This document shows positions 1-64,000 of a stretch of 64,000 nucleotides of DNA, piece after piece. How positions within the stretch are numbered: the first letter of the stretch is position 1; each line of letters opens with the position of its first letter. The DNA is from an uncultured Candidatus Saccharibacteria bacterium (lineage in GTDB: Bacteria; Patescibacteriota; Saccharimonadia; CAILAD01; BJGX01). The notes beneath the pieces are model-generated. The model saw only the letters and a list, made by a program, of their open reading frames with translations, was not told the DNA's origin and searched no databases. The stretch spans positions 141,531 through 205,530 of the forward strand of contig CAZSVP010000003.1 in NCBI GenBank assembly GCA_964610335.1, given 5' to 3'. Both the position numbers and the translations under genes were made by a program.

Positions 1-258
1 AACCTTAAGTCTGGCGAAGGTAACCAAAGTATAGCCATTACGCAAGCGCGATCTGATTGGGATAGTCAGGCTTTGGCTGAGAATTACTTGGGCAAGAAGA
101 CTCAGCAGTACTTAGCTCTCCAAGCACAGGGGCTTACCATTTACGTCTATGGTGGTAACTCTGCTACTTGGGTGAACCATGGTAGTTGGTACAAGCTCGA
201 GGGTAAAGGTCCAGACATCAACCAAGATCAAATTATCAAGATAGCGACTAGTCTATGA
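1..258 (+). CDS. hypothetical protein, 5'-truncated at window edge
   Basis: Reading frame open from position 1 to TGA at 256-258; no recognisable motif. Confidence 0.3.
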   Translation, partial: NLKSGEGNQSIAITQARSDWDSQALAENYLGKKTQQYLALQAQGLTIYVYGGNSATWVNHGSWYKLEGKGPDINQDQIIKIATSL

Positions 259-596
259 ACGATGATCGATGGGGGGATCTAGTTGAGCTAATTGATGAGA
301 AATATACAGTTGATCACTTTGATCGAAGAGTGGAGAAGCTTGAGAACAACCCAGAGCTGACACAAACCATCGAGTCAATCGAGTTTGAGCGTGACAATGT
401 TAAATACAAGATAGAGCGGATCACTAGTCCGCGCATTGTAGACAAAAAAACGCACTTTCATCAGCGTGGAGTGGCGGCACGGGTTGAATACGTTTATGAC
501 CCAGAAGAGACTCAAACCAAGGTGATGTTCTTCAAGCAGATGACCGATGGTTACTGGAATGAGATCAGCCCCGAAGACCTGATGGCTGGCGCCTGA
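255..596 (+). CDS. hypothetical protein
   Basis: 113-aa ORF, ATGA overlap with upstream ORF (translational coupling); no recognisable motif. Confidence 0.4.
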   Translation: MNDDRWGDLVELIDEKYTVDHFDRRVEKLENNPELTQTIESIEFERDNVKYKIERITSPRIVDKKTHFHQRGVAARVEYVYDPEETQTKVMFFKQMTDGYWNEISPEDLMAGA

Positions 597-614
597 TCTG
601 ATATAATAAAGTAC

Positions 615-2036
615 ATGGCTAAACCAGTTCGAGTGAGATTTGCACCCAGCCCCACAGGGTTCCTGCATATTGGTGGTGTTCGCACCGCTTTATTCAATTA
701 TCTATTTGCCAAGGCCAATGACGGCAAATTCATATTGCGTCTGGAAGATACAGATCGTGAAAGGTTTGTTGAAGGCGGAGTAGAACAAATCGTCAAAAGC
801 CTAGACTGGGTGGGCTTGCACCCAGACGAAGGTGTTTGGTATGAGGAGAAACCAGGTAAGCATGGGCCATATATTCAGTCTAAGCGGATAAACCACTACG
901 ATGAGTATGCCAAGAAACTGGTTGACCAGGGCTTAGCCTACTACTCAGCTATTACGCCTGAAGCATTTACGGCTTTGCGCGAAGAAGCGATTGTACAGAA
1001 GCGACCATTTGTATACAAACAATCGATGGAGCCAAAAGCCAAACCCGCCACTACCGAGGGACTGCCAATTCGCTTGAAGGTAGCGGCCGGCGTTACCAAG
1101 TGGCACGATGAAGTGCGAGGTGAGTTTGAGACCAATCATGAACTTATCGACGACTTCATACTTGTCAAAGCCGACGGGTTCCCAACCTACAACTTTGCCA
1201 ACGTGGTTGACGATCACTTGATGCAGATAAGCCATGTGATCCGTGGCGATGAGTTCATTTCTACCACCGCTAAGCATGCTTTACTATACGATTTGCTTGG
1301 GTTTGACCGTCCTGCTTGGGTTCACTTGCCACCAATTCTTGGGCCCGATGGTAAGAAGAAGCTTAGTAAACGCGATGGAGACGTGGAAGTTCTCAATTAT
1401 CAAGAAAATGGCTATCTTTCGGCAGCACTCATCAACTTCTTAGCTTTGCTGGGCTGGAATGATGGAACCGAACAGGAGATTTTTAGTACAGAAGAGCTAA
1501 TCACTAAGTTTAGCCTGGATCGCATACAGAAGAGCCCAGCAGTATTTGATATTACTCGCCTTGATTGGATGAACGGTGAGTATATCCGCAACAAACTCAG
1601 TGAAGACGAGTTGACTGAAAAACTCAAGCCGTTTGTACCCAAAGAGTGGATGGATGATCTTGAGTACTTCAAGCGAGTGTTACAACTCGATGTAGAGCGC
1701 ATGAAGCGGCTCGATGAAGCTCAGTATCTTATGGAGATATTTTTTGTAACACCACAGGTAGATAAAACATTGCTTTGCAAGAAGGACAAAGAGAGTGATA
1801 TCAAGGATTGGCTAATAGCAGCTGCTGACGAGCTCAACCAGCTCGAAGAGTTTGGTCATGATGACATAGAAAGAGTGCTGCGGGCGCTGACCGAAACTCT
1901 AGAGATTAAGACCGGCAACTTGTTTTACGCATTGCGAGTAGCGCTAACTGGCCGTACCGAAGCTCCGGGGCTTTTTGATATAGTTGCCACACTCGGGCGT
2001 GATGAAGCTATTAAGCGCCTCCAAAATGCTCTATGA
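615..2036 (+). CDS. gltX: glutamyl-tRNA synthetase
   Basis: Class I aaRS motifs: PSPTGFLHIGG (HIGH) and KLSKR (KMSKS); length 473 aa typical of GluRS. Confidence 0.9.
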   Translation: MAKPVRVRFAPSPTGFLHIGGVRTALFNYLFAKANDGKFILRLEDTDRERFVEGGVEQIVKSLDWVGLHPDEGVWYEEKPGKHGPYIQSKRINHYDEYAKKLVDQGLAYYSAITPEAFTALREEAIVQKRPFVYKQSMEPKAKPATTEGLPIRLKVAAGVTKWHDEVRGEFETNHELIDDFILVKADGFPTYNFANVVDDHLMQISHVIRGDEFISTTAKHALLYDLLGFDRPAWVHLPPILGPDGKKKLSKRDGDVEVLNYQENGYLSAALINFLALLGWNDGTEQEIFSTEELITKFSLDRIQKSPAVFDITRLDWMNGEYIRNKLSEDELTEKLKPFVPKEWMDDLEYFKRVLQLDVERMKRLDEAQYLMEIFFVTPQVDKTLLCKKDKESDIKDWLIAAADELNQLEEFGHDDIERVLRALTETLEIKTGNLFYALRVALTGRTEAPGLFDIVATLGRDEAIKRLQNAL

Positions 2037-2692
2037 GCAAGTATTTGGTATTCTCGCATGGCTTTGGTGTGAAGAAAGACGATCGGGGCCTACTCACCGA
2101 CATTGCCGAAAACTCCCCAAAATACGAATCAGTACTTTTTGACTACAATGATGTCGATGAGGAGCACAATGTATTGACTGTAGCACCTTTACGGCGCCAA
2201 GCTGATATGTTACTAGATGAGATAGATATAGTCAGACAATCCGACCCAGATGCTGAAATTAGTTTGGTATGCCATTCGCAGGGTTGTGTAGTAGCAAGTA
2301 TTGCCAACCCATCAGATATCAAGCAAGCAATCTTTTTGGCTCCACCTGGCAATGTTAGTGCCGAGAGTATCCAGGAATTCTTTGGCAAACGACCAGGCAC
2401 AGTGGTAGAAGACGATGGAACTATGCGAGTACCGCGCGCTGATGGTAGCACTACCCGCATACCACAACAGTTCATAGATGATATTAAATCCGTAGATGTA
2501 GCCGAGCTTTATCCGAGCTTTGCGCGCCAAACCAAGCTTACTATTGTTGTGGCCAATCAAGACGAAGTACTTAAGCCTGTTGATTTTAGCTATCTAGCAG
2601 AAGATGTAAGATTGCTATATATAGACGGTGATCATAATTTCACAGGAGATGATAGAATAGGTTTGATAAATCAACTAGAGGAACTGCTATGA
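2033..2692 (+). CDS. alpha/beta-fold hydrolase (esterase-like)
   Basis: GXSXG nucleophile elbow (CHSQGC), later Asp/His candidates; overlaps gltX stop. Confidence 0.5.
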   Translation: MSKYLVFSHGFGVKKDDRGLLTDIAENSPKYESVLFDYNDVDEEHNVLTVAPLRRQADMLLDEIDIVRQSDPDAEISLVCHSQGCVVASIANPSDIKQAIFLAPPGNVSAESIQEFFGKRPGTVVEDDGTMRVPRADGSTTRIPQQFIDDIKSVDVAELYPSFARQTKLTIVVANQDEVLKPVDFSYLAEDVRLLYIDGDHNFTGDDRIGLINQLEELL

Positions 2693-4059
2693 AGATTACT
2701 TCGACAAATCCGTCTCGTAATTATGAAGAAATTGGAAGCGTTGAGCCCTCAACTGCCGAAGATGTTCAAGCCAAGATCACACAAGCTCATAAAGCGAAAT
2801 CTAGTTGGCGCGAACTTGGTATTCATGCTAGAACAAAGTTATTACAAAAGGTTGCTTCCGAAATTGAGCAATCAAAAGAACTTCTAGCTAAACTTATCGC
2901 CCAAGAAATGGGTATGCCAATAACTAGTGCACTATCTGAAGTCGACGATGCTTTGTACTATTGGCATTCTTATCTAAAAACTGCTGAAGGATTCTTAACA
3001 CCAGAGGTTACCCTCGAAACAGAGACTGAGCTTCATCAAGTCGTTCGAGAGCCGTACGGAGTGGTTGCTGCTATTGCTCCATGGAATTTCCCTATATCAA
3101 ATTTCGTATGGACTTGTGGTCAGAATTTAGCTGCCGGCAACGTGGTTGTGTTCAAACACTCAGAAGAAACACCGCTATGCGGCAAACTTATCGAAAAGAT
3201 TGTAAATAAAGTGCTTCCGGAGGGAGTATTCTCTGAATTATATGGCGATGGCACGGTTGGTAAAATGCTAGTTGAACAAGATATTAATTTTATCTGTTTC
3301 ACTGGTAGTACTGCCACCGGAATTAAGATCAATGAATCAGCAGCGCGACGGTTTATACCAACTTCGATGGAACTCGGTGGCTCAGCACCAGGAATAGTAT
3401 TGGAAGACTGTAATGTAACTGGTATTGCTGAAACCATATATTCGAACCGCTTTTCAAACTGTGGCCAAATGTGTGATGCTCTTAAACGGCTAATTGTTCA
3501 CGAATCAAAACTTGAACAAGTCAAAAATGAATTACTCAAGATTTTGGCTACCAAGAAAGTTGGCGATGCCCAAGATCCAAAAACTGATATCGGACCACTG
3601 GTAGCAAAACGCCAGCTTGAACTATTAGAGGAACAGGTAGCAGATGCTGTTACCAAGGGTGCCAACATACTTACTGGCGGTAATAGATTGGAAAAACTTT
3701 TGGGTGCTTATTATGAACCAACCTTGATAGAAAATGTAACTCCGGACATGAGGATTTGGCAGGAAGAAGTTTTTGGCCCAGTACTACCAATTGTAACTTT
3801 TAAGGCCGTAGATGAAGCTATTGACCTGGCAAATAACACCACTTATGGACTGGGTGCATATGTGTTTACTCAAGACAAGCAAAAATTTATGGATGTTGCT
3901 AATCAGCTAGAGTCGGGTATGGTTAGCCAAAACAATCTTAGCTACGTGAATTCGTGCAATTTCTTTGGCGGTTATAAGATGTCGGGGGGCGGACGTGAAC
4001 ACGCCAAGTTTGGTTTTGAAGAAGTTACTCAAACTAAAGTTATTGTTTCAGAAAAATAA
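2689..4059 (+). CDS. NAD(P)-dependent aldehyde dehydrogenase family protein
   Basis: ALDH Glu active-site motif ELGGSAP and Cys motif FSNCGQMC; ~456 aa. Confidence 0.85.
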   Translation: MKITSTNPSRNYEEIGSVEPSTAEDVQAKITQAHKAKSSWRELGIHARTKLLQKVASEIEQSKELLAKLIAQEMGMPITSALSEVDDALYYWHSYLKTAEGFLTPEVTLETETELHQVVREPYGVVAAIAPWNFPISNFVWTCGQNLAAGNVVVFKHSEETPLCGKLIEKIVNKVLPEGVFSELYGDGTVGKMLVEQDINFICFTGSTATGIKINESAARRFIPTSMELGGSAPGIVLEDCNVTGIAETIYSNRFSNCGQMCDALKRLIVHESKLEQVKNELLKILATKKVGDAQDPKTDIGPLVAKRQLELLEEQVADAVTKGANILTGGNRLEKLLGAYYEPTLIENVTPDMRIWQEEVFGPVLPIVTFKAVDEAIDLANNTTYGLGAYVFTQDKQKFMDVANQLESGMVSQNNLSYVNSCNFFGGYKMSGGGREHAKFGFEEVTQTKVIVSEK

Positions 4060-4076
4060 ACTTTGGCTTGGTAAGT

Positions 4077-5111
4077 CTAATTCCAGTCGAGTGTGCCGCC
4101 AGTTTGGTACTCGGTGACGCGAGTTTCGAAGAAGTTCTTTTCTTTGGTGAGATCAGCAGCTTCGCTCATCCATGGGAACGGGTTGGTTACATTGAACTGA
4201 GTCGGTAGGTCTACCATGGCAAGGCGACGATCGGCAATGTGCTCGATGTATTGTTTGAACCCATCGGCGTTCATACCAAATATCCCTTTGGGAAATACTT
4301 CTTGAGCGTAGGTATACTCAAGTTTGGCAGCTTCCTTGATAAGATCTACCATGTGTTGTTGAAACTCCTTGGTCCACAGCTCTGGCTGCTCCTCGCGAAT
4401 GGCGTTGATCATATTGATGCCGAAGTTGAGGTGCTGCGACTCGTCGCGCATGATGTATTGGATCTGCTCAGCGCTACCCGTAAGCTTGTTTTGGCGCTGA
4501 AACCCGAAGATCACAGCAAAGCTACTGTAGAAGAATATACCCTCTAGTATGAGCGAGAACACACAGAGGTTTTCCAAAAATTTCTGATCAGCCTCAAACG
4601 TACCAGTCTTGAAGCTGTCGTCAAATATTCCTTCGTTGAAGGTCAGGATGAACTTGGCCTTGGAAAAATGTGCAGCATTCTCGCGGTACATATTGAATAT
4701 CTTGCCGCCATCGAGGCCAAGACTTTCTACAATATACTGGTAGGCATGCGTATGGATGGCTTCTTCGTAACTTTGGCGCAATAGGTACATCCGACACTCT
4801 GGACTAGAGATGTGCTTGTACAGGGCCAGCACGATGTTGTTAGCGGCAATGGAATCGGCAGTAGTGAAGAACCCGAGTGCGGTTTCGAAGGCATGGCGCT
4901 CTTCTTCGGTCAGCTTGTTGCTTTTCCAGAGCTCAATGTCGTCTTGCATAGCTATCTCGGTAGGTAACCAATGGTTGGCATTGCCGGCATTGTAGGCGTC
5001 CCAGGCAAATGTGTGCTTCATGGGGTGCAGCTGGACTACATCGGCATCTTCACCATTGATTACTCGGCGTTTGTTGATGTCGACTCGTTTTTTGGTCATG
5101 CTTAGTGACAT
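4077..5111 (-). CDS. nrdB: ribonucleotide reductase class I small subunit (R2)
   Basis: Di-iron ligand motifs EEAIHTHAY and RDESQHLNFG; immediately downstream of nrdA. Confidence 0.9.
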   Translation of the reverse strand: MSLSMTKKRVDINKRRVINGEDADVVQLHPMKHTFAWDAYNAGNANHWLPTEIAMQDDIELWKSNKLTEEERHAFETALGFFTTADSIAANNIVLALYKHISSPECRMYLLRQSYEEAIHTHAYQYIVESLGLDGGKIFNMYRENAAHFSKAKFILTFNEGIFDDSFKTGTFEADQKFLENLCVFSLILEGIFFYSSFAVIFGFQRQNKLTGSAEQIQYIMRDESQHLNFGINMINAIREEQPELWTKEFQQHMVDLIKEAAKLEYTYAQEVFPKGIFGMNADGFKQYIEHIADRRLAMVDLPTQFNVTNPFPWMSEAADLTKEKNFFETRVTEYQTGGTLDWN

Positions 5112-5132
5112 GGGGTATCCTCCAGAAGGTGA

Positions 5133-7874
5133 TTAGATTAACTTAGTTTGCTGATCAGATTCTGGCTTGGGAGCATTATCGGCAATGGCACCAGCAAATT
5201 CTCGCTTGTGTGTAGCACCCATCTCAGCGGCGTTGACGGTAGATTTCTCAACTTGGGAGATTGCCAGACTACGCAGGTAGTAAGTAGTCTTGAGCCCCAT
5301 GCGCCAGGCATAGATATATAGATCGCTCAATTGTTTACCAGACACACCACTAACAAACACATTGAAGCTCTGGCTCTGATCTAGCCATTTGCCGCGATAG
5401 GCAGTGACGCGGATAAGGGCCATCGGGTCGATCTCAAACACTTCCTTGTACTTACGGCGCACATCTTCTGGTATCTCAGTAATCTTTTGGACTGAGCCGT
5501 CATGGAACTTCAACTTCTGCACCATCTCTGGACCCCACAGATTGAGTTTCTTAAGGTCAGTAACTAGGTAGGGGTTGATCACAGTAAATTCACCATTCAT
5601 GTTGGATTTCACATATAAGTTTTTGTAAATAGGCTCAATACATGGGTAACAGCCATTGATGTTGGAGATAGAGGCAGTTGGAGCTATCGCCATGGTGTTG
5701 CTATTGCGCATACCATATTTTTTCACTAGCGCACGAACAGGTTTCCAATCTAGCTTGCTAGTGCGCTTCACATCGATCTTCTCGCCGCGTTCTTTTTCAA
5801 GCATATCTAATGTATCGATGGGGAAGATGCCGCGATCCCACTTGGAGCCTTTGTAACTACTATAGGTACCTTTTTCGCGGGCAAGCTCAGCACTACCCAT
5901 GATGGCGTGGTAGCTGACAAATTCCATCGACTCGTCGGCAAAGGCTATTGCCTTGTCGCTCTCAAACTCCATGTCGAGCATATATAGAGCGTCTTGAAAG
6001 CCCATAATACCAATACCCACTGGGCGATGGCGCTGATTGGCAGTCTCATTCTCTTTGGTTGGGTAGAAGGTAATATCGATCACATTATCAAGCATGCGGA
6101 TGGCAGTCTTGACGGTATCGGCCAGTAGCTCACGATCGAGCTTGCCGCCTTTGATGTGAGTGGCAAGATTGACTGAGCCAATGTTGCAGACCGCTGTTTC
6201 CTCACGCGAGTTGTTGAGTGTGATCTCGGTACAAAGATTGGAATTGTGTACTACGCCGACATGGTCTTGCGGGCTGCGAACATTGCAAGCATCCTTAAAT
6301 GTAATCCATGGGTGGCCAGTCTCAAATAGCATGGTTAGCATCTTGCGCCACAACTGCAGCGCACTTACGCGGCGGAACTGACGAATCTTACCAGCATCGG
6401 CTAGTTTTTCGTACTCTTCATACTTTTGCTCAAACTCTTTGCCATATATATGATGAAGCTTTGGGACTTCCTCGGGGCTAAATAGTGTCCACTGCGCATT
6501 GGCCTCAACGCGTTTAATAAACAAATCTGGTACCCAGCTGGCTGTGTTCATGTCGTGAGTACGACGACGCTCGTCGCCAGTGTTTTTGCGTAGTTCTAAG
6601 AAATCTTCGAAGTCCAGATGCCAGTTTTCGAGATATACACAGGTAGCACCTATACGACGACCACTGCGGGCGATAGCTACGGTTACGTCATTGGCAATTT
6701 TGAGAAACGGCACTACACCCTGAGAAGGTATATTGATAGTCTTAATAAGCGAGCCAGTCGAGCGAATGTTGCTCCAGTCAGTACCAATGCCACCAGAGAA
6801 TTTACTCATTAGCGCATTGTCGCGATACACCTTGAAGATATGATCGAGATCGTCTTCGACAGTATTGAGATAGCACGAGCTCATCTGTGGCCATGATGTG
6901 CCGGAATTGAACAGAGTAGGTGAGCTAGGAGTATAGCGTTTGGTAGACAGGATATTGTAAAACTCTATCGCTACTGCAGTACGTTTCTTCTTGTCCTCGT
7001 TTAGCGCCATACCCATACTGACACGCATCCAAAATATCTGCGGCACTTCAAGTACTACCTTGCTCTCACGCTCAGGGCGCAGGAAGTAGTTGCTATATAG
7101 AGTTTGGAGTCCCATGTAGTCGATCATCTTGTCGCGGTCTGGCTTGATAGCATCGGCCAGCTTATCGAGCTCAAACTCAGCCATTTGCTTATGAAGCAGT
7201 TTGTTCTTGATACCGCTTTCTATGAAGTTCTTGAAGATTGTTTTGTAGGCTGTAGCGACTTCAGTAGTTTCACTGGCACCCAACACTTCCTTGTACATCT
7301 TCTTTTGCAATAGTCTTGCAGCCAAGCTATCGTAGGCCGGATCTTTTTCGATACTGCTTTTGGCAGCCAGTATCAGAGCATCGTCGAACTCATCTTCACT
7401 CATGCCATCGTAGACATTGGCCTTGGCGTATTCGGCCAGCTCTTCGATGTCGACGCCTTCTATACCATGGGCGGCCTCAACAAACGTTTTGATAATGGTA
7501 GGGTAGCCGTATTGAGCCGAGCTACCGTCGGCCATGGTTACAGATATGCCAGCATGCTCGAGCTTCTCAGCCTGGGCAGCCTCACGCATCATCTTGTGGG
7601 TGTCACGATAGATAATAAAGCTACGGGCAGTCTTGAAATAGCCACCGCGCATAAGTGCTTGTTCTACAAGGTCTTGGGTAGATTCTACGTCTGGCACATC
7701 GCCCGCAAATAAATCCTCCAGACCAGCCACCACGCCATCTACCAAGCTATCAATCTCATCGGCAGGAATCTCAGTCTCAGCCGATGCGCTAGCCTTTACT
7801 ATTGCTTGATATATACGCATGCGATCAAAGATTGCGATCTGGCCATTGCGCTTTTTTATTTGTGTAAAACTCAT
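5133..7874 (-). CDS. nrdA: ribonucleotide reductase class I large subunit with N-terminal ATP-cone
   Basis: ATP-cone (KRNGQIAIFDRMRIYQAIVKA), catalytic-site region NLCTEITL, 913 aa. Confidence 0.9.
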   Translation of the reverse strand: MSFTQIKKRNGQIAIFDRMRIYQAIVKASASAETEIPADEIDSLVDGVVAGLEDLFAGDVPDVESTQDLVEQALMRGGYFKTARSFIIYRDTHKMMREAAQAEKLEHAGISVTMADGSSAQYGYPTIIKTFVEAAHGIEGVDIEELAEYAKANVYDGMSEDEFDDALILAAKSSIEKDPAYDSLAARLLQKKMYKEVLGASETTEVATAYKTIFKNFIESGIKNKLLHKQMAEFELDKLADAIKPDRDKMIDYMGLQTLYSNYFLRPERESKVVLEVPQIFWMRVSMGMALNEDKKKRTAVAIEFYNILSTKRYTPSSPTLFNSGTSWPQMSSCYLNTVEDDLDHIFKVYRDNALMSKFSGGIGTDWSNIRSTGSLIKTINIPSQGVVPFLKIANDVTVAIARSGRRIGATCVYLENWHLDFEDFLELRKNTGDERRRTHDMNTASWVPDLFIKRVEANAQWTLFSPEEVPKLHHIYGKEFEQKYEEYEKLADAGKIRQFRRVSALQLWRKMLTMLFETGHPWITFKDACNVRSPQDHVGVVHNSNLCTEITLNNSREETAVCNIGSVNLATHIKGGKLDRELLADTVKTAIRMLDNVIDITFYPTKENETANQRHRPVGIGIMGFQDALYMLDMEFESDKAIAFADESMEFVSYHAIMGSAELAREKGTYSSYKGSKWDRGIFPIDTLDMLEKERGEKIDVKRTSKLDWKPVRALVKKYGMRNSNTMAIAPTASISNINGCYPCIEPIYKNLYVKSNMNGEFTVINPYLVTDLKKLNLWGPEMVQKLKFHDGSVQKITEIPEDVRRKYKEVFEIDPMALIRVTAYRGKWLDQSQSFNVFVSGVSGKQLSDLYIYAWRMGLKTTYYLRSLAISQVEKSTVNAAEMGATHKREFAGAIADNAPKPESDQQTKLI

Positions 7875-7913
7875 GTATCACCCTCCACCTTTAGTTTTTC
7901 GAGATCAAACAAA

Positions 7914-7929
7914 ACACTATATATAGTGC
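7914..7929 (-). promoter_or_regulatory. NrdR box 1 (perfect palindrome ACACTATATATAGTGC-like) upstream of nrdAB
   Basis: CACTATATATAGTG is a perfect inverted repeat; matches NrdR-box consensus acaCwAtATaTwGtgt. Confidence 0.7.
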
Positions 7930-7946
7930 TTTGTAGTTATACTACC

Positions 7947-7962
7947 ACCACATATAGTGCTT
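7947..7962 (-). promoter_or_regulatory. NrdR box 2 (ACACATATAGTGCT-like), about 33 bp from box 1
   Basis: Second imperfect palindrome with same core; tandem spacing of about 3 helical turns typical for NrdR operators. Confidence 0.6.
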
Positions 7963-8093
7963 GTGGTAGTACTTTGTCGTACATTCGTTTGATAATTGCT
8001 CTCACACAACTACTTACGAACATAATACGAATCTAGCCCCCTTGTTGTCAACTCTTTTACTCTCTCACGAAACAAAACTTAGTAGCATCATAG

Positions 8094-8120
8094 CCCGGCT
8101 GGGCAATAGCTACAATATGG
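8094..8120 (+). repeat. partial copy of CCCGG..GCAATAG.TAC repeat (see copies at 8334, 9176, 9434)
   Basis: CCCGGCTGGGCAATAGCTACAATATGG shares CCCGG-GCAATAG-TAC core with downstream copies. Confidence 0.4.
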
Positions 8121-8216
8121 TTTGTAAAAAATACAATGAAAAATCTGAGTTTGAAGTGATTTGTGCTACTGGTCAAAATATACGAAATATGTTAAAGTAG
8201 GCTGGCATTTTTTAGT

Positions 8217-8291
8217 GGTCCCATCGTCTAACGGTTAGGACACCAGATTCTCAATCTGGCAATCGGAGTTCGATTCTCCGTGGGATCACCA
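8217..8291 (+). tRNA. tRNA-Glu (anticodon CUC), CCA encoded
   Basis: Manual cloverleaf: acceptor GGTCCCA/TGGGATC, D-arm GTCT/GGAC, anticodon stem CCAGA/TCTGG with loop TTCTCAA (anticodon CTC), T-arm CGGAG-TTCGATT-CTCCG, discriminator A + CCA. Confidence 0.85.
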
Positions 8292-8333
8292 TGTCTTTAT
8301 ACAGAATTCTAGTCAACTTCAATAAGCTGCTGA

Positions 8334-8379
8334 GTTGGTTCGAATCCAGCCCCCGGAGCAATAGTACTTATGCTTAAAG
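8334..8379 (+). repeat. tRNA 3'-end-like fragment (T-arm GTTGG-TTCGAAT-CCAGC + acceptor-like tail) fused to repeat CCCGGAGCAATAGTACTTATGCTTAAAG; att-like copy a
   Basis: Canonical T-loop GGTTCGAATCC with pairing stem but no matching 5' acceptor/D/anticodon arms upstream; sequence repeated imperfectly at 9176 and 9434. Confidence 0.55.
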
Positions 8380-8400
8380 ACCTGAAAAGGTCCTTTTGAT

Positions 8401-9177
8401 ATGATAGTTATTATGAAGATTTTGTCACCAACTCTAAATTTTAATTCGCAGTCTGCAATAGATGAATTTAAGAAAGTTATTGGCGGGCTACCTAGTGATG
8501 TTGATGATTACATTGTTGGTGGTTCTGTTAGAAACGCTATTTTTAGAAAAATATTTGGTGAAGTACTTACTCAACGAGATTACGACCAAGTTGTTACAAA
8601 AAATTCAGATAAATATTTAGAGTATCTTAAATCTCTAGGGTTTTATCTCGGTAAACTAGACCGCCCTACTCAAAAGGTATATGCATACGACCTAATACCA
8701 AATCCACCTGCTGATAGTTATGTAGATTCATTGGTTTATGATATTCATACAATGGACAATACAACCATTGAAGAAAACCTAAGAACTAGTAGTGGTTTTA
8801 CAATCAACGGCTTTGCATTACCTATAAGAAAATTATTTGACGAAAACTGGTTTGACGAAATCATACAACTGCCAGGTGCACTAGATGATATGAAGAAAAA
8901 ACAGCTTAGGGTAAATAAAGATGGTTACAAAGAACAACCAGCGAATCTTTTTGCTGGAATTAGGTTTATGTCTAAAGGATTTTTACCACCTAGCAAAGAA
9001 GATGTTGAGTTATTACTAAACGAAATGCCAAACATCACTCCAGAAAGATTTGAAAAGGGCGTGAAGAAAGTCTGGGATTATGTTGGTGGCGAGCAAAAAG
9101 CTCGAGAGTATGTAAAACAGTTGAACATTGATATTGATATTTTTAATCGTGAAGAAATTCTGAGCAAACTAGGCTAG
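8401..9177 (+). CDS. truncated tRNA-nucleotidyltransferase/poly(A)-polymerase-family nucleotidyltransferase (head+neck domains only, 258 aa)
   Basis: YIVGGSVRN..DYD (Pol-beta NTase GG.VRD..D.D motif of CCA enzymes), FTINGFA (cf. RRDFTMNAIA), AGIRFMSKGF (cf. RAVRFVSELGF); ORF is ~35% GC versus ~47% flanks. Confidence 0.65.
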   Translation: MIVIMKILSPTLNFNSQSAIDEFKKVIGGLPSDVDDYIVGGSVRNAIFRKIFGEVLTQRDYDQVVTKNSDKYLEYLKSLGFYLGKLDRPTQKVYAYDLIPNPPADSYVDSLVYDIHTMDNTTIEENLRTSSGFTINGFALPIRKLFDENWFDEIIQLPGALDDMKKKQLRVNKDGYKEQPANLFAGIRFMSKGFLPPSKEDVELLLNEMPNITPERFEKGVKKVWDYVGGEQKAREYVKQLNIDIDIFNREEILSKLG

Positions 9178-9224
9178 TTCTAACTTCAGTTACTACCCGG
9201 AGCCATAGTACTTATGCTTAAAAG
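9176..9224 (+). repeat. att-like repeat copy b (degenerate T-arm-like AGTTCTAACTTCAG + CCCGGAGCCATAGTACTTATGCTTAAAAG)
   Basis: 29-nt near-identity to copy a (27/29), preceded by degenerated T-loop-like segment. Confidence 0.55.
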
Positions 9225-9230
9225 GCCCAC

Positions 9231-9434
9231 GTGTTTCATTTTGTTATAATAACGAATATGAAAACAATACGATATATTGCTGTTGTTTGTAATGCTATTT
9301 TTGTAGCTTGGCTATTATTTAATGCAATTGATGAGGGTTTTCGTGCAGTAAATCGTGTAGAACTAGTCTCGATGATTAGTCTAATAGCGCTACTGTTGCT
9401 CAACATTATTCTTCTACTACATCGGCGTGCCTAA
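9231..9434 (+). CDS. small hydrophobic protein (2 predicted TM helices), AT-rich
   Basis: 67-aa ORF, ~33% GC, two hydrophobic stretches; lies inside the repeat-bounded islet. Confidence 0.35.
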   Translation: MFHFVIITNMKTIRYIAVVCNAIFVAWLLFNAIDEGFRAVNRVELVSMISLIALLLLNIILLLHRRA

Positions 9435-9481
9435 GTTCAAATCTCCATTACAACCCGAAGCCAAAGTGCTAGTATCAAAAG
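9434..9481 (+). repeat. att-like repeat copy c (AGTTCAAATCTCC...CCCGAAGCCAAAGTGCTAGTATCAAAAG), most degenerate
   Basis: Aligns with copy b over about 45 nt with about 70% identity including T-loop-like AGTTCAAATC and CCCG.AGCCA.AGT.CT core. Confidence 0.45.
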
Positions 9482-9539
9482 AAGCCGTCGGAGCTCCTTT
9501 TTGATATACTTTAGTTAACAAATTAAACAAGGAGTAATT

Positions 9540-9830
9540 ATGCCCAAATCAAAATCTAACCCGGATATAGAAATCAACGCCAAAGTAAACAGTACCGAAT
9601 GGAAAGAGTGGGCAAAACAATGCAGCCAGGACAAAGCCAACAAATCGTCACATAGTGCAGCTGGTGCTTCTGGAGGATTATACTTTCTAGGATTTGTGGG
9701 GTCGCTGATTTACTGGATGCAAGCTGCAGGTAACTTTGGGGCTGTCATAACCGGAATACTTAAATCACTAGTGTGGCCCACCTATATAGTTTATAAGTTG
9801 CTCGAAGGTTTTTACGGCGTTGTAAGGTAG
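9540..9830 (+). CDS. small membrane protein, hypothetical
   Basis: Strong RBS AAGGAG 6 nt upstream of ATG; C-terminal hydrophobic segments; near-native GC. Confidence 0.5.
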   Translation: MPKSKSNPDIEINAKVNSTEWKEWAKQCSQDKANKSSHSAAGASGGLYFLGFVGSLIYWMQAAGNFGAVITGILKSLVWPTYIVYKLLEGFYGVVR

Positions 9831-9851
9831 TAGCACAAGAACAATCTACCT

Positions 9852-10712
9852 GTGAAACTTCCAACAAATAGCCATAGTTCAGACCATCCTCAAACCAACC
9901 GCACTTCGCACACCCAGCTACCCGCTGGCGATGAGATAATGCATATCTCCAATGCCGAAGAAAAGCGCGAACTGTTAGCAGAACGACAAAATGTGCATTT
10001 TGTAGACTTCAGTTCTATCAAGGTCATGTATGAAAAGTTTGGTATGGATACCGCAATATTTGATACGCCAGATCTTACGCCTCAATTTATCTTGGATACC
10101 GGCAACAGTCTAACCAATCAGCTAGTAACTACCTTGCTTCAAAAAAAGCTATCAGAGCAAGAAGTACAACTGTTGAAGGATTGCTACAGCTATTTGTCAG
10201 AGCAAGATGAGCCCCAAGCATCAGACTACATCTATGTATTTGGTGCCAAAACACCACTGCGGATTGAAAAAGCCATAGAGCTATACCAGCAAGGTCTAGC
10301 TCCGAAAATAATTGTAAGTGGCCGCGGACCATTCTATGGCACCGAACAAACTACCACTGAAGCTGGCATTTACTCGGCGATTGCTCAAGCTGCAGGTGTG
10401 CCACGGAGCGCCATAATAGTGGAAGATGCGTCGATTACTATACCCGACAATGTGCGTCGAACGCTAAATATGATGGATGCTAACAGTATGCCTTATAGCT
10501 CATTTATACTCGTTAACTCACCATATACTCAGCGACGCGGCTGGTGTGTGTGGAAGAAGCATACGCCTGAAGCAGTCAAACTATATCGCGCTAACTGTGC
10601 AGCTGGAGTTAAGTTTGATAGTGATAACTGGTATCAAAACGAAGATGGATTGAAAGTGGTGCTTGGCGAGTTTGTAAAATTGCGCAATACTATAGCGTTC
10701 AACGATGCTTAA
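9852..10712 (+). CDS. DUF218/YdcF-like (SanA/ElyC family) protein
   Basis: YIYVFGAKTPLRIEKAIELYQQGLAPKIIVSGRG and ...IIVEDASITIPDN match the DUF218 G-x-R-x-A...SGG...E..S.nT pattern; true start may be the internal Met (MHISNAEE). Confidence 0.55.
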   Translation: MKLPTNSHSSDHPQTNRTSHTQLPAGDEIMHISNAEEKRELLAERQNVHFVDFSSIKVMYEKFGMDTAIFDTPDLTPQFILDTGNSLTNQLVTTLLQKKLSEQEVQLLKDCYSYLSEQDEPQASDYIYVFGAKTPLRIEKAIELYQQGLAPKIIVSGRGPFYGTEQTTTEAGIYSAIAQAAGVPRSAIIVEDASITIPDNVRRTLNMMDANSMPYSSFILVNSPYTQRRGWCVWKKHTPEAVKLYRANCAAGVKFDSDNWYQNEDGLKVVLGEFVKLRNTIAFNDA

Positions 10713-11773
10713 AGATTGCCTTTGAAGAATTCAACAATGTGGCTCACTACTACAACTTGATTCTGTGCAAACAAATGATCATTACCTGGAGTAGTAAAGA
10801 AGTCTACTGGTTTGCTAGCTTGACGCAAGGCATCGGTGAGCCGTTGCGAGAAGTTTGGTGGTACCACTCCGTCGTTGGTACTGGTATATACCAGTGATAC
10901 CCCTGTAATGTACTTAACATAATTAATAGCCGATGCACTATCCCAGAAATTTGGGTTTGATTTAGGGTCGCCATACTTGTTGAGTAATTCTTCGCGCTTA
11001 GATTGTACTAGCGAGGGTAAGTCAGACGGTATTGGGCTATTGGGCCAATTGTATAGAATGTCTGAAATCGAACCTACCACACCCGATAGGTAAGCCGTCG
11101 CCTTAATGGCAGGCGAGCTTACTGCAGCTCGCAAACTTACATGTCCACCTAGGCTATGACCAATCATGCCAATACGATTTGGGTTGACCAAGCTGTACTG
11201 TTGCAAACTAGCGACTAGGTTGAGAACATCATAGGCATAGACCGGCGAAAAATGACCACCCTCTGGTGTGCCTTGGCTACTAGCATGACCTCGATAGTCA
11301 GGCTTTATTACCACAAAACCAGCTCGCGCCAACTGCGCCATCAGATTTTGGTAGGTAGGGGAATTGGTTGTTTGATACTCGCTGGGGTTGACGTAGCCAT
11401 GATTGAGTACGATAACTGGCCAACCGCCTATCGGTGCGTTACCGGGCGGCGTGAACATCTGAGCATATTGTTTGAGACCATCAGACGTGTAGGATACTAC
11501 TTGGTTATTATATCCTTCGCTACTACCTAGATTTTGCTCCACCAGGATTTGGCTTGCTTGATAACCACGCGATCTGATAGCTTCAATCTGTATAGGGTCG
11601 AGTTCGGCTTGAACGGGGACAGCTATTTGGGTAGTGGGTAACTCTATAGCTGGTCGACGCGCTGATCTACTAGAGACGAAATACAGTATCAAGCCTGCCA
11701 ACAACACAAAACTCACACTTATCCCTACTAACAATGCAACCTGCCTACTATTGTGCGTTTCTGACATATACAT
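10709..11773 (-). CDS. membrane-anchored alpha/beta hydrolase (S9/dienelactone-hydrolase-like)
   Basis: N-terminal TM helix, GXSXG motif GHSLGG, C-terminal Asp/His candidates. Confidence 0.6.
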   Translation of the reverse strand: MYMSETHNSRQVALLVGISVSFVLLAGLILYFVSSRSARRPAIELPTTQIAVPVQAELDPIQIEAIRSRGYQASQILVEQNLGSSEGYNNQVVSYTSDGLKQYAQMFTPPGNAPIGGWPVIVLNHGYVNPSEYQTTNSPTYQNLMAQLARAGFVVIKPDYRGHASSQGTPEGGHFSPVYAYDVLNLVASLQQYSLVNPNRIGMIGHSLGGHVSLRAAVSSPAIKATAYLSGVVGSISDILYNWPNSPIPSDLPSLVQSKREELLNKYGDPKSNPNFWDSASAINYVKYITGVSLVYTSTNDGVVPPNFSQRLTDALRQASKPVDFFTTPGNDHLFAQNQVVVVSHIVEFFKGNL

Positions 11774-11873
11774 ATCATACTACTGATACACAAGTTTTAA
11801 TAAGCAACCTAGTTTTGACAACCAAAATACTAGTAGTACAATTACTTTATATAAACATAAGGAGTATTAAGAC

Positions 11874-12269
11874 ATGGCAAACAAAGTAACAGGCTGGGTT
11901 GGCTGGGTTGCCTTCGCCGGTGTATATATGGTGATAGCTGGTATCTTCCAGATGATCACTGGTTTTGTAGCACTATTTAAAAACGACATTTACCTAGTTG
12001 GGAAGGAAGCAGTTTGGTTCTTTGACTACTCAACATGGGGCTGGATACACATGCTGCTTGGCCTTGTTGTCCTGCTTGTAGGTTTGGCAGTATTGGCTGG
12101 TCAAACATGGGGGCGAGTAGTAGGTGTACTATTTGTAGCAATTAGTGCTGTGGCAACCTTTGCCTTCTTGCCAATCTACCCAGTTTGGTCAATAGTGCTA
12201 TTGGTGGTCGATGCTCTGGTACTATATGCATTGATCGCTCATGGTGGAGAGATGAAAGAGCTGCAATAG
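11874..12269 (+). CDS. small integral membrane protein (4 TM), hypothetical
   Basis: RBS AAGGAG upstream; four hydrophobic helices rich in W/G/V. Confidence 0.5.
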   Translation: MANKVTGWVGWVAFAGVYMVIAGIFQMITGFVALFKNDIYLVGKEAVWFFDYSTWGWIHMLLGLVVLLVGLAVLAGQTWGRVVGVLFVAISAVATFAFLPIYPVWSIVLLVVDALVLYALIAHGGEMKELQ

Positions 12270-12295
12270 CTTTTCATAGCACTGAACCAGAAAAT

Positions 12296-12320
12296 AGGCC
12301 CTTATACAGGGCCTTTTTTC
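12296..12320 (+). terminator. rho-independent terminator
   Basis: AGGCCC-TTATACA-GGGCCT hairpin followed by TTTTTTC. Confidence 0.7.
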
Positions 12321-12341
12321 TGCTCGCTAGCAAGTAATAAT

Positions 12342-13124
12342 GTGAGGTATAATGTAGTTATGAAATCTATTTGGGATGGTTCGATCAATTTTGGGCTCGT
12401 AAACATACCTGTTCGTATGTACAGTGGCAGCACCAAACACGAGGGCATTGACCTTGCGATGTTACGCCGCTCAGACAAGTCACCAATACGCTATGAGCGA
12501 GTGGCCGAAGCAGATGGTAAGGAAGTAGCATTTGAGGATATTGCCAAAGGCTATGAATACGAAAAAGGCCAGTTTGTTTTGTTGAGTGACGAAGATTTTG
12601 AAAACGCCAACCAGCACAAGGCTCGCAACATCACTATCAAACAGTTTGTTAGCGAGGACGAGATAGACAGTCGCTACTACGACAAACCATACTACCTTGA
12701 GCCTGATGAGCACGCAGCCGATACTTACGCGCTGTTGCGCGATGCACTAGCACAAACCGACAAGATTGCTTTGGCACGCTATGTGTTACACGGTCATGAG
12801 AATATTGCCGCCATTAAACCAGTAGGTAAGCTACTGGTACTAAATCAAATGCGGTTTCCTGCTGATTTGCGTGAACCTAGCGAGCTTGATATACCAAATA
12901 CCAAAGCCGACAAGCCCGAGCTTGCGATGGCTGTGAAACTAATCAATCAGCTAACCAAGCCGTTCATCGCCGAGGATTGGCACGATACCTACACTGAGGA
13001 ATTGCGAGAAACAATTGATCGCAAGGTAAAGAATAAGCCCTCCAAAGCCAAAGGCAAACCACACAGCAAGCCGACTAGTGTCAAGGATTTAGCCCAAGCC
13101 CTAAAACAAAGCTTAAATAAGTAG
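12342..13124 (+). CDS. ku: Ku DNA end-binding protein (NHEJ)
   Basis: N-terminal MKSIWDGSINFGLVNIPVRMYSGS Ku signature; Lys-rich C-terminal tail; alternative start ATG at 12360. Confidence 0.9.
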   Translation: MRYNVVMKSIWDGSINFGLVNIPVRMYSGSTKHEGIDLAMLRRSDKSPIRYERVAEADGKEVAFEDIAKGYEYEKGQFVLLSDEDFENANQHKARNITIKQFVSEDEIDSRYYDKPYYLEPDEHAADTYALLRDALAQTDKIALARYVLHGHENIAAIKPVGKLLVLNQMRFPADLREPSELDIPNTKADKPELAMAVKLINQLTKPFIAEDWHDTYTEELRETIDRKVKNKPSKAKGKPHSKPTSVKDLAQALKQSLNK

Positions 13125-13131
13125 GTAGTAA

Positions 13132-15528
13132 GTGGGACTACGCGACTACTTACGCAAACGAGTATTTAGCAAAACCCCTGAGCCTCGCGGTAAGCACAAC
13201 AGGGGCAATAGCTCAGAGCTGCGGTTTGTTGTACAAAAGCATGCTGCTAGCCACTTACATTATGACTTTCGGCTGGAGCTCGATGGTGTACTTAAAAGCT
13301 GGGCCGTGCCCAAAGGAATTAGTCTCAATCCAAGCGAACACCACCTAGCGATTCAAACCGAAGATCACCCATTAGAGTACATCTCTTTTAAGGGCAAAAT
13401 ACCGGAAGGTAACTATGGTGCCGGTAAAGTAGAGATATACGATCATGGTACATATGAACCTCGCGCCTCGGTAGATGATAATGCCAAGGAAATCCGATCT
13501 GCCCTGCACAATGGTCACCTGACATTTATCCTTCATGGCGATAAGCTGAAGGGTGAGTTTGCACTTATTCGCAATGAACACTTTGCAAAGAATGGTTGGC
13601 TACTGATAAAGAAAGGTGATCAGTATGCCAAGCCACCAGGACCATACTACCTGCCCGACAAAGCCGATATGGATCCCGAAAAAGCCCTTTCGTCCTCGCC
13701 ACGGGTCAAGATGCCATCGCATATCAAACCAATGCTTGCAACACTGGTAGACAAGCCATTTGACGATGCTGGCTGGCTATACGAAGTCAAATGGGATGGC
13801 TATCGTGCACTCGCTTACAAACACAGCGGTAAGGTATCGCTTGAGTCACGCAACCAAAACGACTTTACTAGTTCATATCAAGAGATTACCGCAGCTGTTG
13901 CTAAGCTTAGACATGATGTCGTCTTGGATGGTGAAATGGTTGCAGTTGACAGCAATGGCCACCCGCATTTTGAATGGTTACAGAACTGGCGCACAGCACC
14001 GCAAGGCAAGTTGGTTTATTACGTGTTTGACTTACTATGGTGTGATGGCAAAGATTTACGCAAGCTGCCACTTAGAACTCGCCGATCAATATTGAGTAAC
14101 ATAATCCCCAAGGATTCTATTATCCGGCTTAGTGATGGGGTAGAGAACAAAGGCCTCAAATACTTCGAGCGAGCGGCCAAACTTGGCTTGGAGGGTATAG
14201 TTGCTAAAAGGTTAGATAGCACCTACCAAGAGAACGTTCGTGGTAAAAATTGGTTGAAGATCAAAACCCATATGCGACAAGAAGTTGTGATAGGTGGCTA
14301 CACAGAGCCACGCGGCAGTCGCTCTAGCCTTGGTTCATTATTGGTAGGCGTATATGTAGACAGTAAGTTTGTGTACTGTGGCCATGTCGGAACAGGTATG
14401 GACGAGTCAACACTCCAAGAATTGTATGCCAAATTGAGTAAGATTGAATCAAAATCCATGCCTTTTGATAATGAGCCAAAGTCAAACGAGACAGTACACT
14501 ATATCAAGCCAAAATACGTTTGCGAAGTAAAATTTGCCGAGTGGACTAGCAATGGTACTATGCGCCAGCCAGTTTACTTGGGTCTTAGACCCGACAAGAA
14601 GCCTCAACAAGTAGTTCGCGAGATTCCTACCAAAGCCAAGCAAGAATTTGAGCTTACACACCTCGATAAGGTGTTTTGGCCAGAGGGTAAGTTTACAAAA
14701 GGCGACCTACTAAAATACTACGAAAGTATTGCTGAGACACTGCTACCGTATCTAAACAACCGACCCCAGTCACTTCTGCGTCAACCAGATGGGTACAGAG
14801 GCCAAGCATTTTTCCAAAAAGATATATCGAAATTCGCGCCAGACTGGGCCAAAACTATATCTATTCATTCAGACTCATCAAACAAGGAGGTGGAGTATTT
14901 GATATGCAATGACCTGAAAACTTTGCAGTATATGGTACAGCTAGGCTGTATTGAGATCAATCCGTGGAACTCGCGCACCAAGCACTTGACCAAACCAGAC
15001 TGGGCAGTAGTGGATCTTGATCCTGAAGACATCAGTTTTGAAAAAGTCATTGAAGTCGCCAAGGTCGTACACAAGGTTTGTGAGGAGCTAAAAATTCCAT
15101 GCTACCCAAAAACTTCCGGCAAGACAGGTATCCACATATTTATTCCATTAGACGCAAAGTATAGTTACGATCAAGCCCGCCAGTTTGTTCAACTACTAGT
15201 AACAATTATTCACGAACGCACAAGCAAGATTACCAGTCTAGAGCGTAGTCCAGCGAAGCGCAAACACAAGATATACCTCGACTATTTGCAAAACAGCGAA
15301 GGCCAAACCCTTGCGTCCGCCTACTGTGTACGTCCAACTAAAGCCGCGAGTGTTTCAACACCACTACACTGGGATGAAGTGAGAGTTGGTCTTGACCCCA
15401 CAAAGTTTACTATCAAAACTACAGCAGCTCGTGTTAAGCGTGTAGGTGATCTCTGGAAACCTGTTCTGGGTGATGGAGTTGATTTAAAACAAGTATTGAG
15501 TAATCTAACAGGCATAACCAAGAAGTGA
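13132..15528 (+). CDS. ligD: ATP-dependent DNA ligase LigD (phosphoesterase-ligase-polymerase domains)
   Basis: PE domain (RFVVQKHAASHLHYDFRLE), ligase motif I EVKWDGYRA, C-terminal primase-polymerase domain (KTSGKTGIHIFIPL). Confidence 0.9.
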   Translation: MGLRDYLRKRVFSKTPEPRGKHNRGNSSELRFVVQKHAASHLHYDFRLELDGVLKSWAVPKGISLNPSEHHLAIQTEDHPLEYISFKGKIPEGNYGAGKVEIYDHGTYEPRASVDDNAKEIRSALHNGHLTFILHGDKLKGEFALIRNEHFAKNGWLLIKKGDQYAKPPGPYYLPDKADMDPEKALSSSPRVKMPSHIKPMLATLVDKPFDDAGWLYEVKWDGYRALAYKHSGKVSLESRNQNDFTSSYQEITAAVAKLRHDVVLDGEMVAVDSNGHPHFEWLQNWRTAPQGKLVYYVFDLLWCDGKDLRKLPLRTRRSILSNIIPKDSIIRLSDGVENKGLKYFERAAKLGLEGIVAKRLDSTYQENVRGKNWLKIKTHMRQEVVIGGYTEPRGSRSSLGSLLVGVYVDSKFVYCGHVGTGMDESTLQELYAKLSKIESKSMPFDNEPKSNETVHYIKPKYVCEVKFAEWTSNGTMRQPVYLGLRPDKKPQQVVREIPTKAKQEFELTHLDKVFWPEGKFTKGDLLKYYESIAETLLPYLNNRPQSLLRQPDGYRGQAFFQKDISKFAPDWAKTISIHSDSSNKEVEYLICNDLKTLQYMVQLGCIEINPWNSRTKHLTKPDWAVVDLDPEDISFEKVIEVAKVVHKVCEELKIPCYPKTSGKTGIHIFIPLDAKYSYDQARQFVQLLVTIIHERTSKITSLERSPAKRKHKIYLDYLQNSEGQTLASAYCVRPTKAASVSTPLHWDEVRVGLDPTKFTIKTTAARVKRVGDLWKPVLGDGVDLKQVLSNLTGITKK

Positions 15529-15549
15529 TATTTGCTATAATACTTATGT

Positions 15550-15978
15550 ATGGTAGTAGAAAAACTTCAAACTCCGTCGCGCATAGTATTGAGTGCTGTA
15601 GCTGTGCTGGTAATGCTGCTAAGCTTTTATTTTATTGGTAACCCACTGTTTGCCCGTAAGAATAGTAGTAGCGAAGCACCTCGTCCAGTAGAGGCCCCTA
15701 CAGAACAACAGCAGCAGAATACTACAACTCCTGTCCAACCAAGCCAAATCCAAACCCCAAGCACTAGCCAAACCACGTCGTGTAATACTTCGCAGAAGGC
15801 CGCGTTTACCAGCCAATACAATAGCCAAATTGCGGCTGAGAATAGCCGGCATGATGCGCAGATAGCTTTTCTTAACTCCACTGGCGGCGACACATCTGCC
15901 GAAAACGCTGCCCACAGCGCCAATGTAGCTGCCATCAATGCGCAGTACCAAAGCAACCTACGCTCCATTGGTTGCTAG
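15550..15978 (+). CDS. membrane-anchored Gln/Thr/Ser-rich hypothetical protein
   Basis: N-terminal TM helix then low-complexity QQQQNTTTPVQPSQIQTPSTSQTTS. Confidence 0.4.
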   Translation: MVVEKLQTPSRIVLSAVAVLVMLLSFYFIGNPLFARKNSSSEAPRPVEAPTEQQQQNTTTPVQPSQIQTPSTSQTTSCNTSQKAAFTSQYNSQIAAENSRHDAQIAFLNSTGGDTSAENAAHSANVAAINAQYQSNLRSIGC

Positions 15979-16032
15979 TATTTTTTATACGTAAGCGCTA
16001 TAGTTGTTAGCAAATAATATAGGATTAACATC

Positions 16033-16458
16033 ATGAGAAAAGGTTCAGCAATTGTTATTGTCGTATTAGTTATCGCAGCACTGCTTTTGGCGATCGGTGG
16101 TTGGTGGTTGGTAAACCAACGTAACCGCACTCAAGCGCCTCAAAGTGATGGTAGTATCCAGAATGAAAACAACTCATCTAGTACTAGTGAGAATGGTGGA
16201 GTTACCAATGCTAGTAGTGTCAGTATCGCAAACATGGCATTTTCACCCTCTACTATTACTGTAAAGAAGGGTACTGCAGTTACTTGGACAAACAATGATA
16301 GCACTACCCACAACGTGACAGCTGGTAACAACGGCTTTAGTAGCGGTAGTTTAGCACCAGGCAAAACATTTAGTTTTACTTTTGATAAGGCTGGAAGCTT
16401 TAGCTATACCTGCACCATTCATCCAAGTATGAAGGGCACAGTATTAGTAACTGACTAG
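16033..16458 (+). CDS. cupredoxin (plastocyanin/amicyanin-like blue copper protein), membrane anchored
   Basis: Type-1 Cu ligands H (TTHNV), C-x2-H-x2-M (YTCTIHPSM); N-terminal TM anchor. Confidence 0.7.
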   Translation: MRKGSAIVIVVLVIAALLLAIGGWWLVNQRNRTQAPQSDGSIQNENNSSSTSENGGVTNASSVSIANMAFSPSTITVKKGTAVTWTNNDSTTHNVTAGNNGFSSGSLAPGKTFSFTFDKAGSFSYTCTIHPSMKGTVLVTD

Positions 16459-16466
16459 GAGTAAGT

Positions 16467-17354
16467 ATGAACATAATTGAAACCAAAAAGCTTACGAAAT
16501 TCTACGGCAAAGAACGTGGCATCGAAGATTTGGATATGCAAGTCGCACAGGGTGAGATATTTGGTTTTATAGGTCCAAATGGGGCTGGTAAGTCAACTAC
16601 TATACGAACAATACTGTCAATTATTCACCCTACCAGCGGCTCTGCCACAATCTTTGGACGTGACGTCACCAAGTTTGGACCGGAGATCCGCCAAGAAGTT
16701 GGTTATTTACCATCCGAAGTCTACTACTACGACAATATGAAAGTGATTGATCTACTCCGATACTCAGCAAGTTTTTATAACAAGCCAAAAGATCATACCG
16801 AACACCGTATCAAGGAAATAGCTGATTTACTGCACTTGGATCTGAAGAAGAAAATCGACAACCTCTCATATGGCAACAAGAAAAAGGTTGGAATCGTCCA
16901 AGGCTTACTTCATGAGCCTAAGCTGATTATTCTAGACGAGCCCACTGGAGGACTCGACCCACTAATCCAGCAAAAGTTTTTCAATCTCATACGTGATGAA
17001 AACAAGCGAGGTGCCACCGTGCTGTTTAGCTCGCACATACTCGGTGAGGTACAACGGCTATGCAGCCGGGTAGGGATCATAAAGGACGGTAAGATCATCA
17101 AAATTGAAAAGCTTAGTGAACTAATGCAAAACAGCACTAAGCGATTTAAACTAGTTTCTGTCAAACCAATCAACAAAGAATTGCTTTCAAAAATTAAAGG
17201 CATCAGTGAGCTCACTCAAGACAAAGATGAGGTCAACTTCTTGTTTCGTGGTCACTTAAAAGATGTTACAAAGATTATTGCTGAGCTAGACCTGGTAAAC
17301 CTAGAGGTTACCGAGCCTGACCTGGAAGAAATATTTTTGCACTACTATAAGTAA
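16467..17354 (+). CDS. ABC transporter ATP-binding protein
   Basis: Walker A GPNGAGKST, signature LSYGNKKKV, Walker B ILDEPTGGLD. Confidence 0.85.
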   Translation: MNIIETKKLTKFYGKERGIEDLDMQVAQGEIFGFIGPNGAGKSTTIRTILSIIHPTSGSATIFGRDVTKFGPEIRQEVGYLPSEVYYYDNMKVIDLLRYSASFYNKPKDHTEHRIKEIADLLHLDLKKKIDNLSYGNKKKVGIVQGLLHEPKLIILDEPTGGLDPLIQQKFFNLIRDENKRGATVLFSSHILGEVQRLCSRVGIIKDGKIIKIEKLSELMQNSTKRFKLVSVKPINKELLSKIKGISELTQDKDEVNFLFRGHLKDVTKIIAELDLVNLEVTEPDLEEIFLHYYK

Positions 17355-18151
17355 TGAATATTTTTTGGCAAGAGCTCAAATACTACCGACGTTCGACCAT
17401 AATATGGATAATCACACTATGTGTTGTTACCATGGTTTTCTTATCTATCTACACATCGCTAGCTAGCCAGATAGATAGCTTTCGCGATATTGTTTCCCAC
17501 TATCCGAAAGCATTATTGGAGGCAATAAATTTTAGATTCGAAATATTTTACAGCATCTACGGATACCTCTCTTACATTATGACTTTCATTTGGTTGGCTG
17601 GTGCTATCCAGGCTATGAACCTTGGTTTAGGCGTGATATCCAAAGAAGTCAGTGGCAAAACGGCTGATTTTCTACTTAGCAAGCCAGTAAGCCGAAACAA
17701 AATGCTTTTTCAAAAATTTGCCTCTGCTTTGATACTAATCGTAATAACTAACCTTGTCTTTACGCTTTCAGCAGCCATGAGCGCCAAGCTATTTTCGCCA
17801 AGCAGTTTTAATATGAAGTTATTCTTGCTAGTGTCATTTTCGTTGTTTTTTGTTCAGTTATTCTTCTTGGCGGTTGGCTTTGTAGCGGGCGTGGTTTTGC
17901 CCAAAGTAAAGACAGTTGTCAGTGTAACTCTGCCTGTTGTGTTTGCTCTATTTATCGTGGCATCATTTGGTGCGATAGTGGATAGGCCAGAGGTCTACTA
18001 CGTCACACCATTTAAATACTTTGATGCAACATATATTTTCCAACATGGACATTATGAGCCCAAGTATATGCTGATACTGGCGGGCGTAGTGATAGTGAGT
18101 TTGGTGATCAGTTTTGTCGTGTATAACCGCAAGGATATCCCCCAGCTATGA
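17354..18151 (+). CDS. ABC-2 family permease
   Basis: Six hydrophobic helices, overlaps ATPase stop; ABC-2 exporter topology. Confidence 0.6.
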   Translation: MNIFWQELKYYRRSTIIWIITLCVVTMVFLSIYTSLASQIDSFRDIVSHYPKALLEAINFRFEIFYSIYGYLSYIMTFIWLAGAIQAMNLGLGVISKEVSGKTADFLLSKPVSRNKMLFQKFASALILIVITNLVFTLSAAMSAKLFSPSSFNMKLFLLVSFSLFFVQLFFLAVGFVAGVVLPKVKTVVSVTLPVVFALFIVASFGAIVDRPEVYYVTPFKYFDATYIFQHGHYEPKYMLILAGVVIVSLVISFVVYNRKDIPQL

Positions 18152-18954
18152 AGATGTTTTGGCATGAGCTAAGATCAACTTACAAGGGGCTGTTGGGGTG
18201 GACAGCAGGAATACTGTTTTTTCAGTTGTCAGGGTATTCCAAGTTTGAGGGTTTTAAGGCATCTAGTTCAACCTCGCTCAATGGCATAGCCAATGCTTTC
18301 CCTAAATCCATATTGGTACTTTTTGGTATGAATGACCTCAACTTCGTAACCCTAATTGGGTATTTTGGAATTCTATACGTATTTTTTGCCTTAATGGCTG
18401 CGATCCATGCTGGGCTATTGGGCGCAGGTATAATCTCAAAAGAAGAACGCGATAAAACTTCAGAGTTTTTATACACAAGACCAGTAAGTAGAAACAAGGT
18501 ACTCACGACCAAGCTAGCGGCTGGTCTGGTCAATGTGTTGGTCTTGTTTGTGGTGATTGCCGTTTCCTCAATTGTTGGGGTGGCAATTGTTAATGGCCAC
18601 AACTACGAGCTCACTGGCCAGGTCATAAACCTGATGTGGGGGATATTAATATTTCAAATATTCTTCTTCAGCATGGGAGTAATGTTTGCCGGACTTTTTA
18701 AACGTCCTAAGTTGCCAACCCTGGCCGTCACTGTTGCCATAGTCGGCGCATACTTTGTCTCAGCGCTCTCGCAGCTTAGCGATAGCTTAAATTGGCTGCG
18801 TTTTTTGACCCCGTTTCGCTGGGTAGCCGCGCCAAGTATAATTTACGCAACACATGTGGGCTATGGCTACGTAGCACTAGCAATTGGATTGTCGATATTG
18901 TTTGTTGTACTGGGGTACGTATTCTACAACAAACGAGATCTAACTGTGGCCTAA
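18148..18954 (+). CDS. ABC-2 family permease (paralogue)
   Basis: Similar N-terminus (MxxFWxELR) and topology to preceding permease; ATGA overlap. Confidence 0.6.
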   Translation: MKMFWHELRSTYKGLLGWTAGILFFQLSGYSKFEGFKASSSTSLNGIANAFPKSILVLFGMNDLNFVTLIGYFGILYVFFALMAAIHAGLLGAGIISKEERDKTSEFLYTRPVSRNKVLTTKLAAGLVNVLVLFVVIAVSSIVGVAIVNGHNYELTGQVINLMWGILIFQIFFFSMGVMFAGLFKRPKLPTLAVTVAIVGAYFVSALSQLSDSLNWLRFLTPFRWVAAPSIIYATHVGYGYVALAIGLSILFVVLGYVFYNKRDLTVA

Positions 18955-18971
18955 TCTACCTGTAAGGAAAA

Positions 18972-19517
18972 CTAGTTTAGCTTTGGTAAAACTAAACCAA
19001 GAAGTACACCCACACTGCGCCATTCTTGCATTTGTCCTTGTTCAATAGCTTTGATAATTTCAACAGTGGTCATCCAAGTTACTTCGATGTCTTCACCTTG
19101 CTCGAGCTGTTGGCCAGTGGTTATTTCTTCATATTCACGTACTAAGAAGTAATAAAGATCCCACTCCACAGTCGCACCAGCTTTGGCGATACTAATAAGT
19201 TCGGGTCTTTTTATATCCAGCCCGCACTCTTCGCGAGCTTCGCGGGTAGCACCCTCGAGAGCTGCCTGAGTCATATCGCCGTTGCGATACTGGTTATACT
19301 GTTCTAGAGTGTCGTAGACTTTGCCGCCGGGCAGACGATAATCAACATTGCCAGTCTCATGCCGATGCTCACGAGTAATCAAGATCTTATTTTCAGGCGA
19401 TACAATAATCAGCCGCGTGCCGGGTGGGCGACGATACTGTTCAAACACTCGTCCGTCGGGTTGAGTGGTGTGCACTACTTCACCGACTCTGCCTTCAAAT
19501 ACGATGTCCTCTTTCAT
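18972..19517 (-). CDS. NUDIX hydrolase
   Basis: Nudix box GGKV...AALEGATREAREECGL (REx2EExGu). Confidence 0.7.
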   Translation of the reverse strand: MKEDIVFEGRVGEVVHTTQPDGRVFEQYRRPPGTRLIIVSPENKILITREHRHETGNVDYRLPGGKVYDTLEQYNQYRNGDMTQAALEGATREAREECGLDIKRPELISIAKAGATVEWDLYYFLVREYEEITTGQQLEQGEDIEVTWMTTVEIIKAIEQGQMQEWRSVGVLLGLVLPKLN

Positions 19518-20557
19518 AAGTCAGCCTTCTTGGGCAGCTTCAACTCCATGTTGCCGGGCAGGGGAGTATCTGGCTCAGGATCGATACAAGCTTCGAGCTC
19601 GGCAACAATCTTCTTCTCATCAACATCTTGTCCGATAAACACGAGCTCGGTCTTGGGCTCGGCACTTTTTGGCCAATTGTCCCAAACTATCTCAGCCCGA
19701 ACTCCGACTAACTGGAATATATAGCGCCGCAGGTGGCCTTTGACATTAAAATCCAAGAATCCCTTAGCACGATATATGTTGGTAGGGATCTTGCGATTTG
19801 CAAACTGTTCAAATTTGCGCGGATCGAGTGGTTTGTCGCTGGTCCAAACGAACTGTTGATAGTGTTCGTGGATATGATCTTTGTGATCCGTAGTTTCATG
19901 ATCTGACTCGGTCGTAGTCGCAACTTGGCCGGAACCTGTCTTGTACAAATCAGTGTCGAGTACCAGGCGCACGTCGAGCTCACCTCGGACTGTTTCGATT
20001 ATGCGCGCTTTAGGATTAAACATACCGATCAGCTGATGGATCTCCTTGATCTTGGCTTTAGGCACCATATCGACCTTGTTGATTACCACAAAGTCGCTGA
20101 ATATTATTTGGTCGCGCGCGGTGTCATTGGCACTAGCATTCTTTTCCAAGTTCTCAGCGTCAAGTACTGTCACAATACTGTCTAGCCGGACTCGTTGGCC
20201 GAGAGTATCGCGCAAGGTAAGTGCTAAATCGCGTGGCTCGGCTAAGCCACTAGCCTCGATTAATATGTAGTCGATGTTGCTATTAGGGGTAATAAACTGA
20301 TCGATAGCTTCTTGGAGATCGAGAGTTTGCAAGCTGCAGCATATGCAGCCCGAGGTTAGTTCGAGCTTTTGGTCGGTTTGGCTTTTCACCAAACCAGCAT
20401 CGATGTTGATGTCGCCAAAATCATTGACCACCACACCAATGTTCATACCTTCGTTGTGGGTAAGGATGTAATTGAGTAGAGTGGTTTTGCCAGCACCCAA
20501 GAAGCCTTGAAGCACTGTGATGGGGATCTTGCGATATTGTATTTCTGGTTTGTTCAT
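19514..20557 (-). CDS. COG0523 (CobW/HypB/UreG-family) metallochaperone GTPase
   Basis: P-loop GFLGAGKTT, CICC metal-binding motif, C-terminal CobW_C-like domain with His-rich stretch (HETTDHKDHIHEH). Confidence 0.8.
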   Translation of the reverse strand: MNKPEIQYRKIPITVLQGFLGAGKTTLLNYILTHNEGMNIGVVVNDFGDINIDAGLVKSQTDQKLELTSGCICCSLQTLDLQEAIDQFITPNSNIDYILIEASGLAEPRDLALTLRDTLGQRVRLDSIVTVLDAENLEKNASANDTARDQIIFSDFVVINKVDMVPKAKIKEIHQLIGMFNPKARIIETVRGELDVRLVLDTDLYKTGSGQVATTTESDHETTDHKDHIHEHYQQFVWTSDKPLDPRKFEQFANRKIPTNIYRAKGFLDFNVKGHLRRYIFQLVGVRAEIVWDNWPKSAEPKTELVFIGQDVDEKKIVAELEACIDPEPDTPLPGNMELKLPKKADL

Positions 20558-20559
20558 AG

Positions 20560-20573
20560 GGTATAATTATACC
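20560..20573. promoter_or_regulatory. perfect 14-bp palindrome GGTATAATTATACC in 33-bp divergent intergenic region
   Basis: Self-complementary; contains TATAAT on both strands; candidate metalloregulator (Zur-like) operator or bidirectional -10. Confidence 0.4.
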
Positions 20574-20589
20574 AATAAAAGGAGTTGCA

Positions 20590-21330
20590 ATGGAATTTAA
20601 CCTGAAATTTATAGGTAAGGAGAAGGTAGCCACCGATGCTTGGCGACTAGACTTTGAAAAACCCAAAGGCTACAAACACCAAGCAGGACAATACAACGAG
20701 TTTCATCTCAAACACGCCGGAGTAGACGACCGTGGTGAAACCAGATGGTTTACCGCAAGTAGCTCACCCACAGAGGAGCACCTAAGTATTACCACTCGGC
20801 ATGTCAAGGATCATCCGTCAACTTTCAAAAATGCGCTATTTGACTTGAAGAAGGGCGACAGCGTGCCTGCCAAGGGCCCAATGGGTGAGTTTGTTTTGCC
20901 CCAAGACAAATCAGTCAAGCTAGTCTGGGTAGCAGGAGGGATTGGCATAACACCATTTGTCAGCCAAATGCGTTATCTGCTTGATACTAAGGATTTGAAT
21001 CGCGATATTATATTATTCTATGGTAGCCGCAGCGATGCCGACATAGTCTGCCCAAATCTGCTAAATGAAGTACGTGATGCCATGAAACATTTTAAACTAG
21101 TGCGTGTTTACTCTGAGGAACCACCGTCGTTTATAGATGAACACGTAGAGACAGGGCTAATTGACGAAAAGCTGATCAACAAATACTTACCTGATTTGCA
21201 GGATCGAGAGTTCTTTGTGTCAGGGCCTGAGCCGATGGTGGACTCGTTTAAACAAATGCTTGGTTTTATGGGTGTTCGTGACAACCATATACATCAAGAC
21301 TGGTTCCCTGGCTATACCGAGAGATACTAA
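20590..21330 (+). CDS. FNR-like oxidoreductase (FAD-binding_6 / NAD-binding_1)
   Basis: RWFTASSSP (RxYS FAD motif) and GGIGITPFVS (NAD(P) binding GGxGxxP). Confidence 0.7.
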   Translation: MEFNLKFIGKEKVATDAWRLDFEKPKGYKHQAGQYNEFHLKHAGVDDRGETRWFTASSSPTEEHLSITTRHVKDHPSTFKNALFDLKKGDSVPAKGPMGEFVLPQDKSVKLVWVAGGIGITPFVSQMRYLLDTKDLNRDIILFYGSRSDADIVCPNLLNEVRDAMKHFKLVRVYSEEPPSFIDEHVETGLIDEKLINKYLPDLQDREFFVSGPEPMVDSFKQMLGFMGVRDNHIHQDWFPGYTERY

Positions 21331-21373
21331 GCATTTTTTGATAGCCCTTATGCTATACTAGTACCAGATAGTT

Positions 21374-23032
21374 ATGCAGATCGTAGGCAAAGAAAAAAGT
21401 CTCCAATCGGTAGTACTTGATGCTACTGTCGTTAACCAAGCAATAGTGCTCGGCTTTTGTTTGATTGTAACTGTATTTGGCATCACGATTCCATCAAACT
21501 TGTTGATATATATCAATGCACCATTGGCAGTGTTTGGTCTTATATACGATTTCTTTTTGTTCAACCGTATTAGCGGACGGCTACCATACTTCAGTAGCTA
21601 CTTGGCAATACTGATAGTGATGTTGCAATACTTTGTTGTGATCTCTGTGACAGGCGGTTTCAACTCACCATACTATGGTGCCTGGCTACTTATACTCACT
21701 ATGAGTTGTGTGCTTGGTATTAGAGCATTTGTGGTCAATGTTTTTTTGGCGGCCATCGGGTTCTTGGTAACAATTGGTCTTATGAGTATTGGCAGTGGTC
21801 ATGTACAGTTCAATATTGTAAGTCTTGGCCTCAATGTCGTGGCTCTGCTTTTTGGTGCATTTATTGCTGTTGCTTTTGAACAGTTTAAGCAAGCTACTAG
21901 CTTTGCTAGCCGTATAAGTAATCAAATAGATAGTACACAATTCTCCGAAAAGCTTATGCTTGCTAGCATTGCCGATCCAGTGATTGGGCTTGATAACAAT
22001 CGCAAGATTGTGCTCATGAACATTGCCGCTGAGGACATGTTTGGTTGGGATCTCAAAAGTGCCACCGGGGTTTTTTACCTCAATGTCATGAAACTGCGTG
22101 ATGGCACCGGCAATGAATTAACCAATGCCAACGATCCGTTCTTGCAGGTGTTTGAAAAAAAAGTGCAAGTTACAACCGATGCATACTCAGTCACTGACAA
22201 GCAAAACAACAAAATTGCGGTTTCGATGTCGATTGCACCCACAGTAGATGTCAACAACGAGATCTCAGGCGCAATTGCAGTATTACATGATATTTCTGAT
22301 CAAAAAGCATTGCAACGTGAGCGCAATGAGTTTGTTTCTACAGCCAGCCATGAAATGCGCACACCAGTGGCTGCCATTGAGGGTTATATATCTATGGCTA
22401 CAAATCCCAATCTAGCCACCATCGATGAACGCGGCAAGAATTTCTTGGAAAAAGCCCACAACTCCGCAATCCACCTAGGCAAGCTTTTCCAAGACCTACT
22501 AAGTGTTACTAAGATTGAGGACCGCCGTTTGCAGGAGCATCGTGAAGTATTCAATTTAAGCGATATTGTCAGCCAAATTAGTTCAGAAATGGAGATGGTA
22601 GCTCAGCGTAAAGGATTGAAACTGTATACACACATTGGTAAATCTGCTGGCATCAATGAATCTGTAATTGCTCCTATTTATCTGATAAATGCTGACCCTA
22701 GTAGAATTCGTGAGGTTATAACAAACCTTGTAGACAACGCCATCAAATACACACCACAGGGTTCGGTTGAGATCGAACTAACTGGTGATAAAAACAATGT
22801 TACGCTCAATGTAAAAGACACCGGCATGGGTATAGCGCCAGACGACTTGCGCCATATGTTTGAAAAGTTTTACCGGGTCAACAACTCTCTAACGCGTGAC
22901 ATCGGTGGTACGGGTCTTGGCCTCTACATAGCACGCAGCTTGATAGAACTGTATGGCGGTAAGATGTTGGTAAGTAGTAAGCCAGGAGAGGGCTCAACAT
23001 TTGGTTTTACCTTACCACTAGCCAAAAAATAA
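21374..23032 (+). CDS. multi-TM sensor histidine kinase with PAS domain
   Basis: About 5 N-terminal TM helices, PAS-like segment, H-box SHEMRTPVAAIEGY, HATPase_c G-boxes DTGMGI and GGTGLGLYIA. Confidence 0.85.
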   Translation: MQIVGKEKSLQSVVLDATVVNQAIVLGFCLIVTVFGITIPSNLLIYINAPLAVFGLIYDFFLFNRISGRLPYFSSYLAILIVMLQYFVVISVTGGFNSPYYGAWLLILTMSCVLGIRAFVVNVFLAAIGFLVTIGLMSIGSGHVQFNIVSLGLNVVALLFGAFIAVAFEQFKQATSFASRISNQIDSTQFSEKLMLASIADPVIGLDNNRKIVLMNIAAEDMFGWDLKSATGVFYLNVMKLRDGTGNELTNANDPFLQVFEKKVQVTTDAYSVTDKQNNKIAVSMSIAPTVDVNNEISGAIAVLHDISDQKALQRERNEFVSTASHEMRTPVAAIEGYISMATNPNLATIDERGKNFLEKAHNSAIHLGKLFQDLLSVTKIEDRRLQEHREVFNLSDIVSQISSEMEMVAQRKGLKLYTHIGKSAGINESVIAPIYLINADPSRIREVITNLVDNAIKYTPQGSVEIELTGDKNNVTLNVKDTGMGIAPDDLRHMFEKFYRVNNSLTRDIGGTGLGLYIARSLIELYGGKMLVSSKPGEGSTFGFTLPLAKK

Positions 23033-23091
23033 TCGTTTGGTATAATGAGTACAACGCTTGAAAGCATAAACGTAAACGAGGGTGTAATTAA

Positions 23092-23565
23092 ATGGCAAAA
23101 ATCCTAATAGTAGAAGACGATATCAGCTTACGAGACGTTTACACGGCTCGATTGCAGGCCGAAGGTTTTCAGATATCCACTGCCAGCAATGGCGAAGAAG
23201 CCTTAGCGGTCGCTGTCAAAGAACGCCCCGACTTGATTATTTTGGATATCATGATGCCACGTATATCTGGTTTTGATGTGCTCGACATTATTCGTACTAC
23301 ACCAGAGATTGCTCACACCAGAGTTGTTATGATGACTGCACTTAGTGCACCAGAAGACCGCGAACGTGGAGAGAAATTGGGAGTAGATGAATACTTAGTG
23401 AAATCACAGGTTACACTCGAAGATGTTGTCGGCACTATTAAGCGAGTATTAGGCGGCGCTAGTGCTGCCGGCGATACAACTCAGCCACAAAACAGTGCAG
23501 CCCCTGCCGCTACGCCGCCAACTCAGCCAGCTGCTGACCAGCCGCCAACCCCACCTGCGCAATAA
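23092..23565 (+). CDS. single-domain response regulator (receiver) with Pro/Ala/Gln-rich tail
   Basis: Receiver motifs ILIVEDD, phospho-acceptor D in LIILDIMMP, conserved K; no output domain. Confidence 0.8.
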   Translation: MAKILIVEDDISLRDVYTARLQAEGFQISTASNGEEALAVAVKERPDLIILDIMMPRISGFDVLDIIRTTPEIAHTRVVMMTALSAPEDRERGEKLGVDEYLVKSQVTLEDVVGTIKRVLGGASAAGDTTQPQNSAAPAATPPTQPAADQPPTPPAQ

Positions 23566-23645
23566 GCAATCAAACTAAGATCCTACTAAAGGTCTTTTTT
23601 GTATACTCTAGTTATGGGCGCCTATATCTGGTAAAATAGCATATT

Positions 23646-24956
23646 ATGCGACAACTACATACCGAACTGCTTAAACATATTGATGAGACAGTAACTATTG
23701 CTGGCTGGCTGTACAAAAAACGTTTGCTTGGTGGGCTCAACTTTCTTGTAATCCGTGACCGCAGCGGGCTTACTCAAGTACTAGTGGAGGATGAAAAAGA
23801 AGTAGCCAAACTTGAAACTCTTCAGCTTGGTAGTGTTCTACAGATTGAAGGAAAGGTTTTCAAGGACGAGCGCGCTCCAGGTGGGGTTGAGATACATGAA
23901 CCAACTATTAATGTACTTACTGCTGTACATGATGTAATGCCAATTGAAATAGATAAGCCGATCAGTCACAAACCAGAGCATCTAGATTCGCTGTTTGAGC
24001 ACCGTGTGCTTAGCCTACGTAACACAACTGAACAACAGATATTTAAAGTTCAGGCTGGAGTTGAGGCAATATTACGAGATCAGCTGTTGGCCAGGGGCTT
24101 TATACCATTTCATAGTCCTAAAATCCTGGCTGAACCTACCGAAGGTGGAGCTGAGACTTTTCAGCTCGACTACTTTGATCGCTCAGCGACCTTGGCTCAA
24201 TCAGCCCAGTTCTACAAACAAATGATGGTAGGTGTGTACGAGCGGGTTTTTGAGGTGGGTGGCACATATCGAGCTGAGCCATCACTTACTACTCGACATA
24301 TGAGCGAGTACATCACAGTTGATGTTGAAATGGGGTTTATCGAGAGCTTTGCCGACATCAAAAATCTTTTGTCAGAGCTTATTTATAACCTCAACGAACA
24401 AATTTGGAAGACCTGCGAGTCTGAGCTAACTATGCTCAATGCCAAACCAGCCAAGCTAACCAAGCAAATTCCTGAGTTGCCAATGCACGAGCTGCACGAG
24501 CTGTTTTTCAAGCAGACCGGTGAAGATACTCGCGGCGAGAAAGACCCCACACCAGCCGAAGAACGATTTGCCAGTGAATATGCCCTTAAGAAGTGGGGTA
24601 GTGAAGCTGTATATATTACTGACTTTCCAACCGCTGAAATGAAGTTTTACCATATGATTAACCCCGACAATCCAGATGTTTGCGAACGGGCTGATCTAAT
24701 ATTTCGCGGCGTGGAAATAGTAACACTGACTCAACGCGAACATCGCTATGCAATTCTTGTCGAACAACTCAAAGCCATGGGCGCCGATCCTGATGATCCC
24801 GGCTTTAAATACTACTTACAGGCATTTCAATATGGTATGCCGCCACATGGCGGGTTTGGTTTGGGTCTAGAGCGACTGACTCAGAAAATCATTGGGCTGA
24901 ACAACGTCAAAGAAGCAACGCTGTTCCCGCGCGACATGCATCGTTTAAGCCCATAG
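23646..24956 (+). CDS. class IIb aspartyl/asparaginyl-tRNA synthetase (archaeal-type AspRS-like, 436 aa)
   Basis: Motif 2 FRGVEIVTL..RE, motif 3 GMPPHGGFGLGLERL, C-terminal LFPRDMHRLSP. Confidence 0.8.
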   Translation: MRQLHTELLKHIDETVTIAGWLYKKRLLGGLNFLVIRDRSGLTQVLVEDEKEVAKLETLQLGSVLQIEGKVFKDERAPGGVEIHEPTINVLTAVHDVMPIEIDKPISHKPEHLDSLFEHRVLSLRNTTEQQIFKVQAGVEAILRDQLLARGFIPFHSPKILAEPTEGGAETFQLDYFDRSATLAQSAQFYKQMMVGVYERVFEVGGTYRAEPSLTTRHMSEYITVDVEMGFIESFADIKNLLSELIYNLNEQIWKTCESELTMLNAKPAKLTKQIPELPMHELHELFFKQTGEDTRGEKDPTPAEERFASEYALKKWGSEAVYITDFPTAEMKFYHMINPDNPDVCERADLIFRGVEIVTLTQREHRYAILVEQLKAMGADPDDPGFKYYLQAFQYGMPPHGGFGLGLERLTQKIIGLNNVKEATLFPRDMHRLSP

Positions 24957-24972
24957 TACTAAAGGAGGTTGT

Positions 24973-25650
24973 TTGAGCTACGATGTAGAACTCGATATCT
25001 ATACTGGACCACTTGATTTGCTGCTTGAGCTAATTGAACGGCAGGATCTAGATATATGCGATGTAAGCCTAAGTAAGGTAACCGATGGATACTTGGATCA
25101 CATGAGCTCAGAAACACTCTCAAACGCCGATATGAATGCATTTCTGTCAGTCGCAGCACAACTTATCAAGATCAAGGCACGCACAGTTTCTGGTATCCTC
25201 GAGCCTAATACAGAACAAGACGACAAAGATGAAAACTTAGTGCAAAAACTGCAAGACTACCAACAACTAAAAGAACGCGCCAAAGTACTGAAACAATTGC
25301 ATACTTTATCTAAGCAAAGTTTTACTACTGGTAGTCAAGCAACTAGTAACAACTACCAACACCTAAGCGATCGACTTAGTATTGGATTACAAAAACTGAC
25401 ACTGGCCAAGCAGACAAGAGAGCAATTCCAGCTTCGACTTGCTCGTAACCAGCCACAACTTGCCAAACACCGACAAGAATTCCAACAGTTACTACAAACA
25501 CTAAAGCGAGTTCAGCTCGGCGAACTTATGAGCCAATGCGACAGTCACGATCAGCAGGTTGTATATTTTCTATGTATCCTGGAATCAGTGCGTAGCCAAA
25601 GACTAAGCCTTGGCTATCACAATCAAGCAATATTTTTGGAAGCAGTTTAG
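24973..25650 (+). CDS. scpA: segregation and condensation protein A
   Basis: N-terminal ELDIYTGPLDLLLELIERQDLDI ScpA signature. Confidence 0.8.
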   Translation: MSYDVELDIYTGPLDLLLELIERQDLDICDVSLSKVTDGYLDHMSSETLSNADMNAFLSVAAQLIKIKARTVSGILEPNTEQDDKDENLVQKLQDYQQLKERAKVLKQLHTLSKQSFTTGSQATSNNYQHLSDRLSIGLQKLTLAKQTREQFQLRLARNQPQLAKHRQEFQQLLQTLKRVQLGELMSQCDSHDQQVVYFLCILESVRSQRLSLGYHNQAIFLEAV

Positions 25651-25651
25651 T

Positions 25652-26158
25652 ATGGATAACTTGCAAAACAAGATACTAGCAATGCTTTTTACTAGTCCTA
25701 AACCTCTATCACTTAAGGCGATTGCAAGTGCTACCAAAACCAAAGAATCAGATCTGGAAAAAGCGCTCAAAGCACTGAGTTTATTTCTTAAACCCACGTG
25801 CTTAGAGGTTCGAGTTTTCCCGAAGGGATACCTGCTAGTAACCAAACCAGACTACGCGGAATTTGTGGGTAGCCTGCCTCATACCAAGAAACCACAGCTT
25901 TCATCAGCTAGCCTGGAAGTTTTGGCAGTAGTTGCTTATCAGCAACCTGTCAGCAAGACTTCGATTGATGAACAGCGCGGTGTTCAAAGTGATGTTTCGC
26001 TACAAAACCTCCAAGAGCTTAGGCTGGTAGAAGAGGTGATACGTACTATTGACCAAGTGCCAGAAGCATACTGGCAAACAACTGAGCAATTTCTGCTTCA
26101 GTTTGGTTTAGAGGATATAGATGAACTACCAAAACCCAACATCAATTCGCCTAAATAA
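25652..26158 (+). CDS. scpB: segregation and condensation protein B
   Basis: Tandem winged-helix ScpB pattern (AYQQPVSKTSIDEQRGV...LVEE); start taken at ATG directly after scpA stop (track ORF begins 25610). Confidence 0.75.
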   Translation: MDNLQNKILAMLFTSPKPLSLKAIASATKTKESDLEKALKALSLFLKPTCLEVRVFPKGYLLVTKPDYAEFVGSLPHTKKPQLSSASLEVLAVVAYQQPVSKTSIDEQRGVQSDVSLQNLQELRLVEEVIRTIDQVPEAYWQTTEQFLLQFGLEDIDELPKPNINSPK

Positions 26159-26828
26159 GGCGTTGGTTCAACTTGGTTTGGCACCTAGTCGGCGCAAGGC
26201 CGATGAAATGATTATGTCTAGTAAAGTAAGAGTCAACGACCAAGTTACTACCAAACTAGCAACCACCGTATCAATTGAGGCAGACAAGATTACAGCATCT
26301 GGCAAAACTGGTAAATTCAGTTCTCTAAAACCTACTGTGCTCATACTCAATAAACCAACTGGCTATGTTTGTTCACACAATCCCCAGGGCAATGATCGTT
26401 CGATCTTTGCCCTTTTACCCAAACAATTCTCAAGCCTTAAGATAGCCGGGCGACTTGATAAGGATAGTGAGGGATTGGTCCTGCTTACTAGTGATGGTGA
26501 TCTGGCAAATCGTTTGTCGCACCCTCGTTATGAGAAGATGAAATTGTACGAGGTAGTAGTAGACAAGCCTTTGTATGACACACAAATTAAGCAACTTGGC
26601 GAAGGGGTAAAACTACACGATGGTATTAGTAGCTTTGACAAAGTTGTATTGCGAAAATCACGACAACTTTCAATCACGATTCATGAGGGTCGCAATCGAC
26701 AAATCCGCCGAACATTTTCAGCATTGGGATTTACGGTAACTAAACTCAAGCGTGTTCAATTAGGCAATATTAGTTTGGATAATCTTCCGAGTGGGAAGTA
26801 TCGTAAAGTTGATACAATAGAATTATGA
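26121..26828 (+). CDS. rluB: S4-domain pseudouridine synthase (RluB/RsuA family)
   Basis: S4 domain IRLNKALVQLG..SRRKADEMI, catalytic motif AGRLDKDSEGLVLLTSDG. Confidence 0.8.
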   Translation: MNYQNPTSIRLNKALVQLGLAPSRRKADEMIMSSKVRVNDQVTTKLATTVSIEADKITASGKTGKFSSLKPTVLILNKPTGYVCSHNPQGNDRSIFALLPKQFSSLKIAGRLDKDSEGLVLLTSDGDLANRLSHPRYEKMKLYEVVVDKPLYDTQIKQLGEGVKLHDGISSFDKVVLRKSRQLSITIHEGRNRQIRRTFSALGFTVTKLKRVQLGNISLDNLPSGKYRKVDTIEL

Positions 26829-27742
26829 ATTTACTGATTGTTCTTACATTGTTACTCGCTACAGCCCTGGGACCACTTGGTCAGGGTTTTGGAGTGATTG
26901 CAAATAAACTAAGTCAAATCACTCCCGCTCAGGCCAAAAGCCATAGTGTTGCCTTGCGGCCCAATGCACTGATGCCTAAACCAACTATAAAGCCGAATGT
27001 GAAGCCGCTAGCCATAAGTGCTCAAGCAGGAATGATAATGGATCCAGCTACCAGTGAAGTAATCGTAAAAAAGAGTAGCCACGAGCGGCTCGCACCGGCC
27101 TCGCTTACAAAGCTTATGACAGCACTTGTCATAATGGATCGGCACAAACCAGATGAGATTGTAGAGGTCGAAAACCAGTTTAGTTCAACCCAGGCCGATG
27201 CCCAGAAAGTAGGATTGAAGGTAGGACAAAAATTTCGCCTTAGCGATCTGATGCAAATGCTTTTGGTATACTCGGCAAATGATGCTGCCGAAGCCCTAGC
27301 TGTCTATGATGCCGGCTCAGTCGAAGCCTTTGTGAATCGTATGAACGAGTACAGCGCAAAACTTGGTCTTGATGATAGCCATTTTGAGAACCCAACAGGA
27401 CTCGATGCTACTAACCACTACAGCTCAGCGGCTGACCTTGTATCTATGGCACGAATACTGCTACACAATCAAAGCTTTCGCACTATCGTGCGCCAGCCGC
27501 GTGGCGTAGTACAATCTCTCGGTGGCACCAACTTTAGTTTTGCATCGACCAACCAACTCCTAGCTTATCCTTACATAATTGGCCTTAAAACTGGTAAGAC
27601 TGAGCAAGCAGGTGAATGCCTAGTTACCCTAAGCGCCAAAGACGGACATGAGCTCATTACCGTAGTGCTAAACAGCCCTAACCGTTTCCAAGAGAGCAAA
27701 AATATGGTAGACTGGGCGTTTGCCAATACAATTTGGAAATAA
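26825..27742 (+). CDS. dacA: D-alanyl-D-alanine carboxypeptidase (S11, PBP5-like)
   Basis: SxxK (ASLTK), SxN (SANDAA), KTG (KTGKT) motifs; signal peptide. Confidence 0.8.
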   Translation: MNLLIVLTLLLATALGPLGQGFGVIANKLSQITPAQAKSHSVALRPNALMPKPTIKPNVKPLAISAQAGMIMDPATSEVIVKKSSHERLAPASLTKLMTALVIMDRHKPDEIVEVENQFSSTQADAQKVGLKVGQKFRLSDLMQMLLVYSANDAAEALAVYDAGSVEAFVNRMNEYSAKLGLDDSHFENPTGLDATNHYSSAADLVSMARILLHNQSFRTIVRQPRGVVQSLGGTNFSFASTNQLLAYPYIIGLKTGKTEQAGECLVTLSAKDGHELITVVLNSPNRFQESKNMVDWAFANTIWK

Positions 27743-27748
27743 TAACTC

Positions 27749-29086
27749 ATGAATGTCAAATCACTACCTACAATAGTTATTGTCGGCTTGCCCAACGCCG
27801 GCAAGAGTACTTTGTTTAATCGACTGGCCGGACGTCGACAAGCCATCATAGCCGACGAAGCCGGCACCACGCGTGATTTAGTACAAGCCGACTGTGTATT
27901 GGGAGGTAAGGCTGTGCATTTGATCGATACTGCCGGACTCATGAAACCATCTGGTGAGATTGAGCAAGATGCTCAAACCAAAATTGAGCAGGCGCTTGCG
28001 TCAGCCAATGTAATTTTGCTAGTAGTAGATGCTGCCACACCTCCTAGCCAGACTGAACGTCAGCTAGCCGCTCGCTTGCATAAGGCCGCTAAACCACTAA
28101 TATTGGTGATGGCCAAAGCTGACCAAAGGGAGAAGCTTGATCCGTCTGAGTTTGCAGCCTTCGGCATCAAACAAATGTTTGCCACCTCGTCTATTCACAA
28201 TACCGGTACCGAGGAATTGGCGAGGGCAATTGCTGGATGGTTGCCAAAATCTGATGCAGCAGCACGAGTGCCTGAGATTGAGGGCATATCTGTAGCACTG
28301 ATCGGAAGACCCAATGTTGGTAAGTCGAGCCTGATAAACAAACTCAGTGGTACCGATCTGGCAATCGTAAATGAGCAAGCCGGTACTACACGCGATACCA
28401 ACCAAGCTACCATCGAGTACAAGGGTGAAACTATTACATTGACAGATACAGCCGGCATTCGTCGTGCCGGTAAGGTTGGTAAGGGTGTAGAATTCTTCTC
28501 AGTCAATCGCGCTCAAAGTGCTATCGATCGAGTCGATGTGTGCATAGCCCTGGTAGACGCTAGCGAAGGACTGACTGCTCAAGATGTACACGTGCTTGGC
28601 CAAGCCAAAGAGGCTGGCAAAGGGCTTATAATAGCCATTAATAAATGGGACACCATGGACGACGAGCACGAGCAGGCTCAGCTACTTAGTAAGCTCAAAC
28701 GATCACTGCAATTTGCCTGGTGGGCTCCAGTGATATATATCTCAGCTGCAACGGGGCACAATACCAACAAACTTCTAGATACTGTAATAGAAGTACACAA
28801 ACGTATGGGTATTGAGCTACGCACTACAGAACTCAATAAGTTAGTACAAGAAGCTATGGCCAAACATCCGCCAGCCGGGCGGGGAAATATCCACCCCAAG
28901 CTGAATTACGTTACTCAAACCGGTACCAACCCACCCAAACTTACATTCTTCGGAGCACATACCGAAGACATCCACTTTAGCTATCCACGCTACCTCGAAA
29001 ACCGCCTGCGCGAACAGTTTGACCTCACCGGTGTACCGGTAGTAATCGAGATGAAAAGTAAGTACAAGGATAAGACCAAGGGCTGA
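27749..29086 (+). CDS. der: ribosome biogenesis GTPase Der (EngA)
   Basis: Two tandem GTPase domains (GLPNAGKST, GRPNVGKSS) plus KH-like C-terminus. Confidence 0.9.
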   Translation: MNVKSLPTIVIVGLPNAGKSTLFNRLAGRRQAIIADEAGTTRDLVQADCVLGGKAVHLIDTAGLMKPSGEIEQDAQTKIEQALASANVILLVVDAATPPSQTERQLAARLHKAAKPLILVMAKADQREKLDPSEFAAFGIKQMFATSSIHNTGTEELARAIAGWLPKSDAAARVPEIEGISVALIGRPNVGKSSLINKLSGTDLAIVNEQAGTTRDTNQATIEYKGETITLTDTAGIRRAGKVGKGVEFFSVNRAQSAIDRVDVCIALVDASEGLTAQDVHVLGQAKEAGKGLIIAINKWDTMDDEHEQAQLLSKLKRSLQFAWWAPVIYISAATGHNTNKLLDTVIEVHKRMGIELRTTELNKLVQEAMAKHPPAGRGNIHPKLNYVTQTGTNPPKLTFFGAHTEDIHFSYPRYLENRLREQFDLTGVPVVIEMKSKYKDKTKG

Positions 29087-29148
29087 AGTATTAAAGCTGA
29101 GCTAGCTGCCACTTCCACCTTCCGTCTTCTGCCTTTATACTTAACTGT

Positions 29149-29712
29149 ATGAAACTAATAGTCGGCCTGGGCAACCCAGGAAGTGAATATACCCAAACTC
29201 GCCACAACATCGGTTTTATGGTTGCTGATGAGTTAGCCAACCACTACCAGACCAGTTTTAGTGCTGATAAGAAGCTTAAGGCCGACATTGCCAAGTTTGA
29301 GTATCGCGATGAGTCTATATTGATTGCCAAGCCTCAAACCTTCATGAACCTGAGCGGTGACAGTGTGCGGCTGGTGATGGACTACTATAAGGTAGCACTC
29401 GAAGACGTGTGGGTGGTAAGTGACGATCTCGATCTGGAACTTGGTACTGTCCGCATCCGCCAAGGTGGAAGTGGTGGTGGACACAATGGTCTCAAGGATA
29501 TCATCCAGAAGGCCGGCGAAGACTTTGTGCGCTTTCGTGTGGGAATCAAAAACAACTTGTTAGATCGAGTACCTGCCGAAGATTTTGTATTGCAGAAATT
29601 CAGCAAAGAAGAGATTGAGCAACTACCCACAATTGTATCCAAGACTTCTACAATCGTGATAGATGTGATAGAAAATGGTGTCGAGCACGCCTCGCACTTA
29701 GTAGGACTATGA
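29149..29712 (+). CDS. pth: peptidyl-tRNA hydrolase
   Basis: MKLIVGLGNPGSEYTQTRHNIGF Pth signature. Confidence 0.9.
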   Translation: MKLIVGLGNPGSEYTQTRHNIGFMVADELANHYQTSFSADKKLKADIAKFEYRDESILIAKPQTFMNLSGDSVRLVMDYYKVALEDVWVVSDDLDLELGTVRIRQGGSGGGHNGLKDIIQKAGEDFVRFRVGIKNNLLDRVPAEDFVLQKFSKEEIEQLPTIVSKTSTIVIDVIENGVEHASHLVGL

Positions 29713-30302
29713 CTGGGGAGTCACTAGCGGGTGATTATGGCGATGTTGGTGCTGCTTATCGTAATATGGAAGCTCAAAAGTCACCGACCGATGTCGTATT
29801 AAGCACTCTTCACGCTACGGCTGAACAGCACGAAGATGGCGATAACTTCCGCTATTACACCCTTCAAAAACCGGAAGATTTTCTGAAATGGATGGCGGGC
29901 CAAGGCATAATTATGCACGGCACTACACGTAAGCTTGATCAGCTAGAACCACGAGCTGCCAACGACACCGCCAAAGAGTCAGGTAATCGTACAGCAGTAT
30001 ATATGACGGGCTCCGCCGAAATGGCTATGTTTAGTGCACTGACAGGTGGGGTAGAGATCAATGGCTGGCGCAGGAGTGGGATCAGTACTACTAGAGAGCC
30101 TGGAAAGCTACCAGTCACAGAAGTGACCTTTGCAGTCGAACACGACGAGCATGTCTATCCCGAGGGTTTCGTGTATCTAATTGATCAAGCTGATTCGGAT
30201 GAGCTTAGTGATAATGAATACAAATCATATAAGCCAGTCACTCCACTAGCGGCAATCAAGATCACTCGCAACCAATTCAACCATCCAATCGAAAAAATCT
30301 AA
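29709..30302 (+). CDS. hypothetical protein
   Basis: 197-aa ORF, ATGA-coupled to pth; no recognisable motif. Confidence 0.45.
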   Translation: MTGESLAGDYGDVGAAYRNMEAQKSPTDVVLSTLHATAEQHEDGDNFRYYTLQKPEDFLKWMAGQGIIMHGTTRKLDQLEPRAANDTAKESGNRTAVYMTGSAEMAMFSALTGGVEINGWRRSGISTTREPGKLPVTEVTFAVEHDEHVYPEGFVYLIDQADSDELSDNEYKSYKPVTPLAAIKITRNQFNHPIEKI

Positions 30303-30651
30303 AAAACCTGCTAAATAGTGTTTGTTTTTTGTTCGCTTATGCTTTATAATTATTGGTGACGTCGTAGTACCTTCCTGGCCATATTGGCCGTCGTCATTCG
30401 GGCCCCAATGAACTTTTTGATAATTTTACAAAATCCAAAGCGCTCCAAGCTCGCAATGGGTAATGCGTGTGTGCCAAAATGAAAAAGATCTCGGTGTGAA
30501 TCGAGATAGAAACAAACAGCTACTCTTATGTCTCTAAGTGGTTGATAGAGGGGGTGCCACTAAGCAGCCATGAGTTGTACAGCGATAGTAAAGCTCAAGC
30601 AGTAGGTTGAGCATAGAGCTTCGATGGTCAGTCTGCTGCTTGAGCTTGCTA

Positions 30652-30930
30652 AAACAAAAACAGACTAGTAGGCAAGCCCATAGTCTGTTTGTACACACCC
30701 TTTAACGCCGTCCCATGAGAATGGATTTTTCGGTCTCAAAATATATATATAGACCGCGGCGATTAAAGGGAGTAGCCTGCTACCACGAGAACCTAAAAGG
30801 AGGGTGAGTTTTAGGTCGTTTGGCTCGGGTAGCAGAGTACTCCCTTCAAACAAGTGTTTGATGATTTGGTTATTACCCTCACGGTTACTAACCCCTCGCA
30901 AAGTGCACACAATTACTGTGATTACTGAAT
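30652..30930 (-). ncRNA. candidate small RNA (promoter TTGACA-N17-TGaTAGTAT to intrinsic terminator), family unknown
   Basis: Minus-strand sigma70-like promoter around 30937-30965, rho-independent terminator (stem CAGACTA/TAGTCTG then TTTTTGTTTT) at 30652-30690; internal nested helices. Confidence 0.35.
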
Positions 30931-31012
30931 CGCAAGCTATACTATCACAGTACTCGTAGTTTGTCAATACTTTTAACACAAGAAGTTTTTACAACTCTTA
31001 TGGTTACCAGAT

Positions 31013-31876
31013 ATGAACGAGAAATCAAATATACAAGAACTGTGTTTAAATAGCAAGGGCTATCCGGAACTTTTAGCCACTATAGCCGCACCACCCAAAA
31101 AATTATATCTGAGAGGCAGTATCAAAGAGCTGCCATTAATTGCAGTAGTAGGCACGCGAAAGCCCACTGAGTATGGTCGCAAACTGTGCTATCGTATTTG
31201 CTATGATCTAGCTAGTAGCGGGATTGGGATAGTAAGTGGCCTAGCTTATGGCATCGATGCCATAGCACATCAAGCCGCTCTCGATGCTCGTGGTTATACA
31301 ATAGCTGTACTAGGTAACGCAATAGACAGTATTTATCCTGCTGGTAACCAACATATAGCAGGCAATATTCTAGAATCTGCTGGGGCAATTGTCAGTGAGT
31401 ACGAGCCAGGCGCCAATACTCAGCGGTTCAACTTCCCAGCTCGTAATCGCATAATTGCTGGACTAAGTCTGGGAGTATTAATACCAGAAGCAGATGCAAA
31501 AAGCGGTAGTCTTATCACCGCCAACTTTGCCGTTCAAGAAAACCGCATGGTTATGGCAGTACCAGGTAGTATATTTAATCTACGTAGTGCTGGACCCAAT
31601 AATTTACTCAAAAGTGGTGCTAAGCCTGTGACTGATGCTACAGATGTGCTGGCCGAGTTTGAATTACGCAACCCAGCCCTGACACGCAAAGCCCCCAAGC
31701 CTGCTAGCGCTACTGAAGCACGTATAATTGAGCTTGTAGAAGATGGTACAAATACTACCGAAGAGTTACTACGCCAGCTAGAACTCACTAGCCCTGAACT
31801 TGCCCAAACCCTTAGCCTGATGGAGATCACTGGCAAACTTCGCAGCCTTGGCGCTGGGCAGTGGGTAGCTCGATAA
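31013..31876 (+). CDS. dprA: DNA processing protein A (Smf)
   Basis: DprA Rossmann core (VVGTRKPTEYG, GLAYGIDAIAHQAAL, NRIIAGLS) plus C-terminal winged helix. Confidence 0.85.
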   Translation: MNEKSNIQELCLNSKGYPELLATIAAPPKKLYLRGSIKELPLIAVVGTRKPTEYGRKLCYRICYDLASSGIGIVSGLAYGIDAIAHQAALDARGYTIAVLGNAIDSIYPAGNQHIAGNILESAGAIVSEYEPGANTQRFNFPARNRIIAGLSLGVLIPEADAKSGSLITANFAVQENRMVMAVPGSIFNLRSAGPNNLLKSGAKPVTDATDVLAEFELRNPALTRKAPKPASATEARIIELVEDGTNTTEELLRQLELTSPELAQTLSLMEITGKLRSLGAGQWVAR

Positions 31877-31878
31877 TA

Positions 31879-31907
31879 TTGATTGTTCGTATAAAAAGTT
31901 GTACTAT
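31879..31907 (+). promoter_or_regulatory. sigma70-like promoter copy 1 (TTGATT-N17-TACTAT) for high-GC ORF-A
   Basis: Hexamers at 31879-31884 and 31902-31907; part of a ~35-50 bp motif repeated at 32360 and 32962. Confidence 0.5.
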
Positions 31908-31944
31908 CATCTGGTCCATACACGATCCCGACGAAAGGCCAAGA

Positions 31945-32280
31945 ATGTTCACCACAAAAGTTGAGGAACTCTGTCTGAGAGGCGAAGGCAAGGTGTTGTG
32001 CCACGGCACTGAAGTCCTGGACATGTTCGGACTGACCTACTTCGAAGTCGACCGACACCGGTTAGACCCAGAAGCGCGTGACCTCCTGCAAGGCTTGCTC
32101 GGTACCAGTTCCGTCCGTGGCCTCAAGATCACCCAGAACTTCGGGTCGAAACCCAACTTCAAGGTTCGGGTGTGCTTCGACAGGGTTCCGATCGATCATC
32201 TGGTGTTTGCGTTCAACGAGATCGCTCAGATGATCCAGCACCACATGCCAGAACTCGCTGGCGCGCCCGGCAGCGCCTGA
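31945..32280 (+). CDS. hypothetical protein, high-GC foreign gene (ORF-A, 111 aa)
   Basis: RBS GAAAGG 6 nt upstream of ATG 31945; ~60% GC versus ~45% in dprA; own promoter and terminator; track ORF starts at GTG 31861 overlapping dprA. Confidence 0.5.
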   Translation: MFTTKVEELCLRGEGKVLCHGTEVLDMFGLTYFEVDRHRLDPEARDLLQGLLGTSSVRGLKITQNFGSKPNFKVRVCFDRVPIDHLVFAFNEIAQMIQHHMPELAGAPGSA

Positions 32281-32326
32281 ACCACCAGGTTGCTCTGCCT
32301 CTATCCCGCCCCCATCCGACACGATT

Positions 32327-32356
32327 CCGCTCTCGGAAGAGGGCGGTTTCGCATTT
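32327..32356 (+). terminator. intrinsic terminator after ORF-A
   Basis: CCGCTCTC-GGAA-GAGGGCGG hairpin followed by TTTCGCATTTAT. Confidence 0.6.
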
Positions 32357-32359
32357 ATA

Positions 32360-32388
32360 TTGATTATTTACGGCTAAAGTTGTATACT
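32360..32388 (+). promoter_or_regulatory. sigma70-like promoter copy 2 (TTGATT-N17-TATACT) for NDT-like gene
   Basis: Hexamers at 32360-32365 and 32383-32388; near-duplicate of copy 1 architecture. Confidence 0.5.
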
Positions 32389-32433
32389 TGCCCAGTTCTT
32401 TGAACATAATTCGTCCTCAACCAAGGAGATCCC

Positions 32434-32907
32434 GTGGACACACTTGATACCATGGTGGCTTATCGCCACACCGGAGTGCCAGAGGCCGAGCTGGCTGAGC
32501 TCATGGAGGCAGTCAAAGTGGCTCTTGACGCCACTGGCTGGAACTGGCACTGCACCTACTGGGAAGAGGGAAACTTCCGCTCCCAGGGAGCCGGCCGGCG
32601 CGAGATCATGGACCATGCTCGTGAACAGCTCGATCAGATCAATTTCCTGATCTGCATCGTCGACAGCCCGATCGACAGCCCCGGCATGGTCTGGGAGATG
32701 GGCTACTGCCGCGCCAAGAAAATACCAATCCTGGCCTTGGTGCGTGCTGGTTGCAGCAACACCTACGGTGCCGACATGGCCGACAAGGTGGCCGAGTACG
32801 GTGAACCCTGGCAGATCGCCACTATCCTGGAGGATGTGGTGCACCATGGCGGTGCGCTCAACTACATCGCACAAGCCGGGGTAGTCCTCTACGAGTTCGA
32901 GTCATAG
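32434..32907 (+). CDS. nucleoside 2-deoxyribosyltransferase-like (SLOG/NDT-DNPH1 family) protein, 157 aa, high GC
   Basis: Active-site region DSPGMVWEMGYCRAKKIPILAL matches NDT/DNPH1 D.G..fE.G.a.a.gKP pattern with candidate catalytic Glu; RBS AAGGAG; GTG start; ~60% GC. Confidence 0.6.
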   Translation: MDTLDTMVAYRHTGVPEAELAELMEAVKVALDATGWNWHCTYWEEGNFRSQGAGRREIMDHAREQLDQINFLICIVDSPIDSPGMVWEMGYCRAKKIPILALVRAGCSNTYGADMADKVAEYGEPWQIATILEDVVHHGGALNYIAQAGVVLYEFES

Positions 32908-32960
32908 CCCGTCGCCAGCCGCGAAAATTCGTCCCAGGTGGTGACGGGTTTTCGCTTTTT
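32908..32960 (+). terminator. intrinsic terminator after NDT-like gene
   Basis: CCCGTCGCC...GGTGACGGG stem followed by TTTTCGCTTTTT. Confidence 0.5.
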
Positions 32961-32974
32961 ATTGATATTAATAT

Positions 32975-33004
32975 TTGACAACATTGTACTCACTCATATA
33001 TAGT
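32975..33004 (+). promoter_or_regulatory. topA promoter (TTGACA-N18-TATAGT), within repeat copy 3
   Basis: -35 TTGACA 32975-32980, -10 TATAGT 32999-33004, 60 nt upstream of topA ATG. Confidence 0.45.
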
Positions 33005-33064
33005 ACCGAACTTGACGCCGCTCACAATTTACTGCAACATAAGCGTTAACTACATTGATTTTAT

Positions 33065-35386
33065 ATGTCTAAAAACTTAGTAATAGTCGAATCACCAGCC
33101 AAAGCCAAGACAATTGAGAAATATCTTGGCACTGACTATCAGGTCCTCAGCTCGATGGGCCACATTCGCGATCTTCCCAAAAGTGGCATAGGCATAGATA
33201 TTGCCCATAATTTCAAACCTGAATATGAGATAAGCCCCGACAAAACTAAGACTGTCAGTGAGCTAAAGCGGGCCGCCAAAGGCAAAACCATTTGGCTAGC
33301 TACTGATGAAGACCGCGAAGGAGAGGCTATAAGCTGGCATCTGTGTTCAGCACTTGGCATCGATCCCAAAACTACCAAGCGTATCGTATTTCACGAGATC
33401 ACCAAGCCTGCTATTACTGAGGCCGTTAAATCACCACGCACAGTTGACCTAAATATGGTTGATGCCCAGCAAGCCCGACGTGTGCTTGACCGGCTAGTAG
33501 GCTACGAACTAAGTCCGGTCTTGTGGAAGAAAATTAAAACAGGCCTTAGCGCAGGTCGTGTGCAGTCAGTTGCTGTACGACTCATAGTAGAACGTGAGCG
33601 CGAAATAGAGCAATTTGCCGAAAAATCAGATTATAAGGTTACAGCTGAATTTTCTTCTAATAGTGGCGAGGTACTCAAGGCAGAGTTAAATACTAGATTC
33701 CCTGATAGCAAAACTGCTGAATCTTGGTTGAAAAAGGTAATTGGCAAGAACTTCGTACTCCAATCTGTCGAGAAAAAACCAGGTAAACGCAGCCCAGCTG
33801 CGCCATTTACTACCTCAACGCTTCAACAAGCCGCCTCGACTCGCTTAGGCTTCAGTGTGCGCCAAACTATGGTATTGGCCCAAAAACTCTATGAGGCAGG
33901 CCATATTACTTATATGCGTACTGATTCGGTCAGCCTTAGCGATCAAGCCCTCAAACAAGCTCGACAGGTTATTGAATCTGAATTTGGCAAAGATTTCTAC
34001 CTGGCGCGTCACTACAAGAACAAGTCCGCCAATGCCCAAGAGGCCCATGAGGCGATTCGACCAACAAACTTCGCAGTTGCTAAATGCGGTAATGAACCAG
34101 CCCAAATCAAACTTTACCAACTTATCCGCGCTCGTGCCCTTGGATCTCAAATGGCAGATGCCAAACTAGAGAAGACTGAAATGATCATAGTAACAGATGG
34201 TACTACAGAGAAGTTTGTTGCCAAAGGAGAGGTAATTGTGTTTGCCGGATTTCTACAAGCATATCCTAATTCTACAGGTAGAGATGACAGTATTCTACCT
34301 GATCTCAAATCTGGTGATCAGCTTAAGACTAATACAATCGTAGCCACCCAAACATATGCTCGACCATTAGCTCGCTATACTGAGGCCAGCCTGGTGCGCG
34401 AGCTCGAAAAGCGCGGCATTGGCCGACCAAGCACCTATGCACCAACCATATCCACCATCCAGACTCGTGAATACGTAACTAAATCTGAAGATATGGAAAA
34501 GCAGCGCGAGGTCACAATCCTAACCTTGCAATCTGGCAAGATCACAGTTGAGAATACCACTGAAAATTACGATACAGATCGAAACCGCCTTCGCCCAACA
34601 GATACTGGTACTGTGGTGACAGATTTTTTGGTTAAGTATTTCGCAGAAATCTTAGATTATGACTTTACCGCCAAGGTAGAGGCCGAATTTGATGATATTG
34701 CCAAAGGTGAAGAAAAGTGGCAAACCATGATAGCTGATTTTTACAAACCATTTCATAAGCTAATAGAGAGTAGTGAAGAAATCAGCCGACACGAAGCTAG
34801 CCAGGGAAGAATACTTGGAAAAGACCCAAAAAGTGGCAAGCCGGTGATAGCCAGGCTAGGCCGATATGGTGCCATGCTCCAGATAGGACAAGCTGAAGAT
34901 GAAGAAAAGCCTAAGTTCGCCCCTATGCCATCTGGCCGTAAGATAGGCGATGTTACACTTGAAGAAGCCCTGACCATGTTTAAACTACCAAGGGTAGTCG
35001 GGAAAACCGCCGAAAGTGAAGAGATTACTGCCAATATAGGACGATTTGGGCCTTACGTGAAGGTAGGTGACAGCTATGTGTCTATCAAGGACGAGGATCC
35101 ATTTAGTATCGATGAAGCAACTGCACGAAAGCTGATTATTGCCAAACGCAAAGCTGATGCCGAAAAGATTATTCAGAACTTCGAGGCAGAGAAGATACAG
35201 GTGTTGAATGGACGCTTTGGGCCCTATGTAACAGATGGCACCACCAATTCTAAAGTCCCCAAAGATCAAGACCCTAAGAAACTCAAACTCAAAGACTGCC
35301 AAGCTATGCTTGAGGAAGCACGTAACAAGCCGACTAAAGGTCGTCGATTTGCCCCAAAGGGTACCAAAAAAGCCACCAAAAAATAG
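33065..35386 (+). CDS. topA: DNA topoisomerase I
   Basis: TOPRIM N-terminus (LVIVESPAKAKTIEKYLG), active-site Tyr region, C-terminal Lys-rich tail; 773 aa. Confidence 0.9.
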   Translation: MSKNLVIVESPAKAKTIEKYLGTDYQVLSSMGHIRDLPKSGIGIDIAHNFKPEYEISPDKTKTVSELKRAAKGKTIWLATDEDREGEAISWHLCSALGIDPKTTKRIVFHEITKPAITEAVKSPRTVDLNMVDAQQARRVLDRLVGYELSPVLWKKIKTGLSAGRVQSVAVRLIVEREREIEQFAEKSDYKVTAEFSSNSGEVLKAELNTRFPDSKTAESWLKKVIGKNFVLQSVEKKPGKRSPAAPFTTSTLQQAASTRLGFSVRQTMVLAQKLYEAGHITYMRTDSVSLSDQALKQARQVIESEFGKDFYLARHYKNKSANAQEAHEAIRPTNFAVAKCGNEPAQIKLYQLIRARALGSQMADAKLEKTEMIIVTDGTTEKFVAKGEVIVFAGFLQAYPNSTGRDDSILPDLKSGDQLKTNTIVATQTYARPLARYTEASLVRELEKRGIGRPSTYAPTISTIQTREYVTKSEDMEKQREVTILTLQSGKITVENTTENYDTDRNRLRPTDTGTVVTDFLVKYFAEILDYDFTAKVEAEFDDIAKGEEKWQTMIADFYKPFHKLIESSEEISRHEASQGRILGKDPKSGKPVIARLGRYGAMLQIGQAEDEEKPKFAPMPSGRKIGDVTLEEALTMFKLPRVVGKTAESEEITANIGRFGPYVKVGDSYVSIKDEDPFSIDEATARKLIIAKRKADAEKIIQNFEAEKIQVLNGRFGPYVTDGTTNSKVPKDQDPKKLKLKDCQAMLEEARNKPTKGRRFAPKGTKKATKK

Positions 35387-35439
35387 TTGACCAAAACAAC
35401 TTTCGATGATATAATTGGGTGAGTAATTGATGCCAACAG

Positions 35440-36516
35440 ATGGGATTCATCGAGGCATCACATTTATTTTTCACCATAAACACTATGAAACAGTCAACTA
35501 ATCTAGATCGCGCAGCCCTGAGCAATGCGATTGAACACAATCTCAAATTACTCAAGAAAGATCGCGACCGCGAGGTATTGCGTCGTCGTCACGGCGTGGC
35601 TGCTTCTGGTCAGAATCAGACTCTTGAGCAAATTGGACAAGAGTTGGGAATAACTCGTGAACGAGTACGCCAGATAGAAAAGGCTGCTACCAACCGTATC
35701 CGCCAAAACCACAATTCACAGACTGATGTACACAATCAGATTGATGAAGTGCTGGCAAATTACGGTGGAGTGATGTGTTTTGGTGATCTTTGTACTGAAT
35801 TAAACCTAGATGAAGCTGACCAAGCCCACCTAGCACTTATCCTTAAGCTAAACCCTAATATTGGTTGGTACGACGAGCAACAATACGCTATACCATTGGT
35901 TGTGATCAATGACAGTTTTAGCGAAAGCGATATTATGGCTTTGCACGATGACTTGATTAGTACTATGACTGAACTCAAAAAGCCAGCTAAGTTTAGCACA
36001 GTTGCTGCCCGTATAGATGGTCCACATCAGGAGTCTACTTTGCAACAGATAGCTTTGGCCTCTACTAAGATTTCGAATTTTGAAGATAATTGGGGACTAA
36101 GTAAATGGCCAGAAGTTAACCCTAAAAGTATTCGAGATAAGATATTTCTAGTACTTAAAAAAGCTGGCCGACCAATGCACTTTACCGAAATTGCCAATAA
36201 CATAGGTAAGCTCAAAGCCAACCCCAAAAAAGTTACGACGCAAGCTGTGCACAACGAGCTTATCAAAGATAAGCGTTTTGTCTTGATAGGGCGTGGCATC
36301 TATGCTCTTACGGAATGGGGCTATCAGGCCGGCACTGTTGCTGATATTATAGAAGAAGTGCTACGCGAGAGCTCGCCACTGAGCCGCGATGAGATAATCC
36401 GTCGTGTACTGGCCCGACGTCAGGTCAAAGCTAGCACAATTGTACTCAATTTGCAGGAGAAACCTCAATTTGAGCGAGTCGACAAAGGCGTATACCAACT
36501 GAGTACACGGCAGTAA
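35440..36516 (+). CDS. DNA-binding protein with N-terminal sigma-70 region-4-like HTH and C-terminal HARE-HTH domain
   Basis: TLEQIGQELGITRERVRQIEKAATNRIRQ resembles sigma70 r4.2; C-terminal PMHFTEIANNI...RFVLIGRGIYALTEW matches HARE-HTH (RNAP delta-like) pattern; start may be ATG 35485. Confidence 0.5.
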   Translation: MGFIEASHLFFTINTMKQSTNLDRAALSNAIEHNLKLLKKDRDREVLRRRHGVAASGQNQTLEQIGQELGITRERVRQIEKAATNRIRQNHNSQTDVHNQIDEVLANYGGVMCFGDLCTELNLDEADQAHLALILKLNPNIGWYDEQQYAIPLVVINDSFSESDIMALHDDLISTMTELKKPAKFSTVAARIDGPHQESTLQQIALASTKISNFEDNWGLSKWPEVNPKSIRDKIFLVLKKAGRPMHFTEIANNIGKLKANPKKVTTQAVHNELIKDKRFVLIGRGIYALTEWGYQAGTVADIIEEVLRESSPLSRDEIIRRVLARRQVKASTIVLNLQEKPQFERVDKGVYQLSTRQ

Positions 36517-36571
36517 TAGACGCCTAAATAGTCCTCGTATAACTGAGTCGTAGTCTGCATAATACACCACC

Positions 36572-39310
36572 ATGCAAGAATTTTTTTCAATTATCGCCAA
36601 TATTATCAACCTGCTTGGTACTGTTTTGTTCCGCTACTGGGGCTGGACTGTCGTAGCAGCTATTCTGGCGTATTTAATCTGGCAGAATCGGCGTAAAATC
36701 GAATATGTAAGTACCAGTGAGCACATACTTTTACAGATAATTGTGCCTAAGAACAACGAGCAAAAAGAGCTCAACGCCGAACAAATGTTTGCCGCTCTGC
36801 ATGGGATACTGCGCCCGAGCGCTGAAATACAAAAAGAAGGCAGTATCCAAGAACACATCAGTTTTGAAATAGCAGCACAAGGCAACAAGATACATTTCTA
36901 TGTGTGGACCCCAAAGCACCTCAAGTCATTTGTAGAAAGCCAGGTTTACGCACAGTATCCAACAGTTCAGATCTATGAAATGGACCAAGACTATGCAGTA
37001 ACCGCGCTGAACAACCGAGTACCATATAGCACAGATCTAGTTCTCACCAAAGACGAAATATTTCCTATCAAAACATTCCCTAGTTTTGAAGTAGATCCAC
37101 TAGCAGGCATGACCACGGCATTGGCCTCACTTAGTGAGCAAGAAGAAATGTGGATACAGGTACTATTGAGACCGACTGACGATAGTTGGCACAAAAAGTC
37201 ACTGAATTACGTTGAAGAGATCCGTACTGGCAAGAAGAATGTATCCCTTTCTCAACTGTTACTCGGCGACTGGAAAAAAAAGTTGGTACAGGCGCCATTT
37301 GCATTCTTGGGTGCCTTGTTTAACGCTGCCTTCAAACCTGTTGGTGGTGGCGACAAGAAAGATGAAAAGAAAGAAAAGAAGGAGCTTAGTCCAGGTACTA
37401 CTACCATGCTAACTGCTGTTGAAACTAAGGCCGAAAAGCTTGGTTATGAAACACGAATTCGAGCAATGTATCTTGGTACCAGCGACGACAACGCCAAAAC
37501 TCGTATACAAGCGTTGGTTGGTGGTTTTAAGCAGTTTAATACAATCAACCTCAATGGTTTCACCAACGATGGCATCCACGCTGGTGAAGAAGGGTTACGG
37601 GACTATCGAGCACGATTGTTCGACAGTAAAGGGTACGTGCTCAATATCGAAGAAGTAGCTAGTCTTTACCATTTGCCCCATGTCTCGGTTGAGACTCCTG
37701 GAGTTGCATATACCAATACCAAAGTGGGGGAGCCTCCAGCCAATCTGCCAACACAGCTCAACACACCACCCGAAGCCCTTAGCTTAATCGGCAGTACCAA
37801 TTTCCGACAAGCCAATATCAAGTTTGGTATCAAGCGCACTGATCGCAAACGTCATCTATACATAGTAGGTAAAAGTGGCGTAGGTAAGTCATTCTTGCTT
37901 GAGCTACTTGCAATTTCTGACCTATACCACAATCAAGGCTTTGCAGTAGTTGACCCACATGGTGACTTTGCCCAAAACATCATGAAGTATTTGCCTAAAG
38001 AGCGTATTGACGATGTTGTTTACTTCAACCCAGCTGACACTGAATTTCCTATTGGATTTAATCCAATGGAAGTCCAAGATGAATTCAGACGAAACAATAT
38101 AGCCTCTGAGATCATAGGTGTACTTAAGAAAATGTTTGGTGATAGCTGGGGACCACGCCTTGAACATATTCTTCGTTTTACACTACTGGCACTACTTGAG
38201 AGCCCTGATAGTACCATGCTAGGCATCACACGTATGCTTACCGATAAGAAATATCGCAATGAAGTAGTCAAAAACGTTACCGACCCTGTAGTAAAAGCCT
38301 TCTGGGTCAATGAGTTTGCCGCCTGGAACGACAAGTTTGCCTCTGAAGCTGTGGCTCCAGTATTGAACAAAGTCGGTGCATTTACGGCCAACCCACTAAT
38401 TCGTAATGTAATTGGTCAGACCAAGAGTACGTTTAATATACGTGAGATGATGGACCAAGGTAAGATCTTAATAGTTGATCTCAGCCGAGGCCGCATTGGT
38501 GAAGACAACGCAGGTATCTTAGGCGCATTACTAATTACCAAGATTCAACTCGATGCCATGAGTCGTGCTGACATAGGTGATATAGAAGCCCGTCGACCAT
38601 TCTATCTATATGTTGATGAATTTCAGAATTTTGCGACCGAAAGTTTTGCAGTTATTCTTTCTGAAGCTCGTAAATACGGCCTATTCCTCACTATTGCTAA
38701 CCAGTACATTGCCCAAATGCCGGAAGAAGTACGTGATGCCGTATTTGGTAACGTTGGTTCCATGATATCATTCCGCGTTGGCGCCGATGATGCCGACTAC
38801 CTTACCAAGTATTTTGAACCGGTATTCGAAGCTGCAGACCTTACCAATCTAGGTATACAAAACATCTATGTCACTATGAGTATAGATGGTGAAACCTCCC
38901 AGCCGTTCTCAGCCAAGACACTACACCGACCAGAGTCTCAGCAAGATCTGACAGCAACAATCATTGAGCACTCACGCCATCGCTACACCAAATCAAAAGC
39001 CGAGGTGGAAGCCGAGATAGTAGCCTGGAGCGGATTTAGTTCAGGAAGTGACGACTCTAAACAGTCAACTCACGATACTGGTGGCCACGACAAACCAACT
39101 GATCAGCCCAAAGAACCACTTATACCTGTGGTAGATCATAAACCGAACTTAATTGGCGTAGAGCCCAAAAAATATTCTGAGGAATACAAAAAACGCGCCC
39201 CTCGTGCACAAGGGCAAGGCTCGAACCGACAACAAAGCAGTAACAAAAACGAATCCGGCAAGAGCTCAAATAATCGTCGCAGACGGCCAAGAAACCGCAA
39301 TAGTAAGTAA
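36572..39310 (+). CDS. VirD4/TraG/TraD-like type IV coupling-protein-family ATPase (FtsK/HerA superfamily), 912 aa
   Basis: N-terminal TM helices, Walker A IVGKSGVGKS, Walker B-like YLYVDEFQNF, TIANQY motif; basic low-complexity C-terminal tail. Confidence 0.6.
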   Translation: MQEFFSIIANIINLLGTVLFRYWGWTVVAAILAYLIWQNRRKIEYVSTSEHILLQIIVPKNNEQKELNAEQMFAALHGILRPSAEIQKEGSIQEHISFEIAAQGNKIHFYVWTPKHLKSFVESQVYAQYPTVQIYEMDQDYAVTALNNRVPYSTDLVLTKDEIFPIKTFPSFEVDPLAGMTTALASLSEQEEMWIQVLLRPTDDSWHKKSLNYVEEIRTGKKNVSLSQLLLGDWKKKLVQAPFAFLGALFNAAFKPVGGGDKKDEKKEKKELSPGTTTMLTAVETKAEKLGYETRIRAMYLGTSDDNAKTRIQALVGGFKQFNTINLNGFTNDGIHAGEEGLRDYRARLFDSKGYVLNIEEVASLYHLPHVSVETPGVAYTNTKVGEPPANLPTQLNTPPEALSLIGSTNFRQANIKFGIKRTDRKRHLYIVGKSGVGKSFLLELLAISDLYHNQGFAVVDPHGDFAQNIMKYLPKERIDDVVYFNPADTEFPIGFNPMEVQDEFRRNNIASEIIGVLKKMFGDSWGPRLEHILRFTLLALLESPDSTMLGITRMLTDKKYRNEVVKNVTDPVVKAFWVNEFAAWNDKFASEAVAPVLNKVGAFTANPLIRNVIGQTKSTFNIREMMDQGKILIVDLSRGRIGEDNAGILGALLITKIQLDAMSRADIGDIEARRPFYLYVDEFQNFATESFAVILSEARKYGLFLTIANQYIAQMPEEVRDAVFGNVGSMISFRVGADDADYLTKYFEPVFEAADLTNLGIQNIYVTMSIDGETSQPFSAKTLHRPESQQDLTATIIEHSRHRYTKSKAEVEAEIVAWSGFSSGSDDSKQSTHDTGGHDKPTDQPKEPLIPVVDHKPNLIGVEPKKYSEEYKKRAPRAQGQGSNRQQSSNKNESGKSSNNRRRRPRNRNSK

Positions 39311-39832
39311 AGACTTGCTAAGTGGTAAGAAGTTTTAGTAAACAAATAGAGTCAATATATAGACGACAGGGCTAAACTGCTTATGCTAGGCAATAGTATA
39401 GTAGTGAAGATGGTGTAACATACATGATTGGCTATGTATTGCTTAGTCGCACAATGTATATTTTACGTACTAATATATACATATAGCTGTAATCAATGTA
39501 GATTCTAAATATTCATAACTTGCCTATATGTTTCTATCAATACTACTAGAAACAGTAGTTAATCGCACAGCTTGGTTGATACTCTATACTCGAAACTATC
39601 TGCATTAACAAGTGCTTCTCTAGTATAAACAAAAACCGAACTTAATTGTGTAGAAAAGTTACTTATTGGGCTTGTAACTGCAACACATGATTGGGCATCA
39701 AGTACTAGTGTTTCCGTGCTAATGTTTACAATTTCCTAATGCAAAGTATACATCACGTTAACTCTCTTATTCGTACAGCCCTTTTCGTGTTAAAATTGTG
39801 CGTCACTTGACTTTTGAATGACTATATTGCTT

Positions 39833-40636
39833 TTATTTATAGAAGGCTCTATTATCTATTCTGACATCAATATATTCGTTGATTTTTTTACCTTGTTTCT
39901 TGGTAAGCTCTAGTACAGCCTTGAGATCGCGCAATTGGTTGGTACTTGGTCGTGAAGTGTCGAATTTTATTCGGTATCCGCTACTAGTGAGGGCAGAAAG
40001 TTCATACGTGGTATCATAAATATCATAGTTGTTTATTGACCCTACTATAGCTGGGAGCTCAGCATTTATTTCACGGACAAATTTCACAAACTGTTCAGAT
40101 GCTACTTGTTGTCCTTCATGCAACGGGATATTAGAGTTATCCACAACTTGGGCAAATTGACTATCATCTTGCGTCACTGCACGAAACGCTCTCCCATCAT
40201 CACTTATAGCGAAGTTCTCAACGCCACTGCGCCATCGCAACTGCGCGTGATGCAGCTGAACTACTGCGACTAGTTTTAACGGGATGCTCAAGCGTATATG
40301 AATAGACTCGATCAAGGGGTTTTGTTTCAGCGCTGTTTGTTCGATCTGTTTTGTATTGAGGCTAAACAAATTCCCCGAAAATAAGTTCTCACTCAGTTGG
40401 AGTTGGATATTCTTCTTTACATCCTGAGCAGTGGCGCCCTCTACTCCTTCGACTGTTACCTCTTTTACCTTAAGTAATGTTGTGCCTAAAACAATATAGA
40501 TTCCAGTCAGTACCAAGACAATTGTCAGTACAATGCGTACGATACTCCACATTCGAATTGGTGTACGAGGTGCCTTCTTGAGTGGCTTGTTAAACGAAAT
40601 ATTGGAGTTACGTACCACCCGCCTTTGTGAATTCAT
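39833..40636 (-). CDS. ftsQ: cell division protein FtsQ/DivIB-like (POTRA)
   Basis: Single N-terminal TM, POTRA-like VKEVTVEGVEG; last gene of dcw cluster. Confidence 0.6.
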   Translation of the reverse strand: MNSQRRVVRNSNISFNKPLKKAPRTPIRMWSIVRIVLTIVLVLTGIYIVLGTTLLKVKEVTVEGVEGATAQDVKKNIQLQLSENLFSGNLFSLNTKQIEQTALKQNPLIESIHIRLSIPLKLVAVVQLHHAQLRWRSGVENFAISDDGRAFRAVTQDDSQFAQVVDNSNIPLHEGQQVASEQFVKFVREINAELPAIVGSINNYDIYDTTYELSALTSSGYRIKFDTSRPSTNQLRDLKAVLELTKKQGKKINEYIDVRIDNRAFYK

Positions 40637-41778
40637 GCATGCTTCCCTGTTTTCGCAGATTGATTGATCAGAGCAACAATAGCTTGTGCCGATTTAGGCT
40701 GGTAAAGTTTGCCAAGATTGAGTAGTAAATGTGACATCTCAGCCGGACGATCTAAAACACGATCTATACTTGCCCGAATAGCGACCAAACTAATCTCTTC
40801 TTGGCGGAAGATTCTTGCAGCCCCAAGACTCTCCAGTACTTGGGCATTTTGCCACTGATGGCGATTGCTCACTGGAGCAACTACAATGGGAACAATCTCG
40901 TTGGCTGCTAGTTCCATAATTGTATTCACACCCGGTCGAGTGATCGCTACATCAGCCATCGCATAGAGCTGGCGTATTTGATCAGCATCCACAAATCCAA
41001 AAACTTCATAATTTTGCTGTTGTTCGGGAGTTAGCCTGCTACGATGCACCCTAGCCAATTCAATGTCCTGCTTCCCTGTTATATGCAAGACCCTATACCC
41101 TTCTAACACCCGGTTCAGATTGTCAAAAATAAACTCATTGATGACATGTGCACCCTGCGATCCACCGATCACTAGAAGTGTAGGTTTGTCAGACATGCTA
41201 TGTTCGGTTTTTGTTTGTTTTTCAGCAATAACATCTGAGCGTACCGGGTTGCCAACATAATGAAGCTTGGAGCGCACAGCCTCGCTTAAACCTTTGTAGT
41301 ACTGTTTGGGAAAGCCGACACCTATAGCCGCAGCTTGCTTGAGTAACATCCGGTTACCCTTACCTATTTCAATATCCGACTCGTGCAATACAAGTGGTAT
41401 ATGTAGATGTGTAGCAGCCATGCCTACTGGCATTCCGACATTTCCTCCCTTCACCAATACAACATCTGGTTTGAACTGTCGTAGTTGACGACGAGCAGCA
41501 AGATAACCTTGTAAACTCCGTGAAGCATCTGCAGCGTTGCTAAACTGGGTTTTTACATCCAGCGCCTCGCGCATCGCACCACGATTGTAGCGGCGAAACT
41601 TGCCTGCTTTTACGCCCACGTACTTTACCCCTCGACTCTCGACGAGTTCACGTTCGGCATCACTCTGAGTACCTATGAACAAGATAATGTTGTTTGGGTC
41701 AGCCTTGAGTACGTCAAGCACGGCCAGTAGCGGTGTGATGTGCCCGCCGCTGCCGCCGCCCGAAAGGACGATTCGCAT
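40633..41778 (-). CDS. murG: UDP-GlcNAc:undecaprenyl-PP-MurNAc-pentapeptide GlcNAc transferase
   Basis: MRIVLSGGGSGGHITP MurG N-terminus with AAGGAG RBS 8 nt upstream; track ORF extends to 41862. Confidence 0.85.
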   Translation of the reverse strand: MRIVLSGGGSGGHITPLLAVLDVLKADPNNIILFIGTQSDAERELVESRGVKYVGVKAGKFRRYNRGAMREALDVKTQFSNAADASRSLQGYLAARRQLRQFKPDVVLVKGGNVGMPVGMAATHLHIPLVLHESDIEIGKGNRMLLKQAAAIGVGFPKQYYKGLSEAVRSKLHYVGNPVRSDVIAEKQTKTEHSMSDKPTLLVIGGSQGAHVINEFIFDNLNRVLEGYRVLHITGKQDIELARVHRSRLTPEQQQNYEVFGFVDADQIRQLYAMADVAITRPGVNTIMELAANEIVPIVVAPVSNRHQWQNAQVLESLGAARIFRQEEISLVAIRASIDRVLDRPAEMSHLLLNLGKLYQPKSAQAIVALINQSAKTGKHA

Positions 41779-42964
41779 GTCTAGTCTCCTTAGTTGAATA
41801 ACGTGAAATGTTTTGCAATATACCCACGGCGGCCAGTAATGCAAGCAAACTTGTACCGCCATAGCTGATAAACGGCAAAGTAATTCCGGTCAAGGGTATA
41901 ATACCAAGCATGGCAGCAATATTGATCGTTGCTTGAGCGCCGATCCAAATTGTAATACCAGCAGCTACAAGTCTGGCAAATTCATCTTGGGTACTTGCAA
42001 CTATGCGAAATCCACGATACACCAATAAGCCAACTAGCCCAATTACCACACTACATCCAAGTATGCCAAATTCTTCACCGATAATTGCGAATACTGAATC
42101 GTTGGTAGCTTCGGGTAAATATCCATAAGCTTGCAAGCTTTTGCCAATCCCGCGGCCGAACAAACCACCTGAGCCCAAGGCGATTAGAGCTTGGTTGATG
42201 TGGTAACTGGCACCAGATGGATCATCGCTATGGTTTAAAAATGTTAGCACTCGACTAAGTCGGTACGGGAATAGTAGCACCATAGCAACCGCCGAGCCCA
42301 GGGCTGCTCCTAGAGCTATAACAAAAAGTCGTATTTGCACACCACTCATCCAATACATACCAAATCCGATCATAGCGATAACCATAGCACTACCCATGTC
42401 GCGCTGGATAACTGTAACCAAGCCCGCCGATACAAATAACAAAATTAGAAACGGTAGTAAGCCTTCCAGCCAGCTTTTTACGTTTAACTTGCTATTATTC
42501 TTTTGTAACCAATGTGCCAAATACAGCACAAAACCCAGTTTAAAGAACTCAACTGGCTGAAAATTTAGAAACCCTATACGGACCCAGCGCGAAGCGCCAT
42601 TGATATTGACACCTATTTTTGGCACCAGCACCAAAAACATCAACCCAAGAGATATATAAAAGACATATGGTGCAGCTCGTCGTAACCAGCTGAGTGGTAT
42701 TTTTGTGCAAGCGTACCAAACAACCAAGCCTAGCCCGAAGCTCACCAATTGGTTGTAAAACAAACTATTACGGTCACTAGCCCCACCTGTTTGTTTGAGA
42801 ATACTTACCCAACCTGTGGAGTAAACCATTACCAAACCAATTGCTATTAGAGCCAGCACAATTACCGCTATTGAGTAGTCAACTCGACGTCCAACCAGTG
42901 GGGCTGGCTTGCGTAATTCCATGTTTCGTTTTTGGTCCAGCTTAACCTCCTCCCAGCAGCCCAA
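41714..42964 (-). CDS. ftsW: SEDS-family cell division protein FtsW
   Basis: About 10 TM helices, SEDS pattern; position between mraY and murG. Confidence 0.8.
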   Translation of the reverse strand: MGCWEEVKLDQKRNMELRKPAPLVGRRVDYSIAVIVLALIAIGLVMVYSTGWVSILKQTGGASDRNSLFYNQLVSFGLGLVVWYACTKIPLSWLRRAAPYVFYISLGLMFLVLVPKIGVNINGASRWVRIGFLNFQPVEFFKLGFVLYLAHWLQKNNSKLNVKSWLEGLLPFLILLFVSAGLVTVIQRDMGSAMVIAMIGFGMYWMSGVQIRLFVIALGAALGSAVAMVLLFPYRLSRVLTFLNHSDDPSGASYHINQALIALGSGGLFGRGIGKSLQAYGYLPEATNDSVFAIIGEEFGILGCSVVIGLVGLLVYRGFRIVASTQDEFARLVAAGITIWIGAQATINIAAMLGIIPLTGITLPFISYGGTSLLALLAAVGILQNISRYSTKETRHANRPFGRRQRRAHHTATGRA

Positions 42965-43976
42965 TCACCAAGCCTAGCCCTGCAAAAACGGCACCAATCA
43001 CCCAAAAACGCATAGTTACCTTGGTTTCAGGCCAACCTATTGCCTCAAAATGGTGGTGTATAGGAGCGGACAAAAAGATCTTACGATGAAATAGCTTCTT
43101 GCTAAGTATTTGTAGAGCGCTGGATCCACCTTCGAGTACGAATACGGCGCCGATAATTGGTAGTACAAGTACGGAGTTGGTTAACATGGCAACAATCCCC
43201 AGCGCAGTACCGAGTGCAAATGAGCCAGAATCGCCCATCATAAATCGCGCTGGGAATATGTTGAACCATGTATATGCAAGTATCGTACCAACAATTGCCA
43301 TACAGAATCCAGCAATTCCAACATTGCCTTGGATAAATGCGATAGCCGCAAAGGCTGCGAAAGCCATACTTAGTAACCCACCCGAAAGCCCATCCAAACC
43401 ATCGGTTATGTTAACAGCATTGGCGGTAGATACCACAACTAATATAAACAATGGTATATAGAGCCAGCCAATCTCAAAATTGCCAACAGCTGGTACGTGT
43501 ATTTGGCTATAGCCGAGTCGGAAGAAAAAGTAGGCCGCACCCAATACAGCCACTAGTAATATCAAGGTAAACTTCATTTTCGACCTTAGCCCAGCTACAC
43601 CCTTACCAGATCCTCTAATATTGATAATATCGTCGAGCAAGCCAACCATGCCTGCACCTAAGAAACCAAACAATGGTAGATATGTTTGGCTTCGGCTCCA
43701 ATTAAATGCCAGCGTCACTGTACTAACCGCGATTATCATAATAATACCTGCCATTGTGGGTATATTACGTTTGTGTTTGGCGGCGTGTAGCTTATGGAAT
43801 ATTGGTGCTTTCTCGCCTGTTGTTGCCGTTTCTCGAATTTGCTTCCATAGCTTAAGTTTGAATGCAAAGTGAGTATAGACTGGTGTAAGCAACATGCTTA
43901 ACACAAAACTGCCAAAGCACAAGGCAAATACAAACGCTAATTGATTGACACTGGTTTTTTCTAAGAATGCATACAT
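42942..43976 (-). CDS. mraY: phospho-N-acetylmuramoyl-pentapeptide transferase
   Basis: NAVNITDGLDGL and DDIINIRG MraY motifs. Confidence 0.9.
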   Translation of the reverse strand: MYAFLEKTSVNQLAFVFALCFGSFVLSMLLTPVYTHFAFKLKLWKQIRETATTGEKAPIFHKLHAAKHKRNIPTMAGIIMIIAVSTVTLAFNWSRSQTYLPLFGFLGAGMVGLLDDIINIRGSGKGVAGLRSKMKFTLILLVAVLGAAYFFFRLGYSQIHVPAVGNFEIGWLYIPLFILVVVSTANAVNITDGLDGLSGGLLSMAFAAFAAIAFIQGNVGIAGFCMAIVGTILAYTWFNIFPARFMMGDSGSFALGTALGIVAMLTNSVLVLPIIGAVFVLEGGSSALQILSKKLFHRKIFLSAPIHHHFEAIGWPETKVTMRFWVIGAVFAGLGLVIGLLGGG

Positions 43977-43997
43977 AGTGTATATATTATACCTGAA

Positions 43998-45749
43998 TTA
44001 GTCGGTTTTGGGCGGTATTTTGTAGTATGCAAACAACTCTCTTGCTACTGTTGCAAATGCCGGCACGGCAGTGCTTTCAGCAAATCCCTCAACCCTTGGA
44101 TAATCAATCCGAACCAGAATAATAAACTTAGGATCCTCAACAGGTGCAAACCCTACAAAACTACCTATATTCTTTTTCTCTTCATAGCCTTTACCATCAG
44201 CTCGTGGCACCTGGGCAGTACCGGTTTTACCAGCTATGCGATAACCCTTGGTTTTGGTTTGATAGCCAGAACCTTTCTCTACTACTGAAATCATCATATC
44301 AGCAACTGTAGCGGCCGCCTGGCTATCAATAACATCATCTGCTGCAACCTTTGGCTTTACTTCTACGATCTTGCCATCTGGTGATATAGTTTTACTAATT
44401 AGCTGTGGCTCGTAGCGTGTTCCACCATTGGCAATAGCCGCCACAGCGGATATCATTTGCATACTAGTAACACTAATACCTTGTCCAAAACTCATATTGG
44501 CGTAATCAATATCTGCAACCTTGGGTTGTTTGATGGGAGCATTGGCTTCACCTGCCTGAGCTATACCCGTTTTTTGGCCAAAGCCAAATTTTTGAAAGTA
44601 GTTGTACAATGCTTCTTTCGATTGCAAAGTTATCTTCTTAGGATCACTACCTAAGCTTTGTAGCACAAAAATTGCCCCTGTATTGAGAGATTTCTGTATC
44701 ACATCAGTCATGGTCTGAATACCAAATTTGTGATTCTCAGCGTTTTTGACTGTATAGCCGCTTATTTCTAACTCACCTTTGTCGTCGTATTTAGTATCTG
44801 GTTTCACTTTTCCAGCATCTATACCTGCAGCCATGGTGATGACTTTGAAGCCCGAACCTGGCTCAAATAAGCTCGACACAGCTGAGTTGGTGAAATTTCG
44901 ATATTGGTCGCTAGCGACCTGGCCGTAATTGTTGGGATCAAAGTCTGGGTAGTTTACCAGTGCCTTTATGGCACCAGTCTTGGGATCCATCACAATAATA
45001 CTACCTGATTCTGCCTTATTGTTTTGTACCGCAGCACTTAGTGCATCATGTGCCAATGACTGGATTTTACGATCCAAAGTCAACACATATGATTGACCAT
45101 CTTGTGAGCTCTGAGCGATGTTCTCCGTACTTGTAATCGGCACCCCCAAACTATCAGTCACTGCTTTAAGCAAACCATCTTTGCCATGTAACTGCGTTTC
45201 GTGATACTGTTCAATACCGTACTGTCCCTCACCGTCACTATTAACATATCCTAGTACATGAGAAAACAAATTTGATTCTGGATAGTAGCGACCTGCGCGA
45301 GGCACCACAAACAAACCCGCCAGTTTTAGGTCCTTGATAGCCTGGGCAGTGTCGTAGTTGACGCCCTTCTTGAATTCAACGTACCGGCCATTGGCACCGG
45401 CTTTGAGTTTTTGTTGTAGCTTGTCTACCGGCTCCTGTAGGACCTTGCTCAGCTGTTCTGCGGCAGCAGACTGGTCTTTGATGAACTTAGGGTCGCCGGC
45501 CACAACAAATTGTTGCTGATTAAGCGCTATTGGGTACAGACCATCAGATTCTTCAAGATATATTTGCCCACGAGCCGCTGGTATCTCGAACTGTCGATAC
45601 TGTTGACGTGCAGCCTGCGCAACATATTTATTGTGTTGCCACAACTGCACATAGCTAAGTCGAATAAAAATTGCAGCAAGCATGACGCCAAAAAAGATTG
45701 CAAGTACAAGCAATCTTTTGCGGTGTTTTTGTTCTGCCGCTACCGGCAT
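43998..45749 (-). CDS. ftsI: penicillin-binding protein 3 / transpeptidase FtsI
   Basis: N-terminal TM, dimerisation domain, SxxK (SGFK), SxN, KTGT motifs. Confidence 0.85.
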   Translation of the reverse strand: MPVAAEQKHRKRLLVLAIFFGVMLAAIFIRLSYVQLWQHNKYVAQAARQQYRQFEIPAARGQIYLEESDGLYPIALNQQQFVVAGDPKFIKDQSAAAEQLSKVLQEPVDKLQQKLKAGANGRYVEFKKGVNYDTAQAIKDLKLAGLFVVPRAGRYYPESNLFSHVLGYVNSDGEGQYGIEQYHETQLHGKDGLLKAVTDSLGVPITSTENIAQSSQDGQSYVLTLDRKIQSLAHDALSAAVQNNKAESGSIIVMDPKTGAIKALVNYPDFDPNNYGQVASDQYRNFTNSAVSSLFEPGSGFKVITMAAGIDAGKVKPDTKYDDKGELEISGYTVKNAENHKFGIQTMTDVIQKSLNTGAIFVLQSLGSDPKKITLQSKEALYNYFQKFGFGQKTGIAQAGEANAPIKQPKVADIDYANMSFGQGISVTSMQMISAVAAIANGGTRYEPQLISKTISPDGKIVEVKPKVAADDVIDSQAAATVADMMISVVEKGSGYQTKTKGYRIAGKTGTAQVPRADGKGYEEKKNIGSFVGFAPVEDPKFIILVRIDYPRVEGFAESTAVPAFATVARELFAYYKIPPKTD

Positions 45750-45751
45750 GG

Positions 45752-46069
45752 CTACTTAGTGTATTGGTAGTTTCCGGCTGGGCTGAGGTTGGCAGCAGTA
45801 CGGCTTTTGAGCTCACTAACAGATTGTAAGCGGGCAGCCTCTACTTCCAAGCGTTGTTGTTGGGCAATAAGTTCAGTCTTACTGTTGGACAACTGGGAAA
45901 CACGATAATTAAATGTTGAGGTTTTGGTCACCTGATTAAGATATAACAACGCTAGTACAATCACAAGTCCGATTAGCAATACCGTAGATGTCACCGGCCC
46001 TGCTTGTACCATAGTAGCAGTACGAGTAAGGTTTTGATTGCGCTTGAGCCCTAGGCTGGCTGTTGTCAT
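45752..46069 (-). CDS. ftsL: FtsL-like small bitopic division protein
   Basis: 105 aa, one TM helix then coiled-coil; position between rsmH and ftsI. Confidence 0.5.
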   Translation of the reverse strand: MTTASLGLKRNQNLTRTATMVQAGPVTSTVLLIGLVIVLALLYLNQVTKTSTFNYRVSQLSNSKTELIAQQQRLEVEAARLQSVSELKSRTAANLSPAGNYQYTK

Positions 46070-46283
46070 TTGGTTTTGCTCCTTTTTGTTTGAAAATTTT
46101 TGTTTTTGTTTTTGTGTTTGTCTTTTTTTTGCAGTGTTCCCTGATGTTTTACGTGTTTTGGTTTACTAGTTTGTAGGCCTTAGCCTTTTTTGACGACGCG
46201 TACTTTGAGGCGTCGAGCCCGTGGGCTTTCGTTTTTGATCACGAGTGTCATAAGAGTTGTAACCCTCCTTATGGTTTTTTGTG

Positions 46284-47192
46284 TTAGTTTATCTTCTCAA
46301 CGACTCGCAGCCTGGCGCTGCGGGCACGTGGATTAGTGTTGTCAAATTGTTCGCCCTTGATAGGACGGCTGGTAACCTTGACAAATGATGCAAACTGCTC
46401 GATCGCTCCGCGTTCGTTACGAGTTGGTGTTGTCCATTCTCGAAACGTATGCTTTACAAGTCGATCTTCGCCGCTGTGAAAACTGATTATTGCTACCCTT
46501 CCACCAATTGCTAGCAGGTTGGGGATATTTCCTAGCAGCTGCTGAAGCTGAGTCAACTCTTGGTTGACTTCCATCCGAAGCGCTTGAAAAAACTTGGTAG
46601 CAGGATCAATTTTCCGCTCTCTTGCGTGTACCACACTACTTATGAGGAGTTGCAGTTGATGGGTGCTGGTGATTGGTTGTACTTGTCTCTGCGTCACTAT
46701 GGCATGTGCGACTGCTTTGGACTGTGGGTGTTGCCCATATGTCCGAAAAAGCTGTGTCAGCTCGGCCTCGCTGTAAGTGTTAACAATGTCAGATGCGGAT
46801 ATTGGATTGCGCTGATCCATCCGCATGTCTAGCGGTCCATCTAGCTTGAAGCTAAACCCTCGATCTGCTTCGCCGAGCTGCTTGGAGCTTACTCCAAGGT
46901 CCGCGATCACTATGTCGAGTGGTTGGCCTACGTCAGCTAAACTCAGTTGACCAAAAGGTTTATGGAGCAAATGACAATTAGCTTGGCCATGAAATTTCTG
47001 GCGTAAGTAATTGATTGCGTCATGATCCTGGTCATTGAGATAGCCAACACCTGTAGATGAAACTGCTTTAAAAAGTAGTTCACTGTGTCCGCCGTAACCG
47101 GCGGTACAATCCAAGAACCGTTGCCCATGAGTTGGCTTTACCAACTCAATAAGCTTGTGGCTCAATACCGGAATGTGTGGTGTTTGCATCAT
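46284..47192 (-). CDS. rsmH: 16S rRNA m4C1402 methyltransferase
   Basis: RsmH pattern IPVLSHKLIELV, DCTAGYGGHSE, SFHSGEDR. Confidence 0.85.
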   Translation of the reverse strand: MMQTPHIPVLSHKLIELVKPTHGQRFLDCTAGYGGHSELLFKAVSSTGVGYLNDQDHDAINYLRQKFHGQANCHLLHKPFGQLSLADVGQPLDIVIADLGVSSKQLGEADRGFSFKLDGPLDMRMDQRNPISASDIVNTYSEAELTQLFRTYGQHPQSKAVAHAIVTQRQVQPITSTHQLQLLISSVVHARERKIDPATKFFQALRMEVNQELTQLQQLLGNIPNLLAIGGRVAIISFHSGEDRLVKHTFREWTTPTRNERGAIEQFASFVKVTSRPIKGEQFDNTNPRARSARLRVVEKIN

Positions 47193-47509
47193 ATGTCAAG
47201 GTTACCTATTCAGCAGCCAGCTGTTTTGTCATTTTTGTTTTTGTCGAAAAAGAGTTAAATACAAAGCGCCGCTCAAAGTTTGAACGGTAGCTTGTACGTA
47301 AGTGGCAAGGACTTAAGTTGAGATAAGTCCTTATAGTGAGAGAGAGTTGGTGTGTGAGGTGGAGTTTTTGGTTCACAGGTTCTAGGGTAAATTTATAAGC
47401 GTCACCCTCCAGAAACGCTCACTGACTGCCGAATAGCTAACTTTGGTTTTGATGTTTGTTGTTTGTTTTGGTTTGTAAAAGTACTTGGCTTTGGTGCCCT
47501 TCAGCTAGT

Positions 47510-47863
47510 CTATGTCTTGGCCATGATTCGGAAGTAATTTCCGGCGCGTACTGCCACAACATCGTGATCGATGCCTGCATAGCTCAGCTGATGAGCTTCA
47601 AATGTTATTCGTCCTTGTTTTTGGTCAACAGTTGCTTCGGTTTTGCCGCTGCGAAATTGTACATTGAGATCAGCTACCTTTTGGTCGAGGATACTACCTC
47701 TTAGAGCTGATTCCATGTCTTGTTGCCAAACCTTTTCGGGGTACATATGTAGATAGTTGTCAAAACCACGTGTGATTACCACTTTGTCGCCAAACTCCAA
47801 ACGCAGCTCCTTGGGGAGCGTCAGTCGGTTTTTGTCGTCAAGTTTCCGTTCGAAGTAGTCCAT
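47510..47863 (-). CDS. mraZ: transcriptional regulator MraZ
   Basis: KLDDKNRLTLPKELR DXXXR motif; first gene of dcw cluster. Confidence 0.8.
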   Translation of the reverse strand: MDYFERKLDDKNRLTLPKELRLEFGDKVVITRGFDNYLHMYPEKVWQQDMESALRGSILDQKVADLNVQFRSGKTEATVDQKQGRITFEAHQLSYAGIDHDVVAVRAGNYFRIMAKT

Positions 47864-47895
47864 CTCTGTTGGTTCTCTATCTGTGAGTGTCTTGG

Positions 47896-47944
47896 CTACC
47901 CACGACTACCCACTAACACCAGTATACTACCCACTTCTACCCAC
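47896..47944 (-). promoter_or_regulatory. four direct GTGGGTAG repeats (MraZ-box-like) upstream of mraZ
   Basis: CTACCCAC on + strand at 47896, 47906, 47927, 47937 (spacings 10, 21, 10 bp); MraZ operators are GTGGG direct repeats. Confidence 0.6.
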
Positions 47945-48066
47945 ATGCAATACATTTAAACAACTTTTCTTTACAAATTCTTATGTTTATTACATAATAC
48001 GAACAAAAACCGAATTACATACTCACCTACTTCCGCCAATCAAATTCAAGCCTTATACTTATACAT

Positions 48067-48570
48067 ATGAAACGACCACATTCCCGACGTATATCGCCGG
48101 ACTACATACATAGTGGTTTCTTTGGCGTTGAAGACAGTCTGGTATCTACCACTGGTGCACTAGCGGGCATTGCTGTTGGTGCCGGTAGCACAGAGGTGAT
48201 CTTGCTCACTGCCTTAGTGATTATTGCCGTGGAGTCTACCTCAATGGCCGCTAGTGAGTTTGTCAGCGAAGAGACTGAAGAAGACATCGAGAAACTCAAA
48301 AACCCCGCCAGCCCGTTGGTGAGCGGCCTGATTATTTTCATTACCTATGTGTTAGCTGGCCTTATACCACTAGCTCCCTACTTGTTCTTGCCACACCTTA
48401 CAGCCATACCTGTAAGTATTGGGTTGGCGCTGCTCGGTCTAATAATACTAGGTGTATACAAGGGTAAGATAACTCACAAAAGTCCTGTGCGCTCCGCCAT
48501 CGAAGTATTCATAATCGGTGGCATCGCTGCTGGTATTGGATTGGTTGTCGGACTAATCTTTAAGGTTTAG
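48067..48570 (+). CDS. VIT/CCC1-family (DUF125) membrane protein
   Basis: GVEDSLVSTTGALAGIAVGAG matches VIT family G.nDGLVS...Lv.GvagA motif; TM helices. Confidence 0.6.
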   Translation: MKRPHSRRISPDYIHSGFFGVEDSLVSTTGALAGIAVGAGSTEVILLTALVIIAVESTSMAASEFVSEETEEDIEKLKNPASPLVSGLIIFITYVLAGLIPLAPYLFLPHLTAIPVSIGLALLGLIILGVYKGKITHKSPVRSAIEVFIIGGIAAGIGLVVGLIFKV

Positions 48571-49441
48571 ATTTTAGATCGCCAATAGTATCTTCTATTA
48601 GTTTTTGATGTTCAGGATTTGCCCATGCGACCGTCAATACAGCCTGTAGCCAGCTCTCGGGTGCACCACCGTCCAAGAATACTCCACTACTCTCGTGTAC
48701 AGCGATCCGATTGGACTTGGCCATAGACTCAATTGCCTCTACCAGTATGTACTCGGGATTGGTAGAAACTTTTTGCTGCTTACGAATGGCTTCAAATATC
48801 TTAGGAGTAAAGACATATTTACTAATATTGATTAGGTTGGATGGAGCTTGCCCAGGCTTGGGTTTCTCGACAAACGAATCGAGAAAGCCGTCACCATCCC
48901 GAGAGAGCACACCATACTTCTCTAGTTCCGAATCGGGTTTTGGTACACTATCTACTACACCTTCGCACTCTGTCTTGTTCAGTAGTTCAATCAAGTGAGC
49001 TGTCTCGGACTCTTCGGACTTGTGCCAGATAAAATCATCTCCAGTAAACACAATGAACGCTTCTTCACTTCCGAGATATTTTTCAGCCGCTAGTAAAGTG
49101 CGGTAGGTGCCATATGGTAAGTAGTCGTCGAGAAAAGAGTATTCGAAATTGCACTGCGTATACTGGTCTATTAGCTCTTGGTGCTTCTCGTACTTACCGT
49201 ATTGTTTGAGATGCTGCACCAAACTGGCCGGAGGTTTGAGATATTGCTGGATCTGGTCATGATCGCTGCTGACACCAATTACAAAATCGGTAATGCCAGC
49301 TTTGATGCAATCTTGTAAGTTAAAATCCAAAATCGGCCGATTCATAATCGGCAGCATCTCTTTTTGCACTGCCTTGGTCTCTGGAAGCCATCGCGTGCCA
49401 AAGCCACAGGCAGTGATGAGGGCTTTGCGGACTTTTTTCAC
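48560..49441 (-). CDS. galU: UTP--glucose-1-phosphate uridylyltransferase
   Basis: KALITACGFGTRWLPETKAVQKEMLPIMNRPIL matches GalU N-terminal nucleotide-binding signature. Confidence 0.75.
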   Translation of the reverse strand: MKKVRKALITACGFGTRWLPETKAVQKEMLPIMNRPILDFNLQDCIKAGITDFVIGVSSDHDQIQQYLKPPASLVQHLKQYGKYEKHQELIDQYTQCNFEYSFLDDYLPYGTYRTLLAAEKYLGSEEAFIVFTGDDFIWHKSEESETAHLIELLNKTECEGVVDSVPKPDSELEKYGVLSRDGDGFLDSFVEKPKPGQAPSNLINISKYVFTPKIFEAIRKQQKVSTNPEYILVEAIESMAKSNRIAVHESSGVFLDGGAPESWLQAVLTVAWANPEHQKLIEDTIGDLKSKP

Positions 49442-49470
49442 TTCAATATCTTTCTGCTACTCAGGTTTGA

Positions 49471-50193
49471 CTAGCTCTTCTTCCACTCTTTCATCAGCGA
49501 ATAATCCACATTGGTGCGGCCACCATTTACCGTCACAACGGAGCCAGTGGTAAAACTAGAGTCATCGGAAAGCAAAAACATTGTCGTCTTAGCTATTTCT
49601 CCTGCAGTAGCAATTCTATCAAGTGGGGTTATCTCTTTTATTGCCTCTAGTAACTCATCACTATCTGGTCCCATGTCTGTGTCAACCCATCCAGGTGCCA
49701 ACGAGTTCGCGCGGATACCTCTGTGCCCCAATACATTTGCTAAACTATTGGTCAGACTAATGAGACCTGCTTTTGCAACAGAATATGCAAAACCAGCATA
49801 TTCACCAAGGTATGCATCATCACTAACGATATTCACTATTGAGCCACCACTAGGCATGTTCTTCGTTAAACTATGGCAAATAATATATGGGGCTGTAACC
49901 ATAACCTCTAGTGATCGATCCCACTTGGCTAAGTCAAAATGTTCAATACTCTCTTCTTCAAAGATTCCGGCACAATTAACTATATAGTTGAATTCTTGCG
50001 ATTCCAGCTCTTTAAGAGCACTTTGCAGCCTTGCTCGATCACTTAGGTCTACTTTGAGATAACTTACGTTCTTAATATTCGCTGGCTTGGTGCTATTATA
50101 TGTACCTACTACTTCTATATTATTAGTGGCAAGAATTTTGGCAATTGCCAATCCCATACCCTTTGATGCACCTGTTACAAAAGCTTTTTTCAT
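49471..50193 (-). CDS. short-chain dehydrogenase/reductase
   Basis: TGASKGMG cofactor motif and YSVAK catalytic YxxxK. Confidence 0.8.
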   Translation of the reverse strand: MKKAFVTGASKGMGLAIAKILATNNIEVVGTYNSTKPANIKNVSYLKVDLSDRARLQSALKELESQEFNYIVNCAGIFEEESIEHFDLAKWDRSLEVMVTAPYIICHSLTKNMPSGGSIVNIVSDDAYLGEYAGFAYSVAKAGLISLTNSLANVLGHRGIRANSLAPGWVDTDMGPDSDELLEAIKEITPLDRIATAGEIAKTTMFLLSDDSSFTTGSVVTVNGGRTNVDYSLMKEWKKS

Positions 50194-50194
50194 A

Positions 50195-50575
50195 TTAATT
50201 TTCCTTCTGCGCGGTTACACTTATCTCAATACTAGCTCCAAGCGGCAAAGAACTTACGCAGATTGCTTCACGAACCGGAAACGGTTCGCTAAAGTAGCTC
50301 GGGTATACTTCGTTTAGTTCAGGCATAATCGTCATATCGGTGACATATATTACGACTTTGACCACATCACCTAGCCCTGAATCGGCAGCATGCAAAATCG
50401 CTTCGATGTTGCCCATAACCTGTTTCATTTTGTCTGTAACTGTACCCTCAACGAGCGAGTTATCTGGTTTGACGTGCACCTGGCCTGAGACATAGATGGT
50501 GTTGTCGCAAACTAACGCCTGAGAGAGAATATGATCAGCTTTTGGTGCTTTGTCGGTCTTGACTTGCTTTTTCAT
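50195..50575 (-). CDS. RidA/YjgF-family reactive intermediate deaminase
   Basis: RidA pattern (VKVVIYVTDM, PVREAICVSSLPLGASIEI). Confidence 0.75.
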   Translation of the reverse strand: MKKQVKTDKAPKADHILSQALVCDNTIYVSGQVHVKPDNSLVEGTVTDKMKQVMGNIEAILHAADSGLGDVVKVVIYVTDMTIMPELNEVYPSYFSEPFPVREAICVSSLPLGASIEISVTAQKEN

Positions 50576-51936
50576 TTTAACTTTTCTATTAGATAGTCTT
50601 TGAGCTCTTCTATCTTAATCCGTTCTTGTTTCATACTATCGCGCTCACGTACCGTTACTGCCTTGTCTTCTAAGCTATCGAAATCGACAGTCACACAGTA
50701 TGGTGTACCGATCTCGTCCTGGCGACGGTAGCGCTTACCAATCGACTGGGTCTCGTCGTATTCAACATTGTATTCCCCTGCTATTGAACTAAATACTTCC
50801 ATGGCTACCTTGTTGAGCTCGGGTTTCTTGCTAAGTGGTAGTACAGCTACTTTGACAGGAGCAAGCTCAGGCTTGAGCCGGAGTACCACACGCTCTTCGT
50901 CGCCCACTTTCTCGACAGTATAGGCTTCAGTAAGTGCTGCTATAAATAACCGTCCCACGCCCATCGATGATTCGATTACATTTGGCGTGTAGCGTTTGCC
51001 ACTGGCCTCATCGAAGTAGCTCAAGTCTTTGCCACTCACCTTCATATGGGAGGTTAGATCGTGATCAGTACGATCATGGATACCGCAGAGCTCCTTGCTG
51101 CCATGTGGGAAGTTGTAGTAGATATCGTGGGCGGCAGCGGCATAGTGAGCTCGCTCGCCCTCGCCATGCTCGTGCCAGCTGATGTTAGCTTCGCCCAATC
51201 CAACGTCTTCTAGCAAAAAGTTACGAGTAAATTCACGCCAGTTCTCATACTCGTGCTCTCTCTCATCAGGATGGATGAAGTACTGCATCTCCATCTGTTC
51301 TAGCTCACGTACACGGAATATGAAGTCGCGTGGAGTGATCTCGTTGCGAAAGGCCTTACCAATCTGGGCAATACCAAATGGTATTTTGGCTCGTGTAGTC
51401 TCACGCACATTATCGTAGTTGATATAGATGCCACCAGCAGTCTCTGGGCGTAGATATGTTAGTGTAGTGTCATCCTCGGCAGGACCAATGTGGGTGGTAA
51501 GCATCATATTAAACTGCCGCGGTGGCGTAAATGTACCAATCTTGCCACAATTGGGGCAAGCCTTTCCAACTAATGCCTTCGATAGCTCCATAAGATCACC
51601 TGTATCAACGTCGGCGACATGATCGGCCCGGAAACGATGGTTGCAAGCTTTGCAGTCAATCATGGGATCGACGAAACCTGCCACATGGCCACTAGCTTCC
51701 CAAAGCTTAGGGTTTTGGATAATAGCGCTATCAAGTCCGTAGATGTTCGGGTTGCGGTACACAAAAGCCTTCCACCAAGCCTGTTTGAGATTGTTGATCA
51801 GCTCCACGCCATATGGGCCGTAGTCCCAAAAGCCACCGATGCCTCCGTATATCTCACTGGCTTGAAATACAAAACCACGCCGCTTACAGTAACTGACGAG
51901 TTCTTCCATTGTTAGTTTTGAGGGCTGTTTGTCCAT
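50572..51936 (-). CDS. glyS: glycyl-tRNA synthetase (dimeric alpha2 type)
   Basis: N-terminal RRGFVFQASEIYGGIGGFWDYGPYGVELINN GlyRS signature; class II motifs. Confidence 0.9.
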   Translation of the reverse strand: MDKQPSKLTMEELVSYCKRRGFVFQASEIYGGIGGFWDYGPYGVELINNLKQAWWKAFVYRNPNIYGLDSAIIQNPKLWEASGHVAGFVDPMIDCKACNHRFRADHVADVDTGDLMELSKALVGKACPNCGKIGTFTPPRQFNMMLTTHIGPAEDDTTLTYLRPETAGGIYINYDNVRETTRAKIPFGIAQIGKAFRNEITPRDFIFRVRELEQMEMQYFIHPDEREHEYENWREFTRNFLLEDVGLGEANISWHEHGEGERAHYAAAAHDIYYNFPHGSKELCGIHDRTDHDLTSHMKVSGKDLSYFDEASGKRYTPNVIESSMGVGRLFIAALTEAYTVEKVGDEERVVLRLKPELAPVKVAVLPLSKKPELNKVAMEVFSSIAGEYNVEYDETQSIGKRYRRQDEIGTPYCVTVDFDSLEDKAVTVRERDSMKQERIKIEELKDYLIEKLK

Positions 51937-51972
51937 AGATTATGTCCGATTATACCAGATTGTAACTAGCAT

Positions 51973-52671
51973 TTATAGCAACTCTGTCGAGCGCAAGCGA
52001 ATATGAAAATGATATTCCAAGTATTTGGCTAGCAACTGCCAACTCTCTGTAAATACTTGCTCAGTGGCTTTGAGCCGACTAAGCTGAGCTGGCTTGAGAT
52101 GGCCAAGTATGCGCCAAAGCTTAATAGTATCTTCCGACATAGGCAAACCATGTTCCGTGCGAGCTACCCCTACTCTTCCTTCTTGATAGTCAAAGAAGTA
52201 TTCGCCAGAAGATCGTTCTTCAATAAACTCCGGCTGGCTACCAATGGAATGGAGTAGGTACAAACATAGATAGCTCATGACAAGTGGTGGTGGGGTATGC
52301 TTGGCGACACAACTAAATAAATCACACAACACATCCACCAATCCATCAACAGTTTGATTGTCTTCAAGTAACCTATCCACTAATTCAAGTAATGCAAACC
52401 CTACTGCAACTTCTTCTAAGCTAGAGGTGCTGATTGGCGATGGTGTGATGGTTTGTGTTTGGGTAAGGATAGCAAGGGACTTACCCTTGTGTAATTGCAA
52501 ACGAACTAGTGAGAAAGGCTCTAGATGCCCAGCTCTGCGACTACCTAATTTGCGAACCCCTTTGGCAACAAATGCCGACTTGCCTTCGTGGCTGTAGAAC
52601 CTAATCAAGCGATCAGCTTCCCCAATATTTTTGCGCGCCAACACATAGCCAGTTATGCTATGTTGGTTCAT
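51973..52671 (-). CDS. recO: DNA repair protein RecO
   Basis: ITGYVLARKNIGEADRLIRFYSHEGK...AKG RecO N-terminal OB-fold signature. Confidence 0.8.
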   Translation of the reverse strand: MNQHSITGYVLARKNIGEADRLIRFYSHEGKSAFVAKGVRKLGSRRAGHLEPFSLVRLQLHKGKSLAILTQTQTITPSPISTSSLEEVAVGFALLELVDRLLEDNQTVDGLVDVLCDLFSCVAKHTPPPLVMSYLCLYLLHSIGSQPEFIEERSSGEYFFDYQEGRVGVARTEHGLPMSEDTIKLWRILGHLKPAQLSRLKATEQVFTESWQLLAKYLEYHFHIRLRSTELL

Positions 52672-53057
52672 AAATCTTCGAGCTGTAACAAGGCTTTGAT
52701 TTGAGTCACAAGCTCAGTCGGTGATATCTGTGCTTTCACATATAGCGCTGAGATACCAAGGCTTTTTTTGACCTCGTCTTTTAGCTGTAATTCTGCCGGC
52801 AACAGATTGGTAATAATAACAATTGGTGTCTTGTCTTGTCGATGATCCTTGCGGATCTCCTTGATTAGTTGCAAACCATTGATCTTGGGTAGCAATATGT
52901 CGATCAACAAAATGTCAAACTTCTTATCAGCCAATGCAGTTAAGGCTGCTTGAGCGTCTATAGCATGAACTACTTCAAACCCAGCCTGCTCAAACTTTTG
53001 TACATACATGTGGGCAATCGTTGCATCATCTTCTACTAGAAGTATGGCCTTACTCAT
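52668..53057 (-). CDS. single-domain response regulator (receiver only)
   Basis: ILLVEDD, DILLIDILLP, conserved K; 129 aa. Confidence 0.8.
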   Translation of the reverse strand: MSKAILLVEDDATIAHMYVQKFEQAGFEVVHAIDAQAALTALADKKFDILLIDILLPKINGLQLIKEIRKDHRQDKTPIVIITNLLPAELQLKDEVKKSLGISALYVKAQISPTELVTQIKALLQLEDL

Positions 53058-53110
53058 ACCCTTATTGTACTCCTTAGGCCCAAATACTCAACTATAGCAA
53101 GTTTGATTGT

Positions 53111-53821
53111 CTAAGGATTAAGTTTGATCTGTTGAACTATGGCGTTAAATGCGTCTAAGTAGTCTTTATTACTGTCAGTTTGTAGAGTGAACACCTTATC
53201 TCGAACCGGGAAGATAATAACAGTGCTTTCTACCTTGGTTTTTTGATCAATCTTGCCGGTATACTTGATACCCTTGATACCAGATACAATCACTTCTTCA
53301 GTCTTGATATTGTTGCTCGCTTGCTTGGCAAGGCCATCATAGCGTCGCTTCTCACCATCGTAAGATGTTGTAGCTTGATTGAAACGGAAAGCTTGAATAT
53401 CTGCCTTACCATCAACATTGTTTGGATTGGCGACACCATTGATCGCTCCATTTTGGTTAGGATTAACCCAGAGCGAATACGACTTTGGTAATATCAGCTC
53501 GAAACTACCGTAGCTCTCGGGCGCGACATAAGTACGTGTATCTTTGATAGTATCACTGGCGTACTGTTTCTCATCTTTGTCCTTTTGGGCAGAGCTGCCG
53601 TCCTGATAACCACTATTGTACTTAGCATCCAGCTTCTGTTGAGTACTATTTGCTCGAGTTGCAAACACTATTGTTGTAATTAGCAAAATTACCGCCACTA
53701 CTGCGAGCACTATTAACAGTATCTTATTTTGCTGTGCTTTCTGAGCGCTCGATTTACCGGCTTTACCTGGCTCGTGCAGTGGTTCCTGGCTAATTGTCTG
53801 TGGTGTGAGTTCTTGTTCCAT
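53111..53821 (-). CDS. membrane-anchored hypothetical protein
   Basis: One TM helix then extracytoplasmic domain; no motif. Confidence 0.4.
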   Translation of the reverse strand: MEQELTPQTISQEPLHEPGKAGKSSAQKAQQNKILLIVLAVVAVILLITTIVFATRANSTQQKLDAKYNSGYQDGSSAQKDKDEKQYASDTIKDTRTYVAPESYGSFELILPKSYSLWVNPNQNGAINGVANPNNVDGKADIQAFRFNQATTSYDGEKRRYDGLAKQASNNIKTEEVIVSGIKGIKYTGKIDQKTKVESTVIIFPVRDKVFTLQTDSNKDYLDAFNAIVQQIKLNP

Positions 53822-53838
53822 ACCGCCCTATTGTACCA

Positions 53839-54369
53839 CTAACCTTTCTTTAGATTGGCCTGCCCAGGAGCCCAGTCCATTGGACATAAGCCACCAGTCT
53901 GCAAAGCCTTTACTACACGCATTGTCTCTTCCACACTACGTCCGACATTGCTATCAGATATCACCACATACCGTAAGTTCCCATCTGGGTCAATTACAAA
54001 TGTTCCTCGTTCGGCTTCACCATTCTCCTCATTGAGAACTTCATAGGAGCGGCTCAAGGTATGAGCCGTGTCAGCAATTATCGGGAAAGATACTTCTGAT
54101 AAATCACGTTCAAACCAAGCTTTGTGACTATAAACACTGTCTGTGCTCGCTGCCACAAGCTCAGTGTTTATTTTTTCAAAGTCCTTACACATATGAGCAA
54201 AGCCCTTGATCTCGGTAGGACAAACAAACGTGAAGTCACGTGGGTAGAAGAATAATACAACCCACTTGCCTTTCAAATCTTTCAATTTCAGTTCCTTATA
54301 ATCTTCTTTCAAACCTTTTTGGTAGGCCGGTAGGCTGAAATCTGGTGCTGGTTGGTTTAGCTTTAACAT
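53839..54369 (-). CDS. peroxiredoxin (AhpC/Prx family)
   Basis: Peroxidatic Cys motif FTFVCPTEI. Confidence 0.85.
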   Translation of the reverse strand: MLKLNQPAPDFSLPAYQKGLKEDYKELKLKDLKGKWVVLFFYPRDFTFVCPTEIKGFAHMCKDFEKINTELVAASTDSVYSHKAWFERDLSEVSFPIIADTAHTLSRSYEVLNEENGEAERGTFVIDPDGNLRYVVISDSNVGRSVEETMRVVKALQTGGLCPMDWAPGQANLKKG

Positions 54370-54392
54370 ATTGTCTCCTTATTTTGAAAAAA

Positions 54393-54980
54393 TTAACTTG
54401 CTTGATTTACGACACGCTTGTTTACAACATCCCAATCGATCGCAGCCATGAATGTGTTGATATAGTCCTTGCGCGCAGTAGCATAATCCAAAAAGTAGGC
54501 ATGCTCATATACATCCATTACTAAGACTAGCTCTGTATCAACGACTCCACCTTGGTTGTGAGCGTCAAAGACATAGTTTTCTAAACTATTGAGGCTGTAA
54601 TCAAAAGCCAATACGACCCACCCACGCGCTGATATGCCAAGAGCTGCAAACTCAGCTTGCCACTTGTCTATGCTGCCCCAGCGTTTCTCAATCAGATTCT
54701 TAATTGTTCCACTACACTCAGTTGGTTTGTCTGTCATGTTATCAAAGTATGACTCATGCAACTTTATGCCATTGAGCGCAAAGTTTTTCTCAACAAACAA
54801 CTCACGTAGATCAGAGAAAGTGCCATTGGTTGATTCCAGATCCACTGTCGCTGTTTTCTCTACAATTTCATTATACTTCTTGACGTAGCCAGCATATAGC
54901 ACATCATGATGCTCACTTAATTGTTTTTCACTTAGCCCTGGCAAAGACTTGTACTTGAGAGGCTTTACTTCTAATTTCAT
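54393..54980 (-). CDS. sodA: Fe/Mn superoxide dismutase
   Basis: C-terminal DVYEHAYF..Y signature (D-x-W/Y-E-H-A-Y). Confidence 0.85.
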   Translation of the reverse strand: MKLEVKPLKYKSLPGLSEKQLSEHHDVLYAGYVKKYNEIVEKTATVDLESTNGTFSDLRELFVEKNFALNGIKLHESYFDNMTDKPTECSGTIKNLIEKRWGSIDKWQAEFAALGISARGWVVLAFDYSLNSLENYVFDAHNQGGVVDTELVLVMDVYEHAYFLDYATARKDYINTFMAAIDWDVVNKRVVNQAS

Positions 54981-55012
54981 ATAGCTATTGTAGCGAAGAA
55001 GTTACCCTTACG

Positions 55013-55513
55013 TCAAAACTTGTAATAAATCAGAACACCTTGTGACTTTGTTGGCCTGCGTTTTGGCAAGCGATATCCACACATCACAAGCCAAGCACCA
55101 CGCTTGATTGTTTTGATAGTAGTTTGCTCGATTTTTGCAGCAATCGAGCGCACTCCAAATACATATATCAGATCTGCCTCACTAAGATCAGCCTTGATAA
55201 AGCTTCCAAGCTTGATCTTGGTATTATGGTCACCTCGAAACCTCCAACGGCAGAGCAGGTACAATAATGGATTGGTCTCATAACCAACGGCCCCATAACC
55301 ATGTTGTCGAGCTGCCGCCAACAACTTACCATCACCACAGCCTAAGTCATAGAAAGTAGCCCCCTTGGACAATTTGACAGATGAGAATAACTGTTTGGTG
55401 GTTTTGTCCAATGTTGGTACATACGGTGCCCCAAACAGCACGCTACTCAAAAAGAATACTAATAAAAGTATTATGCCAACGAATTCAACTATTAGAAAAA
55501 TCTGACCAATCAT
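55013..55513 (-). CDS. membrane-anchored class I SAM-dependent methyltransferase
   Basis: Motif I DLGCGDGKL; N-terminal TM. Confidence 0.6.
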   Translation of the reverse strand: MIGQIFLIVEFVGIILLLVFFLSSVLFGAPYVPTLDKTTKQLFSSVKLSKGATFYDLGCGDGKLLAAARQHGYGAVGYETNPLLYLLCRWRFRGDHNTKIKLGSFIKADLSEADLIYVFGVRSIAAKIEQTTIKTIKRGAWLVMCGYRLPKRRPTKSQGVLIYYKF

Positions 55514-55981
55514 CTATGATTGTTTTGATAACCAGCCCAACACTTCAGGAACGGTTTTGAGCGGTGCCAGCTTAGGCCAAACGGCGGCTATCTTGAGGTC
55601 CTTGTCTACAATTACCCCACTGCGAATAGTGCCCATAAACTTACGGCCATACATATTGCGCTCACCCCATGCGCCATACGGATCAATCATCTTGTTGTCC
55701 GGATCAGCCAGAATCGGGAATGGCAACTTGTGGTTCTCGGCAAACTTGGTGTGACTAGCCACATCGTCGCGGCTCACGCCAATCACTTCTATCTCCTTAG
55801 CCTGTAGCTCTTCAAAGTGATCACGCAGGCTACATGCTTGTGTAGTACAGCCAGGAGTTTCGTCTTTCGGATAGAAATAGATCAAAGTGGTATGGCCACG
55901 AAGCCCCTCAAGAGTGTGCTCTTTGCCATGTTGATCGGCCAGCTTAAAGTCTGGTGCTTTATCACCTACCTGCAAATTCAT
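55514..55981 (-). CDS. bcp: thiol peroxidase Bcp (PrxQ)
   Basis: FYPKDETPGCTTQAC motif. Confidence 0.85.
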   Translation of the reverse strand: MNLQVGDKAPDFKLADQHGKEHTLEGLRGHTTLIYFYPKDETPGCTTQACSLRDHFEELQAKEIEVIGVSRDDVASHTKFAENHKLPFPILADPDNKMIDPYGAWGERNMYGRKFMGTIRSGVIVDKDLKIAAVWPKLAPLKTVPEVLGWLSKQS

Positions 55982-56343
55982 TGATTTGTCTCCCTAGCTT
56001 CCCCATCTACTTTTGGAGTTGAATTTTGGTCAGGTGCTTGGCCTGGGTTGCCCCAGTTGCCAGTTTTGGTTGCTGCTGGAGACGACGGTTTATCTAGTTT
56101 GTTGATGCGAACCAATCCAACAATACCTAGAATTGGACCTGCTACAAACCCTAGAACTGAGATAACAACTAGTATATTTAGGATGTTGAGATACAGTGAT
56201 GATATTGGTCCAGTTGAACCTGGTGAAACATAGTTCACTACTGCAGACAAGGTTAGACTAGCAACCAGTAGAATGAATGGGCCCATAAACCCAATTATCA
56301 TCCAGTGAATATACTTTTTTTTGAGTTTGGCTGTGTCTTGCAT
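55978..56343 (-). CDS. small membrane protein, hypothetical
   Basis: Three hydrophobic helices. Confidence 0.4.
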   Translation of the reverse strand: MQDTAKLKKKYIHWMIIGFMGPFILLVASLTLSAVVNYVSPGSTGPISSLYLNILNILVVISVLGFVAGPILGIVGLVRINKLDKPSSPAATKTGNWGNPGQAPDQNSTPKVDGEARETNQ

Positions 56344-56359
56344 AATCCCTCCTATTTAC

Positions 56360-57100
56360 TTATTGTCTAGCTCGCAAATACTGATCCCAGTGCTGATACA
56401 ATTTGCCAGTTGCAAATAGATCTTGAGCATTGTACTTGGCAATTTCGAGATAGCGACCTTCACGATATGCAGGATCGACTTGACTACCATCAATGCCAGC
56501 GACTTTTGGACTAGTAATTCCAAATGCTCGGCACCAACGATGTAGGCTACCTTTGTACATAGCTCCACCAAAAAATGTCAGTTGGTCGAACAAATCTATG
56601 TGTTGGACCGATCGAACTCCAGAAGAATTGTAGCGATTGCCTACCAGATCACGGGTCGGTCGGATACCAAGAATAGCACTACGTATCATCATGTATGGCA
56701 CGTCGGCTCGGCGCCCAAAGAAGCTTATAAACTCGTCGGCAGTTTCGGCCAAGGCCCAAAATTTTGTCAACATCTCGGCCTCGGTCATGCTGACATATTT
56801 AACACCTTCTTCTTCGAGCTCTTCAGTATCCTTACCCTCAGTATCATAGTAAACAGCGCCCTGCTCGCTCTCTATGTCGTATAAGCCGATAGCAATTATT
56901 TTACCTGTCAATGGGCTAAATACTAGATTGCGTTTAAGCTCTTTGAGAGCTTGCTCATAGCGCTCTGGTTCTATTTCGGGGTCGGGCAATTTTTTGGTGA
57001 GATCTTTTTTGGTAGCTTCATCAAAGTCATCAAAGTTCTCCCCCACCATCTCTATATCAAATACTAATCGTTTTTTATGCATTGACACATTATAACACAA
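56360..57100 (-). CDS. predicted DEDD/PolB-like 3'-5' exonuclease (RNase H fold)
   Basis: VFDIE (Exo I), later YNAQD (Exo III YxxxD); start may be internal Met (MHKKRL, 57082). Confidence 0.45.
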   Translation of the reverse strand: MCYNVSMHKKRLVFDIEMVGENFDDFDEATKKDLTKKLPDPEIEPERYEQALKELKRNLVFSPLTGKIIAIGLYDIESEQGAVYYDTEGKDTEELEEEGVKYVSMTEAEMLTKFWALAETADEFISFFGRRADVPYMMIRSAILGIRPTRDLVGNRYNSSGVRSVQHIDLFDQLTFFGGAMYKGSLHRWCRAFGITSPKVAGIDGSQVDPAYREGRYLEIAKYNAQDLFATGKLYQHWDQYLRARQ

Positions 57101-57198
57101 TCTGATCTGGTTCTTGATTGAATAATACTTCTACTTATTGTATAATTGCCAACCAACATTGCGTTCGTATTTCTACTGGCCGACCATAAGGAGTCGCA

Positions 57199-57915
57199 AT
57201 GAGCAACACCACAACTGACAGCTTTGGAGAGTTGGTAGTGCGACGAGCCGATCAGCTGCGCCAGCGCGGCGATGCCGGCGGTGCTTGCCGGGATTTCAAC
57301 AAGGCCTACAACTTGCTGCGTAGCGAAGGCAAGGCCTGCGACCCCGTCATGCGTGACTGCTTGCATATGTGGGGAGTTGCGCTCTGCAGCAAAGGCAACC
57401 CGGCCGAGGCATTGAGCAAGTTCCGCCAAGCAATTCAGTTGTCCATCGACATCGGTGACCAGCCAAGTCGCATGGCCATGGGCAACATCATGCGTGATGA
57501 AGCCAAGGCTCAGATGCTGCTCGGCGAGCTCGATCGTGCCGAAGAGTGTCTCATCAGCTCACAACAGATTCTCAAGCCAGAGACCGAATGGGATCAGACT
57601 GCGCTACAAGGATTGGCCAACACCATCGGATTCCAAGGCCGTCTCGAAGTGTACCGTCACAATCTCGGTCTAGCTCTGCAATATCTACGCGAAGCTGATC
57701 GCCTGCTAGGCGCGATCGGAGCCGATCAACCCCGACTGTACAACCTGCTGGTGTTGTCTCGCACAGCTCACATGGCAGGTATGGCCGAAGCTGCTGGACA
57801 TGCTCGTGCAGCTTGGCCACTGGCCAAAAGGTATGGCGGCCGTAGCCATCGCATCCGAGCAATGCTGCTGATGCTCCCGATCGCCTGGCGGCTCGAAGCT
57901 CGCATGAGCTCGTAG
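57199..57915 (+). CDS. TPR-like hypothetical protein, high GC
   Basis: Helical repeat composition; ~60% GC; first gene of high-GC island. Confidence 0.45.
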   Translation: MSNTTTDSFGELVVRRADQLRQRGDAGGACRDFNKAYNLLRSEGKACDPVMRDCLHMWGVALCSKGNPAEALSKFRQAIQLSIDIGDQPSRMAMGNIMRDEAKAQMLLGELDRAEECLISSQQILKPETEWDQTALQGLANTIGFQGRLEVYRHNLGLALQYLREADRLLGAIGADQPRLYNLLVLSRTAHMAGMAEAAGHARAAWPLAKRYGGRSHRIRAMLLMLPIAWRLEARMSS

Positions 57916-58065
57916 CACCCAAGAGTGCTTTTACCCGTCCCCAACGAACGTCCCTGACATTTGTTGGGGACGTTCGTGTTTTTGGAGATGATTTTAATTC
58001 AATAATTGCTTGCCGGAGTGCGGAAGTATGATCACTCACACCTCCGCACCCCGAAGTTCACCCCC

Positions 58066-59496
58066 TCAGAGGATCTCGCCAGGGCTGTAGCGAGCTGCCT
58101 CTGGGTACTTGGCCATCACCGGCTCGATCGAGCGCACGAAGTTGCCCACCTGCGCTACCGCTACACCGGTCATCTCGATCGGATTGGCCAATGCTTCGCG
58201 CAGATCGGCCAGCTCGACGCACTGCATGTTGGGATCAGCCGCTATCCGTTCCAGCAGATCGTTGGGCAGACCCCCAACTTCTCGCTGTGCCATCTTGAGT
58301 GCCAAGGCATGCTCCTTGATGACCTCGTGGGCCTTCTCACGACCCATGCCGGCACGAACCGCGGCCATCAACAGCTTGGTAGTGCCCAGGTACGGCAGTT
58401 GCTCGCGCAACTCGGTCTGAATCATGGCCGGAAAGAATCCGAACTCATCGAGCACCGTGAGCCAGGTCTGGTAGAGCCCATCGAGGGCGAAGAACGAGTC
58501 CGGAAGCACCACGCGGCGAATCACGCTGCAGCTCACGTCGCCCTCGAACCAGGTGTCGCCAGCCAGCTCGTTGGCCATGGTGACATGACCGCGCAGCGTG
58601 CACTGCAGCGCACGGATGCGCTCACAGCTACGAGAGTTTTCCTTGTGCGGCATGGCGCTGCTACCGGTCTGGCCAGGTTTGAAACCCTCGCTAGCCAAGC
58701 CCAGACCCGACATCAACCGAATCATCTGAGCAAAGTTGCCGGCTGGCGCTGCCAGTAGCAATAGCAGCTCGACCACCTCGGAGTCGTAGCTACGTGGATA
58801 GACCTGCCCCACCGAGTTCATCGACTCGGCAAAGCCGAGATGCTCGGCAATCCGCCGTTCCAGCTCCACCACGTCATCTGGGTTGCTCAGCAGATCCAAC
58901 TGATCCTGCTGAGTACCAACCGGACCCTTGATACCACGCAACTGGTAGTGCTCGATCACATACTCGAGCTTGTCCAGGAAGTGCAGCAGCTCCTCGCCGA
59001 TGGTGGCGATTCGCTTGCCCACCGTGGTGGGCTGAGCTGGCACGAAGTGACTGCGTCCGGCGATCACCACACCAACGTAGTTGGTGGCTGACTCACCCAA
59101 GCGAGCCAGCGCTGCCACCACACGGATGCGGATCAGCTTGAGACTCCGCAGCACCTGCATCTGCTCGACGTTGTCGGTCAGGTCACGGCTGGTCATACCC
59201 TTGTGCAGGTGCTCATGGCCAGCCAGCGCGCAGAACTCCTCGATCCGCGCCTTCACGTCGTGGCGGGTGCGGCGCTCGCGAGTGGCGATGGACTCGAGAT
59301 CCACCTGATCGATGACGGCTTCGTAGGCCTCGATCACGCCATCGGGCACATCCACACCCAAATTCTTCTGGGCGCGCAGTACGGCCAGCCAGAGCTCGCG
59401 CTCCATGATCACCTTCTGCCGTTCACCCCAAACCTCACGCACCTCCTCGGAGGCGTAGCGCATGGCCAGGACATTGCTGATTTCAGTGATGGCCAC
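58066..59496 (-). CDS. purB: adenylosuccinate lyase
   Basis: Fumarate-lyase signature GSSAMPHKEN; 476 aa; high GC. Confidence 0.85.
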   Translation of the reverse strand: MAITEISNVLAMRYASEEVREVWGERQKVIMERELWLAVLRAQKNLGVDVPDGVIEAYEAVIDQVDLESIATRERRTRHDVKARIEEFCALAGHEHLHKGMTSRDLTDNVEQMQVLRSLKLIRIRVVAALARLGESATNYVGVVIAGRSHFVPAQPTTVGKRIATIGEELLHFLDKLEYVIEHYQLRGIKGPVGTQQDQLDLLSNPDDVVELERRIAEHLGFAESMNSVGQVYPRSYDSEVVELLLLLAAPAGNFAQMIRLMSGLGLASEGFKPGQTGSSAMPHKENSRSCERIRALQCTLRGHVTMANELAGDTWFEGDVSCSVIRRVVLPDSFFALDGLYQTWLTVLDEFGFFPAMIQTELREQLPYLGTTKLLMAAVRAGMGREKAHEVIKEHALALKMAQREVGGLPNDLLERIAADPNMQCVELADLREALANPIEMTGVAVAQVGNFVRSIEPVMAKYPEAARYSPGEIL

Positions 59497-59654
59497 TGTG
59501 GCCTCCTCTTTGTCAATGCCTACAATAAGTAGACGGTACGAACAACAAAAGCGGCATCATGCCGCCTTGTACATTAGTATATGAGTATTGCTAGTCCAGA
59601 TCAAATTTGGTAAACTCACCGAGACCTCGACAACTGAATAGAAAGGCAGTCGTC

Positions 59655-61025
59655 ATGACGCCAACCAAACCAATCCTGCCCGTCAATGCTCGCATCGTGG
59701 TAGTCGGCAATGGTGGCCGCGAGGCCGCATTGGCTCGCCGACTTCGTCAAGACAGCCCGGAACGCGTGGTACATGTGGTGCCAGGCCGTGAGGGTTGCAT
59801 CCTTGGCTCCGAACCGCTTGATGGACGAAGCTTGCTCGACGTTTGTCTGAACCTCGAAGCTGATCTGTACGTGATCGGACCTGAAGCCCCATTGGTCGAC
59901 GGCCTGGCCGACGACTTGCGCAAGCAAGACAAGCTGGTGATCGGCCCTGGTGCCGACGGTGCCCAGCTCGAGGGCAGCAAGATCTGGATGAAGCAGCTGC
60001 TCGACGATGCAGGTGTGCCGACTGCCGCCTGGCAGGAGGGCGGCTTCGCCGAGATCGAAGACCTGCTGGAGTTCATCAACTACCTCGGCGGCAGCGCAGT
60101 AGTCAAGACCGACTACCTGGCTGCTGGCAAAGGTGTGGGGGTGTTTCACAACGACGCCGACGCCGCTGGTCGCGATGCCATACAGAAGACCGGCCCGCTC
60201 GAGTCAGGGCGCCGCGTGGTGGTCGAAGAAGTGATGGAAGGCGAAGAACTCTCAATGTTCTTCCTATGTGATGGTCAGCGTGCCGTCTTCTGCGGCTCAG
60301 CCCAGGACTACAAGTACCTAATCAAGGATGGTGTGAGCTACATGACCGGCGGTGTCGGCAGCTATTCACCCGTCGAGTGGCATACGCCCAAGCTGATCGA
60401 CATGGTAACCACCAACATCGCGCAACCGACGCTCAAGGCCTTACAGGCACGCGGCATCGACTACCGCGGCTTCCTGTTCTGCGGGCTGATGTTGACGCAG
60501 GACGGACCCAAGGTGCTGGAGTACAACATCCGCTTCGGAGATCCGGAGGCGCAGGCGGTGCTGCCACGCATCATCGGCGACTTCGGCCAGATGCTCTACG
60601 AAGCCGCCCATGGCCAGCTCACCAGCCCGGTGCAGCTCGACGATCGTGCTGCAGTGTGTGTGGTGGCCTGTGGTCGCGACTACCCGGCCGCCAGCCAGCT
60701 CGACGCTCTGATCAGCTGGCAAGCCGGTGTCGATTACGACGGCGAGCACGCCTACCGCCTACATGCCGGCACCCGCGAGGCGCCTCATGCCATGATCGCC
60801 ACCGATGGTGGTCGGGTGCTCAACTTCGTCGGTCTTGGCAGTCGTGTGTCGACAGCCCGGCGTCGTGCCTACAAGCTGGCACGCTCCGTCGAGTGGGATG
60901 GCATGGTGCTGCCCAACTACATCGCAGCCGAAGCGGCTCTCATCTCTGGTGATGAAGCACAGGCACAAAAGCAAGAGATGGCACAACGACGAGCAGCGCT
61001 AGCAACCAAAATCGATGCCGACTGA
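59655..61025 (+). CDS. purD: phosphoribosylamine--glycine ligase
   Basis: ARIVVVGNGGREAALARRL (PurD N-terminus), ATP-grasp core, C-terminal GGRVLNFVGLG; RBS GAAAGG before ATG 59655 (track ORF starts 59607). Confidence 0.8.
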   Translation: MTPTKPILPVNARIVVVGNGGREAALARRLRQDSPERVVHVVPGREGCILGSEPLDGRSLLDVCLNLEADLYVIGPEAPLVDGLADDLRKQDKLVIGPGADGAQLEGSKIWMKQLLDDAGVPTAAWQEGGFAEIEDLLEFINYLGGSAVVKTDYLAAGKGVGVFHNDADAAGRDAIQKTGPLESGRRVVVEEVMEGEELSMFFLCDGQRAVFCGSAQDYKYLIKDGVSYMTGGVGSYSPVEWHTPKLIDMVTTNIAQPTLKALQARGIDYRGFLFCGLMLTQDGPKVLEYNIRFGDPEAQAVLPRIIGDFGQMLYEAAHGQLTSPVQLDDRAAVCVVACGRDYPAASQLDALISWQAGVDYDGEHAYRLHAGTREAPHAMIATDGGRVLNFVGLGSRVSTARRRAYKLARSVEWDGMVLPNYIAAEAALISGDEAQAQKQEMAQRRAALATKIDAD

Positions 61026-61102
61026 GCAAGTCGAGCAGTAGGCCGAATGAGCCTTCAACGAGAGTCTTTGACTTCTATGTTGGAGGCTCTTGTTGTAATT
61101 AT

Positions 61103-61348
61103 TTACTTGGTTGGTTTAGTTTGGGCTGCATAATTGATCTGTTCTATAAAGTCACCTATCCACGGTACCCCACCCAGGTAGCGTAAAGCCAAACTAAGTA
61201 ACACTATAAATACCGCTACACCAATCACACCGCCAATACCACGCCAGAATCCTATCCACAGATTTAACTTCATGAGTTTCTTCTTGTTGTGTGTGAGTTC
61301 TACCAGTCTTTGTAATGCAACTGCTTCCGATGTCTTGGGATCTTTCAT
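61103..61348 (-). CDS. small membrane protein, hypothetical
   Basis: 81 aa with two hydrophobic helices. Confidence 0.4.
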   Translation of the reverse strand: MKDPKTSEAVALQRLVELTHNKKKLMKLNLWIGFWRGIGGVIGVAVFIVLLSLALRYLGGVPWIGDFIEQINYAAQTKPTK

Positions 61349-61843
61349 CTAGTTTTTCTCCATATGTAGTTTTATCCACTTGGCTCCATCACAGAGATAA
61401 TAGGCCATAATATTGAGCTCTTCAAAACTAGGTAAATCAAACTGTTCGGCAATGGATGCAAGGTCATTGATGGCCACCTCGGTGTCGACCAACGAAAACA
61501 CCACTACAGTAGGTATACTATAACGACGCCAATGGTCAAACAGTTTATTACTGAGAAACGAGACTATCTGTTGAGTACGCTCTGCAACTGGAAGATTTGC
61601 TGGCACCTGTACTGCGCAAAGTTCACGCTCAAAGTAGCACTCGGCGCTAGCCTGATTGTCAGAGATTATTACACTTTCAAAGCCAAGTTCCTGACCTTCT
61701 GATATATATACCAGGTCCGGGTTCTCTTCAAATCTTTCAAACTGATAGCTAGCGTAGTCTGAGCAAATACCTATAAACTGGTCAACTAAATCTTTCTCGC
61801 GATGCTTTTTTTGAGATATGTTGGTTATAGCATTGGGCTTCAT
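61349..61843 (-). CDS. hypothetical protein
   Basis: 164-aa ORF contiguous with neighbours; no motif. Confidence 0.4.
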   Translation of the reverse strand: MKPNAITNISQKKHREKDLVDQFIGICSDYASYQFERFEENPDLVYISEGQELGFESVIISDNQASAECYFERELCAVQVPANLPVAERTQQIVSFLSNKLFDHWRRYSIPTVVVFSLVDTEVAINDLASIAEQFDLPSFEELNIMAYYLCDGAKWIKLHMEKN

Positions 61844-61851
61844 AGATAGTA

Positions 61852-62259
61852 TTATTGGTCACCGTGCTCTGCAGCTTCAGCTGCTTCAGCATCGGCCTTA
61901 GTCCGGTGAATAGTACCTTCAGGATGGTTGGGCGGAGCATAGATAGAGTACAGCTTGAGTGACTCACTACCACGGTTGACTACATTGTGCCAAGTTCCTG
62001 CTGGAATAATAAGCGCCATATCTGCCTTGAGCTCACCTACTTCCTTCATGGCATCTTCACTCTCTCCAAGTAACACTGTGCCACTACCGGCCTCAGCTCG
62101 TAAAAACTGATCGACGTGTGGGTGTACTTCGAGTCCGACATCCTCACCGGGCTTGATATCCATTACAGTAAGCTGCAAATGCTTGCCGGTAAACAGTGTC
62201 GTTCGGAATGTTTCATTCTTGATGGTCTCATCTTCGATATTGCCAAGATAGTGTTTCAT
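61852..62259 (-). CDS. cupin-domain protein
   Basis: Cupin motifs G(X)5HxH-like (VHPHVDQF) and later His. Confidence 0.6.
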   Translation of the reverse strand: MKHYLGNIEDETIKNETFRTTLFTGKHLQLTVMDIKPGEDVGLEVHPHVDQFLRAEAGSGTVLLGESEDAMKEVGELKADMALIIPAGTWHNVVNRGSESLKLYSIYAPPNHPEGTIHRTKADAEAAEAAEHGDQ

Positions 62260-62333
62260 ATATTCTCCTTCGTGAGTGTTATCGCCAGATATCTAGCGTT
62301 GATATTAGTATACCAAACATCGATGATTTCTTC

Positions 62334-62362
62334 TTGCTAATTACACTGCTTCATTGTATAAT
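62334..62362 (+). promoter_or_regulatory. sigma70 promoter TTGCTA-N17-TATAAT with TG extension, upstream of RRM protein gene
   Basis: -35 62334-62339, -10 62357-62362 preceded by TG; leaves about 110-nt 5' UTR. Confidence 0.55.
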
Positions 62363-62478
62363 CCTAGTCAAGCGGGTTCTTACCCCTATCACGCCCCGGA
62401 CGAGCAGCTTGCTAAGGTCAGAGAGTGAGTTAGTAAGAGGTCGTCCCGCCGTGATAAAGATAAGAAGGTAGAAAAAAT

Positions 62479-62730
62479 ATGTCTTTCAAGATTTATGTTG
62501 GCAACCTAGCCTACGCTACCGACGATGCTGGTCTCAAAGCCGCCTTTGAAGAGCACGGTACTGTCGAAAGCGCTTCTGTTGTCTTGGACAAATACACAGG
62601 CCGCTCACGCGGTTTTGGTTTTGTCGAGATGGCTAACCAAGAAGAAGGTGAAGCTGCTGTCAAAGCTATGGACGGAAAAGAACTCGATGGTCGCGAACTA
62701 CGCGTCAACGAAGCTCGTCCTAAAGAATAA
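62479..62730 (+). CDS. RRM-type RNA-binding protein
   Basis: RNP-2 IYVGNL and RNP-1 RGFGFVEM motifs; 83 aa. Confidence 0.85.
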   Translation: MSFKIYVGNLAYATDDAGLKAAFEEHGTVESASVVLDKYTGRSRGFGFVEMANQEEGEAAVKAMDGKELDGRELRVNEARPKE

Positions 62731-62754
62731 GACTTAAGTCTTAAACTTCAAAAA

Positions 62755-62778
62755 CAGACCCTCATGGGTCTGTTTTTG
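62755..62778. terminator. bidirectional rho-independent terminator
   Basis: CAGACCC-TCAT-GGGTCTG flanked by A-run upstream and TTTTTG downstream. Confidence 0.7.
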
Positions 62779-62781
62779 TAT

Positions 62782-63303
62782 TTAGGCCAACTTGGGACGC
62801 TTAACAGGTTTCTGTAACCCTAGTTTCATCACCTCGCCCAGGATCCGATCGCATTCATCTTCGAGAAGATCATAATCAAAGTTGGGATGTTTACTAATTA
62901 CTTGTTGCTTGATATAGCTTAATGCTTCTGGATAATCATGTTTGTAGCGATCCATTAACTGTTTCCAGGCAAAACCCTTGAGGTAGCTCGCCAATTTCTT
63001 GTCGTATTTGATTACCCCCAGATCAAGTAATAACGCGATTGAAGGATGTGCCAAATAGCCCTGCCAATAACTACCGGAATCGTTTGAGGATATTATATTG
63101 TGTGTCGGGTCATATTCGACGTTATAGAACTTCTTACGATCCGACGAGTAGACCTTGGCTGTATTACCACTGCGCTCTATGCGGCCGTCGGCTAGGATTG
63201 CCAGTGCCTCGTAGACTTTAGCAATATTTGGCTTCTTCCAATTCATAGTTACATAATAGCAAAACCACCCAACAAATGGGTGGTTTCGATAGTTATATGA
63301 CAT
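62782..63303 (-). CDS. hypothetical protein
   Basis: 173-aa ORF; no motif. Confidence 0.4.
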   Translation of the reverse strand: MSYNYRNHPFVGWFCYYVTMNWKKPNIAKVYEALAILADGRIERSGNTAKVYSSDRKKFYNVEYDPTHNIISSNDSGSYWQGYLAHPSIALLLDLGVIKYDKKLASYLKGFAWKQLMDRYKHDYPEALSYIKQQVISKHPNFDYDLLEDECDRILGEVMKLGLQKPVKRPKLA

Positions 63304-63307
63304 TCAA

Positions 63308-63772
63308 TTACTTAAGTCTGTGCATTGGGCCATGATCGCCTCTATGGCCTAGTGGGCCACGTAATGCGAAAGGTTCAGGTATGTGATTGTCCTCGGCCCA
63401 TTTCTTCAACTCATCGTGCTTTTGCTTCATAGCATCTCGTCGCTCTTGAGGAGATTTGTCCTTGAGACTATCTCTAAAACTCTGCATCTCTGCCGCTTTG
63501 GCCAGTATCATACCTTTTTGTTCTGTTGTCAGCTTACCTTCTTTGATAGCCTGGTCAAGCCGTTCTGTTAGCTTTTGTAGCCGATCAGCTTGATTCTGCT
63601 GATGATGCTCTTGTCTAAACTGTTGCATCTGCTCATGCTTGATACCAAACTTTGCCGCCAAGTCTTGCAAAAAATTGCCAGCATGTGCCTGTGGTGCAGA
63701 TACACTTACCAAGGCCAAGCTGGCCAGCGCTACCACACTACTAGTAATAATTACTGCTTTGCGATTTGCCAT
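63308..63772 (-). CDS. periplasmic Spy/CpxP-like (LTXXQ motif) protein
   Basis: Signal peptide, LTERL and LTTEQ (LTXXQ) motifs, helical and charged. Confidence 0.55.
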   Translation of the reverse strand: MANRKAVIITSSVVALASLALVSVSAPQAHAGNFLQDLAAKFGIKHEQMQQFRQEHHQQNQADRLQKLTERLDQAIKEGKLTTEQKGMILAKAAEMQSFRDSLKDKSPQERRDAMKQKHDELKKWAEDNHIPEPFALRGPLGHRGDHGPMHRLK

Positions 63773-64000
63773 ATATTTCAGTCCCCTTGTTTTTAGTTGC
63801 AGTTATTAATACAGAGTATTGCCGTGAATGTGACACATATTTTCTAATACTATATCAGCCCATCAAGGTTGCGAGCTTACGTACGGTATTTACATTGCGC
63901 ACTGTCATCATTTTGTATATCTTAGTACCAATTAGCTTAACCTCATTACCCTTAGTGACATTCTGCCGAGCGGTATTCCACACCAAAACGCCGTGAATAT

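Follow-up and report, generated by a model that had tools for sequence, protein, structure and literature searches.

A GC-rich purB/purD block in freshwater Saccharimonadia, probably an old cassette locus sustained by recombination

Xenologous gene displacement in situ, in which a distant homolog replaces a gene in place and leaves phylogeny and synteny incongruent, was reportedly described with mosaic operons by Omelchenko and colleagues in 2003. Naturally transformable bacteria exchange hypervariable loci, such as pneumococcal cps between dexB and aliA and the mosaic pbp genes; conserved flanks act there as recombination arms, deeply divergent alleles occupy one site in conspecifics, and mosaics arise within genes. 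Horizontally acquired islands are said to follow the amelioration model put forward by Lawrence and Ochman in 1997: an abrupt deviation in GC and GC3, patchy among relatives, drifts by point substitution toward the host value at a neutral rate.

The locus analyzed here, part of a 64-kb stretch of DNA (the window), shares features with all three. It resembles xenologous displacement in that purB and purD were each replaced independently, but the replacements are still polymorphic in one species-level population, where mosaics occur and the breakpoints have been mapped, and the replacing alleles appear to derive from a lineage-specific GC-rich pool instead of identifiable foreign phyla. The arms, deep alleles and mosaics of the pneumococcal loci all recur, again in a naturally competent group of organisms (PMC10633639). 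However, cps and pbp have roles at the surface or as drug targets, where diversifying selection is evident, whereas the genes here encode purine enzymes under purifying selection and form a cargo compositionally distinct from the genome. The integrase, tRNA target and direct repeats of a classical island are missing, as is a donor match among the proteins searched. Moreover, the deviation outlasts synonymous saturation between lineages, which simple amelioration does not allow.

Composition and integrity of the block

The first-pass annotation had described a high-GC block with abrupt edges, and both a 300-nt profile and the GC3 of individual genes confirm it at positions 57,199–61,025. GC content is 0.56–0.67 across ~57,200–61,050, compared with 0.38–0.48 before and 0.40–0.46 after. 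Across the window, only one other 1-kb bin exceeds 0.50 GC (32–33 kb, 0.56). The three island genes have 58–61% GC and a GC3 of 0.64–0.77, against ~45% and ~0.43 for the genome; GC3 of the remaining ~60 window ORFs ranges from 0.25 to 0.66 and is typically ~0.43. Raised GC1 and GC2 accompany the abrupt GC/GC3 step. The GC content is not uniform, owing to an AT-rich spacer between purB and purD (59497–59654). Together, these data support the block being compositionally foreign.

Both flanks are native. On the left, a gene for a PolB-like 3'-5' exonuclease (Exo; Pfam PF10108; 56360–57082, minus strand) provides a conserved anchor, 100% identical to the window in L001, L009 and L134, 87% in L006 and 73% in L010 and L011. 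It anchors 40 Saccharimonadia loci, and the host is a freshwater member of this group, in line with the earlier suggestion of a Saccharibacterium. The AT-rich left border does contain a promoter-like element, TTGAAT-17-TATAAT (57118–57146, plus strand), located upstream of the first island gene and identified by consensus scan as a pattern match only. On the right are genes for a DUF5665 protein (Pfam; 61103–61348, minus strand), an unknown 164-aa protein and a cupin, with a GC3 of ~0.42–0.45 and 96–99% identity in L001, L009 and L134. Inspection of the window revealed no integrase, tRNA, or flanking or direct repeats at the island.

A chimeric metagenome assembly or bin, joining Saccharibacteria DNA to that of a GC-rich organism, might be suspected from a composition switch that falls exactly at gene boundaries in data that are all metagenomic. 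However, the junctions on both sides recur identically in more than 15 contigs from independent assemblies (Logan, ENA, JGI and NCBI; different runs and assemblers), the spacer inside the island is AT-rich and conserved, and purifying selection acts on the island genes as it does on the flanks. We consider such an artefact extremely improbable.

Proteins encoded by the block

Pfam and NCBIfam searches agree with the gene identities originally assigned: a TPR protein, PurB and a PurD-like enzyme. The TPR-repeat protein (57199–57915, plus strand; 238 aa; Pfam TPR_2; GC 0.583, GC3 0.64) is an orphan found beside the purB/purD pair in the window's sub-lineage. Among 5.8e9 proteins only two clusters were recovered (98% and 58% identity), with no homolog outside this lineage. 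Its AlphaFold model (pLDDT 89.7) is an all-helical solenoid with LGN/Pins- and Rap-type TPR domains as top folds, and its dN/dS is 0.05–0.2. A hairpin with a T-run (57936–57977), likely a terminator, lies between this gene and the convergent purB.

The product of purB (58066–59496, minus strand; 476 aa; Lyase_1 and ADSL_C; GC 0.614, GC3 0.77) passes the equivalog cut-off of TIGR00928 (366.8 > 326.2), carries the GSSAMPHKEN motif, retains 23 of 23 universally invariant columns and is under purifying selection (dN/dS 0.06–0.10). It is a genuine adenylosuccinate lyase. It most plausibly converts adenylosuccinate to AMP or acts in late purine steps, a functional reading that is weak because pur gene content is known for 64 kb only; the scanned ORFs of the window include no further pur genes, as previously noted. 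An NDT-like cassette had also been proposed; the gene is real (32434–32907), but its assignment is marginal, as the PF05014 match (E=9.6e-6) does not reach the family cut-off.

Trees of both enzymes were built by neighbor-joining on corrected p-distances, and the Saccharibacteria alleles in them are long-branched. Saccharibacteria and Actinomycetota PurBs form one clade (90% bootstrap), within which the Actinomycetota sequences form a group of their own that no Saccharibacteria allele enters (98%). This places PurB as sister to Actinomycetota PurBs, not nested inside them. Monophyly of all Saccharibacteria PurBs has 33% support; the window's clade groups with L007 and L132 (94%), and the L132 allele is joined to one from a distant Saccharibacterium (86%). 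Among 5.8 billion proteins the best identity outside Saccharibacteria is only ~62%, with the closest named outsiders all Actinomycetota, and the Saccharibacteria alleles depart at 21–32 of 205 Actinomycetota-invariant columns. In 12 Acidimicrobiia/Actinomycetota-like contigs purD and purB are likewise linked, but in tandem (purD->purB) where the Saccharibacteria pair is head-to-head.

The purD ORF (plus strand; GC 0.612, GC3 0.70) opens at 59607 and ends at 61025; its start is likely the ATG at 59655, which follows an AAAGG Shine-Dalgarno-like site and yields a 456-aa protein (59655–61025). This protein, an allele of group A, passes TIGR00877 (313 > 288), and its three-domain GARS_N/A/C ATP-grasp architecture is that of canonical PurD (E. 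coli 1GSO, Aquifex 2YW2 and human GARS 2QK4). The residues that contact glycine, Mg and ATP (equivalents of Asp212, Lys214, Arg287 and Glu292) are present, along with the Arg of GGRE. In contrast, several canonical motifs differ in the Saccharibacteria alleles: they have QDYK[Y/I] for QDHKR, xxMTGGVG for GPNTGGMG, DYLA[A/G]GK for the B-loop DGLAAGK, PxYI or HPGI for the C-terminal RxDI and, in A and D alleles, GGREAA or GGREQA for GGREHA. The enzyme keeps its core ligands while its phosphate-contact motifs are remodeled, and its substrate is uncertain. Also in contrast to canonical PurD, purF, purN and purT are not found nearby and null alleles circulate: a purD nonsense allele was seen in two samples, and the enzyme is dispensable in some strains. 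Its dN/dS of 0.14 reflects purifying selection. In the PurD tree the alleles cluster in a clade confined to Saccharibacteria (95% bootstrap), whose branching order mirrors the species tree. They are 45–53% identical to any outside PurD (best ~52%; nearest named outsiders mostly Acidimicrobiia or Actinomycetota), share derived motif changes and alter 17–29 of 132 outsider-invariant columns.

Synteny, empty sites and gene-by-gene replacement

The first-pass annotation had found a lone purD odd, but purD is half of a head-to-head purB/purD pair that occupies the same chromosomal slot across a Saccharimonadia clade and also occurs in a distant Saccharibacteria MAG. The synteny comparison proposed at that stage was run and placed the pair consistently at a junction between Exo and a DEAD-helicase gene. 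Gene order is DEAD, TreT, ROK, purD, purB, small ORF, Exo in L010, L011 and L014 (where a different Lyase_1 family member fills the purB slot) and DEAD, purD, purB in L007. The slot is GC-rich in each of L006 (0.61–0.63, flanks 0.44–0.52), L010 (0.58–0.60, flanks 0.40–0.44), L011 (0.55–0.60, flanks 0.37–0.44) and L014 (~0.6). GC3 is somewhat lower in alleles of the D group (0.64–0.68) and native-like in L007 purD (0.47).

In 18 species representatives the DEAD helicase directly adjoins Exo, giving a clean empty site. A species tree of flanking genes gathers the island genomes into one clade (85%), with the island-free L018 and the L012–L022 group nested within; several of these nested lineages have probably lost the whole module in one piece. 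Ancestral presence followed by later losses is a parsimony argument, and the distribution may instead reflect three separate gains at a single hot spot.

Within one species-level population whose flanks are 93–100% identical, both genes exist as GC-rich alleles that diverge deeply: purD alleles share 54–59% and purB alleles 61% identity. Compared with the window, L134 has 99–100% identical flanks, 99% identical TPR protein and PurB, and a PurD of 54% identity; in L009 PurD identity is 59%, and these divergent PurD alleles sit in genomes with 96–100% identical flanks. The converse is seen in L132, where flanks are 93–99% identical (DUF5665 85%) but PurB is 61% identical, its nearest relative being the distant L007 allele (65%).

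Breakpoints delimit the exchangeable cassettes. The purB tract spans 57,920–59,570, with window–L132 identity collapsing from ~57,920, beside the putative terminator. The purD tract runs from 59,631 to ~61,040, identity to L134 and L009 recovering from ~61,040–61,100, where a hairpin (61056–61095) separates the convergent purD and DUF5665 genes. The two tracts meet in the divergent-promoter spacer, which contains a promoter-like site (59604–59576, minus strand) and a leader hairpin (59548–59568) by pattern scan and has no Rfam match. Its core (59571–59630), kept in all allele combinations, is 97–100% identical in the window, L134, L132 and L009, while adjoining coding sequence falls to 27–80%. 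A further breakpoint lies inside purD (~59,990), PurD alleles are mosaic in alignment, and purB sequence is mosaic among close strains. Replacement affects purB and purD one at a time, and its breakpoints fall at gene ends and in the conserved core of the spacer.

Origin of the block and persistence of its GC content

We favor, with a probability of roughly 0.6, the view that the block is a long-lived cassette locus of a freshwater Saccharimonadia lineage, maintained by recombination. The module would already have been present in the clade's ancestor and then lost at least twice. Its alleles may be swapped through natural transformation and homologous recombination, by analogy with a cultivated oral or soil-type Saccharibacterium in which both were shown experimentally (PMC10633639); dprA is present in the window. 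GC-richness would persist by continued import of less-ameliorated GC-rich alleles from a pool, and the pair itself may go back to an ancient tie with the purD-purB linkage of Actinomycetota-type genomes, as opposed to a recent host-to-epibiont transfer. This source-sink model relies on an unseen source, since nothing closer than ~62–65% to any PurB allele type was found beyond the lineage among 5.8e9 proteins.

The annotation had instead proposed that nucleotide-metabolism genes were acquired piecemeal from a high-GC donor, possibly an actinobacterial host; taken as a recent event, this would have brought purB, purD and the TPR gene into this organism. The compositional step at all codon positions, isolated substitutions suggestive of ongoing amelioration, the largely actinobacterial nearest relatives of both enzymes and the purD-purB linkage in Acidimicrobiia-like contigs are what such an event would leave, and cultivated Saccharibacteria do live on Actinobacteria (PMC10633639). 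The phylogenies, however, uphold the donor only in part: PurB is of Actinomycetota type yet excluded from the actinomycetotal crown, and PurD falls within its own lineage with synapomorphic motif changes. Outside identities peak at ~62% and ~52%, the TPR protein lacks a donor-side homolog, mobility features are missing, and the site is still GC-rich in syntenic genomes whose flanks are synonymously saturated against the window. Identity, trees and synteny largely refute the recent-event version, and we judge it quite improbable. At the opposite extreme, one ancient acquisition or shared ancestry could have been followed by strictly vertical descent, with fast protein evolution, slow amelioration and no recombinational re-supply. 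Clade-wide synteny, the parallel between PurD and flank trees, a net GC->AT flux in the island and the lower GC3 of the D-group and L007 alleles fit this history. However, PurD differs by 46% at 99–100% identical flanks and PurB by 39% at 93–99%; with the sharp breakpoints and intragenic mosaics, these deep differences mean that descent cannot be vertical. The grouping of L132 PurB with a distant Saccharibacterium's also conflicts with it. Isolated-change rates predict that each saturated branch would remove more than 80% of a GC3 excess, whereas GC3 is ~0.77 in both the window and L006, although their synonymous sites are near saturation in purB and flanks alike. We therefore hold strictly vertical descent to be very unlikely.

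Recombinational re-supply must also be weighed against a locus-specific force that holds genes GC-rich in situ, either a recombination hot spot with GC-biased gene conversion or selection that favors codons ending in G or C, or GC-rich DNA or RNA. Every gene in the slot is GC-rich whatever its family (TPR, small ORFs, the L014 lyase), even across deep divergences, as such a force would predict, but L007 purD is native-like. A flux analysis of three genomes, with majority-rule polarization and an ad hoc clustering rule, bears on both readings. Clustered island changes (28 GC->AT, 36 AT->GC) are richer in AT->GC than isolated ones (43 and 13; Fisher p=3.6e-4), and AT->GC changes are twice as frequent per site in the island as in the flanks (implied equilibrium GC3 ~0.66). 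Yet the isolated changes match the 38:10 predicted from neutral flank rates, so codon selection shows no sign, and flank tracts have no AT->GC bias (140:118 clustered, 86:80 isolated; p=0.69), which speaks against conversion bias as a general process. A supply of GC-rich donor alleles is the simpler account of the bias in the tracts, and we regard a force in situ as unlikely. In the island, isolated substitutions erode GC at the flank-predicted rate, and clustered changes in recombination tracts restore it.

A GC-rich purB–purD block at a conserved site

In 300-nt windows, GC content steps from 0.38–0.48 to 0.56–0.67 between ~57.2 and 61.05 kb and then returns to 0.40–0.46, confirming the abruptly bounded high-GC island described in the first-pass annotation. 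Elsewhere in the 64 kb, 1-kb bins exceed a GC of 0.50 solely at 32–33 kb (0.56). The island carries a gene for a TPR protein (57199–57915, + strand; GC 0.583, GC3 0.64), purB (58066–59496, − strand; GC 0.614, GC3 0.77) and a purD ORF (59607–61025, + strand; GC 0.612, GC3 0.70) whose likely start is the ATG at 59655. The other ORFs of the window have a GC of about 0.34–0.58 and a GC3 of 0.25–0.66 (typical value about 0.43); all three island genes have raised GC1 and GC2 as well. Pfam assigns TPR_2 to the first gene, Lyase_1 and ADSL_C to purB, and GARS_N/A/C to purD, and these matches and the NCBIfam cut-offs uphold the identities initially proposed, narrowly so for purD. The island junctions are seen again in more than 15 independent assemblies, and the island is therefore not a chimera.

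The remaining large ORFs have housekeeping content by Pfam, including GltX, NrdAB, Ku and LigD, ABC transporters, ScpAB, Der, Pth, DprA, TopA, the dcw cluster, GlyRS, RecO, SOD and AhpC. As had been supposed, the Pfam scan of these ORFs found no pur genes beyond purB and purD, and purF, purN and purT were detected neither in the 64-kb window nor in the 10-kb flanks of related loci. The lone purD had been considered odd; it does lack other pur genes around it in the window, but it is paired head-to-head with purB, including in a distant relative.

Using the adjacent native gene for a PolB-like exonuclease (Exo) as an anchor, we scanned species-representative genomes and recovered 40 loci, none of which is closer than 74% to the window sequence (W). 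Every taxon-labelled locus derives from Saccharibacteria, Saccharimonadia or Patescibacteria, many of them from lakes, in agreement with the suggested saccharibacterial source. The same island and flanks occur in close relatives (L001–L005, L009, L132, L134/135 and L147). More distant carriers (L006 and L137–146) have flank proteins 61%–90% identical to those of W, with synonymous sites saturated, and a block GC of 0.61–0.63 versus 0.44–0.52 in the flanks. In three genomes that are further removed (L010, L011 and L014; Exo 72%–74%, GlyRS 68%), a block of small ORF, purB and purD occupies the same place, with a GC of 0.55–0.63 versus 0.37–0.44; the gene order there is DEAD helicase, TreT, ROK, purD, purB, small ORF, Exo. 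The GC-rich block thus lies at the same site in diverged relatives and is not private to W, contrary to what a recent, piecemeal import had led one to expect. In 18 species the DEAD helicase gene directly adjoins Exo, with gaps of about 40–155 bp. A far more distant Saccharibacteria metagenome-assembled genome (MAG), L007 (GCA_016191105.1), has the order DEAD helicase, purD, purB, with the two pur genes head-to-head as in W.

In a four-protein flank tree, every genome with the island belongs to a single clade (85%). Because the island-free L018 (sister to the island-bearing L014, 90%) and the L012–L022 group are nested within this clade, the simplest reading by parsimony is that the module was ancestral to the clade and then underwent at least two en-bloc deletions. 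The whole module is deleted in many lineages.

Several peculiarities accompany the block in relatives. In the Saccharimonadia species representative L014 (7874–9328), the usual purB slot holds a different GC-rich Lyase_1 gene that is ~25% identical to PurB, scores 250.7 on TIGR00928 (cut-off 326.2) and also scores on 3-carboxymuconate cycloisomerase and other lyase models. In L010 (3832–4355) and L011 (9476–10000), the purB–purD spacer is expanded to ~520 bp and includes a GGTTGGTGCCCATC...CGGGCTCA-type repeat unit in several copies, along with a 72-aa ORF in L011; the expansion may represent a small element, repetitive or palindromic in nature. In L007, purH is present as two separate GC-rich pieces ~15 kb apart (3695–4690, the AICARFT part, 331 aa; 19745–20509, MGS and the start of AICARFT, 254 aa), with a GC3 of 0.72–0.82 in a 49% GC genome; at that locus, GC-richness extends to purB, and purD is native-like.

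Origin and in situ replacement of the alleles

The first-pass annotation read the island as recently imported from a high-GC donor, perhaps an actinobacterial host. Similarity searches superficially fit: identity to the window PurB is 97% and 86% within its own lineage and then falls off a cliff to ~62%, the level at which a single Saccharibacteria MAG appears alongside numerous classes of Actinomycetota. A look-up of the exact PurB sequence returned no match. In neighbor-joining PurB trees (200 bootstraps), Saccharibacteria and Actinomycetota-type PurBs form one clade (90%), the groups outside of which carry no taxon label, and within it Actinomycetota are monophyletic to the exclusion of all Saccharibacteria alleles (98%). 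The W clade clusters with L007 and L132 (94%); the tree gives no resolution on the monophyly of all Saccharibacteria alleles. The PurD alleles group in a clade exclusive to Saccharibacteria (95%) and branch in the same pattern as the species tree, and the TPR protein is an orphan, matching its own two clusters alone among 5.8e9 proteins. Our scan of metagenome contigs with the PurD alignment also revealed purD–purB linkage, in tandem, in 12 Acidimicrobiia/Actinomycetota-like contigs. Taken together, these sequence relationships point to an ancient tie to an Actinomycetota-type purD/purB pair, so that the actinobacterial link stands and a recent host-derived transfer does not.

Within a single species, alleles at this locus differ far more than their surroundings. 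Relative to W, L134 has flanks at 99%–100%, TPR protein at 99% and PurB at 99% identity, with PurD at 54%; the corresponding values for L009 are 96%–100%, 98%, 97% and 59%. The reverse is seen in L132, which retains the flanks (93%–99%; DUF5665 protein, 85%), TPR protein (96%) and PurD (86%) and has a PurB at only 61%, its closest relative being the L007 allele (65%). Likewise, the PurDs of L136 and L006 are just 82% identical despite flanks at 96%–99%. Sliding identity places the purB replacement tract at 57,920–59,570 and the purD tract at 59,631 to about 61,040. Between them lies an AT-rich spacer core of ~60 bp (59,571–59,630) that is 97%–100% conserved across W, L134, L009 and L132, with partial conservation reaching L006 and L007. 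The L134 and L009 purD genes have their first ~360 nt in common and diverge from ~59,990, marking an intragenic crossover, and the PurD protein alignment contains additional mosaic alleles.

With divergent homologs between near-identical flanks, breakpoints in conserved sequence and mosaics, the locus behaves like a case of in situ xenologous gene displacement and resembles the hypervariable loci that competent bacteria exchange through recombination. It shares atypical composition and a patchy distribution among relatives with classical mobile genomic islands. However, neither an integrase or transposase, nor a tRNA/att target, nor flanking direct repeats were found at the W island: the only tRNA found is at 8.2 kb, border repeats are not significant, and no mobility gene is among the island's neighbors. 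We therefore rejected a classical mobile island. Competence has been demonstrated experimentally in another Saccharibacterium, in which DNA recombined with about 1-kb arms (PMC10633639), and dprA is present in the window; on this basis we infer that alleles would be replaced via transformation followed by homologous recombination.

Persistence of GC-richness

How a block this old retains foreign composition can be read from third-position singletons among W, L001 and L009, polarized by majority rule and called clustered when at least four singletons of the same lineage fell within ±30 nt. Isolated changes in the island run 43:13 (GC→AT:AT→GC), compared with 86:80 in the flanks. Among clustered changes, the ratio is 28:36 in the island and 140:118 in the flanks; isolated and clustered changes differ in the island (Fisher, p = 3.6e-4) and not in the flanks (p = 0.69). 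The isolated island changes are close to the 38:10 predicted from flank per-site rates. Island GC is thus eroded by neutral mutation, no codon selection being evident, and is restored by recombination tracts. A general conversion bias could also produce AT→GC changes in island tracts, yet the flank tracts show no such excess, and GC-rich donor alleles are the better explanation. At the isolated-change rates, most of the GC3 excess should be gone over the time since W and L006 split; both lineages are still at a GC3 of about 0.77, which would require re-supply of GC or later replacement. The GC-richness of the island would accordingly be sustained by allele exchange, with mutation lowering GC and tracts bringing it back. 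Protein searches found no GC-rich source lineage for the alleles.

Two earlier calculations were set aside. A polarized count of 35:11 with L006 as outgroup was withdrawn and replaced by the majority-rule analysis, since a saturated GC-rich outgroup favors G/C as the ancestral state; its pass rates (0.53 vs 0.25) are as composition predicts. Similarly, an NG86 dS of 1.03 for purB seemed to lie below the flanks, and a codon-usage-aware test placed purB near saturation too.

Predicted functions and wider readings

The window PurB scores 366.8 bits against the TIGR00928 equivalog (cut-off 326.2; L011 allele, 378.3), combines PF00206 (Lyase_1) with a C-terminal PF10397 (ADSL_C) domain, and carries the SSxMPxKxN signature loop as GSSAMPHKEN. 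All 23 columns that are universally invariant (at least 97% across 111 diverse homologs) are kept in 8/8 Saccharibacteria alleles, which by sequence marks these PurBs as genuine adenylosuccinate lyases with predicted SAICAR/adenylosuccinate cleavage. The gene is intact and constrained (dN/dS 0.06–0.10, purifying selection), and its most economical predicted role is conversion of adenylosuccinate to AMP, or, should the genome encode further steps elsewhere, of SAICAR to AICAR. In the purB leader, a terminator-like hairpin with a U-run (59548–59568, − strand) separates a promoter-like site from the start codon; alleles conserve its stem and differ in loop length. The leader does not fold better than its shuffles (z = −0.6), and no Rfam family matched at E ≤ 1 within 57,050–61,200.

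The PurD product narrowly passes the TIGR00877 equivalog-domain cut-off of 288 (313 bits with a 5′-truncated W query; L009 allele, 333) and has the complete three-domain GARS_N/A/C architecture. Core glycine, Mg and ATP ligands (Asp212, Lys214, Arg287, Glu292 and E-x-N; roles from PMC8880213) are kept, and QD.K and YNIRFGDPE are present. The near-universal motifs QDHKR, GPNTGGMG, B-loop GLAAGK and C-terminal RxDI are not, and 17–29 of 132 columns invariant in outsiders are altered. Derived replacements common to all alleles include GPNTGGMG→xxMTGGVG, QDHKR→QDYK[Y/I], B-loop Gly→Tyr, and RxDI→PxYI or HPGI. The equivalents of Arg220 and Asn229, which contact ATP phosphates in human GARS (PMC2978367), are also replaced. 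Identity is 52%–63% between allele groups and 45%–53% to any outsider, and three outsider lineages (two Actinomycetota classes and Verrucomicrobia) are 60%–67% identical to one another. The exclusive clade, altered motifs and retained core ligands define a distinct PurD-like subfamily, a putative GAR synthetase with remodeled motifs that is under weaker constraint than PurB. Within the allele group of W, dN/dS is 0.14, indicating purifying selection, and a purD null allele (TGG→TAG, W147*) occurs in two independent samples of an L006-like population (L140, 5189–6457; L142, 3295–4563), each differing from the intact allele at only two more nucleotide positions. Matches in the metagenome-contig scan were dominated by universal motifs (MTGGVGSY and NIR[FL]GDPE), and its sole relevant locus, L052, carries an L006-type allele. 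At its 3′ end (60940–61025), the W purD allele encodes a unique tail of ~29 aa (ALISGDEAQAQKQEMAQRRAALATKIDAD) that other group-A alleles lack; variability peaks at this end and in the spacer that follows, where even W and L001 have an identity of 0.24–0.64.

The TPR protein, modeled as a generic TPR solenoid, is likewise under purifying selection (dN/dS 0.05–0.2). PADLOC matched no defense system to it, the small ORFs or their neighbors.

Saccharibacteria are reported to lack de novo nucleotide synthesis (PMC10633639). Against this background, the retention, loss and re-assortment of a conserved purB/PurD-like module indicate purine steps that some environmental epibionts still keep. Our literature search on horizontal transfer of purine genes in Saccharibacteria found nothing specific. 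For an uncultivated population of Patescibacteria, the locus provides a natural read-out of its homologous recombination. It also carries a warning for studies of horizontal transfer: in an epibiont of Actinobacteria, a sharply bounded GC island whose best hits are "actinobacterial" mimics recent host-to-symbiont transfer, when the block in this case is old and lineage-specific, its foreign composition probably sustained via allele exchange. Besides this warning, its interest lies in the deep within-species polymorphism of two metabolic enzymes and the unexplained persistence of GC.

We speculate, as a long shot, that freshwater Saccharibacteria maintain purB and the PurD-like gene as an ancient polymorphism with multiple alleles because the enzymes are targeted by a variable antagonist or partner. 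Host-specific metabolite supply, inhibitors from host or phage, or interaction via the adjacent TPR protein may be involved, and alleles may come from a hidden GC-rich reservoir lineage or have their GC kept by recombination-associated bias. The PurD-like enzyme may then have a non-canonical role, perhaps running backwards to form ATP, glycine and ribose-5-phosphate from GAR supplied by the host, or ligating a different amine. If so, the locus would represent a cassette for host adaptation, not a remnant of biosynthesis, and allele diversity that proves to be selected would amount to an unrecognized layer of host–epibiont metabolic specificity.

Other parts of the window are unusual in composition or content. 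A second GC-rich patch (31861–32907, GC about 0.54–0.58) lies between dprA (31013–31876) and topA (33065–35386) and may be another exchangeable cassette. One of its ORFs (32434–32907, + strand) corresponds to the NDT-like gene of the first-pass annotation and matches PF05014 (E = 9.6e-6), although its 26.2 bits fall below the 28.8 cut-off; the other (31861–32280) has no family match. The lowest GC of the window (0.36) is at 8001–9177, where tRNA-Glu(CTC) (8217–8291) is followed by an ORF (8401–9177; GC 0.34, GC3 0.25) with no Pfam match; this may be an AT-rich insertion beside the tRNA. Finally, the window encodes an NHEJ pair (12342–15528) of Ku and a full-length LigD (phosphoesterase-ligase-primase/polymerase) and, at 36572–39310, a 912-aa VirD4/TrwB/HerA-like ATPase adjoining a sigma-70 region-4/HARE-HTH protein, both of which are notable for a reduced epibiont genome.
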